64,000 nt of DNA from Pseudomonadota bacterium (GTDB lineage: Bacteria > Desulfobacterota > Desulfobacteria > Desulfobacterales > JAFDDL01). This document shows positions 1 through 64,000 of this stretch, piece after piece. The number at the start of each line of letters is the position of its first letter. Positions within the stretch are counted from its first letter, which is position 1. The notes beneath the pieces are model-generated. The model saw only the letters and a list, made by a program, of their open reading frames with translations. It had not been told where the DNA came from and did not search any database. The position numbers were made by a program, and so were the translations under genes. The DNA is taken from NCBI GenBank assembly GCA_043797445.1, contig JAZDPP010000187.1, positions 7,228 to 71,227 of the forward strand, given 5' to 3'.

Positions 1-2793
1 CACGCCATGGGATTTCTCAACCACGATCTCACCACGAATATCACCTCCTTTCATGAGCGTGCCCTCCACACCATGAGTGAACGCCTCAAGGACATACGCC
101 TTCAGCTTCTCCACCAGCCCGGATTCGGGAAGCCGGATCCCGCGCTCCTGCTGTTCCCGGAAGAGTTCGAGAGACTCCAAACCGGCCTTTTCGCCTTCAC
201 CCGCGGCGCTTTCCAGGAAAATCCCTATCAGGAAACGCCGATTTTAAGAGGCATGTTCTTCAGCAGCGGTCGTCAGGAGGGAAGTCCTTTTTCGCATTTT
301 CTCAAATCCCTTGGTCTCATCGGTGACAGGGACGTGTTGCCGGGCACCAGCAAGGGAATGTTCCTCTTCGATTTTTTCTCCAAAATCCTGCCCGGTGACC
401 GGGGACTGTTTGCGCCAACGATCCGGGCCGTTCAATGGAGCCGGCTCACCCGGAATCTGGGACTTACCGCCTGGGTGGCGATCGTGATCGCCCTTTGCGG
501 CCTTTTAAGTTTTTCCTTTGTCAAGAACCTGCGGATACTCAAAGAGTTTTCCCGTGAATTTGCCACGCCTCCGGTGATGCAGGGAGAGATGGTATCGGAT
601 GTCGTTCTCCTGGACCGCTTCAGGGAAACGATTCTTCAAATGGAAGATCGTAATCGCGGCTGGTGGATACCCCGATTCTACCTTAACGAAAGCCGGGAGG
701 TCGAAACCCGCATCAAGGAAGTCTACTGCAAACAATTCGGAGAGGGACTTCTGGCCGCCTATGACAAACGAATGGCGGAACGGATGACCGGCTTTACCCT
801 TTCAACTCCGGACGCGATTCTGGGGCAACATCTCGCGCACCTGATCCGGCGGATCAACCTGCTGAAGGGGCGGCTCGGCGGAGATGATCTGGCGGCGCTT
901 CAGGCGCGGCCCCAACCGGGATACGCGACCTTTTCCACAGATGAGAAGCACCCGTTGATGCCGGAGCTTCAAGGCCGGCTGGAGCATCTCTACCAGTACG
1001 ATCTTATCTGGGAAAAAGACCCCCGTCGCATCAACCAGGAATTAGCCTATCTTCAGACCTGGATCAAACAGCTTCTGGTCATGAAGCAAAACGACCTGTC
1101 CTGCCTCATCGCCATGGTCAACGCGGACCCGTCTCTCACCGCGGTTACAATGGCGGACTTCTGGGGAGGTGATCCCGCCCGCCAGGATTCACCTGTCATA
1201 CCGCCGGCCTTCACATTGAAAGGAAAAGAAGCGATCGATGTTTATATAAAGGAGATGGAAACCGCTATAACCGATCCTCTCGTCATCGCCGGGGCGAAAC
1301 AGGAATTTCAGAAAAATTATAAGAAAAATTATCTCGATGCCTGGGAAACCTTCGGGGCTCAGGTGCCGAACGGTATTCAGCGGCTTGCCGGAAAACCGGA
1401 TTGGCAAAAAGTGATTGACCGCATTGCCGGGGGTCAGGATCCTTATTTTTCATTTCTGGCGCGATTGAAAGACGAGATATCGCCATTTTCCGAGGATACG
1501 GATCGGGCCTGGATCGGACTGGTTGATCATTTCGATGCGGCAAGACAGGAGGCGCTGGGACAAAACGTCGTTCAAAAGACAGGGATTTTATCTCAGGCGG
1601 CCCAAAAGGGGAAAAACCTGCTGACTCAGGTCGATAAAGTCACCGGCAATAAGGACGCCTCCAAGCTGCTCGAATCCAGATTGGCGGCGGTAACCGCTCT
1701 GAAAAATTATCAAAAAGCGCTTACCGAGCTATCAAAAGCCGGCGCATCCCGAAAAGACGCCTATGACATCGCCGCAAAGGCGTTTGCCGAGGATTCGGCC
1801 AGTGCGCCTTCACCGTTTATCACGGCGGACAAATCGCTTGGCACCCTGGAGGTAACCTTCCAGGGCGCCCCCTCCAAACTGTTTTGGGATTTGGTATCCG
1901 GTCCGCGGCAGTTTCTCTGGGATTTTGTTTGCCGGGAAACCGCCTGTTACCTTGACAAGCTCTGGGAAGGAAAAGTTCTCGTCGAAATCGAGGGAATCAA
2001 CGACCTGGAAGAGATCAACGCGCTCGTTTTGGGAGAAAAAGGACCGGCTATTGACTTCGTGAAGGGACCGGCCGCGCCGTTTTTAGACCGGAACCTGAAG
2101 CGAGGGTTTTTTGCCAAAAACGTGATGGGCCGGGAAATCCCCTTTAAAGCGGATTTTCTTTCCTATTTCACCCGGGGCACCAAGGATGTCAGGGCGGCCC
2201 AGGTTGAAAAGGCGTTGGCGGAAAAGGCGGCGGCTGAAAAAGCGGCCGCCGCGAAACAGGAGCCGCCGGCGGAAGAGACACCTTCCCTGCTCAATCAAAG
2301 CGTTACCATTAAAGCAATGCCGACCGACGTAAACCCGGAAGCGAGCACCAAGCCGCGCGCCACACGGCTGGAACTTCAGTGCACGGATAAATTCATTCAA
2401 CTCATCAATCTCAATTATCCGGTACGAAAAGTTTTCGAATGGTCTTCTCAGACCTGTAACGATGTCGAGTTCACCATTGAGATCGGCGCCCTCGTGCTGA
2501 CGAAAAAATACAACGGAAATATGGGATTCCCCATGTTTCTCAACGATTTCGGCAACGGCACCCGACGCTGGTATCCAAAGGATTTTCCGGAATATGAAGC
2601 CGCACTGAAAAAAGAAAATATTCAATATATTCAGATTAATTACCAGATCGAGGGATACGAACCGATCATCACGTATTACAAGAAGGCCCTGATGGCCCAG
2701 AAAGCGGCAAAAGGGCCGAAACCGGCGCCAACGCCAAAAGCGCCGGACATACCGAAAGTACCAAGGAACGCTGCCTTATGCTGGGATCACTAA
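1..2793 (+). CDS. tssM: T6SS membrane-complex protein TssM (IcmF), C-terminal ~930 aa; 5' end is upstream of the window
   Basis: Frame is open from nt 1 with no stop before the first ATG at 7. TM segment LGLTAWVAIVIALCGLLSFSFV is followed by a long IcmF-like periplasmic region. Sits directly upstream of tagF and the tssA-tssBC block. Confidence 0.8.
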   Translation, partial: HAMGFLNHDLTTNITSFHERALHTMSERLKDIRLQLLHQPGFGKPDPALLLFPEEFERLQTGLFAFTRGAFQENPYQETPILRGMFFSSGRQEGSPFSHFLKSLGLIGDRDVLPGTSKGMFLFDFFSKILPGDRGLFAPTIRAVQWSRLTRNLGLTAWVAIVIALCGLLSFSFVKNLRILKEFSREFATPPVMQGEMVSDVVLLDRFRETILQMEDRNRGWWIPRFYLNESREVETRIKEVYCKQFGEGLLAAYDKRMAERMTGFTLSTPDAILGQHLAHLIRRINLLKGRLGGDDLAALQARPQPGYATFSTDEKHPLMPELQGRLEHLYQYDLIWEKDPRRINQELAYLQTWIKQLLVMKQNDLSCLIAMVNADPSLTAVTMADFWGGDPARQDSPVIPPAFTLKGKEAIDVYIKEMETAITDPLVIAGAKQEFQKNYKKNYLDAWETFGAQVPNGIQRLAGKPDWQKVIDRIAGGQDPYFSFLARLKDEISPFSEDTDRAWIGLVDHFDAARQEALGQNVVQKTGILSQAAQKGKNLLTQVDKVTGNKDASKLLESRLAAVTALKNYQKALTELSKAGASRKDAYDIAAKAFAEDSASAPSPFITADKSLGTLEVTFQGAPSKLFWDLVSGPRQFLWDFVCRETACYLDKLWEGKVLVEIEGINDLEEINALVLGEKGPAIDFVKGPAAPFLDRNLKRGFFAKNVMGREIPFKADFLSYFTRGTKDVRAAQVEKALAEKAAAEKAAAAKQEPPAEETPSLLNQSVTIKAMPTDVNPEASTKPRATRLELQCTDKFIQLINLNYPVRKVFEWSSQTCNDVEFTIEIGALVLTKKYNGNMGFPMFLNDFGNGTRRWYPKDFPEYEAALKKENIQYIQINYQIEGYEPIITYYKKALMAQKAAKGPKPAPTPKAPDIPKVPRNAALCWDH

Positions 2794-3545
2794 AATCCGC
2801 TCCCGCCTGGAAATGGGCCGCCTTCGGCAAACACCCCGTGGCGGGAGATTATTTTAACGCGGGACCGGATGACCCGTTTTTTCAGGCCTTTTCCGGATGG
2901 GTGGAAAACGGGTACCGCCAGGTTTGCGCCGACAGGAAGAACGCCACGGATCTTTATTCCTGGCGGTTTTGGGCCAAGGCCCATCAAAAGGATTCGTTGA
3001 TGTTCGGCGTGGGCCGGGACAGCTTCGATACCATCGGGCGCCCCTATCCGCTGATCATCATGGGAGCCGGCGTGCTTCCCGACTGGCAACGACATCTGCC
3101 GTTATTGCCTTTTGCGCTTGAAAAAACCTGGATACAGATGGAATATCTGGCAACGAAGCGGTATATTGATTTTTCCCAGCTCGAAAATGATATCCGAAGG
3201 CTTCCCGCGCCCGCCGGACAATGGTCGGAGCTTCAGAAGGAAGCGCGGCAGCGGCTGGACGCCTGCCAGCTGATCGATGATTCACGAAAGGAAATGATTC
3301 GGCAACGGGTGAGCGATCATGCCGCTGAACCGGAATTCCTGGCTCCCTTTGATGCCGCTGCCTGTCTGGACGCCGTCACGGCAGCCGGCATCTGGCATTC
3401 CGCGCTAACGGAACAAAATGGCACCGCGCCCAATGCGACTTTTCTGGGCGGCATTTTAAATGCGACTTTTCTTGCGGTCTTTCGGCGCCCCCTCATGGTG
3501 TCGGATTTTATTCGCTTATGGTCTGTCGGAACCAAAATGCCGTAA
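2778..3545 (+). CDS. tagF: T6SS-associated protein TagF (DUF2094 family)
   Basis: N-terminal AAFGKHPVAGDYF matches the TagF signature G-x-F-G-K-x-P-x-x-G-D-F. Overlaps the tssM stop by 16 nt, the usual tssM-tagF arrangement. Confidence 0.75.
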   Translation: MLGSLKSAPAWKWAAFGKHPVAGDYFNAGPDDPFFQAFSGWVENGYRQVCADRKNATDLYSWRFWAKAHQKDSLMFGVGRDSFDTIGRPYPLIIMGAGVLPDWQRHLPLLPFALEKTWIQMEYLATKRYIDFSQLENDIRRLPAPAGQWSELQKEARQRLDACQLIDDSRKEMIRQRVSDHAAEPEFLAPFDAAACLDAVTAAGIWHSALTEQNGTAPNATFLGGILNATFLAVFRRPLMVSDFIRLWSVGTKMP

Positions 3546-3592
3546 TATCCCGTAATACCCATTTTCACTAAAATAACTTAAAAGGTCTTATC

Positions 3593-4399
3593 ATGCTTAC
3601 AGCGGAACTAATCAAAACAGGCAAACTGACGGAGGCGCGTCAGCAGCTCGTTCAGGAAGTTAAAGCTGCCCCGGCCGACCTGGGCAAAAGGACAACCCTG
3701 TGTCAGGTCCTTTGTTTTTGCGGAGAGTGGGATAAAGCAGAGCGCCATCTGGACGCTATTTCCACCCAGGATCCGAAAAGAGAAACGGGGGTACAGGTTT
3801 ACCGGAATCTGATCCACGCGGAAAGGGAGCGTTTGGAGGTGCTTGCCCTTCGCCGTCGCCCCGCCTTTTTGACCGAAGCGCCCCCATGGCTCGATAGTTA
3901 CTGGTTAGCCTTGGAAAAGATGACAGCCGGGGCTTCGGAAGAAGCTGAAAATCTTTTTGATCAGGTGAATGCGCAGTGTTCCATCGTTTCAGGGACCGCA
4001 AACCAAACGCCATTTTCCGGCATCCGAAACACGGACAGCCGGTTGACCCGCTTTCTGGAAGCCTTCGTTCATGAACGGTACATCTGGATTCCCTTTGTCT
4101 CCATCAGGGAGATGACCATCTCTCCACCCAGGACACTGATGGATCTTCTCTGGGTTTCCGCAAACATCACTGCCTGGAGCGGTATCACCATGAACTGCTA
4201 TCTACCGGTGCTGTATGCCGCATCTTCCGCTCATGAAGACGAGCGCATCCGGCTCGGCCAGATGACTGACTGGCAGGCGCTTTGCGGACCCTTTGCAAAA
4301 GGTATCGGACAACAGGTGCTTCAGATCGGAGAGACGGATATGGCACTACTTGAAATTCGGGAGTTGCTGTGTAATCCGCCACAAGCGATATCATATTAG
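3593..4399 (+). CDS. tagJ: T6SS accessory protein TagJ (ImpE/SciE family)
   Basis: N-terminal TPR-like helix pair (LIKTGKLTEARQQLVQEVKAAPAD...GEWDKAERHLD). C-terminal ImpE-type segment (RYIWIPFVSIREMTISPPRTLMDLLWVSANI...RLGQMTDW). Confidence 0.75.
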   Translation: MLTAELIKTGKLTEARQQLVQEVKAAPADLGKRTTLCQVLCFCGEWDKAERHLDAISTQDPKRETGVQVYRNLIHAERERLEVLALRRRPAFLTEAPPWLDSYWLALEKMTAGASEEAENLFDQVNAQCSIVSGTANQTPFSGIRNTDSRLTRFLEAFVHERYIWIPFVSIREMTISPPRTLMDLLWVSANITAWSGITMNCYLPVLYAASSAHEDERIRLGQMTDWQALCGPFAKGIGQQVLQIGETDMALLEIRELLCNPPQAISY

Positions 4400-4429
4400 A
4401 ACTTAATACGTTGAACTCTCAACCGGGAC

Positions 4430-5785
4430 ATGACCATGACCATTGATATCCAACCCATTCTAACACCAATTCCGGGTGATAATCCGGCGGGCGAAGACCT
4501 TCGCTACACGGGGACCTATGAAGAATTAAAGGAAGCCAGAAGAGCCGATGACCCGCTGGATCGGGGGGATTGGCAGCGGGACATCAAAACGGCGGACTGG
4601 AACAAGATCATTGCCATTGCCACGGAGGCATTGAGCCATAAAACGAAAGATCTGCAAATCGCCGCTTTCCTGGTGGAGGCCTTATCCAATACCGAAGGGT
4701 TTTCCGGAATTGCCTGTGGACTCAACGTCATTACCGGTTTTTTGCTAGAGTTCTGGGAGGATGTATATCCTCAAATCGAGGAGGGAGATCTTGAATATCG
4801 AATCGGTCCCCTTGAGTTTTTAAATGAGAAACTTTGGCTGCCGATCAAACAGATTCCCCTTACGGATCGAAACACCTCCGGATACTCCTGGATGAAGTGG
4901 CAGGAATCCCGCCAGGTGGGAACCGAAAAAGACACCCGAAATCTAAACGGTGACGTGGATGAAAATAAGCGACGGGCACGGGAAGAGTTGATTGCCGAAG
5001 GAAAATTGACGGCCGAGGAATTTGACAGTGCGGTTCTTCTTTCCTCAAAGGCATTTTACCAGTCACTCGCCGAAAATGTAACGGCCTGCGTCGAAGCCTT
5101 CAAGCGGCTCGATGAAACGGTCGATGAAAAATTCGGCCGGGAGGCGCCGAGGCTGACCGAATTGAAAACATCGTTGGAGGACTGCGAACTTCTGGTTTCA
5201 AGAATTCTAAAAGAAAAAAAGATACTGGAACCCGACCCTGTTACCGAAGCCCCACGGGATGTGCCGGAAACTACACCGGTGAATGAAATTTCCGGTGCAA
5301 TTACACCCCACCCGGACGACCATCTCCCGTCCCCGGCGGTTGGAATCGGACTCCGCGTTTCAAAGAGCGCTTATCATGTGAATCGGTTGCTGGGCTCCGC
5401 TGGCATGGAGGAGGCGGTATGGCAGGAGGCGCTGTCGAAATTTAAGACCTCGGGCATCAAAGCGGCCATGGAACAGCTGCTCGGCGCCGCATGCAGCGCA
5501 CAATCCCAGCGGGAAAAAACGAACTACCGTCTCTTGATGGCCAAACTCTGTTTGAAAGCCGGCCGCTATGATCTTGCCAGGCCCATGGCGGAATCCCTCA
5601 ATACCCTGGTTGAGGAATTGCACCTTTCCCAATGGGAATCTCCCATCTGGATTGCCGATGTATTGGCCACGCTTCATCGGTGTCTTACCGCTGAAGGCGC
5701 TTCGGATGAAGATCTAACCAGGGCGAAGGAGCTGTTGACGAAACTTTGCACGCTGGATGTTACAAAGGTTCTGGAGTATAATTGA
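4430..5785 (+). CDS. tssA: T6SS protein TssA (ImpA N-terminal domain)
   Basis: ImpA_N motif ILTPIPGDNPAGEDLRYTGTYEELKEARRADDP...DW near the N-terminus. Positioned immediately before tssB. Confidence 0.85.
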   Translation: MTMTIDIQPILTPIPGDNPAGEDLRYTGTYEELKEARRADDPLDRGDWQRDIKTADWNKIIAIATEALSHKTKDLQIAAFLVEALSNTEGFSGIACGLNVITGFLLEFWEDVYPQIEEGDLEYRIGPLEFLNEKLWLPIKQIPLTDRNTSGYSWMKWQESRQVGTEKDTRNLNGDVDENKRRAREELIAEGKLTAEEFDSAVLLSSKAFYQSLAENVTACVEAFKRLDETVDEKFGREAPRLTELKTSLEDCELLVSRILKEKKILEPDPVTEAPRDVPETTPVNEISGAITPHPDDHLPSPAVGIGLRVSKSAYHVNRLLGSAGMEEAVWQEALSKFKTSGIKAAMEQLLGAACSAQSQREKTNYRLLMAKLCLKAGRYDLARPMAESLNTLVEELHLSQWESPIWIADVLATLHRCLTAEGASDEDLTRAKELLTKLCTLDVTKVLEYN

Positions 5786-5850
5786 CGTTCAAGGCCTTAT
5801 TATGAGACTTTCCGAACATTGCGTTTTGCATCATCAAAAAGGAGGATAAC

Positions 5851-6378
5851 ATGGCCAAAGAAAGTTTGCAGCATACCCTTGACCGGGTAAGAGCTCCCAG
5901 GGTCCAGATCACTTATGATGTGGAGGTGGGGGGAGCGATTGAAATGAAGGAAATTCCTTTCGTGGTCGGGGTGCTGGCGGATCTGTCCGGAAAACCCGAT
6001 GAACCGCTTCCGAAGATGAAGGAGAGGAAATTTGTTGAAATCGATCGCGACAATTTTAACAATGTACTGGCCGGCATGAAACCGAGACTCGCCTACCGAG
6101 TGGATAACAAACTCACAAATGACGGCAGTCAGCTGGCGGTGGAACTCCGGTTTAAATCCCTGGATGATTTTCATCCCGAGCAGATTGCAAAACAGGTGGA
6201 CCCTCTTCGAAAGCTTATTGATGCAAGAGGCCGGCTTTCCGAGCTTCTCAATAAACTGGACGGGAATGATAAATTGGATGAACTGCTTCAGGATATCATT
6301 TCCAGCTCGGATTCCCTGGAAAAATTAGGCAAGGAAGCCGGTGTGGATAAAAAGAAAGACGAACCCACTAAGGAATAA
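5851..6378 (+). CDS. tssB: T6SS contractile sheath small subunit TssB (VipA)
   Basis: RVQITYDVEVGGAIEMKEIPFVVGVLADLSGKP and FKSLDDFHPEQIA are classic TssB motifs. SD AAAGGAGG upstream. Confidence 0.95.
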   Translation: MAKESLQHTLDRVRAPRVQITYDVEVGGAIEMKEIPFVVGVLADLSGKPDEPLPKMKERKFVEIDRDNFNNVLAGMKPRLAYRVDNKLTNDGSQLAVELRFKSLDDFHPEQIAKQVDPLRKLIDARGRLSELLNKLDGNDKLDELLQDIISSSDSLEKLGKEAGVDKKKDEPTKE

Positions 6379-6389
6379 AGGAGGGCGAG

Positions 6390-7883
6390 ATGGCAGAGAA
6401 AGAACAACAGGTCCAACCGGAAGCTGTGCAGGCTGTGGCAGCCGGGGGAGAAACAAGCCTTCTGGACAAGATCATTTCCGATGGACGCCTTGCCCGGGAG
6501 GAGAGTCAGCGGGACTTTGCAAAAGACGTCATCGGCGAATTCGTTTCCCAGATCATGGACGGCGCCATAACGGTTTCCAAAAATACCGAAGCCATGATTA
6601 CGGCCCGGATCAGCGCCATCGATTCCCTGATCTCCGACCAGCTGAATGAAATCATGCACCATCAGGATTTTCAAAAGCTGGAGGGATCCTGGAGAGGGCT
6701 ATCCTATCTGGTGCAGCAAAGCGAAACCGGGGAGAGACTTAAACTCAGGGTTATGAATGTGTCCAAAAAAGATCTTCTCAAGGACATGGAAAAGGCGGCC
6801 GAGTTTGACCAGTCCACCCTGTTCAAGAAAGTCTACGAAGAGGAGTTCGGCATGTTCGGCGGCGCGTCCTATGGCGCCCTGATCGGAGATTACGAATTCG
6901 GAAAACATCCCCAGGATCTGTCGCTATTGGAAAAAATTTCCCAGGTCGCCGCGGCTGCCCATGCACCGTTTATATCCGCCGCCGCGCCGGAAATTTTTAA
7001 TTTTGACAGTTTTACCGAACTGGGGGAACCGCGGGACCTGACGAAAATATTTCAGAGTATCGATTATGCCAAGTGGAAATCCTTCCGGGACTCGGAGGAT
7101 TCGCGATACGTTGCCCTGGCAATGCCCCATATTCTGATGCGGCTTCCCTATGGCAAAGCCAATGTCCCGGTCGAAACCTTTGATTTTGAGGAGCGGGTGG
7201 ACGGCACCGATCATAAGAAATATCTATGGGGAAATGCCGCCTACGCGCTGGGGACCCGTCTGACCGAAGCCTTTGCCAAATACCACTGGTGCGCCGCCAT
7301 TCGGGGCGTGGAAGGCGGGGGTCTGGTTCAGGGCCTGCCCGTGCATACCTTCAGCACGGATGAGGGGGATGTCGCCCTCAAATGCCCCACCGAAATCGCC
7401 ATTACCGACAGACGGGAAAAAGAGCTCGCCGATCTCGGTTTTGTTCCGCTGGTTCATTGCAAGGGCACCGACTATGCCGCCTTTTTCAGCACACAGACGG
7501 CTAACCGGCCCAAGCTCTACAGTACCGATTCCGCTAACGCCAACGCAAGACTTTCTTCCCAGCTCCAGTATATTCTCGCGGTCTCCCGATTTGCTCATTA
7601 CTTAAAGTCCATCATGCGGGACAAGATCGGCAGTTTCATGACCCGGGCCAATGCGCAGACATTTCTAAACGCCTGGATCAATAACTACACCCTTGGCGAT
7701 GATGATGCCAGTCAGGACATGAAGGCCAAATATCCGCTTCGGGAAGCCCGGGTCGATGTCAGTGAAATACCTGGTAAAACGGGTGCATACCGTGCGGTCG
7801 CCTTTTTAAAACCCCATTACCAGCTGGACGAACTGAGCGTCTCGCTACGGCTGGTTGCGGATCTTCCCCCACCGGCAAAGTGA
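6390..7883 (+). CDS. tssC: T6SS contractile sheath large subunit TssC (VipB)
   Basis: Motifs HHQDFQKLEGSWRGL, APFISAA, RLPYG...FDFEE...LWGNAAYA and a full C-terminal domain. 11 nt after tssB. Confidence 0.95.
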   Translation: MAEKEQQVQPEAVQAVAAGGETSLLDKIISDGRLAREESQRDFAKDVIGEFVSQIMDGAITVSKNTEAMITARISAIDSLISDQLNEIMHHQDFQKLEGSWRGLSYLVQQSETGERLKLRVMNVSKKDLLKDMEKAAEFDQSTLFKKVYEEEFGMFGGASYGALIGDYEFGKHPQDLSLLEKISQVAAAAHAPFISAAAPEIFNFDSFTELGEPRDLTKIFQSIDYAKWKSFRDSEDSRYVALAMPHILMRLPYGKANVPVETFDFEERVDGTDHKKYLWGNAAYALGTRLTEAFAKYHWCAAIRGVEGGGLVQGLPVHTFSTDEGDVALKCPTEIAITDRREKELADLGFVPLVHCKGTDYAAFFSTQTANRPKLYSTDSANANARLSSQLQYILAVSRFAHYLKSIMRDKIGSFMTRANAQTFLNAWINNYTLGDDDASQDMKAKYPLREARVDVSEIPGKTGAYRAVAFLKPHYQLDELSVSLRLVADLPPPAK

Positions 7884-8029
7884 TGTGACCTTATGTTTTT
7901 TATGTCTTTTACGTAAGGAGGTGAAGAAATCAGGATCAAACAAACCCGGCAGGAAAGTGAACCGACAGGACACGTTAACGGTAATCAGACAGAGGACTCA
8001 TCGAGTCCCATAAAATTGGAGGTAGCAAT

Positions 8030-8512
8030 ATGGCACACGATATGTTTTTGAAGGTCGAAGGCATCAAAGGAGAATCCCATGATAGTGCGCATAAGGATGA
8101 AATTGATGTCCTCTCCTGGAGTTGGGGCGCCACGCAGTCAGGCACTTTCAGCGGCGGCGGCGGCGGCGGATCCGGAAAAGTAAATTTCAATGATATGAGC
8201 TTCACCAAATATGTCGATTCATCCTCGCATGCCCTGCTAAAACATGTGGCCACGGGCAAGCATATTAAAGAGGCGCTGTTGACGGTACGAAAAGCGGGGG
8301 ATAAGCCGCTGGAGTACGTCAAGCTCAAGATGACGGATTGCCTCATCTCTTCCGTGCAATCCGGCGCCAGCGGCGGCGAAGATCGGATAATGGAAAGCAT
8401 CTCGTTTAACTTTGCAGAGTTCGAGTACATCTACACGCCGCAAAAGGCGGACGGTTCAGGGGACTCCGCACTGCCGTTCAAGTTCAGTATTAAAGAAAAC
8501 ATACCTAAATGA
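8030..8512 (+). CDS. hcp: T6SS inner tube protein Hcp (TssD)
   Basis: MAHDMFLKVEGIKGESHDSAHKDEIDVLSWSWG plus a Gly-rich loop GGGGGGSGKVNFND, typical of Hcp1. Confidence 0.95.
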   Translation: MAHDMFLKVEGIKGESHDSAHKDEIDVLSWSWGATQSGTFSGGGGGGSGKVNFNDMSFTKYVDSSSHALLKHVATGKHIKEALLTVRKAGDKPLEYVKLKMTDCLISSVQSGASGGEDRIMESISFNFAEFEYIYTPQKADGSGDSALPFKFSIKENIPK

Positions 8513-8982
8513 TAGAAAAAATGGTACATGTTCAAGCCTCCATCCTGGACAGGCTCATTGATGATGAACCCGGAAATTCCCGTGATCCTGTCCAGGATCG
8601 CTTTCATATGGGGCAGATAAAGGATAAGGTTGCAAGAGATCTGGAAAATCTCCTCAATGCGAGACGTCACATTCTCACCCCCCCGGTTGCGTTCAGAGAG
8701 GTTAATAATTCCCTCTTCGTTTACGGCTTGCCGGACTATACCAGCCGAAACCCCGGAAACGTTTCGGTGAGATCGCAACTGCGTCTGGAGATTGAAAAGA
8801 CCATATCCCGGTTTGAGCCGAGATTGAAGAATGTCACCGTTCATATCGATTCCCGAATCGTCAGCAGCAGGGACCTCGGGTTCAGGATCACCGCCATCCT
8901 GGTCATCAATCCCATAACGGAACCAGTGACCTTTGACACGAGTTTTGATTTAAACAGAAGCAAATATTCTATCTTAAAGTAG
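8509..8982 (+). CDS. tssE: T6SS baseplate protein TssE (gp25-like)
   Basis: SILDRLIDDEP... and GLPDY motifs of the GPW/gp25 family. ATGA overlap with the hcp stop; an alternative ATG lies at 8521. Confidence 0.85.
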   Translation: MIEKMVHVQASILDRLIDDEPGNSRDPVQDRFHMGQIKDKVARDLENLLNARRHILTPPVAFREVNNSLFVYGLPDYTSRNPGNVSVRSQLRLEIEKTISRFEPRLKNVTVHIDSRIVSSRDLGFRITAILVINPITEPVTFDTSFDLNRSKYSILK

Positions 8983-8988
8983 ATCTTC

Positions 8989-10794
8989 ATGGATGATTCA
9001 CTGCTGAATTATTACGAACAGGAACTGAGCTATGTCCGGCAAATGGGAACGGAGTTTGCTGGAAAATACCCGAAGATCGCCGGACGCCTGCTCCTTGAAC
9101 ACGACAAATCTTCGGACCCGCACACGGAACGTCTGATTGAAGCCTTTGCCTTCATCAGCGGCCGCATTCATAAAAAAATCGATGACGATTTCCCGGAAAT
9201 CACCCAATCTTTATTCAATGTCATTTACCCTCATTATAACAATCCCATCCCGTCGTTGACCATAGCCCGGTTCGAACCGATAATGCAGAATATCTCCGAA
9301 GGCGGCTATCGGATCGATCGGGGGACGAAACTCTATTCCAAGCCCGTCTCAGGCACCCCCTGTCAGTTTACGACATGCCAACCCATAGAAATCTGGCCTG
9401 TTGAAGTTGTGACCGCCGGGCTCAGGGACCCGAGAGTGTTGATGAAAGACGCCCAGCAGGCGATTTATATTCAACTAAAAACCGCGAATAACATCCCCTT
9501 TTCCCAGCTCGACTGGAAAAGTCTACGGTTTTATCTCCACGGCCAGCATCAGCACGTTTTTCATCTTTACGAGCTTCTGTTCAACAATGTTTGCCAGGTC
9601 GAGTGTGAACCGGCCGGAGACTCGGCCGGCTCGCGTCGTATTGTTCTCTCGCCCCTGCCTATCGGCCCGGTGGGATTTGAGGAAGATGAATCGGCATTAT
9701 CTTTTCCGAAGCGGTCTTTCCCGGGCTATCGGCTGCTGTTCGAATATTTCTGTTTTCCTGAAAAGTTTCTTTTTTTTGACCTGCGAAACCTTGACAGGAT
9801 AAAGGGCGCGCCCATTGGGAACACGCTCGACATCTGGATTTATTTAAATCGGATGGCCAAACCCAACCTCGTGGTCAATCGTGACACGTTTTGTCTCAAT
9901 GCCGCACCGGCCATCAATCTCTTTTCGAAGATCACCGAGCCCATCCGGGTGGAACAACGCAGGACCGAGTACCGGGTGGTACCCGACCTCAGACGGCAGG
10001 AGGTCACGGAAGTATTCACCGTTGACCGGGTGATGGCCTCGGGGGCCGTCAATACCGATGAAGTTTACGATTACAAGCCTTTCTATTCCATTCGCCATCA
10101 CCTCAATCAGACAGAGGCGGATAGCCGACAGGCCTTCTGGAATATTCAGCGGCGCGAGTCGGGGAAAAAAGGAGATAACGGTACGGAGGTGTATTTATCG
10201 TTTACCGATCTGAACTTCCGGCCAACGGACCCCGGCGTTGAAATCCTGACGATTCATGCCACCTGCACGAACCGGGATCTTCCGTCCCGGCTCCCCTTCG
10301 GCGCCCCGGAGGGTGATTTTGATCTGGAAATTGCCGCTCCCCTGAAAAAAGTTACCAGCATCATGAAACCGACGCCGTCCCGTCGGCCCTCACTGGGCGG
10401 ATCACTCCACTGGCGCCTCATCTCACATCTGTCGCTTAACTATCTGTCGATCGTCGAAGGTGGCGTGGAGGCGCTTCGGGAAATTCTCAGCCTTTACGAT
10501 TTTGATAATTCCCCCGCAACCCGGCAACAGATCAGCGGAATTACCCGGTTGACATCGCGCTATGTCACCAAGAGACTGGGCCAGTCCATCGGCCGTGGTA
10601 TTCAGGTAACCATCGAATTTGATGAGGATAAGTATGTCGGTGCCGGCATTTTTCTTTTTGCCGGCATCCTGGAGCGGTTTCTGGGCCAGTATGTGTCCGT
10701 TAATTCCTTTAGCCAGATGGTGGCAAAAACGATTCAGAAAAAAGAGGTGCTGAAAGAGTGGGCTCCGAGAAGCGGCAATCGCATTCTACTATAG
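8989..10794 (+). CDS. tssF: T6SS baseplate protein TssF (ImpG)
   Basis: N-terminal LLNYYEQELSYVRQMGTEFAGKYPKIAGRL...DPHTERLIEAFAF is the TssF signature. About 600 aa. Confidence 0.92.
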   Translation: MDDSLLNYYEQELSYVRQMGTEFAGKYPKIAGRLLLEHDKSSDPHTERLIEAFAFISGRIHKKIDDDFPEITQSLFNVIYPHYNNPIPSLTIARFEPIMQNISEGGYRIDRGTKLYSKPVSGTPCQFTTCQPIEIWPVEVVTAGLRDPRVLMKDAQQAIYIQLKTANNIPFSQLDWKSLRFYLHGQHQHVFHLYELLFNNVCQVECEPAGDSAGSRRIVLSPLPIGPVGFEEDESALSFPKRSFPGYRLLFEYFCFPEKFLFFDLRNLDRIKGAPIGNTLDIWIYLNRMAKPNLVVNRDTFCLNAAPAINLFSKITEPIRVEQRRTEYRVVPDLRRQEVTEVFTVDRVMASGAVNTDEVYDYKPFYSIRHHLNQTEADSRQAFWNIQRRESGKKGDNGTEVYLSFTDLNFRPTDPGVEILTIHATCTNRDLPSRLPFGAPEGDFDLEIAAPLKKVTSIMKPTPSRRPSLGGSLHWRLISHLSLNYLSIVEGGVEALREILSLYDFDNSPATRQQISGITRLTSRYVTKRLGQSIGRGIQVTIEFDEDKYVGAGIFLFAGILERFLGQYVSVNSFSQMVAKTIQKKEVLKEWAPRSGNRILL

Positions 10795-11795
10795 AAGAGC
10801 GCCTGATTAAGGAATTCTATTCCTTTTCGTTCTTCAAAGCGGTGGATCTAATTGAAAAGATTTCTCCCGGAAGAAAGCCTTTGGGACAAACCCTGGATCC
10901 ACGCGAGGAAGCCGTACACTTTTCGGCAAGACAGGGATTGGCTTTTCCGCCAAGCGATATTGGCGGCATTTCCCCAGGCGCGGCGGAAACACCGGCCCGG
11001 ATGGAAGTCGCCTTTATGGGGCTGATTGGCCCCTCCGGTGTACTGCCGCACTGGTACACCGAACTGGCCATTGCCCGAAGGCGCGAGAAAGACGTCACTC
11101 TGGCCGCCTTTCTCGATATCTTTCACCATCGGCTCATCTCTCTGTTTTATCTCGCCTGGAAAAAGCACCAATTCCCGGCAACCTATCTTCCGGGCGCCAG
11201 AGACAAACTTTCCGGCTATCTTTTAAGTCTTACGGGCCTGGGAACAAAAGGCCTTCGGGGCCGCATCGGCTTGCCCGAAGAATCCCTTTCTTTTTACAGT
11301 GGGTTGCTATCCCGCCAAATTCCTTCGGCGGTCGCCATTGAATCGGCCGTGGCCTATTATTCCGGCACCCTGGTTTCCGTTGAACAGTTCGTCGAAAGAA
11401 TGATCCCCCTTGCCCGCGAGGATCAGACTAGTATCGGAGCCGCAAACGCACAACTCGGAACGGATGCCGTCTGCGGCAGTTTTGTCTGGGAATGCCAAAC
11501 GAAATTCCGTGTTCATCTCGGGCCCATGGGTCTCATGGCGTTTTTGCGCTTTCTGCCGACAGGCGATCTGCTGAGCCCGATTTTTTCGCTGGTGCGGTAT
11601 ATGGTCGGAATTGAATATGAATTTGACGTTCGGGTCTTTTTAAAGCGGGAAGAGGTGCCACCCTGCGTTTTGGGGGAGCGGTCCCCCGCCCCACCCCTTC
11701 TCGGATGGTCAACCTGGATCAAAAGTCCCGGCTACACGCACCCGGAAGACCCGCATATTACTTTCGAAGAGGGAAGAATAGAAACCGGAACGTGA
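10758..11795 (+). CDS. tssG: T6SS baseplate protein TssG (ImpH)
   Basis: FSFFKAVDLIE, GPSGVLPHWYTE and FLDIFHHRLISLFYLAWKK are typical TssG motifs. Overlaps the tssF end; the exact start is uncertain. Confidence 0.88.
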   Translation: MGSEKRQSHSTIEERLIKEFYSFSFFKAVDLIEKISPGRKPLGQTLDPREEAVHFSARQGLAFPPSDIGGISPGAAETPARMEVAFMGLIGPSGVLPHWYTELAIARRREKDVTLAAFLDIFHHRLISLFYLAWKKHQFPATYLPGARDKLSGYLLSLTGLGTKGLRGRIGLPEESLSFYSGLLSRQIPSAVAIESAVAYYSGTLVSVEQFVERMIPLAREDQTSIGAANAQLGTDAVCGSFVWECQTKFRVHLGPMGLMAFLRFLPTGDLLSPIFSLVRYMVGIEYEFDVRVFLKREEVPPCVLGERSPAPPLLGWSTWIKSPGYTHPEDPHITFEEGRIETGT

Positions 11796-11839
11796 AGTGA
11801 TTTTCTTAAAACTTAAAACTCATACGGAGATTTTTTAAC

Positions 11840-14482
11840 ATGGCCATCTCAAATCTCAAATCCTTGATCGGAAAACTGAATACCGCCTGTCGCAAGAGCC
11901 TTGAATCCGCGGCGGGCCTCTGCCTGTCCCACACCCATTACGATGTGGAGCTGGAGCATTTTTTCATTAAGCTCCTGGATATTCAGGACACGGATTTTCA
12001 GAAAATTTTAAGATACTTTGAAATAAACGAGTCCCACCTGATCGGAGATCTTCTGGGGATTATCGAAAAATTCAAGACGGGAAACGCCCGTACCCCCGCC
12101 CTTTCTCCCAGAATTCCGCAGATGATGAAAGAGGCCTGGCTCGTCGCTTCAGTGGATTTTCAAGCCTCCGCCATTCGCTCCGGCCACATTCTGCTGGCAC
12201 TTCTTTCCAATCCGGAGTCGGCAAGAGGGCTCATCTCAAGCTCACCGCTGTTCAAAAAAATCTCGATGGAAACGCTGAAAGACGGTTTTGCCGATTTAAC
12301 CGCCGGTTCAGCGGAGGACAGTGAAGCGATTTCAAAAGCAGCGGAGGGTCCAGCCGCCGGAGGAACACCGGTTTCACACGGCAAGGGACAGGCCCTTGCG
12401 CAATACACCGTCAATCTCACCGCCAAAGCCAAAAAAGGGGAGATCGATCCGGTTCTCGGCCGTGATTTTGAAATCCGCCAGATGGTGGATATCCTCATCC
12501 GCCGGCGGCAAAACAACCCCATTCTCACAGGCGAGGCAGGGGTTGGAAAGACAGCCGTGGTGGAAGGATTTGCGCTCAGAATCGCCGAAGGGGATGTCCC
12601 GCCACCATTGCGGGGAGTCGCCATTCATACGCTTGATCTCGCCCTTCTTCAGGCCGGCGCCGGTATCAAGGGGGAGTTTGAGGAAAGACTCAAGCAGGTC
12701 ATCAGTGAGGTCAAGTCCTCGCCGGTGCCGATCATTCTCTTCATTGACGAGGCCCATACCCTGATCGGCGCCGGGGGATCGGCCGGCGCCGGGGATGCGG
12801 CAAATCTTCTGAAGCCCGCCCTCGCCCGGGGGGAATTGCGAACCATTGCCGCCACGACCTGGGCGGAATACAAGAAATACTTTGAAAAAGACGCCGCTCT
12901 TGCCCGCCGTTTTCAGGTGGTGAAAGTGGAAGAACCGGATGAACAAACCGCCATGGTCATGATGCGGGCCATCGCCCCCTTTCTGGAAAATCACCACAAG
13001 GTCATGATCACGGACGAGGCGCTGCGGGACTCGGTTCATCTTTCCCATCGCTATATCACGGGAAGGCAGTTGCCGGACAAGTCGGTCAGCGTTCTCGATA
13101 CCGCCTGCGCCCGGGTTGCCATCGGACTGACCACCAGTCCGCCGGCCGTCGAGGAGGCCACCCGGCGACTGGGGCAAATCGATCGGGAAACAAAACTTCT
13201 GGAGAAAGAGGCCCTGATGGGCCGGGAACATTCCGGGAAAATTGCATCTCTGGCGGCCGATCGGCTGGAACTTGAAAAATCGCTCGAAGTGCTGGAAAAG
13301 AAATGGAAGGCGGAAATGGAAGTTGCCGACCGTATTTTTGCCATCCAAAAGGATCTGCTGGAAACGCACCAAAAAGACCCGGCCGACCCGGTTCTGCCCC
13401 AAAAACAGGAAGAGCTTAAAACCGCCGAGGCAGAGCTTCTCACGGTTCAGGCGAATACTCCCCTGGTTGCCATCTCCGTTGACTCGGAAACCATATCCGA
13501 GGTCATTTCCGGTTGGACCGGCATTCCCACGGGCCGAATGCGCGCCGATGAAATCACCACCGTGCTGAATCTCGATAAACTCCTGGCGGAACGGGTGATC
13601 GGCCAGGATCATGGATTAAAAGCCATGGCCCAGACCATTCAGACCGCCCATGCCGGCATTGAAGATCCATCCAAACCCACCGGCGTTTTCATGCTGGTCG
13701 GTCCGAGCGGCGTCGGAAAAACGGAAACCGCTCTCGCCCTGGCGGATCTGTTATATGGTGGAGAGGAAAACGTCATTACCATCAATATGTCCGAATACCA
13801 GGAGGCGCATACCGTTTCCAGTCTCAAGGGATCTCCCCCGGGCTATGTCGGATACGGGGAAGGCGGTGTTCTCACAGAGGCGGTGCGACGCAGGCCCTAT
13901 AGCGTCGTTCTTCTCGATGAGGTGGAAAAAGCCCACAACGATGTCATGGAGCTTTTTTACCAGGTCTTTGACAAAGGAACACTGGAGGACGGGGAAGGCC
14001 GTCGGATCGATTTCAAAAACAATCTCATCATTCTCACCTCCAATCTGGGAACCGATACGATCATGAAACTCTGCGCCGACGAGGAGACGAAGCCCGATCC
14101 CGAGACCCTTGCCGAAACCCTGCGGCCTGATTTACAGAAGCACTTCAAACCGGCCTTCCTGGGCCGATTGAAGGTAATTCCCTATTACCCGATTTCGGAT
14201 GAAAATCTGCGATTTATTACCAGACTCAAACTCAACAAGGTGGTTAAACGGATGCGGGAGAATCGCAATACGGTTCTTACCTACGGCGATGATGTGGTGG
14301 AATCCATTGCCCGCCGCTGCACCGAGGTTGACAGCGGTGCGAGAAACATCGATCATATCATGTCTCATACCCTGATGCCGGAACTCAGCAGAGAGCTGCT
14401 GACCCGAATGGCGGCGGGGGAACCGATCAGCGAGGTGACGGTGTCGGTGGATGGGGACGGCTTTGTGTACAATATCAGGTAA
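11840..14482 (+). CDS. clpV: T6SS AAA+ disassembly ATPase ClpV (TssH)
   Basis: Clp N-domain and two AAA+ modules (GEAGVGKTA... and GPSGVGKTE...) with ClpB-like architecture, downstream of tssG. Confidence 0.95.
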   Translation: MAISNLKSLIGKLNTACRKSLESAAGLCLSHTHYDVELEHFFIKLLDIQDTDFQKILRYFEINESHLIGDLLGIIEKFKTGNARTPALSPRIPQMMKEAWLVASVDFQASAIRSGHILLALLSNPESARGLISSSPLFKKISMETLKDGFADLTAGSAEDSEAISKAAEGPAAGGTPVSHGKGQALAQYTVNLTAKAKKGEIDPVLGRDFEIRQMVDILIRRRQNNPILTGEAGVGKTAVVEGFALRIAEGDVPPPLRGVAIHTLDLALLQAGAGIKGEFEERLKQVISEVKSSPVPIILFIDEAHTLIGAGGSAGAGDAANLLKPALARGELRTIAATTWAEYKKYFEKDAALARRFQVVKVEEPDEQTAMVMMRAIAPFLENHHKVMITDEALRDSVHLSHRYITGRQLPDKSVSVLDTACARVAIGLTTSPPAVEEATRRLGQIDRETKLLEKEALMGREHSGKIASLAADRLELEKSLEVLEKKWKAEMEVADRIFAIQKDLLETHQKDPADPVLPQKQEELKTAEAELLTVQANTPLVAISVDSETISEVISGWTGIPTGRMRADEITTVLNLDKLLAERVIGQDHGLKAMAQTIQTAHAGIEDPSKPTGVFMLVGPSGVGKTETALALADLLYGGEENVITINMSEYQEAHTVSSLKGSPPGYVGYGEGGVLTEAVRRRPYSVVLLDEVEKAHNDVMELFYQVFDKGTLEDGEGRRIDFKNNLIILTSNLGTDTIMKLCADEETKPDPETLAETLRPDLQKHFKPAFLGRLKVIPYYPISDENLRFITRLKLNKVVKRMRENRNTVLTYGDDVVESIARRCTEVDSGARNIDHIMSHTLMPELSRELLTRMAAGEPISEVTVSVDGDGFVYNIR

Positions 14483-14522
14483 AAGTGGCCCTCCGTGGCC
14501 GCCTTTTTCAGGTGGGAAGACT

Positions 14523-15866
14523 ATGATGGTGACAGAAAGAGACTCGAATACAACACCCGGGGTGACACTTGAAATCGACGAGGCGCTTCACCTGGCTCTC
14601 AAACTTCACAAGGGCAATTGCCTGCCCGAAGCGGAACATCTCTATAAACTCATCCTGAAATCAGCGCCGGAGAATTTAAACGCCCTGCACTTTCTGGGTC
14701 TCCTCTGCCATCAGCAGAACCGGCATGAAGAAGCCGTTGCGTTGATCGAGCGCATCATCGTCTTATCGCCCGATAATGCGGATGCGCACAATAATCTGGG
14801 AAACGTGCTGGAGGGTCTGGGAAGAGGCGCGGAGTCGGAAGCCTGTTATCGTAAAGCCATTTCTCTCAACCCCGGCCACGGTCCCGCGCATAACAATCTG
14901 GGCGTTGTGCTCATGGCCCTAAACCGGTCGGTGGAAGCCGTCGAAGCCTATCGCAGCGCTGCCGAACTGGCGCCGAATTCCGCCGAATTCCGGTATAACA
15001 TGGGAAATGCGCTGCGAAAATCAGGCGATTTGGATGGCGCCATCAGTGCCTATCGGGAAGCGGTCTCTCTCGCCCCCGACTACGCCGTGGCCTGGCAGGG
15101 CCTGGCGCGAAGCTATCTGCTGGCGAACCGTCGTGAAGAGGCCGCCGACATGTTCGAAAAGTGGCTCGAAAAGGATCCGGGAAATCCGGTCATTCTTTTT
15201 CTAAAAGCCTCCTTCCTTGAAAAGGATGCGCCGGAGAGAGCGCCGAACCTTTACATCGAACAGGTGTTCGATGATTTAGCGAACAGCTTCGACAGCCACC
15301 TGATAGCGCATCTCGAATATCGCGCCCCCGCCCTCCTCACGGAAGCGCTTGCCGCCGCGATTCCCGAGCCGGCGGCAACACTCGATATCCTGGATGCCGG
15401 TTGCGGAACCGGTCTCTGCGCACCGCTTCTGCGTCCTTATGCCCGCTGTCTTTCCGGAGTCGATTTGTCCCCCGGCATGCTGGCAAGGGCAAGGGGACGA
15501 AAGATCTACGACGAGCTCATTCTTGCCGAACTGACGGATTTTCTCAATCAAAAATCCAAGGCCTTTGATATCATCGCCTCGGCGGACACCTTGTGTTACT
15601 TCGGTGTCCTGGAATCGGTCTTTAAGGCGGCTGCCGGCGCATTGAAATCCGATGGCATCCTGGCCTTTACCCTGGAAGATGCCGGAGATGACAGTGAAGG
15701 CTTCCGGCTCAATTCCCACGGCCGGTATGCCCACTCCAGATCCTATGTCAAGACCGCTCTTGAAGCAGCCGGTCTCGGGATTCATTCCATCTCATTTGCG
15801 ATCCTGCGAAAGGAGAACGAGGAACCGGTACCCGGACAGATAGTGGTGTCACGAAAAAGGAGATGA
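14523..15866 (+). CDS. TPR-repeat protein fused to a class I SAM-dependent methyltransferase
   Basis: About 6 TPR units (ALHFLGLLCHQQNRHEEA..., AHNNLGNVL..., AHNNLGVVL...), then SAM motif I LDAGCGTGL. Start placed at ATG 14523, since the ORF-track start 14451 overlaps clpV. Confidence 0.8.
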   Translation: MMVTERDSNTTPGVTLEIDEALHLALKLHKGNCLPEAEHLYKLILKSAPENLNALHFLGLLCHQQNRHEEAVALIERIIVLSPDNADAHNNLGNVLEGLGRGAESEACYRKAISLNPGHGPAHNNLGVVLMALNRSVEAVEAYRSAAELAPNSAEFRYNMGNALRKSGDLDGAISAYREAVSLAPDYAVAWQGLARSYLLANRREEAADMFEKWLEKDPGNPVILFLKASFLEKDAPERAPNLYIEQVFDDLANSFDSHLIAHLEYRAPALLTEALAAAIPEPAATLDILDAGCGTGLCAPLLRPYARCLSGVDLSPGMLARARGRKIYDELILAELTDFLNQKSKAFDIIASADTLCYFGVLESVFKAAAGALKSDGILAFTLEDAGDDSEGFRLNSHGRYAHSRSYVKTALEAAGLGIHSISFAILRKENEEPVPGQIVVSRKRR

Positions 15867-15870
15867 AACG

Positions 15871-17433
15871 ATGCCGGATCCCATCACATTTGGTAAACTT
15901 GAGTTTAATCTGGTCGCGGACATGGACACTAATGCCTCGGCGCCGGATCCGCAAGACCCTTTCCGTATCCTCATCATGGGAGATTTTACGGGACAAGAGA
16001 ATCGCGATATTATCTCATCGGGCAACCCATTGGCAAACCAACGGCCAATCCGGGTGGATCGGGATAATTTCGATTCGCTGATAGGAAAACTCGGCGTTAA
16101 ATTAGCGCTGCCCGTGCTGGGGCCAACCGCCCCGCCGGTCGTTATCGGGTTTTCCGAACTGGAAGATTTTCATCCGGATCATCTCTTTGATCGATTGGAA
16201 GTATTCCAGGCCTTGCGGGACACCAGAACGAGTCTTGAGAATCCCGCCACTTTCGCTGCCGTTGCCGGCGGCCTGAAAGGGGTGGAAACCCGCGCTGAGA
16301 AAACAATGTCACCGTCCGCATCGAAAAATGCCCCCGCCGGAAAACCCGACCCCGTTTCCGGAAATCTTCTGGACGAGATCATTGCCCAAACGCCGGGGGA
16401 ACAGACCGGAACCGATTCCATCGCCCCCCCATCGGAATGGCACTCTTTTCTGCGGGAAATTGTGAGGCCCCATCTCGTATCCGATCCTCATCCCCGGCAG
16501 GCCGAAATGATAGCCGCCGTGGATTCCGCGGCCGGAGAACTGATGCGCCTGATATTGCATCACCCCGATTTTTCAGCGTTGGAGGCGGCCTGGAAAGCGC
16601 TCTATTTTCTCGTCTCCCGACTGGAAACGGATGTCCTGCTGAAACTCTATCTGCTGGACATCTCCAAAACGGAGCTTGAGAGAGATCTGGGAAGCGTCGA
16701 GAACTTACGGTCAACCGGTCTTTTCCGGCTTCTGGTTGAACAAACTCTTGAGACTCCCGGCACTGCCCCCTGGGCGGTGCTGATCGGCAACTACCGTTTT
16801 GAGCAAAATGTCGATGATGTCGAATTTCTGGGCCGGATAGCTAAAATTGCCAAGGCATCCGGAGCCCCCTTTATTGCCGCGGCAAGCGATAAAATGGTGT
16901 GCCAAAACTCCCTCGCCCAAACGCCTGATCCGGATGACTGGGAACCGGCCGCCAGACCGGATGCGATTCAAGCCTGGCTGGCGCTTCGGAAGCTCCCCGA
17001 GGCCGCCTATATCGGCCTTGCTCTGCCCCGCTTCCTGCTTCGGCTGCCATACGGCGCGGACACCGACCCCGTGGAGGCTTTCGATTTCGAGGAAATATCT
17101 TCTTCTTCGGATCACGAGAGTTTTCTCTGGGGAAATGCCGCTTTCGCCTGCGCACTCCTTCTGGGGCAGTCCTTCAGCTCGAACGGCTGGCAACTCAGAC
17201 CCGGCGATCTGCTCGATGTGACCAACCTTCCGCTTTATCTATACAAAAAGGATGCGGAATCGAAGCTTTTGCCCTGCGCCGAGACCCTCCTTACCCAGCG
17301 CGCGGCGGAAATGATCCTCGATAACGGGCTCATGCCACTGTTGTCTTTTCTCGACCAGGACACCGTCCGACTTGCCCGCTTTCAGGCTATCACGACGCCG
17401 CTCACCCGGCTGGCGGGCCGGTGGGAGGAATAA
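15871..17433 (+). CDS. Sheath-like paralog: TssB-like N-terminus fused to a C-terminally truncated TssC-like body
   Basis: By-eye alignment to the locus's own TssB: VDRDNFDSLIGKLGVKLAL, FSELEDFHPDH. By-eye alignment to its TssC: HHPDFSALEAAWKALYFLV, GAPFIAAAS, LRLPYGADTDPVEAFDFEE, LWGNAAFA. SD AAGGAG lies 8 nt before the ATG, and the gene starts 4 nt after the upstream stop. Confidence 0.75.
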   Translation: MPDPITFGKLEFNLVADMDTNASAPDPQDPFRILIMGDFTGQENRDIISSGNPLANQRPIRVDRDNFDSLIGKLGVKLALPVLGPTAPPVVIGFSELEDFHPDHLFDRLEVFQALRDTRTSLENPATFAAVAGGLKGVETRAEKTMSPSASKNAPAGKPDPVSGNLLDEIIAQTPGEQTGTDSIAPPSEWHSFLREIVRPHLVSDPHPRQAEMIAAVDSAAGELMRLILHHPDFSALEAAWKALYFLVSRLETDVLLKLYLLDISKTELERDLGSVENLRSTGLFRLLVEQTLETPGTAPWAVLIGNYRFEQNVDDVEFLGRIAKIAKASGAPFIAAASDKMVCQNSLAQTPDPDDWEPAARPDAIQAWLALRKLPEAAYIGLALPRFLLRLPYGADTDPVEAFDFEEISSSSDHESFLWGNAAFACALLLGQSFSSNGWQLRPGDLLDVTNLPLYLYKKDAESKLLPCAETLLTQRAAEMILDNGLMPLLSFLDQDTVRLARFQAITTPLTRLAGRWEE

Positions 17434-17537
17434 AGGACATTGTATTTGACAAAATGAAAAAATTGATCAATTCGTAAAACATGAGGATAAGGATCGGTTT
17501 TTTTCTCGACAAGTCTTACAATCAAGGTTGACATGCC

Positions 17538-19616
17538 ATGCCTATTCAGGAAAACAGACTGATTTCAATTGAAACGCCCTTGGGGCAGGATGCCCTGCTG
17601 CTCAGTGAGTTCAGCGGCACGGAAAGCATCTCCAGGCTTTTTAATTATCGGCTTACCCTTCTTTCCGAAAATCACCGTATCCCCTTCGCGGACATTATCG
17701 GCAAAAACGTTACGCTATCCATTGATCTTGCCGGGGGTGAGAAACGGTTCATTAATGGTTTGATCGCCTCCTTTTCTCAAAGCGGCAGCGGCACCGTAAA
17801 ATTGGAAGCGGGCTATTTTTCCCAATATTCGGCGACCCTCGTTCCCTGGCCCTGGCTACTGGCGAAAACAGCCGACATGCGGATATTTCAAGAACGTCCC
17901 GTGCCGGAAATCATTCAACAGGTTTTTACGGATAATGGCTTTTCGGATTTTTCACTTCGGCTTCATGGGCCACACAATAAAAGAGTATATTGCGTGCAAT
18001 ACCGGGAGACCGACTTTAACTTTGTATCCCGGTTGATGGAAGAAGAGGGCATCTATTATTTTTTTGAGCACGAATCGGGTAAACACACGATGGTTCTGGC
18101 CGATTCATCCTCGGAGCACCCGGTCTGTCCGAAGCAGGAGACCGCCCGATATCAGCAAACTGAAGGAGGCGTTATTCTTGATGAGGATGTCATCCATTCC
18201 CTTGAAGTTCAGCAGGAAATAAGAGTCGGTAAATTCTCGTTGAATGATTATAACTTTGAAACGCCTTCGGCAAACCTCCTCGCGAATGCCGTCAGTACGA
18301 TCGAGCTGGGTCCCGGCGAACGCGAAATATATGACTATCCCGCGGAGTTTGCCAACCGGTCGGAAGGCGATATACTCGCCAATATCCTCATGCAAGGTGA
18401 GGAAGCGCAAATTACTTCGCTTTCCGGATCGAGCAACTGTCGCGCCTTTTGCACCGGATACCGGTTTGATTTGAAAGACTATTTTCGGGAAGATATGAGT
18501 GACAAGCCCTATGTGCTGACGGAAATTTCGCACATGGCCGCTTCAAATATCAAGGATAGCGGCAGTGAAGGAGGGGCATTCTACAGCAACAGTTTCTCCT
18601 GCATTCCGCATGAAATCCCTTTCCGCCCTCAACAATTGACACCCAAACCCATTGTCGAAGGCGTCCAGACGGCAACCGTGGTGGGAACCGATAGTGATAA
18701 AGAGATCCATACGAATGAGTATGGTCAGGTCAAGGTGCGGTTTCATTGGGACCGGGAAAAGAACAGTTCCTGCTGGATCCGCGTCAGCCAGGCATGGGCG
18801 GGTTCGGGCTGGGGGGGAATGATTATTCCCCGCGTCGGCCAGGAGGTAATCGTTGATTTTCTGGAAGGGGATCCGGACCGTCCGATTATCACCGGACGGG
18901 TGTATAACGCGACCCAAACGGTTCCCTACGCGCTGCCCGGAGAAAAGACCAAAAGCACCCTCAAGTCCTACTCATCTCCCGGAGGGGGGGGCTTCAACGA
19001 GATCCGCTTCGAGGACAAGAAGGGCTCGGAGCAGCTCTTCATCCATGCCGAAAAACAACTGGACAACCGGGTGAAGCAGGATTGTCTTGAATGGATCGGA
19101 AACGAGCGTCATCTCATCGTCATTAAGGACCAGTTCGAAAAGGTCAGTGGCGACAATCATATGGAGGTGGTTGGGGACCAGAACCAGAAGATCGGCGGGT
19201 CTGTCTCCCTGACCACCGGAGAGGCCCTGCATCAGAAAGTAGGTACCCTGCATGCGCTCGATGCGGGTCAGGAGATCCATCTCAAAGCCGGAATGAAGGT
19301 GATAATCGAAGCGGGGCTGCAAATCTCGCTGAAAGTAGGTGGAAATTTTATCGATATCGGTCCCACCGGGATATCCATCACGGGGACGCCGGCGGTGAAG
19401 ATCAACAGCGGCGGATCCGCCGGATCGGGCTCGGGCGCCTCGCCGGATGCGCCCACGGCGCCGAAGGAAGCGGACAAGGCGGAGCCGGGGAAGATGGTTC
19501 AAGCCACTGGGGCATCGAGCACCAAAGCCCCGCCTCCACCACCAGCGCCTCCCGGTAAGCAGGCCGCGTCCTTGAAGGAGGCCGCGAAGAACGCCGCGGC
19601 CTTATGCGAAGCCTGA
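17538..19616 (+). CDS. vgrG: T6SS spike protein VgrG (TssI) with a Pro/Ala-rich C-terminal tail
   Basis: gp27/gp5-like regions (CVQYRETDFNFVSRLMEEEGIYYFFEH; RVSQAWAGSGWGGMIIPRVGQEVIVDFLEGDPDRPIITGRVYN). Tail ...APPPPPAPPGKQAASLKEAAKNAAALCEA. Confidence 0.95.
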   Translation: MPIQENRLISIETPLGQDALLLSEFSGTESISRLFNYRLTLLSENHRIPFADIIGKNVTLSIDLAGGEKRFINGLIASFSQSGSGTVKLEAGYFSQYSATLVPWPWLLAKTADMRIFQERPVPEIIQQVFTDNGFSDFSLRLHGPHNKRVYCVQYRETDFNFVSRLMEEEGIYYFFEHESGKHTMVLADSSSEHPVCPKQETARYQQTEGGVILDEDVIHSLEVQQEIRVGKFSLNDYNFETPSANLLANAVSTIELGPGEREIYDYPAEFANRSEGDILANILMQGEEAQITSLSGSSNCRAFCTGYRFDLKDYFREDMSDKPYVLTEISHMAASNIKDSGSEGGAFYSNSFSCIPHEIPFRPQQLTPKPIVEGVQTATVVGTDSDKEIHTNEYGQVKVRFHWDREKNSSCWIRVSQAWAGSGWGGMIIPRVGQEVIVDFLEGDPDRPIITGRVYNATQTVPYALPGEKTKSTLKSYSSPGGGGFNEIRFEDKKGSEQLFIHAEKQLDNRVKQDCLEWIGNERHLIVIKDQFEKVSGDNHMEVVGDQNQKIGGSVSLTTGEALHQKVGTLHALDAGQEIHLKAGMKVIIEAGLQISLKVGGNFIDIGPTGISITGTPAVKINSGGSAGSGSGASPDAPTAPKEADKAEPGKMVQATGASSTKAPPPPPAPPGKQAASLKEAAKNAAALCEA

Positions 19617-19702
19617 CCGCACTGATTACCGGCCCGTGGGGCTGGAACATCGATTGCAAAGAGGCATCCGCACCATTTAATCGTTTTTCGGAGTGTCAAA
19701 AC

Positions 19703-20239
19703 ATGATTGAGTCGACGATGGTTCAAGCAGTGAAAGCACAGCTTTTTTCAACACCGGGAACCCAGGTTTTCACCATCCTGGACGGTGCTTCCGTACCCGA
19801 TTTGCTGGCCAACATGGCCACTTTCAACCCGGAGCACATCTGTCTCTACCGGGGCGAACTGGCGCCCGACATGGCGGAGGTGGCCCCCTATCTGGCTTTT
19901 ATGGAACGTGACACCCCCTTTACCGACTGGGTCATTACCCATGGATGGGGAAATCATTGGGGGATATTTGGGGTGACCCGGGTGGATTTGAAGGAGCTTC
20001 GCAGGCATTTCCGTAAATTCCTGATGGTGTATGACGAATCCGCCAAGTCACTCTATTTCCGGTACTATGATCCGCGGGTTCTGCGGGTATATTTGCCGAC
20101 CTGCAATGCGCAAGAGTTAAAGACCGTCTTCGGACCGGTCATGTTCTATCTGATGGAAGATGAGGACTCGAAGGTCCGCCGAAAGTTCATGTTTATCAAC
20201 AATGCGCTGCGGGAAGATCAGATGGCGCTCGGGAAATAA
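19703..20239 (+). CDS. DUF4123-family T6SS adaptor/chaperone (Tap/TEC-like)
   Basis: ILDGASVPDL...PYLAFM...HWGIFGVT...LRRHFRKFLMV...LYFRYYDPRVLRVYLPTC fits the DUF4123 pattern. Start is ambiguous: ATG 19703, or 19604 overlapping vgrG. Confidence 0.75.
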   Translation: MIESTMVQAVKAQLFSTPGTQVFTILDGASVPDLLANMATFNPEHICLYRGELAPDMAEVAPYLAFMERDTPFTDWVITHGWGNHWGIFGVTRVDLKELRRHFRKFLMVYDESAKSLYFRYYDPRVLRVYLPTCNAQELKTVFGPVMFYLMEDEDSKVRRKFMFINNALREDQMALGK

Positions 20240-20329
20240 TACCCTGGCGTGGCCGATACGATGATCAAGGCCGAAATCCCCCTCTCAACAACGCACGATA
20301 AAGCAACACTATAGCGGGAGAAAATCGAT

Positions 20330-20719
20330 ATGCCCAAGCAGGTAGTCAACGGCGCCATGCTCCAATGCAGCTTCGGTGTGGCCCCGAGCAGTCTGATCGT
20401 GCTGCCGGTCAACATGGTGAATGCTGGCGGTGTACCGGCGGCCAATATCATGGACCACAAACCGATGGTGAATATCATGCCATTCGGAATGTGCAGCTCA
20501 CCGGCGAATCCGACCGTAGCCGCCGCGACAACCGCGGCTTTGGGAGTATTGACGCCGATGCCGTGCATACCGAATACGATGGCGCCCTGGACTCCCGGTT
20601 CCCCAATGGTGCAAATCGCCAACATGCCGGCACTGAATGACTCCTCCAAATGCATGTGCGCCTGGGCGGGTGTCATTTCGATCACCTTCCCCGGACAGAT
20701 AACCACTGATATCCCCTGA
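20330..20719 (+). CDS. DUF4280 PAAR-like spike-tip protein
   Basis: VVNGAMLQCSFGVAPSSL...PAANIMDHKPMVNIMPFGMCSS...TPMPCIP...ALNDSSKCMCAWAGVISI is the characteristic DUF4280 Cys pattern. Confidence 0.8.
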   Translation: MPKQVVNGAMLQCSFGVAPSSLIVLPVNMVNAGGVPAANIMDHKPMVNIMPFGMCSSPANPTVAAATTAALGVLTPMPCIPNTMAPWTPGSPMVQIANMPALNDSSKCMCAWAGVISITFPGQITTDIP

Positions 20720-20735
20720 CCACTGGGGAGTTACC

Positions 20736-21758
20736 TCATCTTTTCAACATTTTCTTCATCATGGCGCCCAGCTGTTTCACCCCTTTTCCCTGAGATGCGC
20801 CGGAGCTTGCATTCCCCCCCTCCCGATCAGATGCCGTTTGAGATGCTTCCGGCACTTCCACCTCGATTTCCGCAAGGCGCCCTCCCCCCAGAAACTTAAA
20901 ATCCGGTCCCTGGTCACTCAGCGAGAGACGATAGTCGGTATCCAGCATCCCCTGACCTTCAACGCTCCGGCCATTTATCCGGACCACATTTTTTCCGGTC
21001 AGATCTTTTACCCAGTATTGTTCCTGATGGTAAAAAATCAGCGCATGACGTTCAAAAACAGCGGGATGATCGAGCCGGAAATCACATTGAGCCCCTCTTC
21101 CGATCGTCACCGGAAGGACATTATAGGCTTGCAGGGTCGGGCCGTACTGCACCACAAGGGGCTTTTTAACCTGTTGAATCGGAAAATCCCCTGAATGCGG
21201 CGCCGAAGCCGGTTCGAAAACAGGCGGTTTCGGAGGAAGCGGCGGAGTGAGGGACGGAACCGAAACCGGTTGCGCTGAAACAACGGGTCGTTCCGGAGGC
21301 GGGGGCGACAGGGGCACGGGCCGTTCCGAAGGATATTCCGGCGCGGCCGGCGGTGATGAAACCCGGATCGGCCCGGAGGCCATGGGCGCGGCAACGGCGG
21401 CCGGTTGAACTGCATGGCCGACATCCGCAACGCCTTCCAGCAGTTGAGATAGAAAACTGACTTTGGGCCCGCCCTCGGCGAAAACAAGGATATCCCCATC
21501 CTTAAGAATGGCCTCTTTCACCTGTTTGCCGTTTACGAATGTGCCGTTAGTGCTCTGATCCATCAGCATAAAGCGATTGCCCTCACGAACAATGCGAGCG
21601 TGCACACGGGATACAATAGCCAAATCCTTGGGAAAGCAGACCTGACAGGTGGCGCTCCGGCCGATAAGAATCTCCGGCTGATGGAACTCCTGAATTTCCC
21701 CTTTCAGCGGGCCTTCCATATGAATCAGTTGAATAACGATGGTGGGTGGTTGTTTCAT
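20736..21758 (-). CDS. fha: Double-FHA-domain protein (T6SS Fha/TagH-like phosphothreonine reader)
   Basis: Two FHA cores: IGRSATCQVCFPKD..VSRVHARI...STNGTFVNGK and IGRGAQCDFRLDHP..ERHALI...GKNVVRINGR. They are joined by a Pro-rich linker. Start placed at the MKQPP ATG 21758 with AAAGGA upstream. Confidence 0.85.
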   Translation of the reverse strand: MKQPPTIVIQLIHMEGPLKGEIQEFHQPEILIGRSATCQVCFPKDLAIVSRVHARIVREGNRFMLMDQSTNGTFVNGKQVKEAILKDGDILVFAEGGPKVSFLSQLLEGVADVGHAVQPAAVAAPMASGPIRVSSPPAAPEYPSERPVPLSPPPPERPVVSAQPVSVPSLTPPLPPKPPVFEPASAPHSGDFPIQQVKKPLVVQYGPTLQAYNVLPVTIGRGAQCDFRLDHPAVFERHALIFYHQEQYWVKDLTGKNVVRINGRSVEGQGMLDTDYRLSLSDQGPDFKFLGGGRLAEIEVEVPEASQTASDREGGNASSGASQGKGVKQLGAMMKKMLKR

Positions 21759-22023
21759 GATCCTTTTGCTCTGTAAACGGTTGAAGAGGCCAGCGACTCG
21801 CAAATATCAACATATGAGTATTTATAGATAATAATTGCGCTTACATGTCAAGCAGTTTCATTGCGCCATGGAAGGCGGAGCGGTTCGCATGGAATAAGAA
21901 CCGGAGTGCCGTCAATCCGCCGGTTTTGGAGAAATCAATTGATTTTATAATGCATTCCCGTTAGATAATAGACAGTCTGATATTTCGATATGCTAATTAC
22001 CTTCTTTTACGGTGCGAGCGGCC

Positions 22024-22749
22024 ATGCATAGAATCGTCTCATTCGGCAAAACGGACTGCGGTCTTCGACGCCCCAACAACGAAGATGCTTTCCTGGTAAA
22101 ACTTGAATTCGGTTTTTGTCTGGTAGCGGATGGCATGGGCGGCGCGGCCGCCGGTGAGCTCGCCAGTCAGATTTTTTCGGAAACGACGCTGGAGGTGTTT
22201 TCAACGGCGAATCTTTCCAGTTCAGACCCCGTCAATCTGGTTCAACAGAGTTTTATTTTGGCAAATGCCCGGATCATAAAGCATACGGTTGAAATTCCGG
22301 AGCATAAAGGCATGGGGTGCACGGCTGAGCTGATGGTGTTTTCCGAGGATAAATTCATTCTCGGCCATATGGGTGACAGCCGAAGTTATCGTTATAAAAA
22401 CAGGCAGCTCAAACAGCTGTCTCAGGATCATTCTCTTGTCCAGGAGCAACTCGACAGGGGCCTCATCACACCTGAAGAGGCCAGAAAACACACGATGAAG
22501 AACGTAATTCTCCGCGCCGTAGGCGTGGATGAAACACCTGCTCTTGATCTCATTCGGGGGAATCTATCCACCGGTGACATTTTTCTGCTCTGCTCCGACG
22601 GCCTCACGGATATGGTTGAAGATGCGGACATAATGGCAGTGCTGGCTTCTACGGCGCTGCTGACACGAAAAACGGATCTACTGATCGAGCTGGCCAAGGC
22701 TGCCGGTGGTCATGACAATATTACGGTGGTATTGATCGAAATCGAATGA
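22024..22749 (+). CDS. pppA: PP2C-family Ser/Thr phosphatase (PppA-like)
   Basis: GKTDCGLRRPNNEDAF, VADGMGGAAAGELAS, LLCSDGLTD and GGHDNITVV motifs. The ORF-track start at 22012 is a GTG; the ATG at 22024 is preferred. Confidence 0.9.
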   Translation: MHRIVSFGKTDCGLRRPNNEDAFLVKLEFGFCLVADGMGGAAAGELASQIFSETTLEVFSTANLSSSDPVNLVQQSFILANARIIKHTVEIPEHKGMGCTAELMVFSEDKFILGHMGDSRSYRYKNRQLKQLSQDHSLVQEQLDRGLITPEEARKHTMKNVILRAVGVDETPALDLIRGNLSTGDIFLLCSDGLTDMVEDADIMAVLASTALLTRKTDLLIELAKAAGGHDNITVVLIEIE

Positions 22750-22907
22750 AACCCGGGAGCCATGACGCAATACCCATGGAATTCCCGTAACTTCTCAGTG
22801 ACCGGAAAACGCTGAATTCCGGCATCTGAATTCCGTATTCCCGAGCAGTTACAAATTTCTCGCTATTTCGTTTCAGTTCCTTGTGCCGTTGAAGGTATTC
22901 CGATGTT

Positions 22908-23873
22908 ATGATTATTTATTTACGACCGCTTAAGCTGTTAGCCCGGCATATGATTCTATGGATAACCCTCATCATGGTTGTCGAACCGGGTTACAGCGCC
23001 ACAGAAGCATTGGAGAAACGGATTCCCTTATCCGTCGGTGAAATGACCGATCTGCTGATAAGATGGTGGGGAGATTCCGGGTATCGAATCCAACGTACGG
23101 ATCCGGAGATGGGACATGTTCGGCTCCGTGCCATAAAAGACCCGGAAAGCTGGCAGGTGGATCTTTCTCCTCACTCCGCTTTGGAAACCCAAGTGTCGGC
23201 CAGTTTTTCAGGAATGAACCCCGAGGTGCGTCTACAACAATTCTGGGATCACATCTCACTATACCGCCATAACCCGTCAACGCAAGCGCCGCGGAATTCC
23301 GAGCGGAACATACCGGCGGCCGTTCTTTCCAGAATTGAATCGGTGGTCTGCATCAATGCCCGATCGGATGAAAATAACGTCCAGTTTTCAGGCTTCATTA
23401 TCGATACCAATGGGCTCGTTCTCTGCACGGCGCACGATCTGGAAAACAGCCAGCATATCACCGTCACGCTTTTCGATGGCCGGGAGGTAATGGCGAAGCT
23501 TCTTTTCAAGGACCCCCACGTGGATCTTTCGATTCTTCAAATTGCCTTGAAAACAAAGGCTGCGATCCATCTTTCCGGGGGCAGAAATCTCCTGGGAATG
23601 GGCGAAACCATTTTTTCGGTGGGATGTCCCAACAATCTGAGGGACACCGTATATGCGGGAACCATCAACGCCCCGCCACGAAAAATGAATGATCAGCCAC
23701 TATGGCAGGCAAGCATGGAAATCCATCATGGCAGCAGCGGCAGCCCCGTTTTTGACGTCAATGGGAACATCGTTGCCGTGGTCAAGGGAAGATATCGCGG
23801 CACCACCACTACGGGATTTTTAATCCCGATGGAAACCATCTTTAATTTTTTAAAAGAGAAAAATCCGTTATGA
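22908..23873 (+). CDS. Secreted or membrane-anchored trypsin-like (S1/DegP-type) serine protease without PDZ
   Basis: N-terminal hydrophobic segment. Catalytic-triad context TAHD (His), DLSILQI (Asp), GSSGSPVFD (Ser). ATGA overlap with the kinase start. Confidence 0.8.
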   Translation: MIIYLRPLKLLARHMILWITLIMVVEPGYSATEALEKRIPLSVGEMTDLLIRWWGDSGYRIQRTDPEMGHVRLRAIKDPESWQVDLSPHSALETQVSASFSGMNPEVRLQQFWDHISLYRHNPSTQAPRNSERNIPAAVLSRIESVVCINARSDENNVQFSGFIIDTNGLVLCTAHDLENSQHITVTLFDGREVMAKLLFKDPHVDLSILQIALKTKAAIHLSGGRNLLGMGETIFSVGCPNNLRDTVYAGTINAPPRKMNDQPLWQASMEIHHGSSGSPVFDVNGNIVAVVKGRYRGTTTTGFLIPMETIFNFLKEKNPL

Positions 23874-25090
23874 ATTACGGTCGATATGAAATAGAAAAAG
23901 AGTTGGGAAGAGGCGCCATGGGTGTCGTCTATCAGGCCCATGATCCTCAGATTGACCGGCGGGTTGCGCTCAAGGTTCTTCGATCGGACCGGGTCACCAG
24001 TGAAGATTTTGCACAGCGGTTTTTAAAGGAAGCCCGGGCCATCGGCCGGCTTTCCCATCCGTATATCGTCACGGTTTTCGACGTGGGGCATGACCATGGG
24101 ACAGTCTATATTGCAATGGAGTTTTTGGATGGCAGGCCCCTGGATGAAATCCTTCGGGAAAAAGCACTCCCTCTCAAGGAACTCATGAATATCGGCATTC
24201 AGGTCGCTCAAAGTCTTGACTATGCCCATGGGCAAGGCATTGTTCACAGGGATATCAAGCCTTCCAATATCATGCTCACGTCCGAAGGGAGTGTAAAGCT
24301 TACCGACTTCGGAATCGCCCGAATTGAGGATCCAGCCGCCGCCCAGCTCACCCAGGCTGGTGAAATTCTGGGAACCCCCAGCTATATGTCCCCCGAGCAG
24401 GTAAGGGGCCAAACGGTGGATCGCCGATCCGACATTTACTCTCTTGGGGTGATTCTCTATGAAATCTCGACCGGTCGAAGACCTTTTACCGGAAAAAGCA
24501 TCGCTTCCATTTTCAATGCAATTACCAGCGAAACACCGCAGGATCCGATGGCGGTGGAACCTTTTGTCGCACGCGGCGGATCGAAAGCCCTTTCCGAGCT
24601 GATAGTTAAATGTCTGAGCAAAGCGCCGGAGGACCGGTTCCAGAGTGGAAAAATTCTGGCGCAAGCATTATCGACATGCCTTATCGAAGCCGAACCCGCC
24701 GGGAAAGCCGAGAACACACTTCCTCCCAAAAAATCCGGAAAAACCGCTTGGTATGCCGTCCTTGCCGGTTGTATATTAGCTGCCATCATCGGCTTTTATT
24801 GGTTTCAATCCATACGGAAAGTTCCGGCGCCCTTGCCCACGCCGATTATCGAGCCCAAGCCGGTTACGCCCGCACAGCTGTCTGCATTGAACGTGAGCAG
24901 CAATCCGGCCAGCGCTCAAGTATTTATAGACGGATCATTTAGAGGAAACACTCCCCTGAAACTTGATCTTCCGATCGGGAAATACGAAGTCCGGGTAAGC
25001 CTCGCCGATTATTACGAGTATGAAGCACAGGTTCAACTGAAGGACTCGGGTGAATTACCGTTATTGGTTCGCCTGATACCGATGAAATAG
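23870..25090 (+). CDS. ppkA: Transmembrane Hanks-type Ser/Thr kinase with C-terminal PEGA domain (PpkA-like)
   Basis: GRGAMGVVY, VALK, HRDIKPSN, DFGIA and SPEQ kinase motifs. TM segment AWYAVLAGCILAAIIGFYWF. PEGA-like LNVSSNPASAQVFIDGSFRGNTPLKLDLPIGKYEVRV. Confidence 0.9.
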   Translation: MNYGRYEIEKELGRGAMGVVYQAHDPQIDRRVALKVLRSDRVTSEDFAQRFLKEARAIGRLSHPYIVTVFDVGHDHGTVYIAMEFLDGRPLDEILREKALPLKELMNIGIQVAQSLDYAHGQGIVHRDIKPSNIMLTSEGSVKLTDFGIARIEDPAAAQLTQAGEILGTPSYMSPEQVRGQTVDRRSDIYSLGVILYEISTGRRPFTGKSIASIFNAITSETPQDPMAVEPFVARGGSKALSELIVKCLSKAPEDRFQSGKILAQALSTCLIEAEPAGKAENTLPPKKSGKTAWYAVLAGCILAAIIGFYWFQSIRKVPAPLPTPIIEPKPVTPAQLSALNVSSNPASAQVFIDGSFRGNTPLKLDLPIGKYEVRVSLADYYEYEAQVQLKDSGELPLLVRLIPMK

Positions 25091-25143
25091 CACCGCCCGT
25101 GGGGGGGAGCTATTAGCTGTTTGTTAGGTGGGGGTGAGAGAGA

Positions 25144-25199
25144 GGTTAGAGGTTAGAGGTTAGAGGTTAGAGGTTAGAGGTTAGAGGTTAGAGGTTAGA
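25144..25199. repeat. Perfect tandem heptamer array (GGTTAGA)x8
   Basis: Read directly from the sequence: 8 uninterrupted copies, beginning 54 nt after the kinase stop. Confidence 0.95.
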
Positions 25200-25274
25200 A
25201 TTTTGTTAAAAATAAAGAGCAGTTGTCAACAAAAAGAACGAAATGAAGCGAATGGTTAACAGCATTATTTAAGG

Positions 25275-25337
25275 GCTGATAGCTAACGGATAGCAGCTGA
25301 CAGCTAATAGCTGATAGCTGATAGCTGATAGCTAATA
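25275..25337. repeat. Imperfect tandem heptamer array (GCTGATA/GCTAATA/GCTGACA), about 9 units
   Basis: Read directly from the sequence. Ends 5 nt before the AGGAGG Shine-Dalgarno of the 25355 gene. Confidence 0.9.
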
Positions 25338-25354
25338 GCCACAGGAGGTAAACA

Positions 25355-27301
25355 ATGCGACGAATATCAGTTATTCTTACGAAATGTTTAATGGCTTTAT
25401 TGCTATCTTTCACAGCCGATCGGCTATGCATGGCCGAAATCGTGCCCGGGCAGACGGCTCCGGGCTTTTCTCTAAAAGATGCCGGCGGAAAAACCTATGA
25501 TCTTGATGGGATAGCATCCAGGCCGATGGCGATTCTGTACTTCTTCGATGCGGATTCCCGGCCGAGTCAGGAAGGTCTTTTCAGTTTGGACAAACTGACA
25601 AAGCGCTTCACCGGTCAGGAACTGGCCGTATGGGGAATTACAACCTCCGCCAGGGAATCCACCGCCAAGTTCATTTCTCAGACCACTCCGGTATTTCCGG
25701 TTCTCCTCGATCCCGGCAATGTCAGCGATCTTTATGCCGCCCGGACGATTCTGCCGACCATCTGCATCCTCGGACCGGACCGGAAAATCCTCGACTATTT
25801 CCAGGGGGGCGGTAAAACCACTGAAATCATGCTGGTAAAGCTTGCCGAAAGAACCTTGCAACAAAAACAGACCGTGGTAGCCAAGGCCATAAGCGATGCG
25901 GTCATCGAGAAAAACCCGGAAAACATCAAAGCCAAAACCGTCAAGGGGTATGCGGAAATAAAAGAGGGGAATCTGGCGAACGCCGAAAAGATTTTCCAGA
26001 ACGTATCCTCGGGGAAAGGTCAGGCGGAAATTCTGGGGAAGGAAGGACTTAGCGCCGTCTATGCCAAAAAAGGGGATACGCAAAAAGCCCTGAACATGGC
26101 ACAGGAAGTCGAACAGATGGCCCCGGAAAGGCCCTACGCGAATCTCGTGAAAGCGGACATTCTTTACGGCCAGAAGAAAACCAGCGAGGCGGGCGCCGAA
26201 TACGGTAAAGCGGTAGCTAAAAAAGAGGGGGAGCCCTTTCAAAAAGCCGCTGCACTCAACCAGTTTGGGCGCTTTCAAGCGAATTTGGGCAAATTCGATC
26301 AGGCGAGATCGCTTTATGACCAGGCCATCGCGGTAGATCCTTTTTATGTGGAAGCTACATCCAATAAGGGAATGACCTATGAAAAAGAGGGGAAATGGGA
26401 AAACGCCCTGAGTTCCTACCGTCAAGCGCAGGGCCTCGATAAAACCGATACGTTTGCGGCCGTTCTGGCCCAAAAAGCCGAGCAGATGCTCGCCCTTCAG
26501 AAAAACACGGAAAAGCGAAGCGAGATCGACCGGCTGGTGAAGGAACTGGCCGAACGGTTTCGACAGCAACAGAAGGAAACGCCTAAATCCCAGGATACCT
26601 GGACCTCTCGACCCATGATACTAACCTTCGTGGATCTTCAGGAAAAAGGCGGTCTTTCCGAAAGAGACGGGTTCTCAACCGTCATTACCACCGAACTGGG
26701 GGATAAGCTCAATGCCTCGGGCCGGCTAAAAGTCGTTGAGCGGGCCGTCCTGGATCAACTGCTCTCGGAGTTGAATCTCGGATCGTCGGATCTGGCGGAC
26801 CCGGAAACCGCCCTCAAGCTCGGCCGGGTACTTGCCGCTAAAATCATCGGCACCGGCACCTTGCTTCACGGGCCTAACACTACACTGATGAGTCTGAGGC
26901 TTATCGATACGGAAACCACGGCTGTCCCAAAGGTGATCACCCAGGAGCTGGCTTCCGGCGAGATGTTACCTCAAACGCTTCATAGTCTCACACGTGAAAT
27001 CCTGACCGCGATAATTCAGAAATATCCACTCCAGGGCTATGTCGTCCAGGCATCGGAAGAAAAAATCATGCTCAATCTGGGGAAAAACCAGGGCGTCGTG
27101 CAAGGCGCCCAGTTTGAGGTGATCGAAACGCAGGCGCCCATCGAGTACAAGGGCAAAATGCTAAAGGGAGCACCCAAGACCGTCGGGCAAATTGAAATTG
27201 TCAGTACGGAACCGGATCTAAGTTACGCAAAGGTCATTCAAAAAGAGCGTGCGCTGAAACAGGATGATCAGGTGATAGAAAAAATGACGACGGCCCTGTA
27301 G
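25355..27301 (+). CDS. Secreted three-part protein: Cys-less thioredoxin/redoxin-like domain, TPR region, C-terminal CsgG/LpoB-like domain
   Basis: Signal peptide. Redoxin-like GQTAPGFSLKD..PMAILYFFDADSRPSQ has no CxxC. Several TPR units follow. C-terminal ...RLKVVERAVLDQLLSELNLGSSDLADPETALKLGRVLAAKIIGTG...LRLIDTETT. Confidence 0.7.
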   Translation: MRRISVILTKCLMALLLSFTADRLCMAEIVPGQTAPGFSLKDAGGKTYDLDGIASRPMAILYFFDADSRPSQEGLFSLDKLTKRFTGQELAVWGITTSARESTAKFISQTTPVFPVLLDPGNVSDLYAARTILPTICILGPDRKILDYFQGGGKTTEIMLVKLAERTLQQKQTVVAKAISDAVIEKNPENIKAKTVKGYAEIKEGNLANAEKIFQNVSSGKGQAEILGKEGLSAVYAKKGDTQKALNMAQEVEQMAPERPYANLVKADILYGQKKTSEAGAEYGKAVAKKEGEPFQKAAALNQFGRFQANLGKFDQARSLYDQAIAVDPFYVEATSNKGMTYEKEGKWENALSSYRQAQGLDKTDTFAAVLAQKAEQMLALQKNTEKRSEIDRLVKELAERFRQQQKETPKSQDTWTSRPMILTFVDLQEKGGLSERDGFSTVITTELGDKLNASGRLKVVERAVLDQLLSELNLGSSDLADPETALKLGRVLAAKIIGTGTLLHGPNTTLMSLRLIDTETTAVPKVITQELASGEMLPQTLHSLTREILTAIIQKYPLQGYVVQASEEKIMLNLGKNQGVVQGAQFEVIETQAPIEYKGKMLKGAPKTVGQIEIVSTEPDLSYAKVIQKERALKQDDQVIEKMTTAL

Positions 27302-27318
27302 AAGAGGTATAAATAATA

Positions 27319-27813
27319 ATGAAACGATCTTTGCTTTTCATTGCCATATGCTTTCTCCTGTGCAGCTGCGCCACCGCTCCGGTGGCGCCGCCCACGGGTT
27401 CAATCGAGAAAAAACATACCGTTGCCGTCTGGGATCTGGAGAACCTGAGTCCTTTGGGAACCGCTCAGATGGATCTGGGAGATCTTCTTTCCGCCCGGAT
27501 AATCGAAACGGTTCAGCAGGGGGGCTATACGACGATCGAAAGGGAAAAACTGGAGATTGCGCTAAGGGAGCTTAATCTGGGCTCATCGTCACTTGCCGAT
27601 TCATCCACCCAGCTTCGCATCGGTCGAATCGCCGGCGCAAGCCGAATGATATTCGGCGCTTACCAGGTGGTAGGAAATCAGATGCGGCTCGATCTTCGGT
27701 TGGTGGACGTGGAAACGGGCCGCATCCTGAAATCCGCCGAGAAAACCGCCGGTGACGGTGATCTTTCCGGTTGGCTGAAAGCCGCGGAGGCGGCGGCAAA
27801 GGAGTTGCTTTAA
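27319..27813 (+). CDS. Small lipoprotein with CsgG/LpoB-like fold
   Basis: Lipobox-like LLCSC. VAVWDLENLS...YTTIEREKLEIALRELNLGSSSLADSSTQLRIGRIAGASRMIFG...LRLVDVETGRIL is paralogous to the C-terminus of the preceding gene. Confidence 0.7.
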   Translation: MKRSLLFIAICFLLCSCATAPVAPPTGSIEKKHTVAVWDLENLSPLGTAQMDLGDLLSARIIETVQQGGYTTIEREKLEIALRELNLGSSSLADSSTQLRIGRIAGASRMIFGAYQVVGNQMRLDLRLVDVETGRILKSAEKTAGDGDLSGWLKAAEAAAKELL

Positions 27814-27822
27814 CCGCCGATT

Positions 27823-27851
27823 CGGGATCATTCCTTGAAGGAATGATCCCG
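27823..27851. terminator. Bidirectional hairpin between convergent genes
   Basis: CGGGATCATTCC-ttgaa-GGAATGATCCCG, a 12-bp perfect stem, lying between stop 27813 (+) and stop 27869 (-). Confidence 0.6.
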
Positions 27852-27868
27852 GGCACTGCTTTGATGGA

Positions 27869-28990
27869 CTAAAACATTTTTGTCACAATAACGCTGGCGA
27901 CAAACCCGTTGTAAGTTCTGTCGCCGGTATGCCACCAGTTGCGCTCCTCATCAAGGATATAACCGTTCAGACCGAATTCACCTTTCAAAAGCGGAGTGAA
28001 CTGCCTGGCGATGGCGAACGCAAGAGAGATCTTCCGCTTGTCTCCGATATAGAAGGGGGAATCGGACGCATAGTCGTTTTCCATCACGTACATATAGTAT
28101 AATTGAGAACGAAGCGTGGTCTCCTTGGACAAATGATATTTCCAGGCCAAATCGGCGCTCCACTCATCGCCGTAGCTGTCACGATCTTCCGAGGTCAAAC
28201 CTCGACCTTCTTCCTGAAACCGGCTTTTCCCTCTGAAAATTCCCTGAAAGGTCAGCATGACATCCCAATTGGTCTGGTAATAGTTTGAGCCAATCCCGAC
28301 AAGGAAGAATTCGCCTTCTTCATAATAGTCACGGCTTCCGACTTCGTCATTCCCGTACTGGGCGATCTCGCTAAACAGGCGTCCCTGCCACTTGGGTGAA
28401 AAAAAATAAGAGACCTCTCCGGTGAGACTCAAAATATCTCCGGGGTTATAATTCACAACTGTCTCGCTATAATCGTATTCCCCGCGCCAGAGATATCCCA
28501 CGCCGATGCCGGCTGCAAGGTTATTCCAAACCTTCGCGAGAGTAATGGTCGGATTGATGTTAAACCCTTCCCCAAAACGGCTGATCGCGACCAGATCCGG
28601 ATCCAGAACCAAACCCTGTTCCTTTTTATCGAGTTTGGTCTTTCCGGTGGGAAGATTAAAATCAAGGCCAAAGACGAGGTCGGCAAAAAACTTATCGACA
28701 ATCTCGTACGAAAGATTTGCTTTGGTATCAATGATGCATGAAAGCGAATCACTTGTCCCAACGGATGGATCCGAATAAGTATGGGCAAACGAGGTCAATA
28801 TTTTCGCCGAAAAATTGGATTGCTCGGCAAAAATGGATATGGGGATATATGTTTGACTTCCCCGATGATCATCGTCGCTGTCCCACCAGTTAAAATTCAA
28901 GCCGGTCTGGATGTTGACATTGACCGCGTAACTCACGCCGCCACTTACCAAAAATAAAAACACCGCAATTACCCAGACTATTTTCTTCAT
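27869..28990 (-). CDS. Outer-membrane beta-barrel protein, unknown specificity
   Basis: Signal peptide MKKIVWVIAVFLFLVSGGVSYA. Alternating amphipathic strands rich in Y/G/N/D. C-terminal ...VIVTKMF with terminal Phe. Confidence 0.65.
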   Translation of the reverse strand: MKKIVWVIAVFLFLVSGGVSYAVNVNIQTGLNFNWWDSDDDHRGSQTYIPISIFAEQSNFSAKILTSFAHTYSDPSVGTSDSLSCIIDTKANLSYEIVDKFFADLVFGLDFNLPTGKTKLDKKEQGLVLDPDLVAISRFGEGFNINPTITLAKVWNNLAAGIGVGYLWRGEYDYSETVVNYNPGDILSLTGEVSYFFSPKWQGRLFSEIAQYGNDEVGSRDYYEEGEFFLVGIGSNYYQTNWDVMLTFQGIFRGKSRFQEEGRGLTSEDRDSYGDEWSADLAWKYHLSKETTLRSQLYYMYVMENDYASDSPFYIGDKRKISLAFAIARQFTPLLKGEFGLNGYILDEERNWWHTGDRTYNGFVASVIVTKMF

Positions 28991-29018
28991 ATCTTTAATC
29001 CTTTCTGGGGAAAATCCA

Positions 29019-31478
29019 TTAATCTATTGGTACGCAAATTGACCCGGAGCCAAATATTATCAGCATACAATGACCTGTATCTCCACAGTCGGTAAGGCCG
29101 TCGCAATTGTTATCAACCCCATCATCGCAGATTTCCGCCGCGATGGGGGATATGCCTTGATTGGAATCGTTACAGTCTCCCTGGTTCTCGGTATAACCAT
29201 CCCCGTCGTTATCGATGTCATTCGGATTGATAGTACAATCAATGCCATCGCAGTCCTGGTCTATTTGGTCATTACAGATTTCGGTCGCGCCGGGGTGAAT
29301 ACTCGCGTTCCCGTCGTTGCAATCGCCCATTGTCTCCGTGTAGCCATCTCCGTCATTATCCACGTCATTGGGATCGGGGGGGCATGCCTCATCGCTCCCA
29401 TTACAGTCCTGATCGATACTATCCCCGCATTTCTCCACGGCGCCCGGATGGATACTCGCGTTCCCGTCGTTGCAATCGCCCTGTCTCTCCGTATAGCCAT
29501 CACCGTCATTATCTACGTCATTGGGATCGGGGGGACAAACCTCATCGCTCCCATTACAATCCTGATCGATACTATCCCCGCATATCTCCACGGCGCCCGG
29601 ATGGATGCTTGCGTTCCCGTCGTTGCAATCGCCCTGTCGCTCCGTATAGCCATCACCGTCATTATCCGCGTCATTGGGATCGGGGGGGCAAATCGTATCG
29701 CTCCCATTACAGTCCTGATCGATACTATCTCCGCATATATCCACGGCGCCGGGATGAACCCCCACGTTTGCATCGTTGCAGTCACCCTGTCGGACCGTAT
29801 AGCCATCTCTGTCATTGTCTATATCATCCGAGCAACTCAAATCACTCCCGTTACAATCTTGATCAATCCCATCGCCGCATAACTCCCTTGCACCGGGATG
29901 AATTTCCCAGTTCCCGTCGTTGCAATCTCCCTGTTTTTCGGTGTAGCCATCTGCGTCATTATCGATTTCATCGGGACAAATCGCATCACTTCCATCACAG
30001 TCCTGATCGATCCCATCGCTACATATTTCCACCGCTCCGGGGTGAATGCTCGCATCGGTATCATTACAGTCCCCCTGATTCCGCTTATAGCCGTCTCCGT
30101 CACCATCAATATCCACCGGGCAGGCCAAATCGCTCCCGTTACAATCCTGATCGATACTATCCCCGCATATCTCCGTGGCGCCCGGATGGATACCCGCGCT
30201 CCCGTCGTTGCAATCGCCCTGTCGCTCCGTATAGCCATCACTGTCATTATCCACGTCATTGGGATCGGGGGGGCAGGCCGCATCGCTCCCATTACAGTCC
30301 TGATCGATACTATCCCCGCATATCTCCGTGGCGCCGGGATGGATACCCGCACTCCCGTCGTTGCAATCGCCCTGTCTCTCCGTGTAACCATCACCGTCAT
30401 TATCTATGTCTTCCGGGCATTTCAGATCACTCCCGTTACAGTCCTGGTCAATCCCATCGCCGCATGTTTCCGCGGCGCCGGGGTGTATGGTTGCATCGGT
30501 ATCGTTACAATCCCCCTGGTTCTCCGTAAACCCATCTTTATCATTGTCCACGTCATCCGGTTTGGGCGGCCTCAGACTCTGACGTTTTTCCACTTCCAGG
30601 GGCGTTCTGGTCCGACGCACCACCTGATCCGGTGACAACTGATCCGTAAGTGAAGTCCGGTCTCGAAGGGATCTTAAGAAAGCGCGAGAATCGTTAGTCC
30701 TGCCGATCAGCCCGAGAACTTCCAATTCTTTCAGTGAATCAGAGGCGGGTATCAGCCCCGGATCGGCTTTCAGGGCCATCCGATAGAAATTTGCGGCCAT
30801 CTGGTAATTCCCCTGATCACTTTCATGAAACCCCCTGAAGAGAAAAATCAGCGCCTCCAGACTGGTGGTCATCGGTTTTCGTAACTCCGCCTCGATTTCC
30901 TTCGTTGCCGGGGTTATTTTCAGATTATCCAGAATTCCAAATAGAACATCCTTCTCCATTCGGAAAATTTCCTCAAGAAGCCCCTTGCTATCGGGAAGAT
31001 CCGTAAGCTTTGCGTCACTCGTGTTTAACACACCAGGATCGATCCCGAATTGCTCCAAATCGGATTTATAAAATTTTCCACCAACCACTTGAGCCGCTCC
31101 CAACAGCCGCCCGACCCGGGGGGCGGTATCGGGATCGACCAATCCCGATTTACCAAGGCCTATTTCTTCCACCAGCGCCTGAAGCTTTGCGCGCTCCACG
31201 AGTTGGAGTCCGTCTACTTTGGACAGATCGGTTATCAGCATATAGGCAAACCCTTTTTGAACGGGATCCAGCGCGGGCGAACCGGTATCATTTATAAAGT
31301 AGAGAATCGCAAGGGTACCCGGCGTGCCGGCGCCCTCAAGGGCTTTTTCCTGGGCGACCGCAACCTTGGCCCAATTCCGGTGCGAATCGGTTACCACCTG
31401 ACCGGCCCAACCCGTTCCGGTAACAAAGCTCCAAAGGAGAATGCCCCCCGTGACTTGACACAACCATTTCTTCATCAT
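29019..31478 (-). CDS. Large secreted protein: N-terminal CsgG/LpoB-like domain, TPR-like segment, then 10 Cys-rich MopE-type / TSP3-like repeats
   Basis: N-terminus LAILYFINDTGS...LQLVERAKLQALVEEIGLGKSGLVDPDTAPRVGRLLGA. Ten units of D-x-D-N-D-G-D-G-Y-T-E-x-Q-G-D-C-N-D-x3-I-H-P-G-A-x-E-x-C-G-D-x-I-D-Q-D-C-N-G-S-D-x2-C. Confidence 0.8.
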   Translation of the reverse strand: MMKKWLCQVTGGILLWSFVTGTGWAGQVVTDSHRNWAKVAVAQEKALEGAGTPGTLAILYFINDTGSPALDPVQKGFAYMLITDLSKVDGLQLVERAKLQALVEEIGLGKSGLVDPDTAPRVGRLLGAAQVVGGKFYKSDLEQFGIDPGVLNTSDAKLTDLPDSKGLLEEIFRMEKDVLFGILDNLKITPATKEIEAELRKPMTTSLEALIFLFRGFHESDQGNYQMAANFYRMALKADPGLIPASDSLKELEVLGLIGRTNDSRAFLRSLRDRTSLTDQLSPDQVVRRTRTPLEVEKRQSLRPPKPDDVDNDKDGFTENQGDCNDTDATIHPGAAETCGDGIDQDCNGSDLKCPEDIDNDGDGYTERQGDCNDGSAGIHPGATEICGDSIDQDCNGSDAACPPDPNDVDNDSDGYTERQGDCNDGSAGIHPGATEICGDSIDQDCNGSDLACPVDIDGDGDGYKRNQGDCNDTDASIHPGAVEICSDGIDQDCDGSDAICPDEIDNDADGYTEKQGDCNDGNWEIHPGARELCGDGIDQDCNGSDLSCSDDIDNDRDGYTVRQGDCNDANVGVHPGAVDICGDSIDQDCNGSDTICPPDPNDADNDGDGYTERQGDCNDGNASIHPGAVEICGDSIDQDCNGSDEVCPPDPNDVDNDGDGYTERQGDCNDGNASIHPGAVEKCGDSIDQDCNGSDEACPPDPNDVDNDGDGYTETMGDCNDGNASIHPGATEICNDQIDQDCDGIDCTINPNDIDNDGDGYTENQGDCNDSNQGISPIAAEICDDGVDNNCDGLTDCGDTGHCMLIIFGSGSICVPID
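29080..30566. repeat. In-frame tandem DNA repeats (about 130-140 bp period) encoding the 10 Cys-rich modules
   Basis: Several units are identical or near-identical at protein level, e.g. DNDSDGYTERQGDCNDGSAGIHPGATEICGDSIDQDCNGSD occurs twice. The array produces long spurious ORFs in other frames. Confidence 0.85.
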
Positions 31479-31902
31479 ATCAAAAACTCCTCCACCCTCT
31501 TTTCCGGTGATCTAATGCAATTTTGGTAAATGGTAAATATATGATGGAATTTCAAAAAGATATAAAGTAATTTGCCGATGAATCGTTGCCCGGAAACGGG
31601 AAAAACAGCGGGCCCCGAGACCGGGAGCTTACATACGGCAATTATTGAAATTGATTTGAATTATATAAACGAGGAGTAATTCATATGTCAAACCCAAATC
31701 TTGCGACCGTCCGTCAAAAAAAGCTCGGTGGAATAGCCGAACTGATTCTAACCTTCTGTTATAATAAACCAAAAAGATGTTGCCCCCAATCCGGTTATTG
31801 ACCGGGAACAACAGCCATACTATAGTTCAATAAATCGATGTGAGATTTCCTTAGCCCAACGCCCCAAGCCGTTTAACCCAAGCACCCATGAAGGAGGAAA
31901 TT

Positions 31903-32199
31903 ATGGCTGTCAGGATTCTAATTAAAAGAATAATTCCGGAAAACAAAGCGAGACCGATGATCCCGCTCTTCAGACAGATGCGGCAGATGGCGACAACTCA
32001 GCCCGGATATATTTCGGGGGAGACCCTGCGGAATTACAACGACCCTGAGGAGTTCCTGGTCATCAGTACCTGGCAATCCGCTTCAGACTGGCAAAATTGG
32101 CTGAAGAGCAGCGAACGCCAGGAGATTCAAGCCAAAATTGATGAATTGCTCGGCGGAAATACGCTCTACGATATCTTTCATTACGGTTTTACCGAATGA
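31903..32199 (+). CDS. ABM-fold (antibiotic biosynthesis monooxygenase-like) small protein
   Basis: ILIKRIIPENKA...QPGYISGETLRNYNDPEEFLVISTWQSASDWQNWLKSSERQEI. Start placed at ATG 31903, 5 nt after AAGGAGG; the ORF-track start is 31888. Confidence 0.65.
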   Translation: MAVRILIKRIIPENKARPMIPLFRQMRQMATTQPGYISGETLRNYNDPEEFLVISTWQSASDWQNWLKSSERQEIQAKIDELLGGNTLYDIFHYGFTE

Positions 32200-32204
32200 C
32201 TTTT

Positions 32205-32262
32205 AAAATAGAAAGCCCCGGCAACCATGATGAAGTCCAGGTAAACCGGGGATTTCTATTTT
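32205..32262. terminator. Bidirectional terminator-like hairpin
   Basis: AAAATAGAAAGCCCCGG...CCGGGGATTTCTATTTT: 17-nt arms with 1 mismatch, flanked by A/T runs, between convergent stops 32199 (+) and 32313 (-). Confidence 0.65.
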
Positions 32263-32312
32263 ATGATCTTTCTTCACTCGCGTGAATCGAAGCGAAAGCG
32301 GTGCATCCCCCC

Positions 32313-33275
32313 CTATTCCGGAATCGGTTCCGTGTCGGGAATCGGAATCGGTTCCGTATCCGGGATCTGTATTTCAGGAAGCGTTTCGGTTTCCCCACCC
32401 TTTTCTACCTTGAACATTTCCCTGATGCGCTCGATGGAGACCAGTTTACCTTTCCTTGAAGAGGGCGTTAACAGGGATTTCAGCTTCATTTCCAGCGTGC
32501 GCGGATGCAAGTTGCTTCCGATGGCAACAACCCCTTCCAATATAATCTTCTGCAACAGGAGCTCATGATCGGTTCGCTCCTGAATATGCGCGTTAAGCGG
32601 CAAGAAGAGAAAATTGGCCAATAGAAGACCGTAAAGCGTCGATGTCAATGCGATGGGAACCGTTGCGAGAATGGTTGCCGTGTCGCCGACTCCCGCCAAC
32701 ATGGCTATCAATCCGACGATACTGCCGACAAGGCCGAAGGCGGGGCTGCTTTCTCCGAGCGTTCTGAGAATCCGTTCAATTTCCTCCCGGCGCATCCGAA
32801 AAAAGAACATCTCGGTATTTAAAAAATCCCGAATCTGAGCAACAGGATATCCATCCACCAAAAGCCCCAGCGCATGCCTCAGGAAAAGAACGCTTGCCTC
32901 TTCCTCATCCTCCTGAAGCGACAACAGCCCCTTGAGTTTACTTTTCAAAGACAGATCCACCAACGCTTCGATAATCTCCTCGGGCCGCTTTTGCCGGGAC
33001 CGGAAGGACACCTTTAACACCTTCCAGACAACGGCCAGCCGCTCCAGTCCGAAACTGATCATCGCGGCTCCCATGGTGCCCCCGACCACGATCAGAAAAC
33101 TTGCCAGGTTAAAATACAGCCCTATCTGCCCCCCGATTAAAATTCCGGCAAGAAACAGAATCAGAAAAATCACCAGCCCGACCATATTCCGGTGACTTTT
33201 TAAAGACTCCCGGATTATTTGCTTCTTTTGATTTCGATCCGTATCCATAGGATTTTGCTCGCTCCCCGAAAACAT
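32313..33275 (-). CDS. motA: MotA/PomA-family proton-channel stator subunit with acidic Pro-rich C-terminal tail
   Basis: SPAFGLVGSIVGLI and ALTSTLYGLLLANFLFLP (conserved Pro-containing TM3/TM4 motifs). Tail TETLPEIQIPDTEPIPIPDTEPIPE. The start codon is uncertain. Confidence 0.75.
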   Translation of the reverse strand: MFSGSEQNPMDTDRNQKKQIIRESLKSHRNMVGLVIFLILFLAGILIGGQIGLYFNLASFLIVVGGTMGAAMISFGLERLAVVWKVLKVSFRSRQKRPEEIIEALVDLSLKSKLKGLLSLQEDEEEASVLFLRHALGLLVDGYPVAQIRDFLNTEMFFFRMRREEIERILRTLGESSPAFGLVGSIVGLIAMLAGVGDTATILATVPIALTSTLYGLLLANFLFLPLNAHIQERTDHELLLQKIILEGVVAIGSNLHPRTLEMKLKSLLTPSSRKGKLVSIERIREMFKVEKGGETETLPEIQIPDTEPIPIPDTEPIPE

Positions 33276-33296
33276 CTTCGCCCCCCTGCCCGCGTC

Positions 33297-34136
33297 TTAT
33301 TCTCCGGGCTGCGCGCCGACCGGTTTCTTTTTGGTCAGAATGATTTCAACCCGACGGTTTTCAGCGCGACTTTTTACGTCCGTATTGGGTTTGACCGGCT
33401 GAAAATATGAATACCCGCTAACAAAAAACCGCTCGGCGGGAATGTGTGTCCGCTCAATGAGAAACCGGGTGACCGTGCAAGCCCGAATGGCCGAAAGTTC
33501 CCAGTTGGTGGCAAACTGATCCGAGTGAATCGGCACATCATCCGTATGCCCAACGACATTGATAACATCATCGGTCTCCCGAATGACGGCCGCAACTTCG
33601 CGAAGGGATTTTTCCGCTTGCGGTTTCAATTCAGCCCGACCCGTATCGAACAACAGATCCGCCGGCAAAACGATTCGAACCGCCTTGTCTTCCATCAACT
33701 TGAATCGTTCGATCTCTTTCATCGTTTCCAGCCGCGCCGTTTCAATCGGACGCTCGATGTCTTTCATCATCTCCAGCTTCAGCTTGATGTCGCTCAGTTC
33801 ATCGGGCGTCCGTTTCTTTTCTCCCGGCGAGATCTTCGTTTTTTCTTCCTTGGCTTTCGCGGATTGCGCTTTCATGGATTCGCCATAATGGAAATCCCGG
33901 TTGGCGGCCTGATAAATATAAAGGACGGCAAACATAATAAACATGGTCATCATGATATCAGACCAGACCACCGACCAGTGCACCTGCCGGGGGGTTCTGG
34001 ATCGAAAAACACTCTGCTCGCCCTGCATGGAGAAACAGTCGAAGGCGCCGGTAGCTAACCCAGTTGTAACATTACCGGTATCGCCGGAATTCTCCGTGGG
34101 CATTTGGATCTCTTTTTCTTTTGAATGCTCGTCCAT
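33297..34136 (-). CDS. motB: MotB/OmpA-family stator subunit
   Basis: TM with conserved Asp (VVWSDIMMTMFIMFAVLY). C-terminal OmpA-like peptidoglycan-binding domain (FDTGRAEL...VVGHTDDVP...NWELSAIRA...NRRVEI). Confidence 0.8.
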   Translation of the reverse strand: MDEHSKEKEIQMPTENSGDTGNVTTGLATGAFDCFSMQGEQSVFRSRTPRQVHWSVVWSDIMMTMFIMFAVLYIYQAANRDFHYGESMKAQSAKAKEEKTKISPGEKKRTPDELSDIKLKLEMMKDIERPIETARLETMKEIERFKLMEDKAVRIVLPADLLFDTGRAELKPQAEKSLREVAAVIRETDDVINVVGHTDDVPIHSDQFATNWELSAIRACTVTRFLIERTHIPAERFFVSGYSYFQPVKPNTDVKSRAENRRVEIILTKKKPVGAQPGE

Positions 34137-34463
34137 GGTTCCAGGTTAAAAGGATTCTATTTTAAAAAAACAAATGAAATGGGATCCGTAATACGCTCTG
34201 TCACATCCGCTTCTTGTCTCTTTTTGCCCAATCAATGCCTGCTGATGCACTTTTAGTGCCAACAGAATTGGCTTCCCGTCTCGCCGGAAACACTGCCCGC
34301 TTGCCGTCTTTTGCAATCCCAGCCGCAGCCATTTCCCCGTCAAAGATGCTTGACTGCTGTCAAATTCTTGACCCGGTATGATTCTTTCAGCCAGTTAATG
34401 GCTGTTGGAATGGATCTGGATTGTTTCATTCCAAGCGACGGCGCACGATCCACGGCGTAAGGT

Positions 34464-36002
34464 TCACGGGGTCTTTTTTTCCCACTCGAACCGGGTGATA
34501 TTTCGATGTTCCTTGCTGAACTCAATCCCGATCAAGTAGACTTCCTGGTCCATAAACTTATCCGCGTAGCCCTTGGATTTGATCTGTTCCAGGGCATGCC
34601 CGTCCTCGCTCAATTCCACGACTTTGAATTCAAGGATATAGACGCGGTTTTCGAATCGGATGGTCAAATCGATCCGGCCCGCGCTGGTGGTTTCCTCCGG
34701 ATGGACATCGAGACCCAAGGCGGCGAAATAGCAATAAACGATGGAGGCGTAATACCCTTCGTATCCGGCCAGTTGATTCTTGCGATACCAATCATGGGGG
34801 ATCGAGGCAAAAAACGCATGGAAGGTTTGTTCCAGCTTTTTGAAATCGTTTGAAACCAAGGCCTCATAAATGGCGACCTTGTTGTTCTCCTTTTCCATCG
34901 TATTGGTGGTCAGGTAGTAGAGAATATAATCCGTCAGACTCTGTTTGACCTCAAAATTCGGATAGCCGAGTTCATATTGCACCATGCCGGCGAGTCTTGT
35001 TTTATTTTTGATGGTGAGGTATCCGGTTTGAAACAGAAGGGTTTCAATTTCCAACCGATCAACGTCGAAGCTGCCGATAATGCTGGCGCTTGCTTTTATG
35101 CTCTCGATGCAAGGAATGTAATACTTTTTAGTTTCCAGCAACTTGATTAAAAATGTCGGCGTGGCGGTCTCGAACCAATAGGACAGGAATTCCTTGTTTC
35201 TCAGATACAGCAGGATATCGAACGGATTGTATACTTCCTCACCCGTCCAGTTGTATCCATTGTACCACTTACGGACTTGGTCCAGGTCCACGCCTTCCAG
35301 CCACTCGATGAAAGTTGTCTTCAAATCTTCTTGCGTATATCCACAAATCGCGGAATACGGCACGCTCAGGGTGATGTCTTCCAGGTTGTTTAGGCCGCTG
35401 AAAAGGGAAACCTTGCTGAATTTGCTGACTCCGGTGATAAATACGAGCTGGATATAAGGATCGCTGTCCTTGATAATGGAATAATAGTTTTTCAGCTCTT
35501 CACGGATGACGATCGCAGTTTCCAGATTGTCGATATTGTCTAAAATGGGTTTGTCATATTCATCCACCAAGATAATGACCTTGCCGCGATATCGATTGAA
35601 GAGAATTTGAATCAGTTCGGCGAACCTGTTTCTCAGATCGGCGCATGTAAGTTGTACGGCATATTGTCGGGCATGCTCGCTAAGAATATAATCGAAGCTG
35701 TTTCGCAATTCCTCGACGTTTCTATGGACTCCCGATCCAAAACTGATATGCACGACCGGCGCCGTTTTATCCCAGTCCCAGTGGCTATAAAGGTAGAGAC
35801 CCTGAAACAGCTCCCTTTGCCCCCGGTAAGCCGATTTGAGTGTGCTCAGGAAAAGGCTCTTGCCGAAGCGTCTCGGCCTGGAAAGGAAATAATATTTACC
35901 TTCCTCCGCCAGCTTCTTTATATAAGCGGTTTTATCGACATAGTAATATCCTTCTTCAATCAAATTCTGGAAGGTTTGTATGCCAATTGGAAGCTTTTTC
36001 AT
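34464..36002 (-). CDS. AAA-ATPase-like / PD-(D/E)XK nuclease family protein (DUF1703-type)
   Basis: N-terminus KKLPIGIQTFQNLIEEGYYYVDKTAYIKKL...YFLSRPRRFGKSLFLSTL is diagnostic of the family. C-terminal GRIDLTI...YILEFKV PD-(D/E)XK-like core. Start placed at the MKKLP ATG 36002. Confidence 0.8.
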   Translation of the reverse strand: MKKLPIGIQTFQNLIEEGYYYVDKTAYIKKLAEEGKYYFLSRPRRFGKSLFLSTLKSAYRGQRELFQGLYLYSHWDWDKTAPVVHISFGSGVHRNVEELRNSFDYILSEHARQYAVQLTCADLRNRFAELIQILFNRYRGKVIILVDEYDKPILDNIDNLETAIVIREELKNYYSIIKDSDPYIQLVFITGVSKFSKVSLFSGLNNLEDITLSVPYSAICGYTQEDLKTTFIEWLEGVDLDQVRKWYNGYNWTGEEVYNPFDILLYLRNKEFLSYWFETATPTFLIKLLETKKYYIPCIESIKASASIIGSFDVDRLEIETLLFQTGYLTIKNKTRLAGMVQYELGYPNFEVKQSLTDYILYYLTTNTMEKENNKVAIYEALVSNDFKKLEQTFHAFFASIPHDWYRKNQLAGYEGYYASIVYCYFAALGLDVHPEETTSAGRIDLTIRFENRVYILEFKVVELSEDGHALEQIKSKGYADKFMDQEVYLIGIEFSKEHRNITRFEWEKKTP

Positions 36003-36241
36003 TCTATCACCCCCCATACCCCTATCTTGTGGCGCGCTCCCCACCCACTTGCTGTGATATGAGCCGTGTGAAGAAAAATATTCCCCCCGGGGGTTACGGA
36101 CCTTGTCCTGCTTTCTGCCGGACAAAATGAAGGCGGATTACCTGCTGTTGCTGAAAACGCGATGGGGAAGGTTATTGTCATCGGTTGGACCCAAACGGAC
36201 ATCATCCGGGATATTGCCCGAGTGGCAGAATTCAAGGAAAC

Positions 36242-36583
36242 TCACCTCAGATCCAGGCTCAATTTAAGCGCCTGATTGACGCTATCCATGGTGTCCGGCC
36301 GCAATTGCCCCAATCTCTTTCCAAGCCTGTCTTTGGAAACCGTGAGAATCTGACTTGTCCTAACAATGCAAGGCCGATCGAGCCCCCCTTCCGGCGGGTC
36401 AATCAATACATTCATGGGATAAATTTTCAGCGACGTCGAAATTGCGGCAACGATTGTTGTCGTGGCCTTTTCATTGCCGATGTCGTTCTGGATAACAACC
36501 GCCGGTCTCAGCCCTGCCTGCTCGCTTCCCCGGGATGGATTCCAATTGATAATCCAAACCTCCCCTCTTTTTGGATTTCCCAT
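36242..36583 (-). CDS. mazF: MazF/PemK-family endoribonuclease toxin
   Basis: PKRGEVWIINWNPSRGSEQAGLRPAVVIQND...VAAISTS...RPCIVRTSQILTVSKDRL. TGATG stop/start overlap with the upstream antitoxin. Confidence 0.85.
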   Translation of the reverse strand: MGNPKRGEVWIINWNPSRGSEQAGLRPAVVIQNDIGNEKATTTIVAAISTSLKIYPMNVLIDPPEGGLDRPCIVRTSQILTVSKDRLGKRLGQLRPDTMDSVNQALKLSLDLR

Positions 36584-36816
36584 CAGACCAACACTTCCGA
36601 TTGAGCACATAACGTCGCTTCCGCAAACCCCCTATCCTCCTCGGCCATCTCCATATATCCTTTTGCCATCAGGTCCTCTGTTTTGCTTTTCAACCAAAGC
36701 GCAAACGCTTCTTGGGCAAGGTGACTCTTGGCCATCCGATAACGCTTCGATGCACTCTCAATTGCTTCAAGCATACCGGAATCAATCGTCAAACTGATCT
36801 TTTTCTTGGTTCGCAC
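36583..36816 (-). CDS. mazE: Ribbon-helix-helix (CopG/MazE-like) antitoxin
   Basis: (V)RTKKKISLTIDSGMLEAIE is an RHH beta-strand plus helix. GTG at 36816 sits 5 nt after GGAGG. The ORF-track ATG at 36885 lies upstream of the predicted promoter. Confidence 0.7.
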   Translation of the reverse strand: MRTKKKISLTIDSGMLEAIESASKRYRMAKSHLAQEAFALWLKSKTEDLMAKGYMEMAEEDRGFAEATLCAQSEVLV

Positions 36817-36850
36817 AGCATCCTCCAAATAAATATCATCATTATGGGGT

Positions 36851-36879
36851 ATATAATATCGCCTCAATTGTCTTGTCAA
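36851..36879 (-). promoter_or_regulatory. Sigma-70-like promoter with overlapping palindromic operator for mazEF
   Basis: Minus strand reads TTGACA-N17-TTATAT. The near-palindrome ATTGTTCTTGACAAGACAAT overlaps the -35. Confidence 0.55.
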
Positions 36880-36934
36880 GAACAATTAGCATATGCTTTA
36901 TGAAAAACCGTAGTTTACGGGGCCGATGACCATG

Positions 36935-38182
36935 TCAATAAAGAAATCCGAAAAGCCAAAGCGGAATACGATTCCCCTGGCCGATTTCGATGTTGTCGAG
37001 CGCCAATCTGGAGTTCTCAACGTTTTTTATCTGGCCACCGTCTTTGTTTTTTCCCCCAACTTCAAAGGTGATTTTGTCATTCACCAGGAAATCCCCCCTT
37101 GCGGGAACGGTTACGCCGTGCCCGACACGCATCATGTTCAGAAAGAAGGTCTCCCGCATCGCTCCACTGTCCGGCCCCTTTTCGCCCGCCAGCGCATGAT
37201 AGAGGTTCGGATTGTTCAGATAGACTTTCTCCGGCTTCTCCAGTTCCCGAAGTCCTTTTCCGCTTCGCGAAACGGACAGGATCACCCCTGCATCCTCCAG
37301 GTATTTGAAGTAAGTTTTCAGGGTCCGCTCGTCTCCGATTCCCAGCAGGTTTTTTAACTGTTTCATGTCGGGAGTGAAAGGAACCAGTGACGAAATGATC
37401 GATAGGAGCTTTTGAATCTTGCGGATGCTCGAACCGTTCAGCGACTGCTGAATGGCAAGAAGATCCCCCTCCAGCGTGGCATGGATATTCTGCTCCAGCG
37501 TCATGTAAAACTGGGTCCTATCCTCGTATTCCCGGAAATAGGGGTAATAACCACACGCCAGGTAATCCTTGAAAAGCGCCAGTACTTTGAGCGCATTTTT
37601 CTCCAGTGTTCTCACAATGGCATCGGCAGCCTGCTGGTGCCCGGTGATGAGCGTGTCGAGCGTTAGGTGGTCAAAATAAAGACCGTAATTCATGCCGATG
37701 TATTCACGAAACGACATCCCGTACATCCGGTAGACGATGGCGCGCCTGCTGAGATCATGGCTCTCCGTGGGAATTTTAAGGGCCGAACATCCGGAGGCCA
37801 GCATCTTCAGGTTGGGAAAAGTGTCGTAGATGCTCTTTAGCTCCATGGACCAATCGGGATACTTGTGGATTTCATCAAAGCATATCAGCTCGCCACCCAG
37901 CTTGTAGAATTCGTCCGCAATCTCATAGAGCGAGGAGCGGCCGACAAGGAAATGATCGGCCTGAAGATAAAGCGCCTTGTGACTGTAAAGGTCATTCCCG
38001 TACCTGTCGAGCAGATACTGTGTCATGGCGGTTGTTTTACCGACCCCCCGCTGCCCGACAATGATGGAAAATCGATTGCCGAGGGCATGATCCCGGAGAA
38101 AGTAACGCTTGAATTCCCGGTTGCGGATACGAAGGAAGGTTTGGCTGAGGGAGAAGAGATCATCCAGCATGTGCGCCTCCAA
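36935..38182 (-). CDS. AAA_14 / DUF4143-family ATPase
   Basis: Walker A GQRGVGKTT, Walker B-like ICFDEIH, and the typical ~410-aa architecture. Confidence 0.8.
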   Translation of the reverse strand: MEAHMLDDLFSLSQTFLRIRNREFKRYFLRDHALGNRFSIIVGQRGVGKTTAMTQYLLDRYGNDLYSHKALYLQADHFLVGRSSLYEIADEFYKLGGELICFDEIHKYPDWSMELKSIYDTFPNLKMLASGCSALKIPTESHDLSRRAIVYRMYGMSFREYIGMNYGLYFDHLTLDTLITGHQQAADAIVRTLEKNALKVLALFKDYLACGYYPYFREYEDRTQFYMTLEQNIHATLEGDLLAIQQSLNGSSIRKIQKLLSIISSLVPFTPDMKQLKNLLGIGDERTLKTYFKYLEDAGVILSVSRSGKGLRELEKPEKVYLNNPNLYHALAGEKGPDSGAMRETFFLNMMRVGHGVTVPARGDFLVNDKITFEVGGKNKDGGQIKNVENSRLALDNIEIGQGNRIPLWLFGFLY

Positions 38183-38509
38183 AATAGGATTCCATTCCGC
38201 TTATATCGCATATATATTAGTATCACAATACTATTTTTATCGAATTTTAAAGAAGCCACCCATTCACCCATACACTTACCGATTGAATTCGGTTCGTTAC
38301 AAAATCAGCATCACCGTCAAAGACGATTGATCGCTGTCAGATTCTTGACACGGACAATAGCTCTTTGTCTCTATATTTACCGTCATCGGGGAAATGATGG
38401 CTATTTTTTCTTGTGGCCAGGCCGCCAATCACAATATGCTTGACGAAATACCGTCAAAGCGGCAAATATTAGCTACAAATTTCGATTTAGCCCGGCATGG
38501 ATTCTGAAA

Positions 38510-38788
38510 ATGATTAAGGTTACTGCTATGACGGCAAATACGGGGGTTCGGTCAATTGCGCATCTCGCCCGGATCATCGAATTCCACCGCAAACAGGCGA
38601 AGCTGTCCCGGATAGCGCTGGCGGATATTGCCGGCGTTGGAAAGACAGTGGTTTATGACATCGAAAACGGCAAGGAAACGGTGCAACTCGATACCCTGCT
38701 AAAGCTGCTCGGCGCTCTCAATATTTCCCTATCCCTGGACAGCCCGATGATGGATCGTTACAAGGCGGCGGAACATGCGGAAAGCTGA
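38510..38788 (+). CDS. hipB: XRE-family helix-turn-helix protein (HipB-like antitoxin)
   Basis: HTH LSRIALADIAGVGKTVVYDIENGKETVQLDTLLKLLGALN. Its 3' end overlaps the remnant hipA start by 14 nt. Confidence 0.75.
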   Translation: MIKVTAMTANTGVRSIAHLARIIEFHRKQAKLSRIALADIAGVGKTVVYDIENGKETVQLDTLLKLLGALNISLSLDSPMMDRYKAAEHAES

Positions 38789-39348
38789 CATTTTCATGCA
38801 CGGCCTTCATGCCGGTATTATAGCTGAGCGCCGTCTTAAATATCCGTAAAAACAAATTTGAACTGATGGATACGGGTGGGCGCTACATTTTAAAGCCGCA
38901 AAACCCACAGTATCCCCTCCTTCCGGAAAACGAGGACCTCTCCATGCACCTAGCGTCCGCAGCCGGGATAACAGTCCCCCTGCACGGGCTTGTCTATTCA
39001 ATAGACGGTTCCATGACCTACTTTATAAAGCGTTTCGACAGAGTGGGAAAAAACAAGCTCGCCGTGGAGGACTTTTCCCAACTTCTGGGGCTTACCCGGG
39101 AAACGAAATATGATGCCTCTATGGAAAAAATCGCCCATGTGATTGAAACGTACTGCTCCTTTCCGGCGGTTGAGAAAATCAAGCTGTTCCGGCAAACCCT
39201 CGTGAATTTTTTAATCGGCAACGAGGACATGCACCTGAAAAACTTTTCATTGATGACCCTGAATGGCAAAGTGGCACTCACCCCTGCCTATGATATCCTG
39301 AACACAACGCTGGTCCTGTCGGATGCGCGGGAGGAAATCGCCCGATGA
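38775..39348 (+). pseudogene. hipA: Decayed hipA: 24-codon N-terminal stub plus a frame-shifted kinase-core fragment truncated at both ends
   Basis: Stub MRKADIFMHGLHAGIIAERRLKYP* (38775-38849). Fragment 38866-39348 carries GRYILKP, GNEDMHLKNFS and TPAYD, but has no P-loop region and no C-terminal ~100 aa. Confidence 0.7.
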
Positions 39349-39494
39349 CCGTGTGGTGACGCTTGCATTGATCGCCAGCGCATGATAACCGCCCGCTGGG
39401 AAGGTAACCCAATGATTTTTTTTAGAACTGAATGCCTGTTGCGGCGGTTGAAATCGTTCGAAGGCGGGATCTTCAAGAAAAAAGTTAGTAGCGC

Positions 39495-39800
39495 CTATCT
39501 CTCCTTTTTGTAAAAAACCGCTCCGACCCGTTCAATATGATCCAGCAAATCGGAATTGGCGATATGGTGATAAATGGAAAAATCGAATGTATAAGGCAGG
39601 AACAGGTCGTCAATATCCAGGCTGATCCTGTTCAGCAGTTTTAAATCCAGCCCATCACCGGTCAATGCCAGATCGATGTCGGACCCGGGCTTGAAGTTGC
39701 CTTTAGCTCGGGAACCATAGAGGATCGCAGTTTCAACTTCCGGGTGCCGGGCGAACACCCTTTTGATCTTTTCGACCGTTTCTTTTTCCAGGCCATACAT
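39495..39800 (-). CDS. Minimal nucleotidyltransferase (MNT) of an MNT-HEPN pair
   Basis: ILYGSRAKGNFKPGSDIDLAL (GS-x10-DxD). Start placed at ATG 39800, 10 nt after the HEPN stop. Confidence 0.85.
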   Translation of the reverse strand: MYGLEKETVEKIKRVFARHPEVETAILYGSRAKGNFKPGSDIDLALTGDGLDLKLLNRISLDIDDLFLPYTFDFSIYHHIANSDLLDHIERVGAVFYKKER

Positions 39801-39810
39801 GCTATTTTCT

Positions 39811-40236
39811 TTAAAAAGCAACCGGTGCCGTATCCTCGCGCTGACGATCGAGCTTTATTTCCAACTCGTTAAAGAGCCGATGATACGTTTTAACCACCGC
39901 TCGGCAAATCTCATCGGCGGTTTCTTCATTATAGGTATGCGAAGTCAGATTCCTGCTTTTCAGCATGTCCATCCAGCCTTCCCCATCTTGAATCAGCCCC
40001 AATAAAAAGGCCTTTGCAATTGCATCTCTTGAGCCATAAATGTCGGTTTGTCCTTTATATTCGAGGAAATCTTTCACTGTGTTCCAGGCAAGCTCAAAGG
40101 TGTATTCAAATGCTTTTACCAACCCCTGCTTTTCGAGCTCCGACAATTCTCCTTTGTCGATGAACTTTTGAAGCAGACGCAGCGCCTTCCGGTAGTTGGA
40201 AAACCGTTGTTCCCAGCGGATGTCTTTTTTAACCAT
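39811..40236 (-). CDS. HEPN-domain protein (HI0074-type nucleotidyltransferase substrate-binding protein)
   Basis: RWEQRFSNYRKAL...AFEYTFELAWNTVKDFL...SRNLTSHTY (R-x4-H). Start placed at the MVKKDIRWEQ ATG 40236; the longer ORF-track N-terminus has no family features. Confidence 0.85.
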   Translation of the reverse strand: MVKKDIRWEQRFSNYRKALRLLQKFIDKGELSELEKQGLVKAFEYTFELAWNTVKDFLEYKGQTDIYGSRDAIAKAFLLGLIQDGEGWMDMLKSRNLTSHTYNEETADEICRAVVKTYHRLFNELEIKLDRQREDTAPVAF

Positions 40237-40946
40237 TTGGGTAGCCCGCCATTTCTTCGTTAACAACCGCAATGTGCCCACGACGACACGATGGTTTCCG
40301 GCCGAAAGTGATTTCATCGCCAGCATAGACCGAATCGGCAACCATATCATCCAATTCCCTGCACCGGCGGTTAAAAAAAACCCACCATGCGTGCAATTAA
40401 TAGGGATATTTTCGAATTTTTTCAACAAGGAAACCGCGGTTCGCCGGCTGCTATCCCAAAAAGGCGGTTCTTTACAAATTGATGATTCGCTAACCAATTT
40501 GCAAGAAATATTGCATCCATTGGTTTTTGAAGTATATTTTGCGAAGCCGGTCATGTTATTGACAGTCCATCAAAATCGCGAAACAGGATAGCGATCCAAG
40601 CCATAGTTTACCCATTGAATCGTCTGACCATATTTTCGGACCTTTCCTCGACATGTCAAAACTTTGACTTTTTCTTTCCGACACTAAAAGACATATCGTC
40701 CCTCTTTTTGCATATCTTATTTATATTCTTGCATATCTGCATTATTGTCTTTTCTGGCACACAAATTGCTGATATAAAATAGTTAAAATAGATCATATCA
40801 TCAAGAGAATATCCGTTCCAAAAGAGAAGATTCAACTGAGCGGAAGCGGATGTTAAAAAGCCGTTTGCCAAGAATTACCAGCAAAAGCGATTATGAGGCC
40901 CCACATCAAGAGTCGTTGAGGTTAAACAATTGGGAGGATGATTTTC

Positions 40947-41723
40947 ATGAAAATTGTCATTTTATGCGGCGGCCTTGGAACCCGAATTCGTGAAGAAACG
41001 GAGTTCCGACCCAAGCCAATGGTCAATATCGGCCCCAGACCCATCCTGTGGCATATTATGAAAATTTATGCCCACCATGGCTTTAATGACTTCATACTCG
41101 CCTTGGGGTATAAGGGGGATATGATTCGTAATTATTTTTGTCATTATGAGCTCATGAACAATGACATTACCATTGAACTGGGGAAACCGGAGCATCTCTG
41201 CGTTCACCACTGTCATGAAGAGAACGGGTGGCGGATTACCCTGGCAAACACGGGCGAACGATCCCTCAAGGGCGCACGACTAAAACGGTTGGAAAAATAT
41301 ATAACAGAAGATACCTTCATGATGACGTATGGTGATGGCGTTGCGGATGTGGATATCAAAGCACTATTGGCCTTTCATCACCAGCATGGGAAATTAGCCA
41401 CCCTAACCGGGATCAATCCAACGGCACGTTTTGGCAAATTGAAAGTCAACGGTAATCAGGTCGAAGACTTCCGCGAAAAACCAAAAAATGATGAGAGTCT
41501 GGTTAGCGGTGGCTTCTTTGTATTTAACAAAAAAATATTGGAATATCTTACTACAGATGATCTTTGCGACCTGGAGGAAGGGCCGCTTGAACAACTCGCT
41601 GAACAGGGGCAACTGATGGTTTACAAACATACCGGGTTTTGGGCTTGCATGGATACGCTGAGGGATATGGATTATCTCAATGATTTGTGGCAACAAAAAA
41701 AGGCCGGCTGGAGGATATGGTAA
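40947..41723 (+). CDS. rfbF: Glucose-1-phosphate cytidylyltransferase
   Basis: MKIVILCGGLGTRIREETEFRPKPMVNIGPRPILWHIMKIYAHHGFNDFILALGYKG is near-canonical RfbF. ATG lies 9 nt after GGGAGG. Confidence 0.92.
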   Translation: MKIVILCGGLGTRIREETEFRPKPMVNIGPRPILWHIMKIYAHHGFNDFILALGYKGDMIRNYFCHYELMNNDITIELGKPEHLCVHHCHEENGWRITLANTGERSLKGARLKRLEKYITEDTFMMTYGDGVADVDIKALLAFHHQHGKLATLTGINPTARFGKLKVNGNQVEDFREKPKNDESLVSGGFFVFNKKILEYLTTDDLCDLEEGPLEQLAEQGQLMVYKHTGFWACMDTLRDMDYLNDLWQQKKAGWRIW

Positions 41724-42790
41724 CCAACGCATTTTGGGCCAATAAACGGGTCCTTATCACCGGTCATACCGGGTTCAAGGGATCGTGGCTTTCCTTGTGG
41801 CTCCAGCTGTTAGGTGCTGATGTCACGGGCTACTCCCTGCCCCCCCCCACGGTTCCGAGTCTTTACGAACTGAGTCAAGCAAAAGAGGGTATGATTTCCA
41901 TAGAAGGAGATATCCGGGACTTTAGTCGCATCAAAGAATCGATTGAGATTTATCAACCTGAGATTGTCATCCACATGGCGGCCCAGTCACTTGTACGGCC
42001 AGGCTATCAGGACCCCCTGGGAACCTTTTCTACCAACATTATGGGCACGGTTCACCTGCTGGAGGCAGTTCGACAAGCCGACGGAGTGCGCGCAATAATA
42101 AATGTCACCAGTGACAAGTGTTATCAAAACAACGACAGCATCCTGGGCCATATCGAAACGGATGCCCTTGGCGGTTTTGACCCTTACTCGAGCAGCAAGG
42201 GATGCGCCGAGTTAATTACGGCCAGCTATAGAAACTCATTTTTTGAAGCAGGGCAATTAAATCTCCACGGCGTTGCGTTGGCATCCGTCCGAGCCGGGAA
42301 TGTAATCGGTGGAGGAGATTGGGCCAAAGATCGCCTTATTCCGGATATCATGAGAGCGCTCCTTGAAAAGCAGGAAATACGTATCCGGTATCCGGAAGCC
42401 ATTCGGCCCTGGCAGCATGTACTGGAACCGCTTAGCGGATACCTGATCCTTGCTGAAAAGCTTTATCAGGTAGGTCCGGGCTATGCGGAGGCCTGGAACT
42501 TTGGCCCCGACGGTCATGAAAATAGATCCGTATCATGGGTAGCGAAATATATCACTCAATTATGGGGCGGGGAAACCTGCTTGAAGTTAGAGGACATGAA
42601 TCAACCCCATGAAACACGCTGCTTGAAACTCGATAGCTCGAAGGCAAAAAACAGATTGGGATGGGCGCCCCGACTCACAATTGAAGAGGCTTTGAAGTGG
42701 ACGGTTGCCTGGTACAAGGCATATCAAAGAGATCCCGCCACGATAGCTGAGATAACAAGGGCACAAATTAAAGATTACAGCGGGCTATGA
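41717..42790 (+). CDS. rfbG: CDP-glucose 4,6-dehydratase
   Basis: FWANKRVLITGHTGFKGSWLSLWL, YSSSKGCAEL and RAGNVIGGGDW motifs. The start overlaps the rfbF stop. Confidence 0.92.
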   Translation: MVTNAFWANKRVLITGHTGFKGSWLSLWLQLLGADVTGYSLPPPTVPSLYELSQAKEGMISIEGDIRDFSRIKESIEIYQPEIVIHMAAQSLVRPGYQDPLGTFSTNIMGTVHLLEAVRQADGVRAIINVTSDKCYQNNDSILGHIETDALGGFDPYSSSKGCAELITASYRNSFFEAGQLNLHGVALASVRAGNVIGGGDWAKDRLIPDIMRALLEKQEIRIRYPEAIRPWQHVLEPLSGYLILAEKLYQVGPGYAEAWNFGPDGHENRSVSWVAKYITQLWGGETCLKLEDMNQPHETRCLKLDSSKAKNRLGWAPRLTIEEALKWTVAWYKAYQRDPATIAEITRAQIKDYSGL

Positions 42791-42794
42791 GAAC

Positions 42795-44030
42795 ATGAAC
42801 AATAGAATCTGTCGCTTTTGCAGTCACCCTTTGACAAGTCGCTTTGTTGATCTTGGCATGTCCCCCCTGTCTAATTCGTACCTGAAAGCGGAAGACCTGC
42901 ATCGAGTTGAGTCTTTTTATCCGTTACGGGTCTTTGTTTGCGAAACCTGTTTTCTTGTTCAAATAGAAACGAGCGAAAGCCCTGAGCATATTTTTAACGA
43001 GTACGCCTATTTTTCCTCTTATTCCGATACCTGGTTGCAACATGCCAGAGAATACACAGAGAATATGGTTTCTCGGCTGGGGCTGAATTCAAACACAGCC
43101 GTTATTGAAATCGCCAGCAATGACGGTTATCTCCTGCAATATTTTCAAGCAAAAGGGATTCCGGTCCTCGGGATTGAACCGGCCGCCAATGTGGCGGAAA
43201 CTGCGATAAAGAAGGGGATTCCGACGCTGGTTCGTTTCTTTGGTAGAAATCTGGCAGAAGAATTGATCAACCAGGGACGGCAAGCCGATCTCATAGTGGG
43301 AAATAATGTTCTGGCACATGTGCCCGGTTTGAATGACTTCGTTGCCGGAATGAAACTCCTGCTCAAGCCTCGCGGCGTAATTACCATGGAATTTCCCCAT
43401 TTGATGTGTTTAATGGCTCAAAACCAATTTGACACCATTTACCATGAACATATTTTCTATTTTTCATTTCTTACGGCTGAAACCCTGTTTGCCAAACACG
43501 GTTTCATATTGTTTGACGTGGAAACCTTGAAGACGCATGGCGGATCCTTGCGTATCTATGCGCGACACATTGAAGACAACAGCATAAAAGCGACATCCCG
43601 CATAAATGACCTAAGAGAAAAGGAAACCCAATTTGGTTTGGATAGCCTCGAAACCTATATGGATTTTGAAGAAAGAGTAAAAGAAATTAAGCTGAATCTC
43701 CTGGAATTTGTGATTCATGCGAAACGGGAGGGGAAAAACATAGTTGGCTATGGTGCTCCGGCGAAAGGCAACACGCTGCTAAATTATTGTGGTATCGGAA
43801 CCGATTTCATTGATTATACGGTCGATTTAAACCCTCATAAACAGCGTCTCTACCTTCCTGGAACCCATATCCCGATTTATCACCCGGAAAAGATCAAGGA
43901 AACGATGCCGGATTACCTTTTAATTCTACCATGGAACATTAAGGGTGAAATCATGACTCAAATGGATTTTATTCGCAAATGGGGCGGGAAATTTGTTGTG
44001 CCGATTCCAAAGCCTAAGGTGATACCATGA
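42795..44030 (+). CDS. NDP-hexose C-methyltransferase (TylCIII/Methyltransf_13-14 type)
   Basis: N-terminal Zn-ribbon CRFCSHPLTSRFVDLGMSPLSNSY...VCETCFLVQ, followed by a SAM-MT core and the C-terminal C-methyltransferase domain. Confidence 0.8.
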   Translation: MNNRICRFCSHPLTSRFVDLGMSPLSNSYLKAEDLHRVESFYPLRVFVCETCFLVQIETSESPEHIFNEYAYFSSYSDTWLQHAREYTENMVSRLGLNSNTAVIEIASNDGYLLQYFQAKGIPVLGIEPAANVAETAIKKGIPTLVRFFGRNLAEELINQGRQADLIVGNNVLAHVPGLNDFVAGMKLLLKPRGVITMEFPHLMCLMAQNQFDTIYHEHIFYFSFLTAETLFAKHGFILFDVETLKTHGGSLRIYARHIEDNSIKATSRINDLREKETQFGLDSLETYMDFEERVKEIKLNLLEFVIHAKREGKNIVGYGAPAKGNTLLNYCGIGTDFIDYTVDLNPHKQRLYLPGTHIPIYHPEKIKETMPDYLLILPWNIKGEIMTQMDFIRKWGGKFVVPIPKPKVIP

Positions 44031-44578
44031 GGTTTACGGAAACTCGCCTTAAGGGTGCATATCTTATTGAAATTGAACCAATTGAAGATGAACGGGGCTT
44101 CTTCGCTCGAAATTGGTGCCAAAAAGAATTTGCCGCGCATCGATTAAACGCCTCCTTTGTTCAATGCAATTTCTCTTATAATAAAAAAATTGGGACGTTA
44201 CGAGGAATGCATTACCAACGGGGACCGCATGCCGAAATAAAACTGGTAAGCTGTACTGCGGGAGCCATTTATGATGTAATCATTGACTTGCGACAAGAGT
44301 CGTCCACTTTCAGGCAATGGATCGGAGAAGAACTAACCGCTCAAAACCATAAAATGGTCTATATTCCCGAAGGCTTTGCTCATGGTTTTCAAACTCTGAC
44401 GGATCATTGTACTCTACTCTATCTTCATACCGGGTTTTACCAGTCCGATCGTGAGGGACGTATACGATATAATGATCCCGTAATCGGCATTTCGTGGCCG
44501 ATAGAAGTTACCTGTATTTCTGAAAAAGATCTATACCCCCCTTTGCTGTCAGAGAGATTTAAAGGCTTGCTAATATAA
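44027..44578 (+). CDS. RmlC-like NDP-4-keto-6-deoxyhexose 3,5-epimerase (cupin)
   Basis: DERGFFARNW...LRGMHYQ...KLVSCTAGAIYDVIIDLR...VYIPEGFAHGFQTL. Confidence 0.85.
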   Translation: MRFTETRLKGAYLIEIEPIEDERGFFARNWCQKEFAAHRLNASFVQCNFSYNKKIGTLRGMHYQRGPHAEIKLVSCTAGAIYDVIIDLRQESSTFRQWIGEELTAQNHKMVYIPEGFAHGFQTLTDHCTLLYLHTGFYQSDREGRIRYNDPVIGISWPIEVTCISEKDLYPPLLSERFKGLLI

Positions 44579-44617
44579 CGGTAAATTTATTTCGAGCATG
44601 GAGGATATCTCCTTCAA

Positions 44618-45727
44618 ATGGAAAAAACATATTACACAAAGCCCTCAATTACAGAATTAGAAGTAAAATACGCCGTCGATGCGGCAACAAATGGCTGGGG
44701 CGAATCATGCTATGACTATATTTATCGCTTTGAAGATTCATTTAAAAAATACCTCGGGATCAAACATGCCATCGCAACTTCAAGCTGTACGGGTGCATTG
44801 CACATGGGACTCAATGCCATCGGGATAAAACCTGGTGATGAGGTAATACTTGCAGACATTAATTGGATTGCTTCCGCCGCTCCGATTGTCTATTTAGGTG
44901 CAAAGCCGATTTTTGTCGATATTCTGCCGAGTACCTGGTGCATTGATCCGGAAAAAGCCGAAAGCGCCATAACGCGAAACACCAAAGCTATTATCGCCGT
45001 TCATCTATATGGCAATCTCTGCGACATGAAGGCTCTGCTTGCCATTGGAAAACGCCACGGTATTCCCATTATCGAAGATGCTGCCGAGGCTATAGGTTCC
45101 ATATATCATGGTAACCATGCGGGCATTTTAGGCACTTTTGGCACCTTTTCTTTTCATGGCACAAAGACAGTGACGACCGGCGAGGGCGGTATGTTTGTTA
45201 CTCAGGATGATGCGCTGTATGAAAAAGTTCTCACCCTAAGCAATCATGGCCGCGCTTCTGGACATACCAAACAATTTTGGCCGAACATAATAGGATTCAA
45301 ATACAAAATGTCCAATTTGCAAGCAGCCATTGGTTGCGCACAGATGGAACGTATCGATAACCTTATTGCCCGTAAACGGGAAATTTTTTCTTACTATGCT
45401 CAGCACCTTGGCAATTTGCCGCTGACGGTGAATCCCGAATTTGCAGGGACTACCAATGGCTTTTGGATGCCGAGCTTTGTTGTAAACAAAGGAGTTCCCT
45501 TTAATCGATATGCTTTGCTTGATGAATTCAAAAGAAACAATATAGATGGACGCGTGTTCTTCTGGCCCTTAAGTATACTGCCGATGTTTAAGGAAAGACC
45601 GGAAAATGTGATAAGCTACGGACTATATGATCGAGCGGTTAATCTACCCTCTTACCATGATCTCACCGAGTCCGAAATGAATCGAGTCATTAACATAGTA
45701 AAAAGGATCTTCCGTCATGAAGGGTAA
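44618..45727 (+). CDS. DegT/DnrJ/EryC1-family PLP-dependent sugar aminotransferase
   Basis: ATSSCTGALHMGL, IIEDAAEAIGS and SFHGTKTVTTGEGG (catalytic Lys present). Confidence 0.88.
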   Translation: MEKTYYTKPSITELEVKYAVDAATNGWGESCYDYIYRFEDSFKKYLGIKHAIATSSCTGALHMGLNAIGIKPGDEVILADINWIASAAPIVYLGAKPIFVDILPSTWCIDPEKAESAITRNTKAIIAVHLYGNLCDMKALLAIGKRHGIPIIEDAAEAIGSIYHGNHAGILGTFGTFSFHGTKTVTTGEGGMFVTQDDALYEKVLTLSNHGRASGHTKQFWPNIIGFKYKMSNLQAAIGCAQMERIDNLIARKREIFSYYAQHLGNLPLTVNPEFAGTTNGFWMPSFVVNKGVPFNRYALLDEFKRNNIDGRVFFWPLSILPMFKERPENVISYGLYDRAVNLPSYHDLTESEMNRVINIVKRIFRHEG

Positions 45728-46751
45728 ACGAAATCTTCAAGTGATGATTGCCGGCATCGGTGGCGCCTCACTGGGAAGTGAACTTCTTAAATGCTTACTG
45801 CTTGCGGGGCGATATCATGTTTTTGGATGTGATATTTCGCCAACAGCCTATGGCCTTTATGATTCCGGTTTCGACCGCACTTTTCTTGTTGATAGAAATG
45901 GTTATGTTGGCTCGGTAATTAAAGCTTGCCATGATGCGGGTGCACGCTGGCTTATTCCCGGCGGCGAACAACCAATGGTGTTGCTTGGCGAGGCAAATGA
46001 TTTGCTTGAAAAGGCCGGGATCACCCTGGTAGCGAATCGTCCGGAGATAATTCGAACCTTTTCAGATAAGATAGCAACCTTCAACTGTCTGAGAAAAATA
46101 GGGATTTCATTACCGGAAACTGTGGCTGTGTTTTCAATAGCCGACCTGAATCGAATTCGCATGCCATGCGTTGTCAAACCCTCTACCAATTCTGGTGGCA
46201 GTGCCATGGTTTTCTTCGCGGTTGATTATCAGGAAGCGATGATCTACGCGGACTTTATTCAACGCTCGGGAAGTTGCCCGTTAGCTCAAGAATACATCCC
46301 ACCCGACGACGGTGAGTTTACCGTTGGTGTTCTTTCACTTCCAAACAGTGAAATCGTAGGATCTATCGCGTTGCACCGCGCTCTTGACGCAAAGCTGTCC
46401 CTAATGTTTCGCGGGCGAGGTGGGCTGCTGTCCAGCGGCTATTCACAAGGCTATATAGGCGATTTCCCAGCAATTCAGGAACGAGCTGAAACCATCGCCC
46501 ACGCAGTGGGCAGTTGTGGCGCACTGAACATTCAGGGACGTGTATGCAACGGCGAATTCGTTCCATTTGAGATTAATCCCCGTTTTTCCGCATCCGCCTA
46601 CTTGCGGGCCATGGCAGGCTTCAACGAGCCAGACATTTTATTACAACACCTTGCATTTAATGAAACGGTACCGTCCCCCCCCCTGCGTGAGGGGTGGTAC
46701 CTGCGAAGTCTTACTGAACGCTATGTGCCCACCGAGGAGATCCGATCATGA
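45717..46751 (+). CDS. ATP-grasp domain enzyme (probable sugar-amine acyl/aminoacyl ligase)
   Basis: CVVKPSTNSGGSAMVFF...AQEYIP...EFTVGVL...NIQGRVCNGEFVPFEINPRFS resembles the ATP-grasp core. Overlaps both neighbouring genes. Confidence 0.7.
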   Translation: MKGKRNLQVMIAGIGGASLGSELLKCLLLAGRYHVFGCDISPTAYGLYDSGFDRTFLVDRNGYVGSVIKACHDAGARWLIPGGEQPMVLLGEANDLLEKAGITLVANRPEIIRTFSDKIATFNCLRKIGISLPETVAVFSIADLNRIRMPCVVKPSTNSGGSAMVFFAVDYQEAMIYADFIQRSGSCPLAQEYIPPDDGEFTVGVLSLPNSEIVGSIALHRALDAKLSLMFRGRGGLLSSGYSQGYIGDFPAIQERAETIAHAVGSCGALNIQGRVCNGEFVPFEINPRFSASAYLRAMAGFNEPDILLQHLAFNETVPSPPLREGWYLRSLTERYVPTEEIRS

Positions 46752-47983
46752 TTCTCTGGATCACCGAAAAACTTGGAACAGGTCCTGCGTCCGATCCATC
46801 CATAACGGATAGCATGGTCGTACTGGATGTTCGTGACCTTGTTGATAAGTTCGGCAATTCAGCAGCCGCCACTTTGCAGCTAATCGAGCAAGGGATTAAC
46901 CAGTTGAAACTGGGAAAAAAGGTTGTTGTCTGTTGTGACTACGGCCTATCCAGAAGCAACGCCATAGCGGCTGGAATTCTTTCCCGCTATAAGGGCATCT
47001 CATTAGACCAGGCAATAAAGGAGATCATTCATTCTATCGGCGCTCAAGATATCAAGTTAGAACCGCTTCGGTCCGTCCGAGCTGCCTTGCAAGATGGGAT
47101 TGAAAGCCTTTCGGAGAATGAGCTGCGGGTTTTGCTGACGGGTGGAACGGGGTTCATAGGGCAAACGTTGTTGCCAGTGCTATCAAAGCGCCATTATACA
47201 TTCGCGCCATCGCGAAATGAGATGGATATAGCAGCCAGTGCCATGGCACTCGATTTGATAGTAAAAGAAAAGCGGATTAATTGTATTATCCATTTAGCGA
47301 ACCCTCGCGTATACACCTCCAATCCAGCTATTGGCGAAACGTTGATATTGTTGCGCAATGTTCTTGATGTGTGCAGAGAGAATAGCATTCGGCTGATATA
47401 TCCTTCCAGCTGGGAAGTGTACTCAGCCTATCGAACACCCGAGCTTATCGCAAATGAAAGCCTTCCGCTGTTACCGAAAGGACCATATGGAGAAACCAAA
47501 ATGCTATGTGAAAATCTTATAACACACCATTGCCGGTTATATGGCCTTAAATGTGGACTTCTCAGATCATCACCCCTATATGGCAAAGCCAGTGACCGAC
47601 CGAAGTTCATCTATAATTTTATTAATAAAGCAAGAAATAACGAGCATATCAAAACGCATCGTTATCTCAATGGCGATCCGAAACTTGATTTGCTTCATGT
47701 AGACGATTTTGTTTCCGCAGTAGTAGCTGCAGTTGAAACAAATTTTATGGGTGTTTTGAATATCGGCGCCGGACTGGCGATCAGTACCCGGGAAGTCGCG
47801 GAATGGATTGTGAACAGAACGAATTCCAAAAGTACCGTTGATTTTCAACTTATTGAAGATTACGCTTCCAATATAACAATGGACATCACGTCAGCACACA
47901 AGACCCTCGCGTGGCAACCCACAGTATCGTGGAAAGCCGGAATAGGCCAATTACTCGAAAACGCCGCGAATCGATTAGTATAA
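46748..47983 (+). CDS. Fusion: dual-specificity-phosphatase-like CX5R domain plus NAD-dependent SDR epimerase/reductase
   Basis: N-terminal VVVCCDYGLSRSNAIAAGILSRYKGISLDQAIKEI fits the (H)C-x2-G-x-S-R-S...A-Y-L pattern. C-terminal VLLTGGTGFIGQTL Rossmann fold and PYGETK (YxxxK). Confidence 0.7.
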   Translation: MILWITEKLGTGPASDPSITDSMVVLDVRDLVDKFGNSAAATLQLIEQGINQLKLGKKVVVCCDYGLSRSNAIAAGILSRYKGISLDQAIKEIIHSIGAQDIKLEPLRSVRAALQDGIESLSENELRVLLTGGTGFIGQTLLPVLSKRHYTFAPSRNEMDIAASAMALDLIVKEKRINCIIHLANPRVYTSNPAIGETLILLRNVLDVCRENSIRLIYPSSWEVYSAYRTPELIANESLPLLPKGPYGETKMLCENLITHHCRLYGLKCGLLRSSPLYGKASDRPKFIYNFINKARNNEHIKTHRYLNGDPKLDLLHVDDFVSAVVAAVETNFMGVLNIGAGLAISTREVAEWIVNRTNSKSTVDFQLIEDYASNITMDITSAHKTLAWQPTVSWKAGIGQLLENAANRLV

Positions 47984-48020
47984 AATAGAGGATTATTCTA
48001 AAAGCGGTAGGAGGTCAAAT

Positions 48021-49808
48021 ATGCGGAAAGCGGCGTTTCATAGGTCAATTCAAAAAGTATTACTAATTAACCCCTTTAATACCATATGCGCATACAATCC
48101 AGAAGACATACTATCGAAGGGAGTTGAACTTCATCCCCCTCTCGGTTTGAGCTATATCTCTTCGTATTTTAGAGAAAATAATCCCGATATAAAAATTGAC
48201 ATTTTTGACGCCCACGGTATGGCGATTAAAATATGTTTAAAGGAGAAAATGGTTTGTATGCCTGCGTTGTGGCAAAAGCTAAAAGAAGAAATTGCAGATT
48301 ACGGACCAGATATAATCGGCATTTCGTGCTTGTTCCATACAACTGCAGCGTCAGCTCATAAAACTGCATCAATTGCAAAGTCAATTGACCCAACTAGTTA
48401 TACCGCAATTGGGGGGAATTACGCTCACACATGCTATAATGAGGTACTGAAAGATCCTTATATCGATTTTGTTGTGTTTTCCGAGGGAGAGCTCACTTTT
48501 TCAAATTTGGTTAATGGAATTAATCAAAAAGCCGACCTACAAACGATAAAGGGGATCGCCTTCAGAACTGAAATGGCAAATATTGTGAAAACAGATAGTC
48601 AAAATTTGATTCCGGACATAGACAATATACCCGAATGCGATCGCTCAAGTTTTGATATTGATTTTTATTCCAGACAAGGTCGCTATTTTACTTCCAGATT
48701 TTTAGACCGTGATTCGACCCGAATAACTACACTTGTAGCTTCTAGAGGGTGCCCGCACCAGTGCACTTTCTGTTCAGCACGGCTTTTGTGGGGAGGAAAG
48801 ATCCGATATCGGAATCCTTCCATTGTTGTCGACGAAATGTTACATTTGAGGGATCAATTTGGAATTAATACCTTTTATTTCGTCGATGACAACATGTTCG
48901 CAATTGGGCGAAATATTATTGCATTGGCAGACGAAATCCGTAAAAGAATTCCCGGCATAATTTGGGTGAGTCTCGGTGGTATGCAGATATCGGCTCTCAA
49001 AACGGAAGTGGTTCAGTCTGTTTATGAAAGCGGATGCAAATATTTCATTCTTCCGATAGAATCAGGAAATCCCCAAACTCTTAAAATAATTCAGAAACCT
49101 CATACAGTAGAAATGGCAGGGAAAGCCATAGAAACTATTAGAAAATTTAAAGATACTTGGATCGCAGCTAACATTATTACAGGATTTCCATTTGAGTCAA
49201 AAGCAGACATATCAAACACTCTTGATTATGCTAAAACACTTGATTTAGATTGGGTATACTTTTTCGGATATACACCATTGCCTGAAACGCAGATGTACAA
49301 AGACTGCTTGAATGCGGGGTGGATTCAAAAATTTACCTGGCATTCCGACAATCCAGGATCACTTTCTGCTTTAAACACGCCGAATTTCGACTCGAATTAT
49401 ATCGCTGAACAAAATTATGCGGCAAATTTAGATCACAATTTCTTGAAGAACCGAAACATACGATTACGGCCAATTCAGGCGATCAGAGATTTTCAATACG
49501 TATTGGCAACAACCAAAAATCATGCATTAGCAATGTGGGGAATCGGTAGTTCGTATCAGGAAATAAAAGCATATAAGGAATCGGAAAAATGGTTTTTGAG
49601 GGCTTTGAATATTATTGAATCTGAAAATGGTGCATACAAAGCAGATGATAATGCGGATGATTCCACAGGAAGGAGTATCAGCAAAAGCTTTTTTGTGGTG
49701 AAAAAGACAAAATATCTCCAATATTTCCAAAATGCCGGGATCGATCTACTTAAGTGTATAGAGAAAGTCCGCCAAAAAGCTGATCATTCACAAACAGTTT
49801 TGAATTAA
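48021..49808 (+). CDS. B12-binding-domain radical SAM enzyme with C-terminal TPR-like tail
   Basis: N-terminal cobalamin-binding-like region, radical SAM CPHQCTFCS (CX3CX2C), and a C-terminal helical WGIGSSYQEIKAYKESEKWFLRAL. Confidence 0.8.
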   Translation: MRKAAFHRSIQKVLLINPFNTICAYNPEDILSKGVELHPPLGLSYISSYFRENNPDIKIDIFDAHGMAIKICLKEKMVCMPALWQKLKEEIADYGPDIIGISCLFHTTAASAHKTASIAKSIDPTSYTAIGGNYAHTCYNEVLKDPYIDFVVFSEGELTFSNLVNGINQKADLQTIKGIAFRTEMANIVKTDSQNLIPDIDNIPECDRSSFDIDFYSRQGRYFTSRFLDRDSTRITTLVASRGCPHQCTFCSARLLWGGKIRYRNPSIVVDEMLHLRDQFGINTFYFVDDNMFAIGRNIIALADEIRKRIPGIIWVSLGGMQISALKTEVVQSVYESGCKYFILPIESGNPQTLKIIQKPHTVEMAGKAIETIRKFKDTWIAANIITGFPFESKADISNTLDYAKTLDLDWVYFFGYTPLPETQMYKDCLNAGWIQKFTWHSDNPGSLSALNTPNFDSNYIAEQNYAANLDHNFLKNRNIRLRPIQAIRDFQYVLATTKNHALAMWGIGSSYQEIKAYKESEKWFLRALNIIESENGAYKADDNADDSTGRSISKSFFVVKKTKYLQYFQNAGIDLLKCIEKVRQKADHSQTVLN

Positions 49809-49847
49809 GCGCATTTAATTAATCTATTTCATTGTAAGGAGTATATT

Positions 49848-50699
49848 ATGAGCGATCCCGCCTCCGAGTTTTGTCTTGAGGTTGAAAGCAATATAACGCG
49901 GCTAGGCCAGGATTATTCACTAAGACAATTAACCTTGTCCTGGATGAAGGCAACAAATCGGTATAAGTATACATACAATTTTTCTTGTATGGGCAGACCG
50001 ATTATTCAATGTCCTCAGGACATGATCGAAATACAGGAACTGATTTGGCGAATAAAACCTGATCTAATAATTGAAACCGGCATTGCACATGGTGGGTCAC
50101 TCATTATGAGCGCTTCGATGTTGGCATTAATAGACTATTCCGATGCGATTGAATCAAGGAAAATCCTCGATCCGAGAATAACGTGCCGTCGTGTGATAGG
50201 AATTGACATTGACATTCGTGAACACAACCGGGCTGCCATTGAGGCGCATCCGATGTCTCACAGAATTGATATGATTCAGGGATCATCTATTGCCCCAGAG
50301 ATTATCGCACGTGTGCACGAATTAGCCAGAGGGTATGAACGGGTAATGGTCTGTCTGGATTCGAACCACACGCATGAGCATGTATTGGCCGAACTCGAAG
50401 CTTATGCACCGCTGACCAGCAAAGGAAGCTATTGTGTTGTGTTCGATACTTTAATTGAAGACTTGCCTGAGGGATCTTTTCCAGAGCGCCCCTGGGACAA
50501 GGGCAATAACCCTAAAACTGCCGTTTGGGAATACCTGCGGCGCCTAAAAGAGGAGGGACGCAAAGCATCCGATGGAACTTCGCTTTTTTACGAGATCGAC
50601 ATGTTAATAGCGAACAAGCTTCTTATCACCGTTGCACCGGATGGTTATTTAAGGCGAATCGACCAGCCTCTTGTTCAACTCCAAAAACATCTGACTTAA
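49848..50699 (+). CDS. CmcI/cephalosporin-hydroxylase-family SAM methyltransferase
   Basis: MGRPIIQCPQDMIEIQELIWRIKPDLIIETGIAHGGSLIMSASML is characteristic of the CmcI family. Confidence 0.8.
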   Translation: MSDPASEFCLEVESNITRLGQDYSLRQLTLSWMKATNRYKYTYNFSCMGRPIIQCPQDMIEIQELIWRIKPDLIIETGIAHGGSLIMSASMLALIDYSDAIESRKILDPRITCRRVIGIDIDIREHNRAAIEAHPMSHRIDMIQGSSIAPEIIARVHELARGYERVMVCLDSNHTHEHVLAELEAYAPLTSKGSYCVVFDTLIEDLPEGSFPERPWDKGNNPKTAVWEYLRRLKEEGRKASDGTSLFYEIDMLIANKLLITVAPDGYLRRIDQPLVQLQKHLT

Positions 50700-50775
50700 A
50701 ATAGCTTAAGGCTGACCCGCTTCTTGAAGTATATAGTTGGGATTAGTTACCGCTATTTTTTGATATGCATGCAGC

Positions 50776-53700
50776 ATGAGCATTTCAAAATTTCAAAAAC
50801 GGCCGGTCATCATTTACGGAGAGGAAATGAACCTTAAAGCACAACTTATCGCTGCGGAGCAGAATTTAAGGAATCGCAGATTTGAGGAGGCCGAGGCCAT
50901 ATGTCACAAGATTATAGAAGTCATGCCAGAAAACATTGAGGCTGCCTTTTTACTCGGCTCTTCTCATTTAAAACGATTAAACTACAGCGAAAGCAGGAGA
51001 ATATTTGAGAATATTCTCAATAGGCACCCAGATCATTTGAATGTCAATAATGATTTGGGAGTAATTTATCTGAAAAATAAAGAATTTGCCTTAGCTGAAA
51101 AATGCTTCAGAAAAGTGATTGAAATTGATCCTTTCCACGTAAATGCTCTGATCAATCTTGGCAATATTTGTTTTAATTTCAATCAATTGGAATCTGCCGA
51201 ATCTTTGTACAAAAAAGCCCTTGCGCTGGATCATGCTAATGGGGCGATCCTGAACAATCTTGGACAAATACTGATTAAGCAGAACCGAATGGCGGATTGG
51301 GTGGTTTTGATGAAGGAAGTATTCAATCAATCCATACCGGGTCCAGAAATGTTTATTGCATACCTCGAAGCAAAACGAATATGTCAATGGGATATGCTTG
51401 AAACAGCCAGCGCCCGCATTGTGGATATTATTATGGATGGGAAAATATGTGGCGCTGATATTACATTGTTAAATCTGGCGATGCTGTCTGATCCGAATAT
51501 TGACAATGAAACCCTTTTTAAAATCGTCTGCAAAACTGCGGATGATTTCGAGAAACTTTGTTCGTCAAGATCATTCGGGAATTACGAAAAAGCCATTCGG
51601 GCCTTGCAGATTGGTCAGAAGATGCGGATCGGGTATCTCTCCGGAGATTTTTGTCTCCATGTTTGCAGTCATTTTTTGCGGAGCCTGATTAATTATTACG
51701 ACAGGGATCACTTTGAAATATTTTGTTACTCAAATACCCTTGTAGAAGACAATATAACCAATCTTTATAAGTCAAATGTGGATGCGTTTATCGATATCCG
51801 GAATCTGTCGGATTTGCAGCTTGCAGCGCGGATTCACGATGATGGTATTCACATTTTGGTGGATCTTTCAGGATATACTTTCGGCAGCAGAATTTCCGTT
51901 ATGAGCTACTGCGCAGCACCAGTGCAGATCACATACATGGGATACCCTTTCTCAAGCGGATTTCGCTCTATTGACTATATCATTTCGGATTCGTTTCTTG
52001 ACGGCCCTTTAAATTTTAAATATTGCACGGAAAAAGCGCTGTGCCTACCTGAAGCCTGTGCGGCTTTTGGTGCTCTCTTTGAGGAAGAAATAAATCCTGT
52101 TCCGCCGTTTGAACGATACGGGTTTGTCACCTTTGGTTCTCTTTTAAATACATACAAACTGAACCCTATTGTCATCCAGGTATGGAGCCGGATATTAACA
52201 CGGACGCCAGGCACAAGGTTAATTCTGAATCATCCGAATTACGAACCGGAAATTACCAGGCAAAATGTCTTAAAAGAATTTGCTAAACACGGCATCTCTG
52301 CAAAACGTCTGCATTTTATCTGGGAAAAACTTACGGATTCCAGACACCTGCTTTACTATAACGACATAGACATCGCCTTGGACAGCTTTCCCATGACAGG
52401 CGGGCAAACAACGATTGATGCGCTTTGGATGGGAGTTCCGGTAGTGACTTGGGTGGGAGAAACCCATCATCAAAGAGGTTCCTTTATGATGCTCAAGAAT
52501 CTCAATACCAAGGTAGAAGACCTTGTAGCTTTTAGTCAAGAGGAATACATCCAAAAGGCCGTTGCACTCGCTAACAACCCTGCCAGGATGACTGAACTTC
52601 ATCAAATGATCCCCGAGTATTTGAGTCGCTCGATTCTCTGTGACCCTCAGCGCTTTGCGGGACAACTGGAATTAGCCTATATCGAGGCTTGGAACAATAA
52701 ATTTCCGGAAACTCGATACGCCCCGGAGATATGTCACGACACCGTGGAATTTGTCTCCATTCGAGGCGGCGCGAAAATTGCGGTTTCAGGTCTAATTTAT
52801 GAAAGATTCACCTACATTTTAAAAGAACAGCAAGGATGGTTTGATCCCGAGTATGACTTCGTCCTTGAAATGGTTCAGCCGGATATGCGTGTGATCGACA
52901 TTGTTTCAGGCGTTGGCGAATATGCGATCCCTTTGGCAAAAAAAATGATGGAAGGCGGAATGGTTTGGGCCATTTCAACCGATCCATCTCATGCGAGATA
53001 CCTGCTTAAAGGCAAAAACCACAACCATCTTGGCTCCCTGCAACTTCTGGAAAATTTCCGAATAGGCAATATTGACCTTGACAGGAACATGATGCGCAAC
53101 GATTGGTCGAACATCCATTTTGTTCGAATAAACACCGAAGGAGTTGAGCAGGGCTTAATCCGAAGGGGGGCGAAATTCTTTTCTCTGTCATCTCCGCTCG
53201 TTATGTTTGGAATCAAAAACAAGAGTCAGAGGGTCCTTTCGCTCGCAACGCAGTTTAAAGAACTGAGATACGAATCTTTTAGACTCATCCCCGGTCTCAA
53301 TTTGCTGGTGCCTTTTGATCCCGCCAATGAGATCGATGATCTCGACGAGTTTTCCACACACCTGTTTTGCTGCAAAAAAGATCGAGCCGAACAGCTTGAA
53401 AATCGCGGTCTTCTGATACAAAAATCCCCGTCCGCAGCCAAATATCCCGATTATGATGCATCTGTCTTACAGCAATACCTGGCAAATCTGCCATATGCCG
53501 ATGGCATAATGACGCATTGGATGAATATTTCTTCCCACCATAAGGGCTGGGAAACATATCTGCAAGCGCTGAGTCTCTTTGCAGTTGCAAAAACAAAAAA
53601 TCAGAATGCATCCCTCCGGTATGCCTGTATTCAGGAATCATTTTTCCTGTTGCGGAATCTCCTTAAGAATCAGGCAAACGTTTCACGCGTTTTGTCCATG

Positions 53701-54063
53701 GCCAGGGTCCTTACGGAAATGGGCAAACGCGCCCTTGCAGTGAATGTTTTGGACCATCTTGCAGAATTTCTTGAAACCGGCGAGGGCGGTATTGTAATGA
53801 GTATTGATGAGCCCTTTCTCTCTTTATCCGACCAACTCTCCACCATGAATCCGGGGGACAGGATTGCGGAATGGATTTATGCATCAATCCTGGAGCAACG
53901 GACAAGGCTGAGGGCCTTTTCATCTTATTATACCGGTAAAGAGTCGTTGAAAATTTTGAATAAAATAGAAGATCTCGGTTTTTTAAGCGGCGAAATGAAA
54001 AGACGCCGGCAGCTTATTCGAATGCGTTATCATATGGAAGCCGCTTCGAACGTTCCTCTTTAG
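50776..54063 (+). CDS. Multidomain TPR - GT41 (OGT/SPINDLY-like) glycosyltransferase - FkbM-type methyltransferase protein; probable flagellin glycosyltransferase (FlmG-like)
   Basis: N-terminal TPRs. RIGYLSGDFCLHVCSHFL...ILVDLSGYTFGSR...ITYMGYPFSSG is GT41-like. DIVSGVGEYAIPLA...IHFVRINTEG is FkbM-like. Lies directly upstream of fliC. An alternative start is at 50827. Confidence 0.7.
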   Translation: MSISKFQKRPVIIYGEEMNLKAQLIAAEQNLRNRRFEEAEAICHKIIEVMPENIEAAFLLGSSHLKRLNYSESRRIFENILNRHPDHLNVNNDLGVIYLKNKEFALAEKCFRKVIEIDPFHVNALINLGNICFNFNQLESAESLYKKALALDHANGAILNNLGQILIKQNRMADWVVLMKEVFNQSIPGPEMFIAYLEAKRICQWDMLETASARIVDIIMDGKICGADITLLNLAMLSDPNIDNETLFKIVCKTADDFEKLCSSRSFGNYEKAIRALQIGQKMRIGYLSGDFCLHVCSHFLRSLINYYDRDHFEIFCYSNTLVEDNITNLYKSNVDAFIDIRNLSDLQLAARIHDDGIHILVDLSGYTFGSRISVMSYCAAPVQITYMGYPFSSGFRSIDYIISDSFLDGPLNFKYCTEKALCLPEACAAFGALFEEEINPVPPFERYGFVTFGSLLNTYKLNPIVIQVWSRILTRTPGTRLILNHPNYEPEITRQNVLKEFAKHGISAKRLHFIWEKLTDSRHLLYYNDIDIALDSFPMTGGQTTIDALWMGVPVVTWVGETHHQRGSFMMLKNLNTKVEDLVAFSQEEYIQKAVALANNPARMTELHQMIPEYLSRSILCDPQRFAGQLELAYIEAWNNKFPETRYAPEICHDTVEFVSIRGGAKIAVSGLIYERFTYILKEQQGWFDPEYDFVLEMVQPDMRVIDIVSGVGEYAIPLAKKMMEGGMVWAISTDPSHARYLLKGKNHNHLGSLQLLENFRIGNIDLDRNMMRNDWSNIHFVRINTEGVEQGLIRRGAKFFSLSSPLVMFGIKNKSQRVLSLATQFKELRYESFRLIPGLNLLVPFDPANEIDDLDEFSTHLFCCKKDRAEQLENRGLLIQKSPSAAKYPDYDASVLQQYLANLPYADGIMTHWMNISSHHKGWETYLQALSLFAVAKTKNQNASLRYACIQESFFLLRNLLKNQANVSRVLSMARVLTEMGKRALAVNVLDHLAEFLETGEGGIVMSIDEPFLSLSDQLSTMNPGDRIAEWIYASILEQRTRLRAFSSYYTGKESLKILNKIEDLGFLSGEMKRRRQLIRMRYHMEAASNVPL

Positions 54064-54101
54064 AAACGACTCTTTTTTTTGCCCGCATTTTTAAAATTTA
54101 T

Positions 54102-54129
54102 TAAAGTTCCAGGAAATGGGGTCCGATAG
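54102..54129 (+). promoter_or_regulatory. Sigma-28 (FliA)-type promoter candidate for fliC
   Basis: TAAAGTTC-N12-TCCGATAG against the consensus TAAAGTTT-N11-GCCGATAA. Confidence 0.55.
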
Positions 54130-54260
54130 GAATGCTTAACGGCGACACGAAAAAAAGCGAGGCCAGAATAAAGGGGGTGGTAATAAAAATATCAAACAGG
54201 GAAAAAGAGGCATCAAAGAGGTAATTGCTCGTTCGGGTAACAGATTAAATTAAAAAACTT

Positions 54261-54304
54261 GCCGGCAAGGATGCTGGCAGCAACGAACCAACTTTCACGG
54301 AGGA
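54261..54304 (+). promoter_or_regulatory. fliC 5' UTR with two CsrA-type GGA sites (hairpin-loop site and SD-overlapping site)
   Basis: GCCGGC-AAGGAT-GCTGGC hairpin presents AAGGAU in its loop. CACGGAGGAAA overlaps the Shine-Dalgarno. csrA and fliW are encoded 5 kb downstream. Confidence 0.6.
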
Positions 54305-54311
54305 AATAACC

Positions 54312-55844
54312 ATGGCTCTGTCAATCAACACTAATTTAGCATCATTGAACGCCCAGAGAAATCTTGGAAAAACACAAGGTGCGTTAAATAACTCTTTGCA
54401 AAGACTTTCATCCGGCCTTCGTGTCAACAGTGCAAAGGATGACGCTGCGGGTCTTGCGATTTCAAACAGAATGGGCTCACAGGTCCGCGGTCTCAATCAA
54501 GCTTCACGAAACGCTAACGACGGCATCTCTCTGGCGCAGACCGCTGAAGGCGCGATGCAGGAGGTTACCAACAACTTGCAACGTATTCGAGAGCTCGCGG
54601 TTCAGGCCGCCAACGACACCAACTCCGCCAGTGACAGGGCGTCGCTGAACGATGAAGCGACTCAGTTGGTAGCAGAAATCGAACGCGTTGCCACAACGAC
54701 ATCTTTCAATGGTAAAGTCCTGCTGGATGGCTCCTTCGGATCTGCGTCCTTTCAGGTGGGAGCCGATCAAGGAGAGCAGATTTCGTTTGGTATGATCAGC
54801 GTCAGATCTTCTGCTTTGGGCGTGGGCTCGGGCTCGAGTTATAGCAAAAGCGTAGCGGGCACTGAGGTCCAAACCACGGCTCTTGTATCAGGGGCCGTCA
54901 CCATCAATGGGCATCAAGTTGGCGCAGCCGCCGCCGATGGTGTTTCTGTTAATGGAACTTTAACTCTTGATACAAGCACAACTCTCGATTCAAAAGCCAG
55001 CGGGATAGCTGTTGCCGACGCGATCAATGCTATTTCAGGGGATACAGGGGTTACAGCTACGGTAAGCGCGACAACCGTTACAGGAACGACTGTAGTTGCT
55101 TCCGCAGGTGCGGCGGGAGGGTATAATACTGCAATCACCGCAGGTTCCGTATTGATTAATGGGGTGTCAATTGGCGCAATTTCAGCAAGCACAGGCGCTG
55201 TTGATCGTGGCGCCGATGTCGCAGCCGCCATTAATGCCATTACCAGTCAAACCGGTGTTACCGCAACCTTTAACACTACCACGGGTGCGGTGGGATTGAC
55301 CGCCGCGGATGGCCGAAATATCACTATCGAAAAAAGTGCCAATGCCGGTGCGGATGACACGTCTACCGGCCTTACAACTGGTATTGCTACTGTTACCCTC
55401 GGCAGTGATACCACTCGCTCAAAAGTTACCTTATCTTCGACCTCTTCTGCAGGCATCACGATAGGTGGCTCTGCGGAAGCCAATGCGGGACTTACGGCTG
55501 GCTATTCGGCAGCTACCGTATCTGCAGGTGCAGGTGTCTCCTCTCTTGATCTTACCACCTCCGGTAACGCCGGAAATGCTATCACCATAGTCGATGCGGC
55601 TCTTGCCACCATCGACTCCGCTCGAGGGGAACTCGGCGCCATCCAGAACCGGTTCGAATCCACCATCGCGAACCTGCAAAATGTCGCTGAAAACGTAACT
55701 GCTGCTCGTTCCCGAATTGTAGACGCGGACTTTGCATCTGAAACGGCGTCAATGACCAGATCCCAAGTAATGCAGCAAGCGGGCGTTGCCATGTTGGCCC
55801 AGGCCAATCAGCTCCCGCAAGCGGTGCTCAGCTTGCTTCAGTAG
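54312..55844 (+). CDS. fliC: Flagellin
   Basis: Conserved N-terminus [18 protein letters not shown]...[24 protein letters not shown] and C-terminus [15 protein letters not shown]...[14 protein letters not shown]. Central Thr/Ser/Ala/Gly-rich region with two IN motifs. Confidence 0.97.
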
Positions 55845-55858
55845 TAGCAAAGAAAAAA

Positions 55859-55886
55859 GCTGAAGGCTGAAGGCTGAAGGCTGATG
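55859..55886. repeat. Tandem heptamers (GCTGAAG)x3 plus GCTGATG
   Basis: Read directly from the sequence, 15 nt after the fliC stop. Confidence 0.9.
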
Positions 55887-55928
55887 TTTGAGGACTGAAA
55901 ACTGACGGTAACCCGTCAACATTAAAAT

Positions 55929-55995
55929 AAAACCCCGCTTCTTCGCGAAGTCCGACCGGGCGCAAGCCCGAGGTCTTCGAAAAGAGGCGGGGTTT
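55929..55995 (+). terminator. Long imperfect hairpin downstream of fliC (terminator-like)
   Basis: Outer arms AAAACCCCGC...GCGGGGTTT enclose the inner pairing GACCGGGC-GCAA-GCCCGAGGTC. Confidence 0.5.
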
Positions 55996-56033
55996 CCCCG
56001 TTCAGGTGACACCGTATCCTTTATCCAAAACGC

Positions 56034-56061
56034 TCAAGTTTTTTAGGCGGCGTGCCGATAA
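56034..56061 (+). promoter_or_regulatory. Sigma-28-type promoter candidate for fliD
   Basis: TCAAGTTT-N12-GCCGATAA, with a perfect -10 element. Confidence 0.6.
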
Positions 56062-56155
56062 AGATGCTACAGTGGAAAGCGTAGCGGATACATGAACAGG
56101 GGGGATAACGGCTACGCAATATGCCCCCCCGGCATCAGAAGGGAAAGGAGCGGTC

Positions 56156-57568
56156 ATGTCAATCTCAGTCGGAGGTCTCGTATCGGGCCTTGATACCAAC
56201 AGTATCATTTCACAGTTGATGGAGTTGCAGCAGCAACCCATTGCCACCCTCCAAACCAAGCAATCCAATTATGAGGTTAAACTGACGACCTATGGAAGCC
56301 TGCAAAGCCTTCTGAGCCAGCTCAAAACGGAAATGGAAGGCCTTGATTCCGCTGAAGACCTCACCAGTTTTTCCGTGTCCTCGGGGAATAGCAACCTTTT
56401 TACCGCCACTGTCGACAGCGACGCAACGGCAGGCGCCTATGACATCACGGTGCAACAGTTGGCGCAGGCGCACAAGCTGACGAGCACTGCGTTTTCCGAT
56501 GAAGAACTCGTCGGCGAGGGAACCCTGCACCTGAAGGTGGGAACAGGCGATGCGATTGACATTGAAGTTTCCACAACGGACACCCTTGCGGATGTTGCCG
56601 ATGCAATAAACGATGCCGAGGCCGGCGTCCATGCATCGGTGATCAATGACGGGACAAACTCTTTCCTCACGCTGACCGCCGATGACACGGGAGAAGAAAA
56701 TGTCATCAACCTCACGGTCACGGATACGGGGGATGCCAACAACACGGATACCAACGGCCTTTCCAGACTGGTCTACGACGCGGGGGTCACCACCAATCTT
56801 TCAAATACCCGGGATTCCGCCGACGCGATCATAACGGTTGACGGCGTCACGAATATTCACAGGACCACCAACGTCATGGATGACGTGATCGAGGGCGTGA
56901 CCCTCAATCTCAACTCCGCACCGGACACCGATAATGAGGCAAGCCTCACCATCACCCAAAACACCTCCACGCTTGTTTCCAAGATTAATTCTTTTGTCAG
57001 TCTATACAACCAGGTCCTTACTTTTTTTGAAGCCGCCCAGGGCTATAACTCGGAAACAGAGGTTGCGGGAGTTATGATGGGGGATCCGACCACCAACAGC
57101 ATTCGCAACAGCCTCAAGCGGTTGATTACCAACAAGGTCTCCGGAATTGACAGCTACGATCAGTTGGCGGACCTGGGGGTTTCCCTGAACGCCGAGGGAA
57201 GGCTGGAGGTAGACGCCTCAACCCTTAACGATGCCATCAACGATCATTTTGACGATGTTGATAAATTTTTCACACAGACCACCGTGGGCTCAGAAGGCTT
57301 TGCCGTCCGAATGGGAACGGCTCTGGAGGCGATGATCGGCACGGACGGCACCCTTGCGTCCAGAACGGAGGGACTTCAAAGCAGCATAGACGGGATCGAT
57401 GACCAGGTGGAACGTATGGAGATGCAGAACCTGGCCTTTGAAACCCGCATCAGAAGCCAGTTCAATTCCCTTGAATTACTTCTTTCCGAGTATCAGAGCA
57501 CGGGGGATTTCCTGAGCCAGCAGATTACGGGGTTGCAAAATCTGAATAATGCCATTTCAAACCGGTAA
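56156..57568 (+). CDS. fliD: Flagellar filament cap protein FliD
   Basis: MSISVGGLVSGLDTNSIISQLMELQQQPI... N-terminus, IN motif LADVADAINDAEAGVHASVINDG, and C-terminal coiled coil. Confidence 0.95.
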   Translation: MSISVGGLVSGLDTNSIISQLMELQQQPIATLQTKQSNYEVKLTTYGSLQSLLSQLKTEMEGLDSAEDLTSFSVSSGNSNLFTATVDSDATAGAYDITVQQLAQAHKLTSTAFSDEELVGEGTLHLKVGTGDAIDIEVSTTDTLADVADAINDAEAGVHASVINDGTNSFLTLTADDTGEENVINLTVTDTGDANNTDTNGLSRLVYDAGVTTNLSNTRDSADAIITVDGVTNIHRTTNVMDDVIEGVTLNLNSAPDTDNEASLTITQNTSTLVSKINSFVSLYNQVLTFFEAAQGYNSETEVAGVMMGDPTTNSIRNSLKRLITNKVSGIDSYDQLADLGVSLNAEGRLEVDASTLNDAINDHFDDVDKFFTQTTVGSEGFAVRMGTALEAMIGTDGTLASRTEGLQSSIDGIDDQVERMEMQNLAFETRIRSQFNSLELLLSEYQSTGDFLSQQITGLQNLNNAISNR

Positions 57569-57610
57569 GATTCCGGCATAACCAAAATGGTATTTACTCA
57601 TCAAAATCGC

Positions 57611-57637
57611 TCAAGAATGCCGGGCAGGCGCCGATAA
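57611..57637 (+). promoter_or_regulatory. Sigma-28-type promoter candidate for fliS
   Basis: TCAAGAAT-N11-GCCGATAA. Shares the CGCTCAAG upstream context with the fliD candidate. Confidence 0.55.
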
Positions 57638-57685
57638 GTAAAGTAAAGGCAAAACGAATCAACCTGCTCACCAAGGAGAGAATTT

Positions 57686-58135
57686 ATGTATCCAAACGCT
57701 TTCAATGCGTACCAGCGTTCAGCCGCCAACACCGTGGAAAACAACAGCCAGATACTGCTGAAACTCTATGGCGGCACCATTCGGTTTGTGAGAATGGCCA
57801 AAAAAGGCATTGAAGAGAATCGACCCGATATTCGCGGAGAACATATCTCAAAAGTCATGGCGATCATCACGGAACTTCAGTGCGCTCTGGATATGGAAAA
57901 AGGCGGGCAGATCTCCCGGCAACTGGATAGCCTGTACCAATATGCAATGAATCGGTTGAGCGTTGCCAACTGCCGGAACAATACGGCGGCATTGGATGAG
58001 GTGGAACAAATTCTGATCACATTGAAAGAAGGATTTGAAGACGCGGCGCGTCAGCAACAGATGCGAAAAACACCGGTAATTCCCATAATTCAGGAGGCGC
58101 CCCGTGCAAGAGAAGAATTCCGCTGTGCCATCTGA
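57686..58135 (+). CDS. fliS: Flagellin-specific export chaperone FliS
   Basis: NAYQRSAANTVENNSQILLKLYGGTIRFV...ISKVMAIITELQCALDMEKGGQIS..LDSLYQYAMNRL. Confidence 0.9.
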   Translation: MYPNAFNAYQRSAANTVENNSQILLKLYGGTIRFVRMAKKGIEENRPDIRGEHISKVMAIITELQCALDMEKGGQISRQLDSLYQYAMNRLSVANCRNNTAALDEVEQILITLKEGFEDAARQQQMRKTPVIPIIQEAPRAREEFRCAI

Positions 58136-58433
58136 AACGCATGCGGTCCTTTTCCATCGGCTTCGGGATATTACCACCCGAATCAAAACCGCCGTGGATG
58201 ACAACACCCTGGATACGCTTCCCGGGCTTATTCAGGCGCACAAAGAGGTCATGACTGCTCTCAAAGCGGCCGGATTCAGCAATGACCCGGGCCTTCTGGG
58301 CCTGGTTACGGAAATTCACGACCGGGTTCAGAGCGCCGGGACCGGAATTCAGGCGCGGCATGATGAACTCGGGCAACAACTGAAGGCATCGGGAACAAAA
58401 CGAAAACTCCAAAGAGCTTACGGGGTTCGATGA
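58104..58433 (+). CDS. Small helical protein in the FliT position (possible FliT-like chaperone)
   Basis: GTG start 6 nt after AGGAGG, overlapping the fliS end. 109 aa and predicted helical. Its position after fliS matches the fliD-fliS-fliT order seen in other bacteria. No diagnostic motif was recognised. Confidence 0.4.
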   Translation: MQEKNSAVPSETHAVLFHRLRDITTRIKTAVDDNTLDTLPGLIQAHKEVMTALKAAGFSNDPGLLGLVTEIHDRVQSAGTGIQARHDELGQQLKASGTKRKLQRAYGVR

Positions 58434-58451
58434 GCAAATGAGGGAGACGCC

Positions 58452-58997
58452 ATGATAGAGTCCATTCAAGGAACAGCGGTAATGGGGTCAAATAATCCGG
58501 TGAACGTGACTGCCGGTAACGCCCCGGGAAAAAAGACAACCCAGGCGGAAACGGCTGACTATAAGGTATCACTTAATAAAGAAGTGATATCCACGATTAC
58601 CTACGAACGAACGGGAAGCATCGGCGCGATGGATAAAAGTGAAGCCGTGAGTGTCGAAGCCTTGCTGTCCCGGTTGTTCGAACGTCAAGGCATGACCTAC
58701 GAAGAAGCGATGAGCGGGGAAACGGTGGAAATAGACCCCCAAACCCGGTCTGAAGCGCAGGCGCTTATTTCCGAGGATGGGTATTGGGGGGTTGACAAGA
58801 CCTCTGAGCGTATCGTTGAGTTTGCCATAGCCGGCGCCGGTGGAGATGAAGCGAAACTGGCGGAAATCAAGGCGGCCATCGACAAGGGCTTTGGCATGGC
58901 AAGAAAATCCTTCGGCGGCAGCTTGCCGGATATCTCTTCAAAAACCTACGATGCCGTCATGAAAAAACTCGACGCATGGGCCGATCAGGAAGTCTAA
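58452..58997 (+). CDS. Conserved hypothetical protein embedded in the late flagellar operon
   Basis: Coding-like ORF with SD GAGGGA. The segment ISEDGYWGVDKTSERIVEFAI...KAAIDKGF...YDAVMKKLDAWA looks like a conserved domain, but I cannot name the family with certainty. Confidence 0.5.
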   Translation: MIESIQGTAVMGSNNPVNVTAGNAPGKKTTQAETADYKVSLNKEVISTITYERTGSIGAMDKSEAVSVEALLSRLFERQGMTYEEAMSGETVEIDPQTRSEAQALISEDGYWGVDKTSERIVEFAIAGAGGDEAKLAEIKAAIDKGFGMARKSFGGSLPDISSKTYDAVMKKLDAWADQEV

Positions 58998-59033
58998 AAG
59001 CGGCACATCAGAGTGAAAGGCGGGGTGAATACC

Positions 59034-59453
59034 ATGTTTCAAGCAATACAAAATACATATTCCAAGGTTCAGGAAAATGAACCGGCTTATTCAAACGTTG
59101 TTCCCATAAAATCCAGCATTGCTCCGGTAAAATCCAGCACTACTCCGGTAAAATCCGGCACTGCTCCGGAGGAACAACAACAGACTCAAAAAGAGAGTCA
59201 ACCGCGTCAATCCACTTCCGCGGCCGAGCCGGAGGTCACTCAGGACCTTCTGGATGCAATGGAGGTCGATATGGCGACCATGCATAATGTCGGTCTCGAA
59301 TTTTCTGTCCATGAAAAATCCGGAAGAACCGTCATAAAGGTGATGGATAAGACCAACTCGGAAGTAATTCGGGAGATTCCATCAAAAACGGTTCTCGCCC
59401 TGGCAGCGAGGATCGATGAGGTGCTGGGGCTTCTCTTTGATAAAAAAGTCTGA
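59034..59453 (+). CDS. flaG: FlaG-family flagellar protein
   Basis: C-terminal LEFSVHEKSGRTVIKVMDKTNSEVIREIPSKTVLALAARIDEVLGLLFD is typical FlaG. The N-terminal part carries a short repeat IAPVKSSTTPVKSGTAP. Confidence 0.85.
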   Translation: MFQAIQNTYSKVQENEPAYSNVVPIKSSIAPVKSSTTPVKSGTAPEEQQQTQKESQPRQSTSAAEPEVTQDLLDAMEVDMATMHNVGLEFSVHEKSGRTVIKVMDKTNSEVIREIPSKTVLALAARIDEVLGLLFDKKV

Positions 59454-59525
59454 GAGCTGGAAGTTAACTCCTAACGAAACTCAACCGTGACTTATTTTCC
59501 AGGCATCGCGCGATGGTTATCCTGT

Positions 59526-59578
59526 AAAAACGGCGGCGGCGAACGGCCATTTGCGGCCATTCGCCGCCGCCGTTTTTT
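59526..59578. terminator. Strong bidirectional rho-independent terminator
   Basis: AAAAA-CGGCGGCGGCGAA...TTCGCCGCCGCCG-TTTTTT: 13-bp GC-rich stem plus inner GGCC pairing, between flaG (+) and fliW (-). Confidence 0.8.
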
Positions 59579-60053
59579 ATCCGCCTGCCATTTTTTTCGA
59601 ACCCTGCGCCTCTACAGGTTCTTTTTCTTGAAAAATAAGATGCTTATGAGAGTAAGGGCTGTTGTGAAGGACCAATTGGACAGCCTCGCCGTTTCGGGTG
59701 TTGATGATGAGGGGTCCTAATAGATTGGCGGTTATTTTTTCGGGCACACCGGCCGTCGTGTTAACGATGACATATATCTTTATGTGATCGCGATCATCCG
59801 GCAACCACCGCATCTCCTTAATTGCCTGATCCAGATTGACTTCGTAATCCGCATTGAAGAGAAAAGGGTTCATAATATAAAAGGACAGCGCTTTGTCGTC
59901 CACGCATTGATACACATAAAACGGCCACGTCTCTTCCCGTTCAATAATCAAAAACCGTTTGCACCCCAAAAACCCGGGCATGCCGGCCGGCATGGAGATA
60001 ATTTTTTCTTCCCTGATTTCCGCCACTGGAACCTGTTCGGTCGTTATTTCCAC
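59577..60053 (-). CDS. fliW: Flagellar assembly factor FliW (CsrA antagonist)
   Basis: MPGFLGCKRFLI...PFYVYQCVDDKALSFYIMNPFLFNADYEV...ITANLLGPLIINTRNGEAVQLVL. Confidence 0.9.
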   Translation of the reverse strand: MEITTEQVPVAEIREEKIISMPAGMPGFLGCKRFLIIEREETWPFYVYQCVDDKALSFYIMNPFLFNADYEVNLDQAIKEMRWLPDDRDHIKIYVIVNTTAGVPEKITANLLGPLIINTRNGEAVQLVLHNSPYSHKHLIFQEKEPVEAQGSKKMAGG

Positions 60054-60136
60054 GTATTACCTCTTAGAAGCAGATAGAAGCTGAAAGTTTATTATTCTTA
60101 AGATATTCGGCGCGATGTTACAAAATTTCAGCCGGA

Positions 60137-60376
60137 TTAAACTTTCGTCCGACGCCAGGCTTCCGCTGCCTTTTGAATATCAGTCACATCCCCGGCTTTC
60201 GAGGAAGAAAGGTTTTCTTCCCGGATCCGTTCATAGACTTCATATCGAAAAATCGACACCGTCTCGGGCGCTTCAATTCCCAGCTTCACGCTACCGCGGT
60301 TAACCTCAACCACCTGAACGACCGTGTTGTCTCCGATAAGAATCCGTTCCCCGACCTTCCTGGTCAATACAAGCAT
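60137..60376 (-). CDS. csrA: Carbon storage regulator CsrA (flagellar type)
   Basis: MLVLTRKVGERILIGDNTVVQVVEVNRGSVKLGIEAPETVSIFRYEVYERI. Confidence 0.95.
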   Translation of the reverse strand: MLVLTRKVGERILIGDNTVVQVVEVNRGSVKLGIEAPETVSIFRYEVYERIREENLSSSKAGDVTDIQKAAEAWRRTKV

Positions 60377-60432
60377 ATGCCCTCCCTGGCATCCTTTTAG
60401 AGACTATGAAAATACCATTATACCGTTTATCC

Positions 60433-60549
60433 TGCTCTTGCTCTTGCTCTTAATCTTGCTCTTGACCCATTAGACATGAGAATGATTAAGAGCAAGAGCA
60501 AGAGCAAGAGCAAGAGCAAGAGCAAGAGCAAGAGCAAGAGCAAGAGCAA
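60433..60549. repeat. Inverted pair of hexamer tandem arrays: (TGCTCT)x5 (one degenerate) facing (GAGCAA)x10
   Basis: Read directly from the sequence. The arms can pair over about 23 bp around a ~29-nt loop, in the flgL-csrA intergenic region. Confidence 0.9.
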
Positions 60550-60625
60550 GAAGAATGCCATTGCCGGTATTTTAGCAAATTCGATCTCCCTTATTACAGG
60601 CTTGAATATTCAACCTTGAGTTTTT

Positions 60626-61885
60626 CTACATATAATCGATCAGGCTCAACTTCATTATTTTAGCCGTGGACGAAAGCGATGCCGTGTAAGCGCTTTCTCT
60701 TGATGCCAACGTGCTGATGGCCGAAACGATGTCCACATCCTCAATGCCGGACTTCTGCGTATTGTAGCTGAGATTCAACTCTTGGATCGTGCTGATTTTA
60801 AGCTCCAGGGATACGCCTTTATAGCCAATCCGGGCGACAGCGTCATTCATGTTTTCAAACTGGGTGTTCAACCGGGACATGGATCTTTCAATCCCGCCGG
60901 AATCGTCGGCGTTCAAATATTGTTTCAAATCGATCAACGTTTTAAAGATTCCCCAGTCAACAGACTGGTCACTTGAAAGGGAGTTGCCCTGAATGTCGGC
61001 GGAGGTAAAACCGATGTCGGGCGCTATGCTCTGATCCGCATTGGTACCGCTATCCCAAAGCAATTCCACGGCAGTTCCATTATGCTGGATTGAATATGCT
61101 TTGGTTGCGGAGTCATAGGTGACCGTATAGGTAAGACTGTTCGGCGAAGGAGACGCCGAAGCAGAGGCACCGGTCATGACAGCGCCGATGGCGGTTGCCA
61201 ATTCATCCCGCGTATAGCTGCCGGGGGGAATCGTCGCCGTTAATTCAGCCCCTAGACCATCGCCACTACCGTCATCATCCCTGAAGTCGATTTTATTGTT
61301 GGTGTCGTCGATAGTTAAGATTTGGCTGTTAAAAACAGCCTCGCCGGAATAGCCGACAGCCATGCTGGTATCCTTGCCGGTTTTAAGGGTAAACGCGCCC
61401 TCATTACCCGAATAGATAGCGGTAGTGGGATTTGTCGCGTCATCAAAGGCATAGGGTTTGGTGTCTAACTTTGTGCCACTGAAGATGTACTGGCCGCTGA
61501 CGCGGGTATTGGCAAGATCCAGCAGTTGCCCCAGCATTTCATCGACCTGCACGGCGGCATTGGCACGCTCGGCGCTGGAGAGCGAAGCGTTGTTCATGGA
61601 AATGGAGAGAACCTTGGCCTCATCCACGATATCCGTGACCGAACTCAGCGCCGTTTCGGCCCCGTTCAGCCACGTATTGGCCATGGCGATATTCCCCGAC
61701 ATCTGGTCCAAATTGGACAAGCTGGAGCGCAAATCGAGAACCCGGCTGAGCCCCACCGGATCATCTGAAAGCGTATTGATCCTTTTGCCGCTGGAAACTT
61801 CCCCATTGGCTTTCTGAAACTCTCCCAGCAAATCGGCAAGCCGGGTTTGAGACGCCTGGTAGAGCGTTGTGTGCGTTATTCTCAT
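60626..61885 (-). CDS. flgL: Flagellar hook-filament junction protein FlgL (HAP3)
   Basis: MRITHTTLYQASQTRLADL...SSGKRINTLSDDPVG N-terminus and a flagellin-like C-terminus. Downstream of flgK. Confidence 0.88.
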   Translation of the reverse strand: MRITHTTLYQASQTRLADLLGEFQKANGEVSSGKRINTLSDDPVGLSRVLDLRSSLSNLDQMSGNIAMANTWLNGAETALSSVTDIVDEAKVLSISMNNASLSSAERANAAVQVDEMLGQLLDLANTRVSGQYIFSGTKLDTKPYAFDDATNPTTAIYSGNEGAFTLKTGKDTSMAVGYSGEAVFNSQILTIDDTNNKIDFRDDDGSGDGLGAELTATIPPGSYTRDELATAIGAVMTGASASASPSPNSLTYTVTYDSATKAYSIQHNGTAVELLWDSGTNADQSIAPDIGFTSADIQGNSLSSDQSVDWGIFKTLIDLKQYLNADDSGGIERSMSRLNTQFENMNDAVARIGYKGVSLELKISTIQELNLSYNTQKSGIEDVDIVSAISTLASRESAYTASLSSTAKIMKLSLIDYM

Positions 61886-61922
61886 GGTAAACCCCTCTGT
61901 TGCGTTTTTCCGGTTCCGGCCG

Positions 61923-64000
61923 CTACTTCATGGCCAGTAACGTCTCCATCATTTCATCGGCCACGGTCAGGAGCTTTGAGGCAACCGCAAATCCATGCTG
62001 ATATTTCATCATGTTAATCATCTCTTCATCCAGGTTTACCCCGGATATGCTGTTGCGCTGGTCCGTAATCATTCCCATGGTGGTTTGATTGAACTCGGCG
62101 TTTCGGTTGATGCTTGCCGCTTTAATTCCCATGGAGCCGATCATACCCTGATAATACCCTTCCGCGGTAAGACTGGTGACTTCGGACCTGTCACCGTAGC
62201 GACGATCATAGCTCCATTGAGAAAACTCACTGGATTCATATTGAATATCGGCAATGGCGATGGCATTTCGGGTATCGCCGACGCCATACGTCCCGGTGGT
62301 TCCATCAATGCGGGCGGCGGCTATATAGTCGTTATCCTGGAGCACGCTGTTAACTTCGATATCCTCGGCGCTGCCGCCTGAAAAAAAAGTATTAAACCCC
62401 AGCGCGGCGGCCACGCCCGAATCCTGAACCTGATCGTCGGAAAAAGCGAATTCATATCCGGAAAGAGGGGTGAATTTCAATTCGTTATCGGACGTCACCG
62501 ACGCCACTACCCCGGGCACGGCAACAGCAGCGCTGTTAAAAGCCGCTGCAAAAGATGAAAGCGTCCAATGCCATTCAGACGGCAGCTGCAAAGTGGGTGT
62601 CCCGCTTGCATCGCTCACCACAGTGAATGTATCCCCGGCGAACACCGTACCGGAAGCAAAATCGAGGGTCATGCCATCAACCTCAACCGTCAAGGGACTC
62701 GCCGTCGGATCCAGGGTAATAACGCCCTCCTTGGCGCCGTTGGACCACTCAATTTCGATGGAATCGGTTCCGACAACGCCCCCGGTTTTGGCTGTAAACA
62801 CGTAGGTATCCAGAGAACTGTCGGCACTTCCCGTGACGCTGTTCAATTTCAGAGAGTCTTCGTTTCCGGCGACATCGGTGTTGATCGCAAAGGTATTGCC
62901 TTCATTCAAGGCGCCCGCGCTGATATTAAAAGCCAAACCGTCGACGGGAACAGACAGCGTGTCTACATCCGTTACCGTTGTCGTTCCCGTCAACCCGGTC
63001 GCCGAACCATCCGGGTTGAATTTCTCCCAGGAGAGCACCGGATCCACTCCCGCCGGCCCCACCACTCCGCCCGTGGTGACCGTCACCTTGTATTGAAAAG
63101 ACCCCGGCGCCCCACCTCCCCACCCATCCACCGTGACATCGGCGACATCCATGTCAACGGAAATATCTGAAAGCGTTGCGGGATCAACAAGCGTGTTTTT
63201 AATCCACATTTTAAAATCACCCGAATAATCGATGCGATCTCCAAAATCAAGGGTGTCAAACAGCTCGCTTGAATTGGTTTGATAGGCCCCGGTTACCGGG
63301 TCTGAAAAAAAGCCAAGACCCACGCCCTGGCTGTGCTGTAAATTAACCGACCAGATAACGCCTTCGGCCAGCGCATCCAGATCCTGATTGAATTGGGGAA
63401 TGATTTCATCACGTAATTCAAGCCACCCGCCGATTTTTCCGCCCTTTATCCGATCGGTAATATCAACGCCGATGTCGTGAGAATTGACCCAGTTCACTTT
63501 TCCTGAACGCGTGTCAAGTTGAAAGGTCTCCCCAGCCGATACCAGCACATGTCCGGTGCCGGTGGCGACGGTTAAAGACCCATTGGGTTGTTCATAGGCT
63601 TGCAAATCGATCAACTCAGCCAACTGAGTCACGAGCGCATTTCGCTTGTCCAGTTGATCGTTGGGATTGCCGGTTACCGAACTGCCGATAATATCGAGGT
63701 TGAGCGCTGCAATCTGCTCCGTGAGGGTATTGATGGTATCAACGCCCGCCAGAATTTCCTGATCCAAATCAATCTGAATCTGACGCATATTTTCGCTCAG
63801 CGATTGAAACTGTTCCGCCATTTGCTCACCGGCGTCATAAACTCCGAGCCGTTCCGAAACTCCGGCCGGCATGTTGGACAACTCGCTCCACCCGTTCCAG
63901 AAAGCGCTGAGGCGACTGCTCAGGCTGGTCTCGGAATTCTCATTAAACAGGTTCTCCAGAATGGACATGTAGGATTGCGCCTCTTCATACCGGGCGAGTG
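61923..64000 (-). CDS. flgK: Flagellar hook-associated protein FlgK (HAP1); N-terminus lies beyond the window end
   Basis: C-terminal SGVNLDEEMINMMKYQHGFAVASKLLTVADEMMETLL. The frame stays open upstream of the first ATG (63968) to nt 64000. Confidence 0.88.
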   Translation of the reverse strand, partial: LARYEEAQSYMSILENLFNENSETSLSSRLSAFWNGWSELSNMPAGVSERLGVYDAGEQMAEQFQSLSENMRQIQIDLDQEILAGVDTINTLTEQIAALNLDIIGSSVTGNPNDQLDKRNALVTQLAELIDLQAYEQPNGSLTVATGTGHVLVSAGETFQLDTRSGKVNWVNSHDIGVDITDRIKGGKIGGWLELRDEIIPQFNQDLDALAEGVIWSVNLQHSQGVGLGFFSDPVTGAYQTNSSELFDTLDFGDRIDYSGDFKMWIKNTLVDPATLSDISVDMDVADVTVDGWGGGAPGSFQYKVTVTTGGVVGPAGVDPVLSWEKFNPDGSATGLTGTTTVTDVDTLSVPVDGLAFNISAGALNEGNTFAINTDVAGNEDSLKLNSVTGSADSSLDTYVFTAKTGGVVGTDSIEIEWSNGAKEGVITLDPTASPLTVEVDGMTLDFASGTVFAGDTFTVVSDASGTPTLQLPSEWHWTLSSFAAAFNSAAVAVPGVVASVTSDNELKFTPLSGYEFAFSDDQVQDSGVAAALGFNTFFSGGSAEDIEVNSVLQDNDYIAAARIDGTTGTYGVGDTRNAIAIADIQYESSEFSQWSYDRRYGDRSEVTSLTAEGYYQGMIGSMGIKAASINRNAEFNQTTMGMITDQRNSISGVNLDEEMINMMKYQHGFAVASKLLTVADEMMETLLAMK

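What the first reader, a model, noticed from the sequence alone, without database searches (positions are those of the whole stretch)
15871..17433. Extra sheath paralog: TssB-like head fused to a TssC-like body lacking the C-terminal ~110-120 aa
The locus has canonical tssB and tssC. It also encodes a 520-aa protein between clpV and vgrG that resembles both.
- Residues ~30-125 align by eye to TssB: RVDRDNFDSLIGKLGVKLAL vs EIDRDNFNNVLAGMKPRLAY, and FSELEDFHPDHLFDRLEVFQALRDTR vs FKSLDDFHPEQIAKQVDPLRKLIDAR.
- A Pro/Ala/Ser-rich linker follows.
- The rest aligns to TssC: LILHHPDFSALEAAWKALYFLV vs EIMHHQDFQKLEGSWRGLSYLV, GAPFIAAAS vs HAPFISAAA, LRLPYGADTDPVEAFDFEE..LWGNAAFA vs MRLPYGKANVPVETFDFEE..LWGNAAYA.
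- It stops just after the strand equivalent to TssC GFVPLVHCKG.... It therefore lacks the C-terminal TssC helices and strand, and also the TssB C-terminal helix.

In sheath structures those elements supply the inter-protomer handshake. A covalently fused, handshake-deficient protomer could act as a sheath cap, initiator, length regulator or assembly poison. I do not recognise this as one of the 13 core Tss proteins or as a named Tag protein.
Basis: partly seen in the sequence, partly recalled or inferred. Interest (0 to 1): 0.8.

Follow-up and report, generated by a model that had tools for sequence, protein, structure and literature searches.

The report
Handshake-less fused TssB–TssC sheath paralog
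This type VI secretion locus encodes, besides its normal sheath genes, a conserved single-chain copy of the two sheath proteins that has lost the domain needed to build a sheath but keeps the peptide that recruits the recycling ATPase ClpV; the family is widespread, has no dedicated name and is untested, and probably caps or marks sheaths.

Summary
ORF 15871-17433 (+, 520 aa) aligns to TssB residues 1-~135, then a disordered linker, then TssC residues 5-377. It ends where the gp25-like C-terminal domain of TssC (PF18945, the handshake domain) would begin. No missing C-terminus is readable in any frame.

It is not an artefact. More than 120 full-length homologs at 50-90% identity share the architecture and the C-terminal ...LAGRW end. 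Relatives occur in at least 544 species genomes of Desulfobacterota, Acidobacteriota, Nitrospirota, Planctomycetota and Methylomirabilota, usually inside T6SS loci. Longer variants occur in cultured Rhodobacterales and Burkholderiales.

It is not the Rhizobiales extra TssC (ImpD/TssC40), which keeps the gp25-like domain. Databases call it "TssC/ImpC". I found no paper describing it.

New here: the disordered linker carries LLDEII, the published ClpV-docking motif of TssC. It is present in 111 of 120 family members and changes type together with the cognate TssC.

Best reading, inferred and not shown: a non-propagating sheath-protomer mimic that docks on sheath subunits or ends and presents a ClpV handle, acting as a cap, terminator or marker. 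Verdict: new variant of a known kind, interest about 0.66.

The parts
15871..17433 (+). Whole gene (called FUS below): 520-aa single-chain TssB-like + TssC-like protein without the gp25-like domain
   Evidence: family conservation
15871..15930 (+). N-terminal arm (res 1-20, MPDPITFGKLEFNLVADMDT). It aligns with the TssB N-terminal beta-strand region (RVQITYDVE), which is the TssB donor strand of the sheath handshake
   Evidence: Alignments. F7 and V15 are >=90% conserved. The role of the TssB N-terminal strand is taken from PMC5807055. That this arm acts as a donor here is inferred
15925..16242 (+). TssB-like (VipA) head, res 19-124
   Evidence: PF05591 E 2e-11; PDB TssB/VipA chains E 1e-9 to 2e-12; hhalign probability 98.4
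16270..16428 (+). Variable, Pro/Ala/Ser-rich linker predicted to be disordered (res 134-186)
   Evidence: pLDDT <50 in both AF2 models; poorly conserved columns
16366..16383 (+). LLDEII motif (res 166-171), the counterpart of the ClpV-N-binding motif in the TssC N-terminal helix
   Evidence: Aligned to TssC 24-LLDKII-29 by hhalign. The motif is present in 111/120 family members against 3.6% of shuffled linkers, and in 25/25 cognate TssC N-termini. LLDEIM/LLDEII is defined as the ClpV-binding motif in PMC4239648. Binding here is inferred
16429..17409 (+). TssC-like body (res 187-513): TssC helices alpha2/alpha3 plus the domain-2 core (PF05943). It ends at the PF05943/PF18945 boundary
   Evidence: Foldseek top hits are T6SS TssC chains 5n8n_B, 5urx, 3j9g (E 1e-19 to 3e-22)
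17410..17424 (+). Conserved C-terminal end LAGRW (res 514-518), 2 residues before the stop codon
   Evidence: Nearly invariant L514, G516, R517, W518. Almost every one of 78 locus-encoded homologs ends within 0-10 residues of GRW. Function unknown
5851..6378 (+). Canonical tssB of the same locus (175 aa)
   Evidence: TIGR03358 204 bits, above cut-off
6390..7883 (+). Canonical tssC (497 aa, PF05943 + PF18945; N-terminal LLDKII)
11840..14482 (+). clpV/tssH (880 aa), the proposed partner of the LLDEII motif
   Evidence: Pfam AAA_2, AAA_lid_9, ClpB_D2-small. The interaction is inferred
14451..15866 (+). TPR + class-I SAM methyltransferase gene. It overlaps the end of clpV by 32 nt and ends 4 nt before FUS, so it is probably co-transcribed
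17538..19616 (+). vgrG, the downstream neighbour

Best explanation
Shown:
- The ORF is a genuine, conserved accessory gene of type VI secretion loci.
- It encodes, in one chain, a derivative of the TssB-TssC sheath protomer.
- It keeps the TssB N-terminal arm and TssB core. It keeps the N-terminal helices of TssC, including the LLDEII ClpV-docking motif, which sits on a ~50-residue disordered tether. It keeps the TssC domain-2 core.
- It lacks the whole gp25-like inner domain (domain 1). In real sheaths that domain supplies the two acceptor strands and the C-terminal donor strand of the handshake. From memory, not tested here, it also contacts the Hcp tube.

Inferred:
- Because it cannot accept the arms of a next subunit, it cannot propagate a sheath.
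- It most likely docks on TssB/TssC subunits, through its retained N-terminal arm and domain-2/3 surfaces. The likely sites are a free sheath end or off-pathway TssBC oligomers. There it would act as a non-propagating (chain-terminating or capping) subunit.
- In this position it would display an always-exposed ClpV handle, so that the capped end or aberrant assembly is recognised by ClpV.
- Net effect: control of where and how far the sheath polymerises, and of its recycling.
For: Architecture and truncation. The fold is confirmed by an AF2 model (pLDDT 75, pTM 0.77) and by Foldseek hits to TssC chains.

Real and selected:
- 120 or more homologs at 50-90% identity have the same length and the same end.
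- About 980 representative clusters at 50% identity match the N-terminal 212 aa at E<=1e-10.
- At least 544 species genomes encode a relative.

T6SS linkage:
- 57 of 77 loci carry T6SS core genes within 10 kb or less. The orders are clpV-(MTase)-FUS-vgrG in Desulfobacterota and FUS-tssB-tssC-hcp-tagJ-tssA-tssEFG-clpV in Acidobacteriota.
- A canonical tssC is also present in 25 of these loci and a canonical tssB in 23. The protein is therefore an addition, not a replacement.

Handshake logic: PMC5807055 defines the acceptor strands b11/b12 and donor b13 in the TssC C-terminal domain, and donor b1 at the TssB N-terminus. FUS lacks the first three and keeps a conserved N-terminal arm aligned to b1.

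ClpV handle:
- LLD is >=90% conserved inside an otherwise variable disordered linker.
- The motif is in 111/120 members against 3.6% of shuffled linkers, and in 25/25 cognate TssCs.
- LLDEIM/LLDEII is the published ClpV-N binding motif (PMC4239648).

Co-variation: in Eleftheria and Leisingera the TssC has the HsiC1-type (D/E)F(A/S)(S/A)LL motif. Their FUS proteins carry LDDFARL-like linker motifs plus ELAALL-type tail motifs.

Fusion evidence: in three Rhodobacterales genera the FUS module is in frame behind a complete TssB, joined by an acidic repeat linker. This ties it physically to the sheath surface.
Against: - No interaction, localisation or phenotype data exist for any member.
- No multimer modelling could be run.
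- The AF2 model packs the C-terminal tail confidently against the body (pLDDT 84-94). There is therefore no sign of a second free donor arm, and one arm may be too little for stable end-docking.
- T6SSs already have a distal cap (TssA is present at 4430-5785), and many T6SSs work without this protein.
- Ten of 77 loci are orphans far from T6SS genes.
- In TagJ-containing classes the ClpV-TssC contact is not simply motif-to-N-domain (PMC4239648), and this locus has tagJ.
- The LLDEII helix could equally be a structural part of domain 3 rather than a docking peptide.
Confidence: 0.4

Rival explanations
1. A soluble regulator or adaptor of ClpV (with or without TagJ). As a monomeric mimic of a contracted-state protomer, it would titrate, pre-activate or localise ClpV through the exposed LLDEII helix, without docking on sheaths.
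For: - The LLDEII motif is conserved on a disordered tether.
- The motif type co-varies with the cognate TssC.
- Alpha- and betaproteobacterial variants multiply similar short acidic helical motifs, 2 to about 34 copies, as expected for avidity towards a hexameric ATPase.
- The gene often follows clpV directly.
Against: - A docking peptide alone would not need about 450 residues of conserved TssB/TssC core, yet that core is under strong conservation (66% mean column identity).
- In Rhodobacterales the module is fused to a full TssB, which should incorporate into sheaths.
Confidence: 0.22
2. An assembly factor or chaperone. It would template or stabilise newly made TssB-TssC heterodimers or the first ring at the baseplate, or prevent premature Hcp-independent polymerisation, and would leave before or during elongation.
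For: - It retains the TssB/TssC domain-2 interface in one chain.
- It sits next to baseplate/spike genes in some taxa: tssK-FUS in Eleftheria and FUS-vgrG in Desulfobacterota.
- The different extra TssC of Agrobacterium (TssC40) is essential for Hcp secretion. This shows that sheath paralogs can be obligatory assembly parts (PMC3702570).
Against: - An initiator ring would have to accept the arms of the next ring. That needs the gp25-like domain, which FUS lacks and TssE already provides.
- There is no evidence of contact with baseplate proteins.
Confidence: 0.12
3. A cargo- or spike-related protein (an adaptor, or a secreted substrate) that happens to be built from sheath parts. The idea comes from its position beside vgrG and a DUF4123 adaptor gene.
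For: The gene lies immediately upstream of vgrG in the window and in many Desulfobacterota and Rhodobacterales loci.
Against: - In Acidobacteriota it lies upstream of tssB-tssC, far from vgrG.
- In Ca. Brocadia it ends the operon with no vgrG nearby.
- It has no toxin, PAAR, MIX or adaptor domain.
- Its sequence is far more conserved than is typical for effector-linked genes.
Confidence: 0.05
4. A true polymerising sheath subunit that forms an alternative sheath or an outer sheath layer.
For: It has a sheath-protein fold and occurs in a T6SS locus.
Against: - It lacks the entire inner domain that holds every known contractile sheath together.
- A canonical tssB/tssC pair sits in the same locus wherever enough flanking sequence is held to see one (tssC in 25 of 77 loci, tssB in 23).
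Confidence: 0.04
5. An assembly artefact, or a decaying pseudogene of a duplicated tssBC pair.
For: None beyond the unusual architecture.
Against: - Identical architecture, length and C-terminal motif occur in hundreds of independent assemblies across phyla, including complete genomes.
- No remnant of the missing domain is present in any frame.
- The reading frame is intact and has a ribosome-binding site.
Confidence: 0.01

Closest known systems
Canonical T6SS sheath protomer TssB/TssC (VipA/VipB, HsiB/HsiC; PDB 5n8n, 5urw, 3j9g)
   Same: - Homologous over TssB 1-~135 and TssC 5-377.
- Same domain-2 fold.
- Same N-terminal LLDEII-type helix.
- Same conserved HHPDF...W, RLPYG, FEE and LWGN motifs.
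   Different: - One chain instead of two.
- Lacks the gp25-like domain 1 (TssC 378-497, PF18945) and the last ~40 residues of TssB.
- About 30% identity to TssC, whereas orthologous TssCs of the same loci are 65-98% identical to the window's TssC.
- Scores below the NCBIfam equivalog cut-offs.
Extra TssC of group-5 T6SS (A. tumefaciens Atu4340 TssC40 / Rhizobium ImpD)
   Same: - A second sheath-derived gene inside a T6SS operon.
- It is annotated simply as TssC.
- Its function is unexplained (PMC3702570; PMC5813230).
   Different: - ImpD-type proteins keep PF05943 + PF18945.
- They lack the N-terminal ~60 residues of TssC.
- They have no TssB module.
- In these respects they are the opposite kind of truncation.
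- TssC40 is experimentally essential for Hcp secretion. Nothing is known for FUS.
Tail terminator / cap proteins of contractile tails (T4 gp15, Afp16/Pvc16), and the T6SS TssA cap with its TagA/TagB/TagJ partners
   Same: The proposed role is the same: ending, stabilising or marking the end of a sheath polymer.
   Different: - No sequence or fold relationship (one search returns only sheath proteins).
- The resemblance is functional and hypothetical. It is recalled from general knowledge and was not tested here.
Specialised sheath paralogs of extracellular contractile injection systems (Afp2/3/4, Pvc2/3/4)
   Same: Duplicated sheath genes with position-specific roles in one machine.
   Different: - Those paralogs keep the handshake domain and are incorporated as sheath layers (general knowledge).
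- FUS lacks that domain.

Membership tests
TssC / VipB contractile sheath large subunit (TIGR03355; PF05943 + PF18945) | Full-length match to the equivalog model above its curated cut-off | tested here: not met
   TIGR03355: 228.7 bits against a cut-off of 271.5, with only model positions 5-343 of 473 matched. The locus TssC scores 729 bits
TssC / VipB contractile sheath large subunit (TIGR03355; PF05943 + PF18945) | N-terminal sheath domain PF05943 | tested here: met
   E 1.9e-68, residues 212-500; hhalign to TssC 5-377, probability 100
TssC / VipB contractile sheath large subunit (TIGR03355; PF05943 + PF18945) | C-terminal gp25-like handshake domain PF18945 (acceptor strands plus C-terminal donor strand) | tested here: not met
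   No PF18945 hit. The protein ends at the TssC residue 377 equivalent. No remnant in any frame. The domain is absent in all 120 aligned homologs
TssC / VipB contractile sheath large subunit (TIGR03355; PF05943 + PF18945) | Polymerises with TssB around Hcp into a contractile tube | not testable with these tools
   Needs biochemistry or cryo-EM. Judged unlikely from the missing domain
TssB / VipA contractile sheath small subunit (TIGR03358; PF05591) | Full-length equivalog match | tested here: not met
   TIGR03358: 40.9 bits against a cut-off of 97.25
TssB / VipA contractile sheath small subunit (TIGR03358; PF05591) | VipA domain present | tested here: met
   PF05591: 44.4 bits against a gathering score of 24, residues 19-124; hhalign probability 98.4
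ImpD / TssC40-type extra TssC (group-5 T6SS) | PF05943 + PF18945, with no TssB module and no TssC N-terminal helices | tested here: not met
   The R. anhuiense ImpD homolog has PF05943 12-323 and PF18945 333-442 with no VipA domain. FUS has the reverse set of features
ClpV-N substrates carrying the LLDEI(M/I) motif (VipB, HsiC2, HsiC3 class) | LLDEII-type motif in a helix N-terminal to the TssC core | tested here: met
   Residues 166-171 are LLDEII, aligned to TssC LLDKII. The motif definition is from PMC4239648
ClpV-N substrates carrying the LLDEI(M/I) motif (VipB, HsiC2, HsiC3 class) | Physical binding to the cognate ClpV N-domain groove | not testable with these tools
   Needs a binding assay or a complex model

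The most novel reading that the evidence does not exclude
The family is a previously unrecognised structural or regulatory component of T6SS in many non-model phyla. It would be a dedicated sheath chain-terminator or end-marker made from a handshake-less TssB-TssC protomer. It would set sheath length or end state and serve as the landing pad for ClpV. Its activity might be tuned by the protein methyltransferases or acetyltransferase encoded next to it. In Rhodobacterales it would be tethered to a TssB subunit by a multivalent acidic motif array.
Probability: 0.3. Interest if true: 0.82.

Novelty: new variant of a known kind. Interest (0 to 1): 0.66.

Why it matters
How T6SS sheath polymerisation is stopped, how sheath ends are recognised, and how ClpV tells apart the sheaths it should dismantle are only partly understood. 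They have been studied in a few proteobacterial models. This work identifies a large family, hidden under the annotation "TssC/ImpC", whose sequence predicts a subunit that can bind but not propagate and that carries the ClpV-docking peptide. That gives a concrete, testable candidate for end control or quality control of the sheath. The family occurs in cultured Roseobacter-group bacteria and in Eleftheria terrae (the latter recalled as the teixobactin producer), so genetics and imaging look feasible. If the protein turns out to be only a soluble ClpV modulator, it would still be a new kind of T6SS accessory protein. It would also be an annotation trap worth fixing, because T6SS detection tools could count it as a second tssC.

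Tried and rejected
1. Frameshift or artefact. tblastn of the missing TssC C-terminus, TssB C-terminus and TssC N-terminus against the window found only the canonical genes. Rejected.

2. Identity with the Agrobacterium/Rhizobium extra TssC (TssC40/ImpD). I fetched a Rhizobium imp locus and found that ImpD keeps PF18945 and lacks a VipA module. Rejected.

3. C-terminal LAGRW tail as a relic of the TssC C-terminal donor strand (cognate TssCs end ...LSVSLRLVADLPPPAK). There is no convincing similarity, and AF2 packs the tail against the body. Not supported, and dropped as an argument.

4. LLD motif derived from the TssB C-terminal KLDELLQDII rather than from the TssC N-terminus. hhalign places it on the TssC N-terminal helix. 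The TssB origin is rejected.

5. First AF2 run with 25 sequences gave a poor model (pLDDT 60). It was replaced by a 120-sequence run.

6. Literature searches for any description of a natural TssB-TssC fusion or truncated TssC paralog found only the group-5 extra tssC.

7. Many apparent full-coverage tblastn hits in plasmids (E. coli, Burkholderia, Vibrio and others) are just adjacent tssB and tssC genes joined by the tool. They are not family members.

8. One translate call (79) was made in the wrong frame and gave nothing.

9. Model coordinates are not exposed. I therefore could not check whether the N-terminal arm pairs with the C-terminal tail in the model.
Full report
**1. What is at the coordinates**

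ORF 15871-17433 (+) starts at an ATG preceded by a GGAG ribosome-binding site and encodes 520 aa. I call it FUS below.

It lies in a complete-looking T6SS locus:
- tssM (7-2793, cut by the window edge), tagF, tagJ/impE, tssA
- tssB (5851-6378), tssC (6390-7883), hcp, tssE, tssF, tssG
- clpV (11840-14482)
- a TPR + SAM-methyltransferase gene (14451-15866)
- FUS
- vgrG (17538-19616) and a DUF4123 adaptor gene
- then fha, pppA, a trypsin-like protease gene and ppkA

GC content is uniform across this stretch.

**2.

- Pfam finds T6SS_VipA (res 19-124, E 2e-11) and the VipB N-domain (res 212-500, E 1.9e-68) but not VipB_2. The locus TssC has both VipB domains.
- NCBIfam matches only positions 5-343 of the 473-position TssC model and positions 20-125 of the 160-position TssB model. 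Both are below the equivalog cut-offs.
- BLASTP gives 32% identity to TssC 74-374 and 25% identity to TssB 36-129.
- A family profile hits all solved T6SS sheaths, with the large subunit at E 1e-75 to 1e-35 and the small subunit at E 1e-12 to 1e-6.
- Profile-profile alignment fixes the boundaries: FUS 1-~135 = TssB 1-~135, and FUS 143-513 = TssC 5-377.
- Missing are TssB ~136-175 and TssC 378-497, the latter being the gp25-like domain.
- Nothing resembling the missing parts is encoded in any other frame of the window. Only 104 bp separate the stop codon from vgrG.
- An AF2 model built on 120 homologs (pLDDT 75, pTM 0.77) has a folded TssB-like/TssC-like body and a disordered stretch at 134-186. 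Its best structural matches are TssC chains of the P. aeruginosa, M. xanthus and V. cholerae sheaths.

**3. It is a family, not an accident**

- The protein database returns 120 or more full-length homologs at 50-90% identity. All have PF05591 + PF05943, all are about 517 aa, and they are named "ImpC", "sheath large subunit" or "hypothetical".
- They end uniformly in ...RFQSIA.P...LAGRW.
- The N-terminal 212 aa alone match about 980 clusters (50% identity) at E<=1e-10.
- In one-genome-per-species data at least 544 genomes encode a relative. The best 80 are full length and come from Desulfobacterota, Nitrospirota, Acidobacteriota, Planctomycetota, Methylomirabilota and Binatia.
- Of 77 such loci, 57 contain T6SS core genes, 10 with 8 kb or more on both sides contain none, and 10 are too short to judge.
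- Gene order is clpV-(methyltransferase)-FUS-vgrG in Desulfobacterota. It is FUS-(methyltransferases)-tssB-tssC-hcp-tagJ-tssA-tssEFG-clpV in Acidobacteriota. In the complete genome of Ca. Brocadia pituitae FUS closes the tssB...clpV operon.
- A canonical tssB and tssC are present alongside wherever enough flank is available.
- By similarity of its T6SS genes (TssC 97-98% identical to MAG loci L001/L002), the window most likely comes from a Desulfobacteraceae-type bacterium.

**4. Relatives in cultured bacteria**

Plasmid records show FUS-like genes at 32-35% identity in Leisingera, Ruegeria, Phaeobacter, Parasedimentitalea and Qingshengfaniella, and in Eleftheria terrae.

- A Burkholderiales subfamily of about 600 aa (Aquabacterium, Variovorax, Xylophilus, Roseateles and others) replaces the LAGRW end. 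In its place is a ~100-aa acidic tail carrying one to three D.EL.ALL.SL motifs, the last at the very C-terminus.
- In three Rhodobacterales genera the reading frame is open far upstream of the annotated start. It begins with a complete TssB copy, including the SQKFIARNRAPRVQ segment that binds TagJ in P. aeruginosa (PMC4239648).
- After the TssB copy comes a 400-900-aa acidic region with about 11-32 spaced D..(V/L/I)L.(G/D)L motifs, then the FUS module, then an acidic tail ending ...ELAALL.DL.
- None of these variants has a gp25-like domain.

**5. Not the known extra TssC**

- A. tumefaciens has two consecutive tssC genes. TssC40 (Atu4340/ImpD) is required for Hcp secretion, and its role is unexplained (PMC3702570; PMC5813230).
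- A Rhizobium ImpD homolog has PF05943 + PF18945, no VipA module and no TssC N-terminal helices.
- FUS is therefore a different and, in a sense, complementary derivative.
- Eight full-text searches found no description of a natural TssB-TssC fusion or of a TssC lacking its C-terminal domain.

**6. What the anatomy implies**

In the P. aeruginosa sheath the handshake sheet is made of four strands (PMC5807055):
- two acceptor strands of the TssC C-terminal domain
- the C-terminal donor strand of a neighbouring TssC
- the N-terminal donor strand of a neighbouring TssB

FUS lacks the first three. It keeps a conserved N-terminal arm that aligns with the TssB donor strand. It therefore cannot be extended by a further subunit. 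At most it can attach.

Second, the only conserved element in the disordered linker is LLD(E/Q)(I/V)(I/L):
- It is LLDEII in the window, at res 166-171.
- It is present in 111 of 120 members against 3.6% of shuffled linkers.
- It is aligned to, and of the same type as, the N-terminal helix motif of all 25 cognate TssCs.
- This is the motif shown to bind the ClpV N-domain in V. cholerae VipB (LLDEIM). It is conserved in HsiC2 and HsiC3 (PMC4239648).
- Where the cognate TssC instead has the HsiC1-type (D/E)F(A/S)(S/A)LL motif (Eleftheria, Leisingera), FUS carries LDDFARL-like and ELAALL-like motifs.
- This co-variation rests on few lineages, but it argues that the motif is used and has the same partner as the TssC N-terminus.

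**7. Best explanation and rivals**

I favour a non-propagating sheath-protomer mimic. It would dock on TssB/TssC at a free end or on off-pathway oligomers and present a permanently exposed ClpV handle. This would cap or terminate polymerisation and flag the site for ClpV. My confidence is about 0.4 for the whole statement. The identity part is near certain and the mechanism is inferred.

Rivals:
- A purely soluble ClpV/TagJ modulator (0.22).
- An assembly chaperone or nucleator (0.12). A true initiator role is unlikely, because that role needs the acceptor domain and TssE supplies it.
- A spike- or cargo-related role (0.05).
- A real polymerising subunit (0.04).
- An artefact (0.01).

Weak points:
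- No experimental data exist for any member.
- No multimer model could be run.
- The C-terminal tail is predicted to be packed rather than free.
- TssA already caps T6SS sheaths.
- Some copies are orphans away from T6SS genes.
- The locus has TagJ, and in TagJ classes ClpV recruitment can differ.

**8. Verdict**

It is a large, conserved family with no name of its own, no dedicated NCBIfam model among the matches and no description in the literature I could search. It is a new variant of a known kind (a sheath-protein derivative) rather than a categorically new system. Its function is open but directly testable in cultured carriers.

Noticed in passing
window 14451-15866 (+); L030, L037, L042, L044, L045, L056, L058 and others: Predicted protein-modifying enzymes recur next to FUS. 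In the window it is a TPR + class-I SAM methyltransferase that overlaps clpV by 32 nt and ends 4 nt before FUS. In Acidobacteriota and Nitrospirota they are a PKMT-like protein-lysine methyltransferase (PF10119 + PF21782), a HemK/PrmC-like methyltransferase with an HPPY motif, and sometimes a GNAT acetyltransferase. At least one lies within 4 kb in 21 of 77 loci. This may point to post-translational modification of FUS or of the sheath.
   Followed up: partly
L081 11782-16746; L085 ~4592-8743; L086 ~5009-8650: In Leisingera, Ruegeria and Qingshengfaniella the reading frame containing FUS is open from a complete second TssB copy, through a 400-900-aa acidic region with about 11-32 spaced D..(V/L/I)L.(G/D)L motifs. 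RefSeq starts the CDS inside the repeats, which is probably too far downstream.
   Followed up: partly
P0270-P0389; L083 11980-13758: The Burkholderiales subfamily (about 600 aa) ends in a disordered acidic tail with one to three D.EL.ALL.SL motifs. The last is at the extreme C-terminus (EMDPELAALLKSLG). The same terminal motif occurs in the Rhodobacterales proteins.
   Followed up: partly
L011, L036, L052, L058, L064, L065, L068-L071: These are orphan FUS genes. With 8 kb or more on both sides there is no T6SS core gene. Neighbours that were scanned are metabolic or transport genes: 2-oxoacid dehydrogenase E2, lipase, a histidine kinase, a MacB-type permease. Whether these genomes have a T6SS elsewhere is unknown.
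   Followed up: partly
window 19604-20239 (+) and 20218-21803: A DUF4123 adaptor (weak Tla1-like match) follows vgrG and overlaps it by 13 nt, but no effector-sized gene follows on the same strand. The next ORFs on the list lie on the opposite strand: a 162-aa ORF (20218-20706, not examined) and then the double-FHA gene. The cognate effector may lie elsewhere.
   Followed up: no
window 22908-31478: Around ppkA/pppA sit several envelope-associated genes. They are a trypsin-like protease gene, a kinase gene with a PEGA domain, a gene for a TPR + AhpC/TSA + CsgG/FlgT-like protein (25355-27301), a small CsgG/LpoB-like gene (27319-27813), and an 819-aa ORF on the minus strand with 10 MopE-type metal-binding repeats plus a CsgG-like region (29019-31478). 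They might be a sensor module feeding the threonine-phosphorylation pathway, in place of TagQRST.
   Followed up: no
L082 7360-8748 (Rhizobium anhuiense plasmid): The ImpD/TssC40-type extra TssC is a TssC that lacks the first ~60 residues, which include the ClpV-binding helices, but keeps both sheath domains. It is the reverse truncation of FUS. RefSeq names both kinds simply tssC / sheath large subunit.
   Followed up: yes

Follow-up and report, generated by a model that had tools for sequence, protein, structure and literature searches.

Four envelope genes that lie next to a type VI secretion system (T6SS) appear, from gene order conserved among relatives, to be the periplasmic and outer-membrane (OM) half of a cluster of nine to ten genes. 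Further members encode a Hanks-type Ser/Thr kinase, a PP2C phosphatase, a trypsin-like protease and a protein with two FHA domains. The cluster may constitute a new periplasmic and OM module that serves for input or anchoring in a threonine-phosphorylation switch in control of the T6SS, a tentative reading to which we assign a probability of roughly 0.45. Only for a few Proteobacteria is it understood when and where a T6SS fires, through TagQRST, RtkS and TssW. If true, the proposal would add a fourth, unrelated solution, spread across several phyla of mostly uncultured anaerobes, in which a kinase switch is coupled to a protease, three paralogous proteins of the LptE/LpoB/FlgT fold, a barrel and a highly variable adhesin-like component. 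The preliminary description had called the envelope genes uncharacterized, and this holds: source annotations name the cluster proteins only 'TPR repeat protein/peroxiredoxin' or 'hypothetical', nothing like the cluster appears in a 2026 review of T6SS accessory genes, and searches of the literature on CsgG-like proteins with T6SS or kinases, on PEGA with PpkA/Fha and on T6SS in Desulfobacterota turned up no account of it.

Gene order in the window and in related loci

The window, that is, the whole stretch of 64,000 nucleotides analyzed, opens with a T6SS gene cluster (1-20719, plus strand; assigned with Pfam) that reaches up to the FHA gene. It encodes TssM (truncated at the start of the window), TagF, ImpE/TagJ, TssA, TssB, TssC, Hcp and TssE, together with TssF, TssG, ClpV, a TPR-methyltransferase, a sheath-like fusion, VgrG, DUF4123 and DUF4280/PAAR-like proteins. 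The fusion is a VipA-VipB (TssB-TssC-like) sheath paralogue (15871-17433, plus strand), recognized with Pfam and NCBIfam, which lacks the C-terminal VipB_2 domain. The two-FHA protein (20736-21803, minus strand; two Pfam FHA matches) is encoded divergently from an operon on the plus strand that begins with a PP2C phosphatase of the Stp1/IreP family (22012-22749). There follow a predicted exported, trypsin-like serine protease (22908-23873; Pfam Trypsin_2), the PEGA kinase (23870-25090; Pfam Pkinase and PEGA) directly upstream of A, and the envelope proteins A (25355-27301) and B (27319-27813). Barrel C (27869-28990) and protein D (29019-31478) are encoded on the minus strand and form a two-gene operon. 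An ORF check of the window bore out these four envelope genes at the positions and on the strands of the preliminary description.

Kinase and A are separated by 264 bp (25091-25354) filled with perfect or near-perfect heptamer arrays (AGAGGTT x8.4 and AGCTGAT x6.4). The same junction measures 9-56 bp in annotated relatives, and the heptamer-filled spacer is peculiar to this lineage. A simple scan found no terminator-like site on the plus strand of this spacer. Upstream of D, the minus strand carries terminator-like and promoter-like sites, a weak hint for operon limits only, since the same scan gave no signal above shuffled expectation overall.

The arrangement recurs in about 170 related loci, 89 of them centered on A, from at least Desulfobacterota, Nitrospirota and Bacteriovoracaceae; these samples hold near-duplicate lineages, so that counts overstate independent events. 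The order is (sheath-like gene)-FHA, then PP2C-protease-PEGA kinase-A-B, then barrel-(variable lipoprotein)-D_N, where D_N denotes the N-terminal ~300 aa of D, and the last unit is convergent with the PP2C-protease-kinase-A-B operon. Around A, the kinase gene stands 5' in 61 of 67 loci and B follows in 75 of 76, accompanied by PP2C (42/60), FHA (32/52) and a barrel or D_N (37/52). When loci are centered on the barrel, D_N lies 5' of the barrel gene in 67 of 71 and B is found within the 10-kb flank in 42 of 63, with the stops of B and barrel less than 500 bp apart in 28. The protease gene is present in 61 of 63 A-centered and 31 of 33 barrel-centered loci with room for it, including Desulfosarcina loci devoid of the kinase, and is the most faithful partner of A-B. 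Co-conservation extends across distant lineages, with barrel identity down to 36%.

The four genes of the preliminary description are thus co-conserved, and its limits of two operons and four genes were too narrow: kinase, PP2C, protease and FHA genes are also conserved members, which occur even in loci showing no canonical T6SS gene, such as L064, L076, L086, L136 and L164. A and B, taken there for a two-gene operon, stand in relatives at the end of an operon of five genes, and the 'T6SS kinase', described as a mere neighbor, belongs to the cluster on the evidence of this conserved order. In the Desulfosarcina group and the lineage of L097-L104, protease, A, B, barrel and D are kept while kinase and PP2C are absent at their usual place, which indicates that the envelope proteins can exist without this kinase arrangement. 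A pair of MotA/PomA-like and MotB-like genes, scoring under NCBIfam cut-offs, adjoins the cluster both in the window and in L085; adjacent in only these two of about 170 loci, it was rejected as a general member.

Envelope proteins and their common domain

Protein A (648 aa) is predicted to be secreted, with an ordinary signal peptide and a conserved non-Cys start without lipobox; signal peptides and lipobox were called by eye and conservation only, here as for B and D. It combines a thioredoxin/AhpC-like fold, a TPR region and a FlgT-like unit. Pfam detects AhpC-TSA/Redoxin at residues 31-155 (47.7 bits), several TPR families at ~160-400, CsgG at 442-503 (26.1 bits, cut-off 20.8) and FlgT_C at 569-632 (28.9 bits, cut-off 27); NCBIfam returns TPR matches only, all sub-threshold. 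The label 'redoxin-like' is right for the fold, which Pfam and PDB sequence matches to ResA support, and misleading for catalysis: both catalytic cysteines are missing, SRPS replaces CxxC, and among 28 aligned family members Ser68 is invariant and Ser71 nearly so. An AlphaFold (AF2) model of residues 405-648 (pLDDT 78.5) gives as best Foldseek matches the LPHT-ring chain 8z5n (E 1.5e-11) and FlgT 3w1e (E 7.6e-11), with further matches to the TolB N-domain, LpoB, GNA1162, CsgG and PelC, the whole set spanning E 1e-11 to 1e-4. The model suggests that the C-terminal half of A is FlgT-like, consisting of a TolB-N/LpoB/CsgG-type α/β domain and a FlgT_C β-barrel domain; TM values against FlgT structures are only ~0.4, and A has no counterpart of the FlgT middle domain. 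Homologues of A fill at least 884 clusters at E<=1e-20, and through this family the annotation 'peroxiredoxin/TPR', which comes without a function, gains a concrete genomic context.

Protein B (164 aa) is predicted to be an outer-membrane lipoprotein and has a single CsgG/FlgO/LpoB-type α/β domain. Cys17 of its lipobox is invariant in the family, and the mature domain, ~125 aa in total, is LpoB-sized. Pfam scores are 40.1 bits for CsgG, 28.4 for FlgO (cut-off 22.6) and 21.4 for LpoB, just under the cut-off of 22.3; the PDB gives a sequence match to LpoB (E 0.017) and a profile match to CsgG (E 0.011). NCBIfam has no match to B, C or D. In locus L091, an FGE-sulfatase gene stands where B would be.

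Protein D (819 aa) is likewise predicted to be secreted through an ordinary signal peptide, with a conserved non-Cys start and no lipobox. As the preliminary description had it, D unites a CsgG-like N-terminal domain (Pfam CsgG, 28.1 bits, residues 70-135) with 10 Cys-rich repeats of the metal/Ca-binding type, which Pfam names Cu-binding_MopE (297 bits); residues 300-819 hold ten DxDxDG[YF] starts and 42 Cys. The family alignment divides D_N into a conserved N-terminus, the CsgG-type α/β domain and a helical/TPR part. The D_N family comprises 190 representative clusters at E<=1e-30; fusions to MopE repeats are common, and long members carry 1-15 of them.

Homology of the three CsgG-like segments, proposed from the sequence of the window, is well founded: profile-profile alignment (hhalign) of the B family gives 98.9% probability with the A family (E 1.4e-17) and 98.6% with the D_N family (E 8e-16), far beyond chance. 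Their signature is a consensus and not a literal pattern, its first 16 fixed positions being exact in B and kept at 15 of 16 in A and 14 of 16 in D, and its end, LRL.D.ET, occurs in A and B only. Pfam and Foldseek together place the common domain among the CsgG/LpoB/FlgO-type folds, as had been suggested. More precisely, it has the LptE/PelC/LpoB/FlgT/CsgG lipoprotein fold (TolB-N-like) and is not the CsgG channel; B and D_N are assigned to it through homology to the modeled segment of A, for D_N by profile-profile comparison. The CsgG profile aligns over positions 33-98 in A, B and D and ~6-100 in relatives, out of 210, so the membrane-hairpin part is unmatched. The term 'CsgG-like' therefore fits the α/β fold and not a secretion channel, A and D moreover not appearing to be lipoproteins. 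Members of this fold family are known to plug barrels (LptE) or to form a ring beneath them (PelC, PqiC, CsgG), and the CsgG, PelC and PqiC relatives assemble into rings of 8-12 subunits (PMC13631591).

Protein C (373 aa) was described as an OM barrel with terminal Phe, and the AF2 model agrees: a confident β-barrel of ~16 strands (pLDDT 86, pTM 0.79) in a protein ending in Phe. Its most conserved motif, NLPTG...DPDL...GEGFNINP, lies within a single loop (residues 112-147). No specific barrel family could be assigned, because Foldseek returns only the generic barrels CymA, OprD, AlgE, FadL and BcsC at TM ~0.5 and 8-12% identity; C has no Pfam match, and a PDB sequence search gave chance matches only. 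C has 186 homologues, and weak Pfam matches among homologues are to Phenol_MetA_deg, MipA and MtrB_PioB. One UniRef label points to Slam/DUF560, an identity that was rejected: none of 32 homologues matches DUF560, and the model has ~16 strands and no TPR.

Between D_N and barrel, 34 of 69 loci carry a middle gene, and nearly all of these genes encode apparent lipoproteins with a lipobox Cys, a Gly/Ser linker, a common N-terminal domain of ~130 aa and a variable part. The variable parts contain Big_9, cadherin, He_PIG, PKD, fn3, β-helix or RCC1 domains, which look like a typical surface-protein repertoire. The window has no separate lipoprotein gene between D and C. In about one third of barrel-centered loci, D_N-(middle gene)-barrel occurs without A or B within 10 kb, and some metagenome-assembled genomes (MAGs) hold the module twice (L020 with L026, L030 with L072). 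The D_N-barrel pair thus forms a separable module.

Kinase switch and association with T6SS

The kinase has Pfam matches to Pkinase (200 bits) and PEGA (48.7 bits); it spans the membrane once, and its PEGA domain is periplasmic. Family alignments show its catalytic residues K35, D128, N133 and D146 to be invariant, as is the triad H176/D206/S277 of the protease, a Trypsin_2/HtrA-type enzyme without PDZ whose N-terminal domain is conserved and of unassigned fold. The best model of the kinase is of the Stk1/PknB type, and the phosphatase exceeds the NCBIfam cut-off for Stp1_PP2C (234.8 bits against 230). The FHA protein is cytoplasmic and has a Pro-rich linker besides its two FHA domains; it matches FhaB/FipA best, scores 69.5 bits against TagH, for which the cut-off is 120, and is presumed to read phospho-threonine. 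By these scores, kinase, PP2C and FHA protein are no orthologues of PpkA, PppA and Fha1. A membrane Hanks kinase, PP2C and FHA protein encoded together make up the gene set of the T6SS phosphorylation pathway, and in the window this set stands beside a T6SS. The window T6SS cluster includes TagF and has no kinase, phosphatase or FHA gene besides this trio, which thus occupies the position of TagE/TagG/TagH.

Among the 29 loci with at least 1.7 kb readable beyond FHA, 25 carry a T6SS-type gene, which abuts the FHA gene in 16. For 16 of the 25, this gene is a divergent sheath-like gene of ~525 aa and not a full T6SS; in many of the related loci, such a relative of the VipA-VipB fusion is the immediate neighbor of FHA. 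Canonical core genes (TssA/B/C/E/F, TssJ/K/L/M, VgrG, ClpV, PAAR-like) stand beside the cluster in L085, L087, L117, L118, L120, L142, L144, L165, L166 and L168. From cluster size and genome size we estimate that T6SS genes would be expected within 10 kb of a random gene in ~1% of cases, and the association with T6SS or sheath-like genes appears far above chance. Comparative genomics thus favors the tie to the T6SS phosphorylation pathway that had earlier been raised as a possibility, A-B sharing an operon with the kinase in nearly all relatives and 25 of 29 loci having a T6SS-type gene; it does not extend to every locus, since no T6SS gene is seen in L064, L076, L086, L091, L136 and L164 despite good flanks.

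Proposed role, alternatives and known systems

In the mechanism we envisage, D_N would dock beneath barrel C or within it, in the manner of PelC with PelB or LptE with LptD. The pair would thereby keep at the outer membrane a surface or periplasmic part that is variable and either Cys-rich or Ig-like, namely the 10 MopE repeats in the window and a separate lipoprotein elsewhere. The same α/β domain would let B and the FlgT-like half of A join this OM complex, and the TPR and Cys-less redoxin domains of A could reach the periplasmic PEGA domain of the kinase. Upon envelope perturbation or contact, the co-transcribed protease might cut one of the partners. The kinase would then phosphorylate a target to be read by the two-FHA protein, T6SS or sheath assembly would be promoted at that site, and PP2C would reset the switch. 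This reading is favored by the co-conservation of the genes, the T6SS adjacency, the fold, the precedent of TagQRST, RtkS and TssW, and the invariant active sites of kinase and protease; it is weakened by the third of D_N-barrel modules that lie far from A/B, by the loci that show the sheath-like gene only or no T6SS gene, by the lineages that lack kinase and PP2C at the usual place and by the lack of orthology to PpkA, PppA and Fha1. A bolder version, rather unlikely as a whole, makes the cluster a widespread and so far undescribed trans-envelope receptor. MopE-repeat proteins or surface lipoproteins of a hypervariable kind, fixed at the barrel through the LptE/PelC-fold partner, would sense contact or damage and signal through A, B, protease and PEGA kinase. 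This would trigger a T6SS or its sheath-like paralogue at the contact site and couple the recognition of targets to firing in Desulfobacterota, Nitrospirota and predatory Bacteriovoracaceae. A surface-exposed variable component would offer a testable route to target-specific T6SS activation.

The main rival, unlikely in our judgment, is an independent OM display or export module. D_N and C would act as a translocon or anchor (LptDE-, PelBC- or Slam-like) for the variable lipoprotein, an adhesin or the MopE repeats, the kinase operon would be a neighbor or regulator, and the T6SS would not be the output. The independent surface-assembly or secretion system considered in the preliminary description survives in this form, kept alive by the separable, sometimes duplicated D_N-barrel pair and the frequent lipoprotein gene with surface-type domains, and not in a curli-type one; D_N-MopE fusions and the barrel-plugging and ring-forming members of the fold family fit it as well. 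However, the module lies convergent to B across phyla, often with stops less than 500 bp apart, which speaks for a functional tie to A/B and the kinase; no signature of Slam/DUF560, LptD or PelB is seen in the barrel, D_N does not appear to be a lipoprotein, and surface location is putative. Even if the T6SS were not the output, the D_N-lipoprotein-barrel unit would represent a new way of handling surface lipoproteins. A curli-like amyloid system built on CsgG paralogues is very improbable. CsgG scores of A, B and D lie above gathering score, but the matches leave the hairpin part uncovered, the domain of B has the size of LpoB, no lipobox is apparent in A and D, and no CsgA/B/E/F-type genes turn up in the window or among the 12 related loci annotated with Pfam; the partial match and the absent partners led us to reject a CsgG channel.

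Two further explanations were weighed. One, an improbable one, holds that FlgT-like A and FlgO/FlgP-like B form an OM-associated periplasmic ring, analogous to the flagellar H-ring or basal disc of Vibrio, that braces or positions the T6SS membrane complex, the kinase only monitoring assembly. The best structural matches of A, its FlgT_C and the FlgO of B, the 8-12-mer rings of relatives, the MotAB-like pair in the window and L085, and TssW as an OM anchor able to position the T6SS (PMC12607579) all fit such a ring. The low TM, the absent FlgT middle domain and the rarity of the MotAB-like pair tell against it, and sharing a transcript with a kinase, a phosphatase and a protease fits signaling better than a static scaffold. 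The other, which we rate slightly lower still, is general envelope homeostasis, in which a PknB/Stp1/FhaB-like switch fed by LpoB-like and TPR (LpoA-like) OM proteins tunes peptidoglycan or OM biogenesis, T6SS adjacency being secondary. Model scores of kinase, PP2C and FHA protein and the likeness of B to LpoB are consistent with it, and housekeeping genes such as ispF or cysS flank L064, L073 and L087, as an FHA-SLT transglycosylase gene does L011. Yet the neighborhood lacks conserved PBP, SEDS or Lpt/Bam genes, the LpoB score of B is under cut-off, and the T6SS or sheath-like association is far above chance.

As an input or anchoring module, the cluster would act like TagQRST, RtkS or TssW, from apparently unrelated parts. 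It shares with TagQRST-PpkA-PppA-Fha1 of the Pseudomonas aeruginosa H1-T6SS an OM lipoprotein and periplasmic partner(s) encoded beside kinase, PP2C and FHA genes and a T6SS core, as well as TagF. In contrast, neither TagQ nor TagR (FGE-sulfatase family) nor TagS/T (ABC-type) has a homologue in the window, and its cluster proteins give no FGE-sulfatase or ABC-transporter Pfam matches. The periplasmic domain is VWA-like in PpkA and PEGA in the cluster kinase, the FHA protein is a double-FHA protein below the TagH cut-off, and the cluster adds a protease, a barrel and the three LptE/LpoB/FlgT-fold proteins. TssW of Acidovorax citrulli is OM-associated and makes contact with PpkA and TssJ/TssM at their periplasmic domains (PMC12607579). 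Both TssW and RtkS of Serratia, alternative partners that act upstream of PpkA, are envelope accessories encoded with ppkA/fha that activate or position the T6SS (PMC13584744; PMC12607579). Accessory envelope proteins encoded with kinase and FHA are common to these systems and the cluster; the difference is one protein versus five here, and their descriptions, on which this comparison rests, mention no CsgG- or PEGA-type parts (PMC12607579; PMC13584744).

Outside T6SS control, one likeness is to FlgT/FlgO/FlgP of the Vibrio H-ring and OM disc, shared in the two-domain FlgT fold of A, the FlgO match of B and the OM-proximal periplasmic location of all. A differs in its missing middle domain and its extra TPR and redoxin-like domains, and flagellar genes (flgO/P, motX/Y, LP-ring) are absent from the window and related loci. 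The earlier statement that this is no curli, LpoB-PBP or H-ring set stands, no such partner genes being found in any annotated neighborhood. LptE-LptD, PelC-PelB, PqiC and CsgG share the core α/β fold, and D_N is encoded directly beside an OM barrel. Unlike these, D_N and A do not appear to be lipoproteins, C with its ~16 strands has no sequence relation to LptD or PelB, no CsgG membrane hairpins are matched, and genes for LPS, Pel or curli are missing. Slam is a DUF560 14-strand barrel with an N-terminal TPR domain, whose cargo has a C-terminal barrel domain. Slam/type XI secretion resembles the cluster in that a barrel gene stands beside a variable, long-linker lipoprotein gene in half of the related loci; C differs in having neither a DUF560 match nor an N-terminal TPR, and in the putative cargo it is the N-terminal part that is conserved.

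Four envelope proteins and the domain shared by A, B and D

All four open reading frames of the preliminary description were recovered by the ORF listing exactly where it had placed them. A (25355-27301, +; 648 aa) and B (27319-27813, +; 164 aa) converge with D (29019-31478, -; 819 aa) and C (27869-28990, -; 373 aa, terminal Phe), and only 55 bp separate the stop codons of B and C. In Pfam searches, A matches AhpC-TSA/Redoxin at residues 31-155, many TPR families over about residues 160-400, CsgG (26.1 bits, above its cut-off of 20.8) and FlgT_C (28.9 bits, above its cut-off of 27). B matches CsgG (40.1 bits) and FlgO (28.4), with LpoB (21.4) slightly under its cut-off of 22.3. Among A, B and D, only B carries a lipobox, and its Cys17 is invariant. 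D scores 28.1 bits for CsgG and 297 bits for ten MopE repeats. It consists of a conserved N-terminal unit of about 300 aa, D_N, in which an alpha/beta domain precedes a helical part with one TPR motif, followed by the ten Cys-rich repeats, a region holding 42 Cys.

The 'CsgG-like' segments of A, B and D are truly homologous by profile comparison: with orthologue-built profiles, hhalign aligns the B family with the D_N family at 98.6% probability (E 8e-16) and with the A family at 98.9% (E 1.4e-17). The signature originally proposed for them survives as a consensus only. It is literal in B, but A retains 15 and D 14 of the 16 positions of its first block, and its end, LRL.D.ET, occurs in A and B but not in D. 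An AlphaFold model of the C-terminal 244 residues of A (pLDDT 78.5) finds its best structural matches in FlgT, both in the Vibrio LPHT-ring structure (8z5n; E 1.5e-11) and in the crystal structure (3w1e; E 7.6e-11), followed by the TolB N-domain, LpoB, GNA1162, CsgG and PelC. The alpha/beta fold is that of the outer-membrane lipoproteins grouped as PqiC-, LptE-, PelC- and CsgG-like in a 2026 paper, among which LptE plugs the LptD barrel and PelC, PqiC and CsgG form rings (PMC13631591). The earlier fold assignment holds. The most conserved motif of the shared domain, VER..L...L.EL.LGSS.LAD..T....GR, sits in a low-confidence loop of the model that is probably ordered by a partner.

The redoxin-like domain of A has SRPS in place of the redoxin CxxC, and across 28 orthologues Ser68 is invariant and Ser71 nearly so; the domain is thus a conserved, non-catalytic thioredoxin fold. 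In residues 1-160 (25355-25840) both active-site Cys are replaced by conserved Ser family-wide, yet the proteins of this family are annotated as 'peroxiredoxin'; their thioredoxin/AhpC fold is likely a binding domain and not an enzyme. C is predicted with confidence (pLDDT 86, pTM 0.79) to fold into a barrel with about 16 strands. It has no Pfam match of its own, and a structure search returned no specific relative, only generic porins and exporters at TM about 0.5. Homologues of C match Phenol_MetA_deg, MipA and MtrB_PioB weakly in Pfam, and none matches DUF560.

Gene order in related loci

Related loci came from three sources: 79 from scanning species-representative genomes for the barrel family, 80 from scanning metagenome contigs for the A family, and L001-L005 and L085-L093 from looking up homologues on long contigs. 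Their six-frame ORFs were searched with the window proteins. Counts are limited to loci with enough sequence on the side concerned and are not independent, near-duplicate lineages being present in the samples. The recurrent arrangement starts with an FHA gene, in some loci beside a sheath-like gene, divergent from an operon encoding a PP2C phosphatase, a trypsin-like protease, a PEGA kinase, A and B; this operon converges with the barrel gene, an optional middle gene and D_N. In barrel-centred loci, D_N lies upstream of the barrel in 67/71, B is in the downstream flank in 42/63, and the stop codons of B and the barrel are less than 500 bp apart in 28/63. Around A, B follows in 75 of 76 loci, and the protease (61/63), kinase (61/67), PP2C (42/60) and FHA (32/52) genes recur, as does a downstream barrel or D_N (37/52). 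Because this order recurs in relatives, the kinase, phosphatase, protease and FHA protein (20736-25090) are conserved members of the cluster; the preliminary boundaries, which left this region outside as that of a 'T6SS kinase', were too narrow. The catalytic residues and PEGA domain of the kinase are conserved, as is the His/Asp/Ser triad of the protease. Lineages found in the barrel scan include Desulfosarcina, Desulfobacterales, Syntrophaceae, Geobacter-like bacteria, Desulfomonilia, Thermodesulfovibrionia/Nitrospiraceae, Bacteriovoracaceae and one Deferribacteres MAG, with barrel identity to C down to 36%.

Variants of this arrangement also occur. The Desulfosarcina group keeps protease, A, B, barrel and D without kinase and PP2C. 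There, a gene for a VWA and FHA protein adjoins the protease-A-B operon (L001/L014, 15245-17140; equivalents in L009, L015 and L017) and may be an alternative output of the same envelope module. In L091 the gene after A (12052-13092, -) encodes an FGE-sulfatase family protein instead of B. TagR, which activates PpkA from the periplasm in Pseudomonas, belongs to that family.

The kinase-A junction measures 9-56 bp in annotated relatives, against 264 bp in the window, where the spacer is a lineage-specific insertion inside the operon. It holds two perfect or near-perfect heptamer arrays, AGAGGTT x8.4 (25141-25199) and AGCTGAT x6.4 (25295-25339), and a simple promoter/terminator scan found no terminator-like site within it. 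Other hexamer or heptamer arrays of the window are GCTGAAG x3.7 (55859-55884) and AAGAGC x10.7 (60433-60551). Such tandem arrays could allow slippage-based variation of A/B expression.

Relation to type VI secretion

Upstream of the FHA gene, Pfam identifies a T6SS cluster with TssM, TagF, ImpE, TssA, TssB, TssC, Hcp, TssE, TssF, TssG and ClpV, together with a TPR-methyltransferase, a fused VipA-VipB-like protein, VgrG, DUF4123 and a DUF4280/PAAR-like protein; it contains no other kinase, phosphatase or FHA gene. Where at least 1.7 kb is available beyond FHA, 25 of 29 A-centred loci have a T6SS-type gene, which abuts FHA in 16; the figure for loci with full flanks is 14/23. By our own estimate, roughly 1% of genes would have a T6SS neighbour within 10 kb by chance. 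Canonical core genes are found on the cluster's flanks in L085, L087, L117, L118, L120, L142, L144, L165, L166 and L168. Counter-examples are L064, L076, L086, L091, L136 and L164, where no T6SS gene was seen, and the Desulfosarcina group described above. A divergent sheath-like ORF of about 525 aa stands beside FHA in 16 A-centred loci, and the same kind follows FHA in seven barrel-centred ones. It matches VipA and the VipB N-domain in Pfam where tested, and the window's TssC and fusion protein alike at E 1e-13 to 1e-22.

The window's own fusion (15871-17433, +; 520 aa) joins a VipA (TssB)-like N-terminus to a VipB (TssC) N-domain without the C-terminal VipB_2, scoring 229 bits against an NCBIfam TssC cut-off of 271. 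Between it and ClpV lies a TPR-repeat/class I methyltransferase fusion (14451-15866, +). The relative of about 525 aa directly adjoins FHA in over 20 related loci (sheath-like loci: L029, L032, L035, L058, L059, L071, L083, L088, L090, L092, L093, L112-L114, L129, L132, L135, L143, L149, L151, L156, L158, L162), many of which show no further T6SS core gene, and could itself be what the kinase/FHA switch targets or works with.

Our preferred reading, at a probability of roughly 0.45, is that the cluster spans the envelope and serves as input or anchor to a threonine-phosphorylation switch acting on the T6SS. Composition, export signals, homology, intact active sites, operon structure and neighbourhood statistics are directly established. 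In the proposed mechanism, D_N would dock at the barrel in the manner of LptE or PelC, holding a variable portion, Cys-rich or Ig-like, at the outer membrane, and B would join the FlgT-like half of A through the shared domain. The TPR and Cys-less redoxin part of A would contact the PEGA domain, and the protease would activate the kinase in response to an event in the envelope. Phospho-threonine would be read by the two-FHA protein, which would promote assembly, with PP2C resetting the switch. The T6SS-pathway idea raised earlier holds up, and the earlier interpretation as a whole is partly supported. Precedents are TagQRST and RtkS (PMC13584744) and the outer-membrane anchor TssW, whose gene lies between ppkA and fha (PMC12607579). 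Unlike TagQRST, the window cluster has no TagQ/R/S/T homologues; against the T6SS threonine-phosphorylation set, the Stk1/Stp1 models fit its kinase and PP2C best, and its FHA protein falls below the TagH cut-off.

The D_N-barrel pair is separable from A/B: in about one third of barrel-centred loci A/B are absent from the surrounding 10 kb, and some MAGs (L020/L026, L030/L072) hold two such modules with A/B near one only. A middle gene of 228-1704 aa separates D_N from the barrel in 34 of 69 loci. Its products are almost all lipoprotein-like, with a lipobox Cys, a Gly/Ser-rich linker and a shared domain of about 130 aa, followed by variable Big_9, cadherin-like, He_PIG, PKD, fn3, beta-helix or RCC1 parts. 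The remaining 35 loci have D_N directly against the barrel, often in an extended form, and among 190 representative clusters of the wider family (E<=1e-30) long members carry 1-15 MopE repeats; the window's D is thus a common 'fused' variant. The 130-aa domain (L003, L004, L019-L081; 34 loci) has no Pfam match and falls into two subtypes, of which one has a pair of conserved Cys (GGPW.C..G.G); it is a candidate for docking at, or targeting to, the barrel or D_N.

Among other readings of the cluster, an autonomous module for surface-lipoprotein display or export is somewhat unlikely. That it forms a scaffold resembling the H-ring around the T6SS membrane complex is quite improbable. Very little weight goes to a general cell-wall or envelope homeostasis switch. 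The label 'CsgG-like' overstates kinship to the curli channel, since the profile is matched over its first ~100 of 210 positions only. With a domain in B that is LpoB-sized and curli genes absent nearby, a CsgG channel was rejected for A, B and D, and a curli-like system has practically no probability.

Novelty and flanking genes

The searchable literature yielded no description of the cluster, and database names for its proteins are generic. We rate it as post-translational control of the T6SS through an envelope module of an entirely different kind; should the variable lipoproteins prove to be surface sensors, it would be more than a variant of T6SS control.

Adjoining the window cluster are genes for a MotA/PomA-like proton channel (32313-33275, -) and a MotB/OmpA-like peptidoglycan binder (33297-34136, -), both scoring below the flagellar-stator cut-offs. 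Such a pair also directly follows B in L085 (12692-14652) and was found in no other related locus; a FlgT-like protein with stator-like neighbours is a curious combination. Further downstream (34464-40554) are genes of mobile or defence type: AAA-ATPase_like/PDDEXK_9, AAA_14/DUF4143, an NTase substrate-binding protein and a short ORF with HipA_C only. At about 40-52 kb the G+C content drops to 0.39-0.47 from about 0.52, which together with the mobile or defence-type genes suggests an island boundary.

Follow-up and report, generated by a model that had tools for sequence, protein, structure and literature searches.

The ATP-grasp amide ligase Cj1438 and the phosphatase Cj1435 act in capsule amidation in Campylobacter jejuni; the ATP-grasp enzyme forms a sugar amide from a phosphorylated partner, and the phosphatase then removes the phosphate. 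Flagellin glycans with an N-acylated, O-methylated 4-amino-4,6-dideoxyhexose are known from Pseudomonas and Burkholderia, and the modified viosamine on flagellin of Pseudomonas syringae and Burkholderia cenocepacia is N-acylated and sometimes 2-O-methylated. CDP-vinelose (6-deoxy-3-C-methyl-2-O-methyl-L-talose) occurs in Azotobacter vinelandii, and N-acylkansosamine (4-amino-4,6-dideoxy-3-C-methyl-2-O-methyl-L-mannose) in Mycobacterium kansasii. No genes are known for vinelose biosynthesis, and no GT41 enzyme is known to use a CDP-sugar. Kansosamine is also mentioned in PMC4403928.

The flagellin glycosylation islands of Enterobacteriaceae have been catalogued, with GT41(SPINDLY)-methyltransferase fusions among them, and FGI type 23 carries genes for CDP-4-keto-6-deoxyglucose (De Maayer & Cowan 2016, PMC4875605). 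These enterobacterial islands are genomic predictions only (PMC4875605). Caulobacter FlmG is a TPR-containing flagellin glycosyltransferase (PMC7591256). In both FlmG and Arabidopsis SPINDLY (PMC9715652), a TPR domain for substrate binding at the N terminus is followed by a GT-B catalytic domain at the C terminus; both enzymes modify Ser/Thr in the cytoplasm, FlmG with pseudaminic acid from a CMP donor and SPINDLY with GDP-fucose on nuclear proteins.

The locus described here, from an uncultured, Geobacter-like Desulfobacterota genome, is probably a flagellin O-glycosylation island, with biochemical roles that are predicted. It was analyzed within a 64-kb window (the whole stretch of DNA under study), and no public sequencing run was found to contain it. 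Like the enterobacterial islands, it has a variable sugar-synthesis and methyltransferase block beside fliC and a GT41-methyltransferase fusion, and one enterobacterial type likewise starts from CDP-glucose (PMC4875605). The first-pass annotation had called the glycan arrangement unusual, which was overstated given these precedents. It differs from the enterobacterial islands in its Desulfobacterota-like host and in a far longer pathway, to which a 3-C-methyltransferase, a C4 aminotransferase, the paired ATP-grasp and Cys-phosphatase-SDR proteins and a B12-radical-SAM enzyme belong. A full-text search of the literature returned no paper linking a cobalamin radical SAM enzyme to a flagellin glycosylation island. 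Islands of this kind are already known; the novelty lies in the enzymes, a hitherto unstudied set that comes from polysaccharide gene clusters. Of most interest are the ATP-grasp and phosphatase-SDR genes, which always occur as a pair, and the B12-radical-SAM step, all of them uncharacterized.

Gene block and flagellar surroundings

ORF reading and profile searches verified a nine-gene, one-strand block with the enzyme types claimed for it: g1-g9 are intact and co-oriented on the + strand (40947-50699), each with the expected domain content (Table 1). Stops and starts had been described as mostly overlapping; four junctions do overlap (g1/g2, as ATGGTAA, g3/g4, g5/g6 and g6/g7), and at the remaining four the genes are 4-39 nt apart. 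The ATG at 40947 was accepted as the g1 start because it follows a GGGAGG ribosome-binding site at a distance of 9 nt and coincides with the beginning of the family alignment. The mechanical ORF of g2 starts at GTG 41687, and its likely start is ATG 41717, overlapping the g1 stop. The start of g10 is either 50776 or 50827, the latter being the source's gene call. All ten ORFs (g1-g10) are full length with catalytic motifs kept, and start/stop overlaps and ribosome-binding sites are preserved. The G+C content of the block is 37-50%, vs. 50-55% in its flanks. Mobile or defence-like (selfish) genes are located just upstream. More than 10 unrelated loci share this gene block in synteny, which rules out a chance arrangement.

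The island is flanked by motAB on one side and by fliD, fliS, flaG, fliW, flgL and flgK on the other. Genes g1-g10 end 249 nt before fliC, and the sugar-synthesis and transferase genes immediately adjoin the flagellin gene inside the flagellar locus. A GT41-like protein followed by fliC had been noted; both are present, followed by fliD and fliS, but the methyltransferase domain of the GT41 protein had been missed. As the first-pass annotation had observed for Wzx/Wzy, Wzm/Wzt and an initiating transferase, no Wzx, Wzy, ABC-transporter or initiating-transferase gene was found in the whole 64-kb window. No second glycosyltransferase was found in the window either, the GT41 protein being the only one. 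The locus does not have the make-up of an O-antigen or capsule cluster, as the window holds neither an export system nor an initiating transferase.

Table 1. Coordinates of the island genes and adjoining flagellar features within the 64-kb window.
Feature	Assignment	Coordinates	Strand	Basis
g1	Glucose-1-phosphate cytidylyltransferase (RfbF/DdhA type)	40947..41723	+	TIGR02623 equivalog, 355 bits (cutoff 300)
g2	CDP-glucose 4,6-dehydratase (RfbG/DdhB type)	41717..42790	+	TIGR02622 equivalog, 489 bits (cutoff 278)
g3	NDP-hexose 3-C-methyltransferase (TylC3/TcaB9/MtmC family)	42795..44030	+	Pfam and solved-structure matches
g4	RmlC-type NDP-4-keto-6-deoxyhexose epimerase	44027..44578	+	PF00908, E 4.6e-63; TIGR01221 (rmlC), 177 bits (cutoff 156)
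g5	PLP-dependent sugar C4 aminotransferase (perosamine-synthase-like)	44618..45727	+	DegT family, E 1e-119
g6	ATP-grasp ligase, presumed N-acylating enzyme	45717..46751	+	NF009402, 301 bits (cutoff 218); ATP-grasp_3 and ATPgrasp_Ter Pfam matches
g7	Fusion of Cys-phosphatase (DSP/PTP fold, residues 1-120) and extended SDR (residues 126-404)	46748..47983	+	Motifs, AF2 model, structure matches
g8	Cobalamin-dependent (class B) radical SAM enzyme, presumed C-methylase	48021..49808	+	PF02310 and PF04055
g9	CmcI/rhamnosyl-O-methyltransferase-family methyltransferase	49848..50699	+	PF04989, E 1.7e-89
g10	TPR + GT41 (SPINDLY/OGT-like) + class I methyltransferase + helical domain	50776..54063	+	TPR and PF13844 matches
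Promoter	Sigma-28-like (TAAAGTTC-N12-TCCGATAG), upstream of fliC	54102..54129	+	Consensus match only
fliC	Flagellin (510 aa)	54312..55844	+	Flagellin NCBIfam models, E 2.4e-138
fliD		56156-57568	+	NF005955
fliS		57686-58135	+	TIGR00208

The enzyme assignments of g1-g9 held on curated family scores, Pfam domains and solved-structure matches. The CDP-glucose entry steps proposed earlier (rfbF, rfbG) were confirmed, with the cytidylyltransferase and the 4,6-dehydratase both above the curated cutoffs of their models (TIGR02623, TIGR02622). Zn-binding Methyltransf_13, Methyltransf_23 and C-terminal Methyltransf_14 domains were identified in g3 (Pfam). Its best solved structures are MtmC (4rv9, E 2.5e-83), KijD1 and TcaB9 (E 2.5e-83 to 8e-66 over the three), all aligned over their full length, and g3 thus has the three-domain architecture of, and full-length similarity to, the characterized TylC3/TcaB9/MtmC sugar 3-C-methyltransferases; its regiochemistry, C3 rather than C5, is predicted. 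The catalytic (Schiff-base) Lys motif FHGTKTVTTGEGG (FHGTK) is present in g5, which among solved structures matches GDP-perosamine synthase best (3bn1, E 1.8e-80, vs. E 5.6e-34 for E1 dehydrase). The first-pass annotation had also stated that the 3,6-dideoxyhexose genes (E1/E3) are absent. This agrees with the retained Lys of g5, with its far greater closeness to perosamine synthase than to E1, and with a domain search in which g5 was the only DegT gene of the block and no E3-like gene was found. A CDP-3,6-dideoxyhexose pathway (rfbF/G/H/I, ddhABCD) was rejected, as its first two enzymes are present and E1 and E3 are absent.

The g6 gene is directly upstream of a g7 homologue in 29/29 loci where both are visible, and every contig found to carry the pair also shows a DegT-type aminotransferase gene. 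In 47 homologues of g7, C63, R69 and S70 of the CX5R(S) P-loop (VCCDYGLSRS) are invariant, as are GxxGxxG, S220, Y247 and K251 of the SDR part, which matches UDP-GlcNAc 4-epimerase (3m2p, E 1.5e-18). The AF2 model of the N-terminal domain (pLDDT 88.9) has Tk-PTP, MKP5 and DUSPs as its top Foldseek matches, with TM 0.6-0.72 at about 15% identity (Tk-PTP and MKP5 0.65-0.72), and the Pfam DSPc score is 23.8, under its cutoff of 33.5. By this model the domain has a PTP/DSP fold, and phosphatase activity is predicted. By conservation in the homologue alignment, candidates for the general-acid Asp are D27 and D33 (invariant) and D30 (nearly invariant).

In g8, an N-terminal B12-binding domain precedes the radical SAM core, and the CxxxCxxC cysteines (C244, C248, C251) are invariant among homologues. 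The family is rare (best homologue 73% identity) and resembles TokK, CysS, AprD4 and BchE-type enzymes weakly. Some class B radical SAM members are not methylases, and the methylase role of g8 is putative.

The presumed flagellin glycosyltransferase is g10. Its residues 283-641 match Arabidopsis SPINDLY (7y4i, E 4.5e-71), the closest solved GT41 structure, for which the donor is GDP-fucose, a 6-deoxy-L-hexose; this closeness was counted as support for possible donor flexibility in GT41. The C-terminal 455 aa were modeled with a SAM-methyltransferase fold (AF2 pLDDT 89.7), and the class I methyltransferase fold was placed at residues about 655-880 (AF2 model and Foldseek). In contrast to g10 as proposed, FlmG and SPINDLY have no methyltransferase fused to them and use no CDP donor. 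A scan for the sigma-28-like pattern gave 2 matches in the window, and 19 of 100 shuffles reach 2, so that chance could give the same.

Related islands and cassettes

Orthologues of g10 (50-74% identity) adjoin flagellin in the four relatives with the flank recovered. GT41 orthologues at 70%, 53% and 50% identity adjoin fliC and fliD (L011/L012, L014 and L047-L049, respectively), and in L013 (GT41 66% identity) the contig ends within the first residues of a flagellin gene. A CmcI gene is directly upstream of the GT41 gene in 5/5 related islands. Two of the relatives, L014 and L047, also have CDP-glucose genes, a 3-C-methyltransferase, an epimerase and CmcI. L014 carries g1, g2, g4, g3, g5 (68% identity), a methyltransferase and CmcI. 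L047 encodes a cytidylyltransferase (71% identity; TIGR02623, 338 bits), a CDP-glucose dehydratase (TIGR02622, 442 bits), RmlC, a 3-C-methyltransferase (57%), an acetyltransferase, a small SDR and CmcI, and no glycosyltransferase other than GT41 was found in this island. Both are simpler CDP-glucose/3-C-methyl pathways in independent GT41-fliC islands, and the gene neighbours of GT41 and fliC in relatives support flagellin O-glycosylation as the predicted function.

The relatives also bear on the donor. GT41 may use a housekeeping donor (UDP-GlcNAc or a GDP/dTDP-deoxyhexose), with methylation by its own domain and CmcI, and the CDP-sugar would then be a second residue, added by another activity, or would not go onto flagellin. 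We consider this unlikely. It would fit the characterized GT41 enzymes, which use UDP-GlcNAc, UDP-Glc or GDP-Fuc, and it would fit L011 and L013 (GT41 66-70% identity), in which the upstream 10 kb holds several radical SAM genes, GT1 and methyltransferases, with CmcI as the constant partner. No CDP genes were found within 10 kb upstream of GT41 in these two loci, and the donor specificity of GT41 therefore need not follow the cassette. However, the window contains no second glycosyltransferase, and the one sugar pathway beside GT41 in L047 and L014 is, as here, a CDP pathway.

The same cassette was found in about 30 loci at 45-75% protein identity, including cultured Devosia alba and Phycisphaerae metagenome-assembled genomes (MAGs). 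Where annotated, the flanks of these relatives contain Wzx, ABC-transporter, GT2, GT4, GT-C or GtrA genes; in Devosia alba the cassette is in an O-antigen-like cluster, and the Phycisphaerae loci have GT2, Wzx and GT-C genes. Export or initiating-transferase genes are beside homologous cassettes in L001, L002, L005, L007, L016 and L017. Neither GT41 nor fliC was found in any of the approximately 30 related g6/g7-containing cassette loci. The cassette is thus co-conserved elsewhere with polysaccharide assembly genes, one half of what had been named as evidence against a flagellin pathway, which indicates a portable sugar module and not a flagellin-specific pathway. The earlier preference for flagellin modification over O-antigen stands on genomic context (GT41 beside fliC in relatives, GT41 as the sole glycosyltransferase), but the cassette itself is not flagellin-specific.

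Given the polysaccharide-type flanks elsewhere, adjacency to fliC could reflect insertion into a recombination hot spot. The sugar would then serve a surface polysaccharide or lipid-linked glycan, with transferases and exporters encoded elsewhere and an accidental position in a variable region, in keeping with the low G+C content of the block and its place behind selfish or defence-like genes. This is quite unlikely: the window is without an export, polymerase or initiating-transferase gene, the cassette runs head-to-tail with CmcI and GT41 on one strand, and the two other GT41-fliC islands independently have CDP-glucose/3-C-methyl pathways, with GT41 as the sole glycosyltransferase in L047. 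In our reading, other phyla use the cassette for polysaccharides, whereas here it has become linked to a CmcI-GT41-fliC core that is conserved in the lineage.

That the island was acquired recently and is now a functionless relic, unexpressed or in decay, is highly improbable, as the atypical G+C content and the fragmented gene calls of the related L014 island (possibly a long-read assembly error) are set against ten full-length ORFs with catalytic motifs, start/stop overlaps and ribosome-binding sites kept.

Predicted pathway and product

For flagellin O-glycosylation, the two entry steps are well founded on curated family scores: g1 would convert Glc-1-P and CTP to CDP-glucose, and g2 would convert this to CDP-4-keto-6-deoxyglucose. 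From family and closest solved structures, g3 would C-methylate C3, beside the 4-keto group, g4 would epimerize the product to an L-series sugar, and g5 would transaminate the 4-keto to a 4-amino group. Only C5 could invert in the g4 step because C3 would be quaternary by then. Gene order and co-occurrence suggest that g6 attaches an acyl group, from a carboxylic acid or an amino acid, to the 4-amino group, and that the always-adjacent g7 processes the g6 product. By family, g8 would methylate an unactivated carbon and g9 would O-methylate a sugar hydroxyl; where g8 stands here, the commoner form of the cassette has a class I methyltransferase. We infer the order of steps, all stereochemistry and the roles of g6, g7 and g8.

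The acid may be phosphorylated, with the g7 Cys-phosphatase stripping the phosphate after ligation and the SDR oxidizing or epimerizing the product; this is speculative. The logic was modelled on Campylobacter capsule amidation. There the carboxylate comes from the sugar and the phosphatase belongs to the HAD type, whereas here the amine would come from the sugar and the phosphatase domain, of Cys-dependent PTP fold, is fused to an SDR.

The expected product is an N-acyl-4-amino-4,6-dideoxy-3-C-methyl-O-methyl-L-hexose, related to N-acylkansosamine and vinelose. Like vinelose, it would be a CDP-linked, 3-C-methyl, O-methyl, L-series 6-deoxyhexose, and kansosamine is the 4-N-acylamino analogue; the latter resides in a glycolipid, not on flagellin, and the product match here is a prediction. 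The simpler island L047 encodes the needs of a vinelose-type pathway. The sequence of 4,6-dehydratase, C4 aminotransferase, N-acylation and O-methylation is like that of modified viosamine (Pseudomonas syringae and Burkholderia cenocepacia flagellin) and anthrose. Unlike the predicted product, these sugars are dTDP-activated, of D-gluco configuration and not C-methylated, and they involve other types of acylating enzyme and other glycosyltransferases.

Tentatively, the three proposals may hold jointly: GT41 would take a CDP-6-deoxy-L-hexose, the ATP-grasp/phosphatase-SDR pair would be a cross-phyla tailoring module for 4-amino sugars, and B12-radical-SAM C-methylation would lead to an undescribed flagellin sugar. 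If true, a CDP-activated 6-deoxy-L-hexose would add a new class to the donors of GT41, g6/g7 would be an unrecognized module that ligates a phosphorylated acid as an amide and then dephosphorylates the product and processes it by redox chemistry, and the B12-radical-SAM step would C-methylate a nucleotide sugar or its acyl group.

Context suggests that the TPR of the GT41 protein binds flagellin in the cytoplasm, that GT41 transfers the CDP-sugar to Ser/Thr of the FliC central domain before export, and that the fused methyltransferase domain adds one further methyl group. Ser and Thr make up 30% of residues 171-430 (central domain) of FliC, vs. 15-18% in the termini.

Gene content of the sugar block

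The nine forward-strand reading frames described in the first-pass annotation were all found in the window, and the enzyme families it had named were borne out for g1 to g9 by curated family models and domain matches (table). A GGGAGG ribosome-binding site precedes the g1 ATG, and the g2 start overlaps the g1 stop (ATGGTAA). Four of the eight junctions within the block are overlapping, the other four being gaps of 4-39 nt, and G+C is 37-50% in the block vs. 50-55% in the flanks. The g3 product was matched to the solved structures of MtmC, KijD1 and TcaB9 at E values of 2.5e-83 to 8e-66; no solved structure was matched by sequence for the CmcI protein (g9). Assignment of g5 as an E1-type dehydrase was ruled out, as the catalytic lysine is present and the match to GDP-perosamine synthase (1.8e-80) is far stronger than that to E1 3-dehydrase (5.6e-34).

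The block had no megablast match in any complete E. coli genome, an exact-sequence look-up of the g8 protein returned no identical record, no public sequencing runs with the window region were found, and an Rfam search of the window had no match (e.g. no cobalamin riboswitch). A profile scan of a genome collection for the g8 radical SAM protein recovered only 4 loci, the window's own genome not among them. Plasmid homologues were not found for the g7 fusion and were many for the 3-C-methyltransferase g3, where the one inspected lay in an unrelated EPS cluster.

Features of the window and domains of the g10 protein (nucleotide positions in the window unless residues are stated)
Feature	Position	Strand	Assignment and evidence
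g1	start ATG 40947 (likely)	+	Glucose-1-phosphate cytidylyltransferase; TIGR02623, 355 bits (cutoff 300)
g2	start ATG 41717 (likely)	+	CDP-glucose 4,6-dehydratase; TIGR02622, 489 bits (cutoff 278)
g3		+	Sugar C-methyltransferase, three-domain architecture; full-length alignment to MtmC, KijD1, TcaB9
g4		+	RmlC model passed, 177 bits (cutoff 156)
g5		+	DegT family, catalytic lysine kept; nearest GDP-perosamine synthase, a C4 aminotransferase
g6		+	ATP-grasp protein; NF009402, 301 bits (cutoff 218)
g7	46748-47983	+	Cys-phosphatase domain (N-terminal 120 residues) fused to SDR
g8	48021-49808	+	B12-binding and radical SAM domains
g9		+	CmcI-family methyltransferase
g10, TPR repeats	residues about 30-190
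g10, GT41 catalytic domain	residues 283-641		Best solved match Arabidopsis SPINDLY (an O-fucosyltransferase), 4.5e-71, then OGTs
g10, class I SAM-methyltransferase fold	C-terminal to GT41 domain
g10, helical domain	C-terminal end
Sigma-28-like motif	54102-54129		TAAAGTTC-N12-TCCGATAG, ~185 nt 5' of the fliC start; consensus match, count within chance
FliC	54312-55844		Two similar 19-aa segments at residues about 225-330, candidate glycosylation repeats
181-aa ORF	58452-58997		No family match; between fliS and flaG, a slot where fliT-like chaperones often sit
Type VI secretion cluster	1-20239		TssA, B, C, F, G, ClpV, VgrG, DUF4123; complete-looking
Odd member of the type VI cluster	14451-15866		TPR plus class I methyltransferase protein
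Odd member of the type VI cluster	15871-17433		520-aa VipA/VipB-like fusion
Regulators after the type VI cluster	20736-25090		FHA, PP2C, Ser/Thr kinase
Envelope proteins near motor genes	25355-31478		Three unusual proteins
Selfish/defence-like patch	34464-40554		Between motAB-like genes and the island

Recurrence of the cassette and the g6-g7 pair

Homologues of the rare g8 and of g7 were traced to their contigs, metagenomes were scanned with g7, and a tblastn table was compiled for 46 loci. At least 10 of these homologous loci (L001, L007, L010, L015, L017, L019, L025, L026, L029 and L030) repeat the block g1-g2-g3/g4-g5-g6-g7-(methyltransferase)-g9; the flanks examined hold polysaccharide assembly genes, and neither GT41 nor flagellin was found in any other locus carrying the recurring block or g6-g7. 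The cultured isolate Devosia alba (L017; assembly GCA_039938915.1) has an identical g1-g7 order together with a GT4-family initiating transferase, an ABC transporter, GT11, GT1, GT2 and GT4. In a Phycisphaerae MAG (L007) the additional genes are GT2, a flippase resembling Wzx and a PMT/GT-C transferase, in L010 there is a further GT2, L015 has GT87, GtrA and GT2, and Wzx is present in L001, L002 and L016. Co-conservation with polysaccharide assembly genes elsewhere was found in the flanks inspected, which corresponds to one half of what the first-pass annotation had named as counting against a flagellin role (the other half being a deletion that changes only LPS), and by its neighbourhoods the cassette (g1-g9 and its homologous versions) is a portable polysaccharide-type module.

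In the commoner cassette a ~0.8 kb class I (UbiG/NodS-like) methyltransferase gene lies between g7 and g9, annotated directly in L015 (11303-12091) and L017 (11227-12033). In the window, L007 and L010 the same slot is filled by a B12-radical-SAM gene, which suggests that one shared intermediate is methylated by either of two chemistries. A SPASM radical SAM gene, missing from the window, is also carried by the other B12-type loci.

The N-terminal 120 residues of g7 contain VCCDYGLSRS, a CX5R(S) phosphatase signature, of which C63, R69 and S70 are invariant across 47 homologues, as are the SDR residues GxxGxxG, S220, Y247 and K251. For the N-terminal domain, an AlphaFold model (pLDDT 88.9) was matched by Foldseek to the protein-tyrosine/dual-specificity phosphatases Tk-PTP and MKP5 (TM 0.6-0.72), and the rhodanese fold given by one source as the label of a homologue was rejected on this match. 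A role for g7 as a 4-ketoreductase was also rejected, as the sugar is aminated at C4 and the SDR portion shares just 23% identity with the small SDR in the reductase slot of L047.

Only 263 clusters with the phosphatase domain emerged when 1.84 billion representative proteins were searched exhaustively; at 50% identity the domain defines about 180-260 clusters, from bacteria and archaea. The full-length proteins are nearly all 400-430 aa with the domain N-terminal; the phosphatase-SDR fusion appears obligate, since the domain occurs almost exclusively in such fusions of about 410 aa. Named homologues are from Methanosarcinales, Bathyarchaeia, Halomonas, Devosia, Oxalobacteraceae, Blastocatellia and Fibromonadales. 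Across bacteria and archaea, a g6 homologue lies directly 5' of the g7 homologue wherever both were seen (29/29 loci, among L001-L040). The pair is present only at loci whose contig also shows a DegT-type aminotransferase gene, and is missing from the non-aminated L047 island and likewise from L014, a simpler island that is aminated. From this distribution, g6 and g7 look like an uncharacterised two-gene sugar-tailoring module, of which a literature search found no description.

GT41 islands and flagellin

The nearest GT41 homologues of g10 (50-74% identity) were traced to their contigs and their neighbours recorded. The GT41 gene directly adjoins flagellin and fliD in L011/L012, L014 and L047-L049, and a CmcI gene lies directly 5' of GT41 in 5/5 islands (L013 included); genes further upstream differ from island to island. 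Upstream in L047-L050 are a cytidylyltransferase 71% identical to g1 (TIGR02623, 338 bits), a CDP-glucose 4,6-dehydratase (TIGR02622, 442 bits), RmlC, a 3-C-methyltransferase (57%), a hexapeptide acetyltransferase, a 271-aa SDR and CmcI. In L047 the pathway spans 4128-9968, and GT41 is the sole glycosyltransferase of the island. By gene content, L047-L050 encode a predicted vinelose-like, non-aminated pathway. The L047 gene set matches the requirements of a CDP-vinelose-type (6-deoxy-3-C-methyl-O-methyl-L-hexose) pathway; to our knowledge, no genes have so far been assigned to vinelose.

L014 has g1, g2, g4, g3, g5 (68% identity), a class I methyltransferase and CmcI upstream, and in the recovered 10 kb L011 and L013 instead have several radical SAM genes, GT1 and methyltransferases. 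Three independent GT41-fliC islands encode CDP-glucose-derived 3-C-methyl sugar pathways, which is the strongest argument that GT41 would use such a donor.

The C-terminal 455 aa of g10 were modelled at pLDDT 89.7. Ser and Thr make up 30% of the central flagellin domain. Absence of polysaccharide export, polymerase and initiating-transferase genes was confirmed for the 64-kb window. The first-pass interpretation is partly supported: flagellin glycosylation by the island is the best reading, and one we hold with moderate confidence. GT41 is conserved beside flagellin. The cassette, however, is portable and not flagellin-specific, and the island type has precedent.

This precedent is the catalogue of enterobacterial flagellin glycosylation islands by De Maayer and Cowan (PMC4875605), in which GT41 SPINDLY-type enzymes are common and nearly always methyltransferase-fused, and one island type has genes for making CDP-4-keto-6-deoxyglucose. 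This kind of architecture was thus already known, and the arrangement is less unusual than first proposed. Flagellin glycosylation by a TPR-plus-GT-B transferase has been shown experimentally for FlmG (PMC7591256). Literature searches found no cobalamin radical SAM enzyme described in a flagellin island and no GT41 enzyme described with a CDP donor; searches on ATP-grasp/radical SAM in flagellin glycosylation islands, and on vinelose, gave nothing useful.

Flagellin glycans influence motility, the stability of the filament, and recognition by hosts and phages, and their known chemistry comes mostly from a few pathogens. The locus would represent a polysaccharide sugar cassette moved onto flagellin, and GT41-type flagellin islands are now extended to anaerobic Desulfobacterota.

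Predicted chemistry and genomic surroundings

Equivalog-level family matches underlie the predicted g1 and g2 reactions; methylation at C3, epimerisation at C5 and transamination at C4 are predicted from family membership and nearest characterised enzymes. The 4-amino sugar would be N-acylated by g6, given that ATP-grasp enzymes typically form amide bonds and that g6/g7 occur only together with a DegT-type gene on the contig and are lacking in L047 (as they are in the aminated L014). On the model of the Campylobacter ATP-grasp/phosphatase pair, it is possible, though doubtful, that the acid joined by g6 carries a phosphate, which the g7 phosphatase then removes, and that the g7 SDR oxidises or epimerises. 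An unactivated carbon is probably methylated by g8. TssC proteins with at least 90% identity belong to MAGs labelled 'Deltaproteobacteria bacterium' and 'Geobacter sp.', and the probable source is therefore an anaerobic Desulfobacterota MAG, which fits use of a B12-radical-SAM enzyme. The predicted product is similar to N-acylkansosamine and to CDP-vinelose in its 4-amino form. Interest rests mainly on uncharacterised enzymology, the locus pointing to three such enzymes (the ATP-grasp ligase, the Cys-phosphatase-SDR fusion and the B12-radical-SAM enzyme), and as the common cassette is present in cultured Devosia alba, its chemistry is experimentally testable.

The gene order 3' of the island is fliC, fliD, fliS, flaG, fliW, flgL, flgK. 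The only good sigma-28 match in the island region precedes fliC, and nothing comparable was found 5' of g1, so class III flagellar control may not extend to the glycosylation genes.

The envelope proteins near the motor genes are a 648-aa AhpC/TSA-TPR-FlgT_C/CsgG-like protein, a 164-aa FlgO/LpoB-like lipoprotein, and a protein of 819 aa whose N terminus is CsgG-like and which contains ten MopE copper-binding motifs. The selfish/defence-like patch encodes a 553-aa AAA-ATPase_like plus PDDEXK_9 protein, a 415-aa AAA_14 plus DUF4143 protein, a 160-aa C-terminal fragment of HipA and a 247-aa HepT-like NTase substrate-binding protein. The L014 island likewise has an MNT/HepT pair and AAA-ATPase_like/PDDEXK_9 genes in its flanks, and the similarity of the selfish genes flanking both islands suggests that they occupy a shared insertion hot spot.
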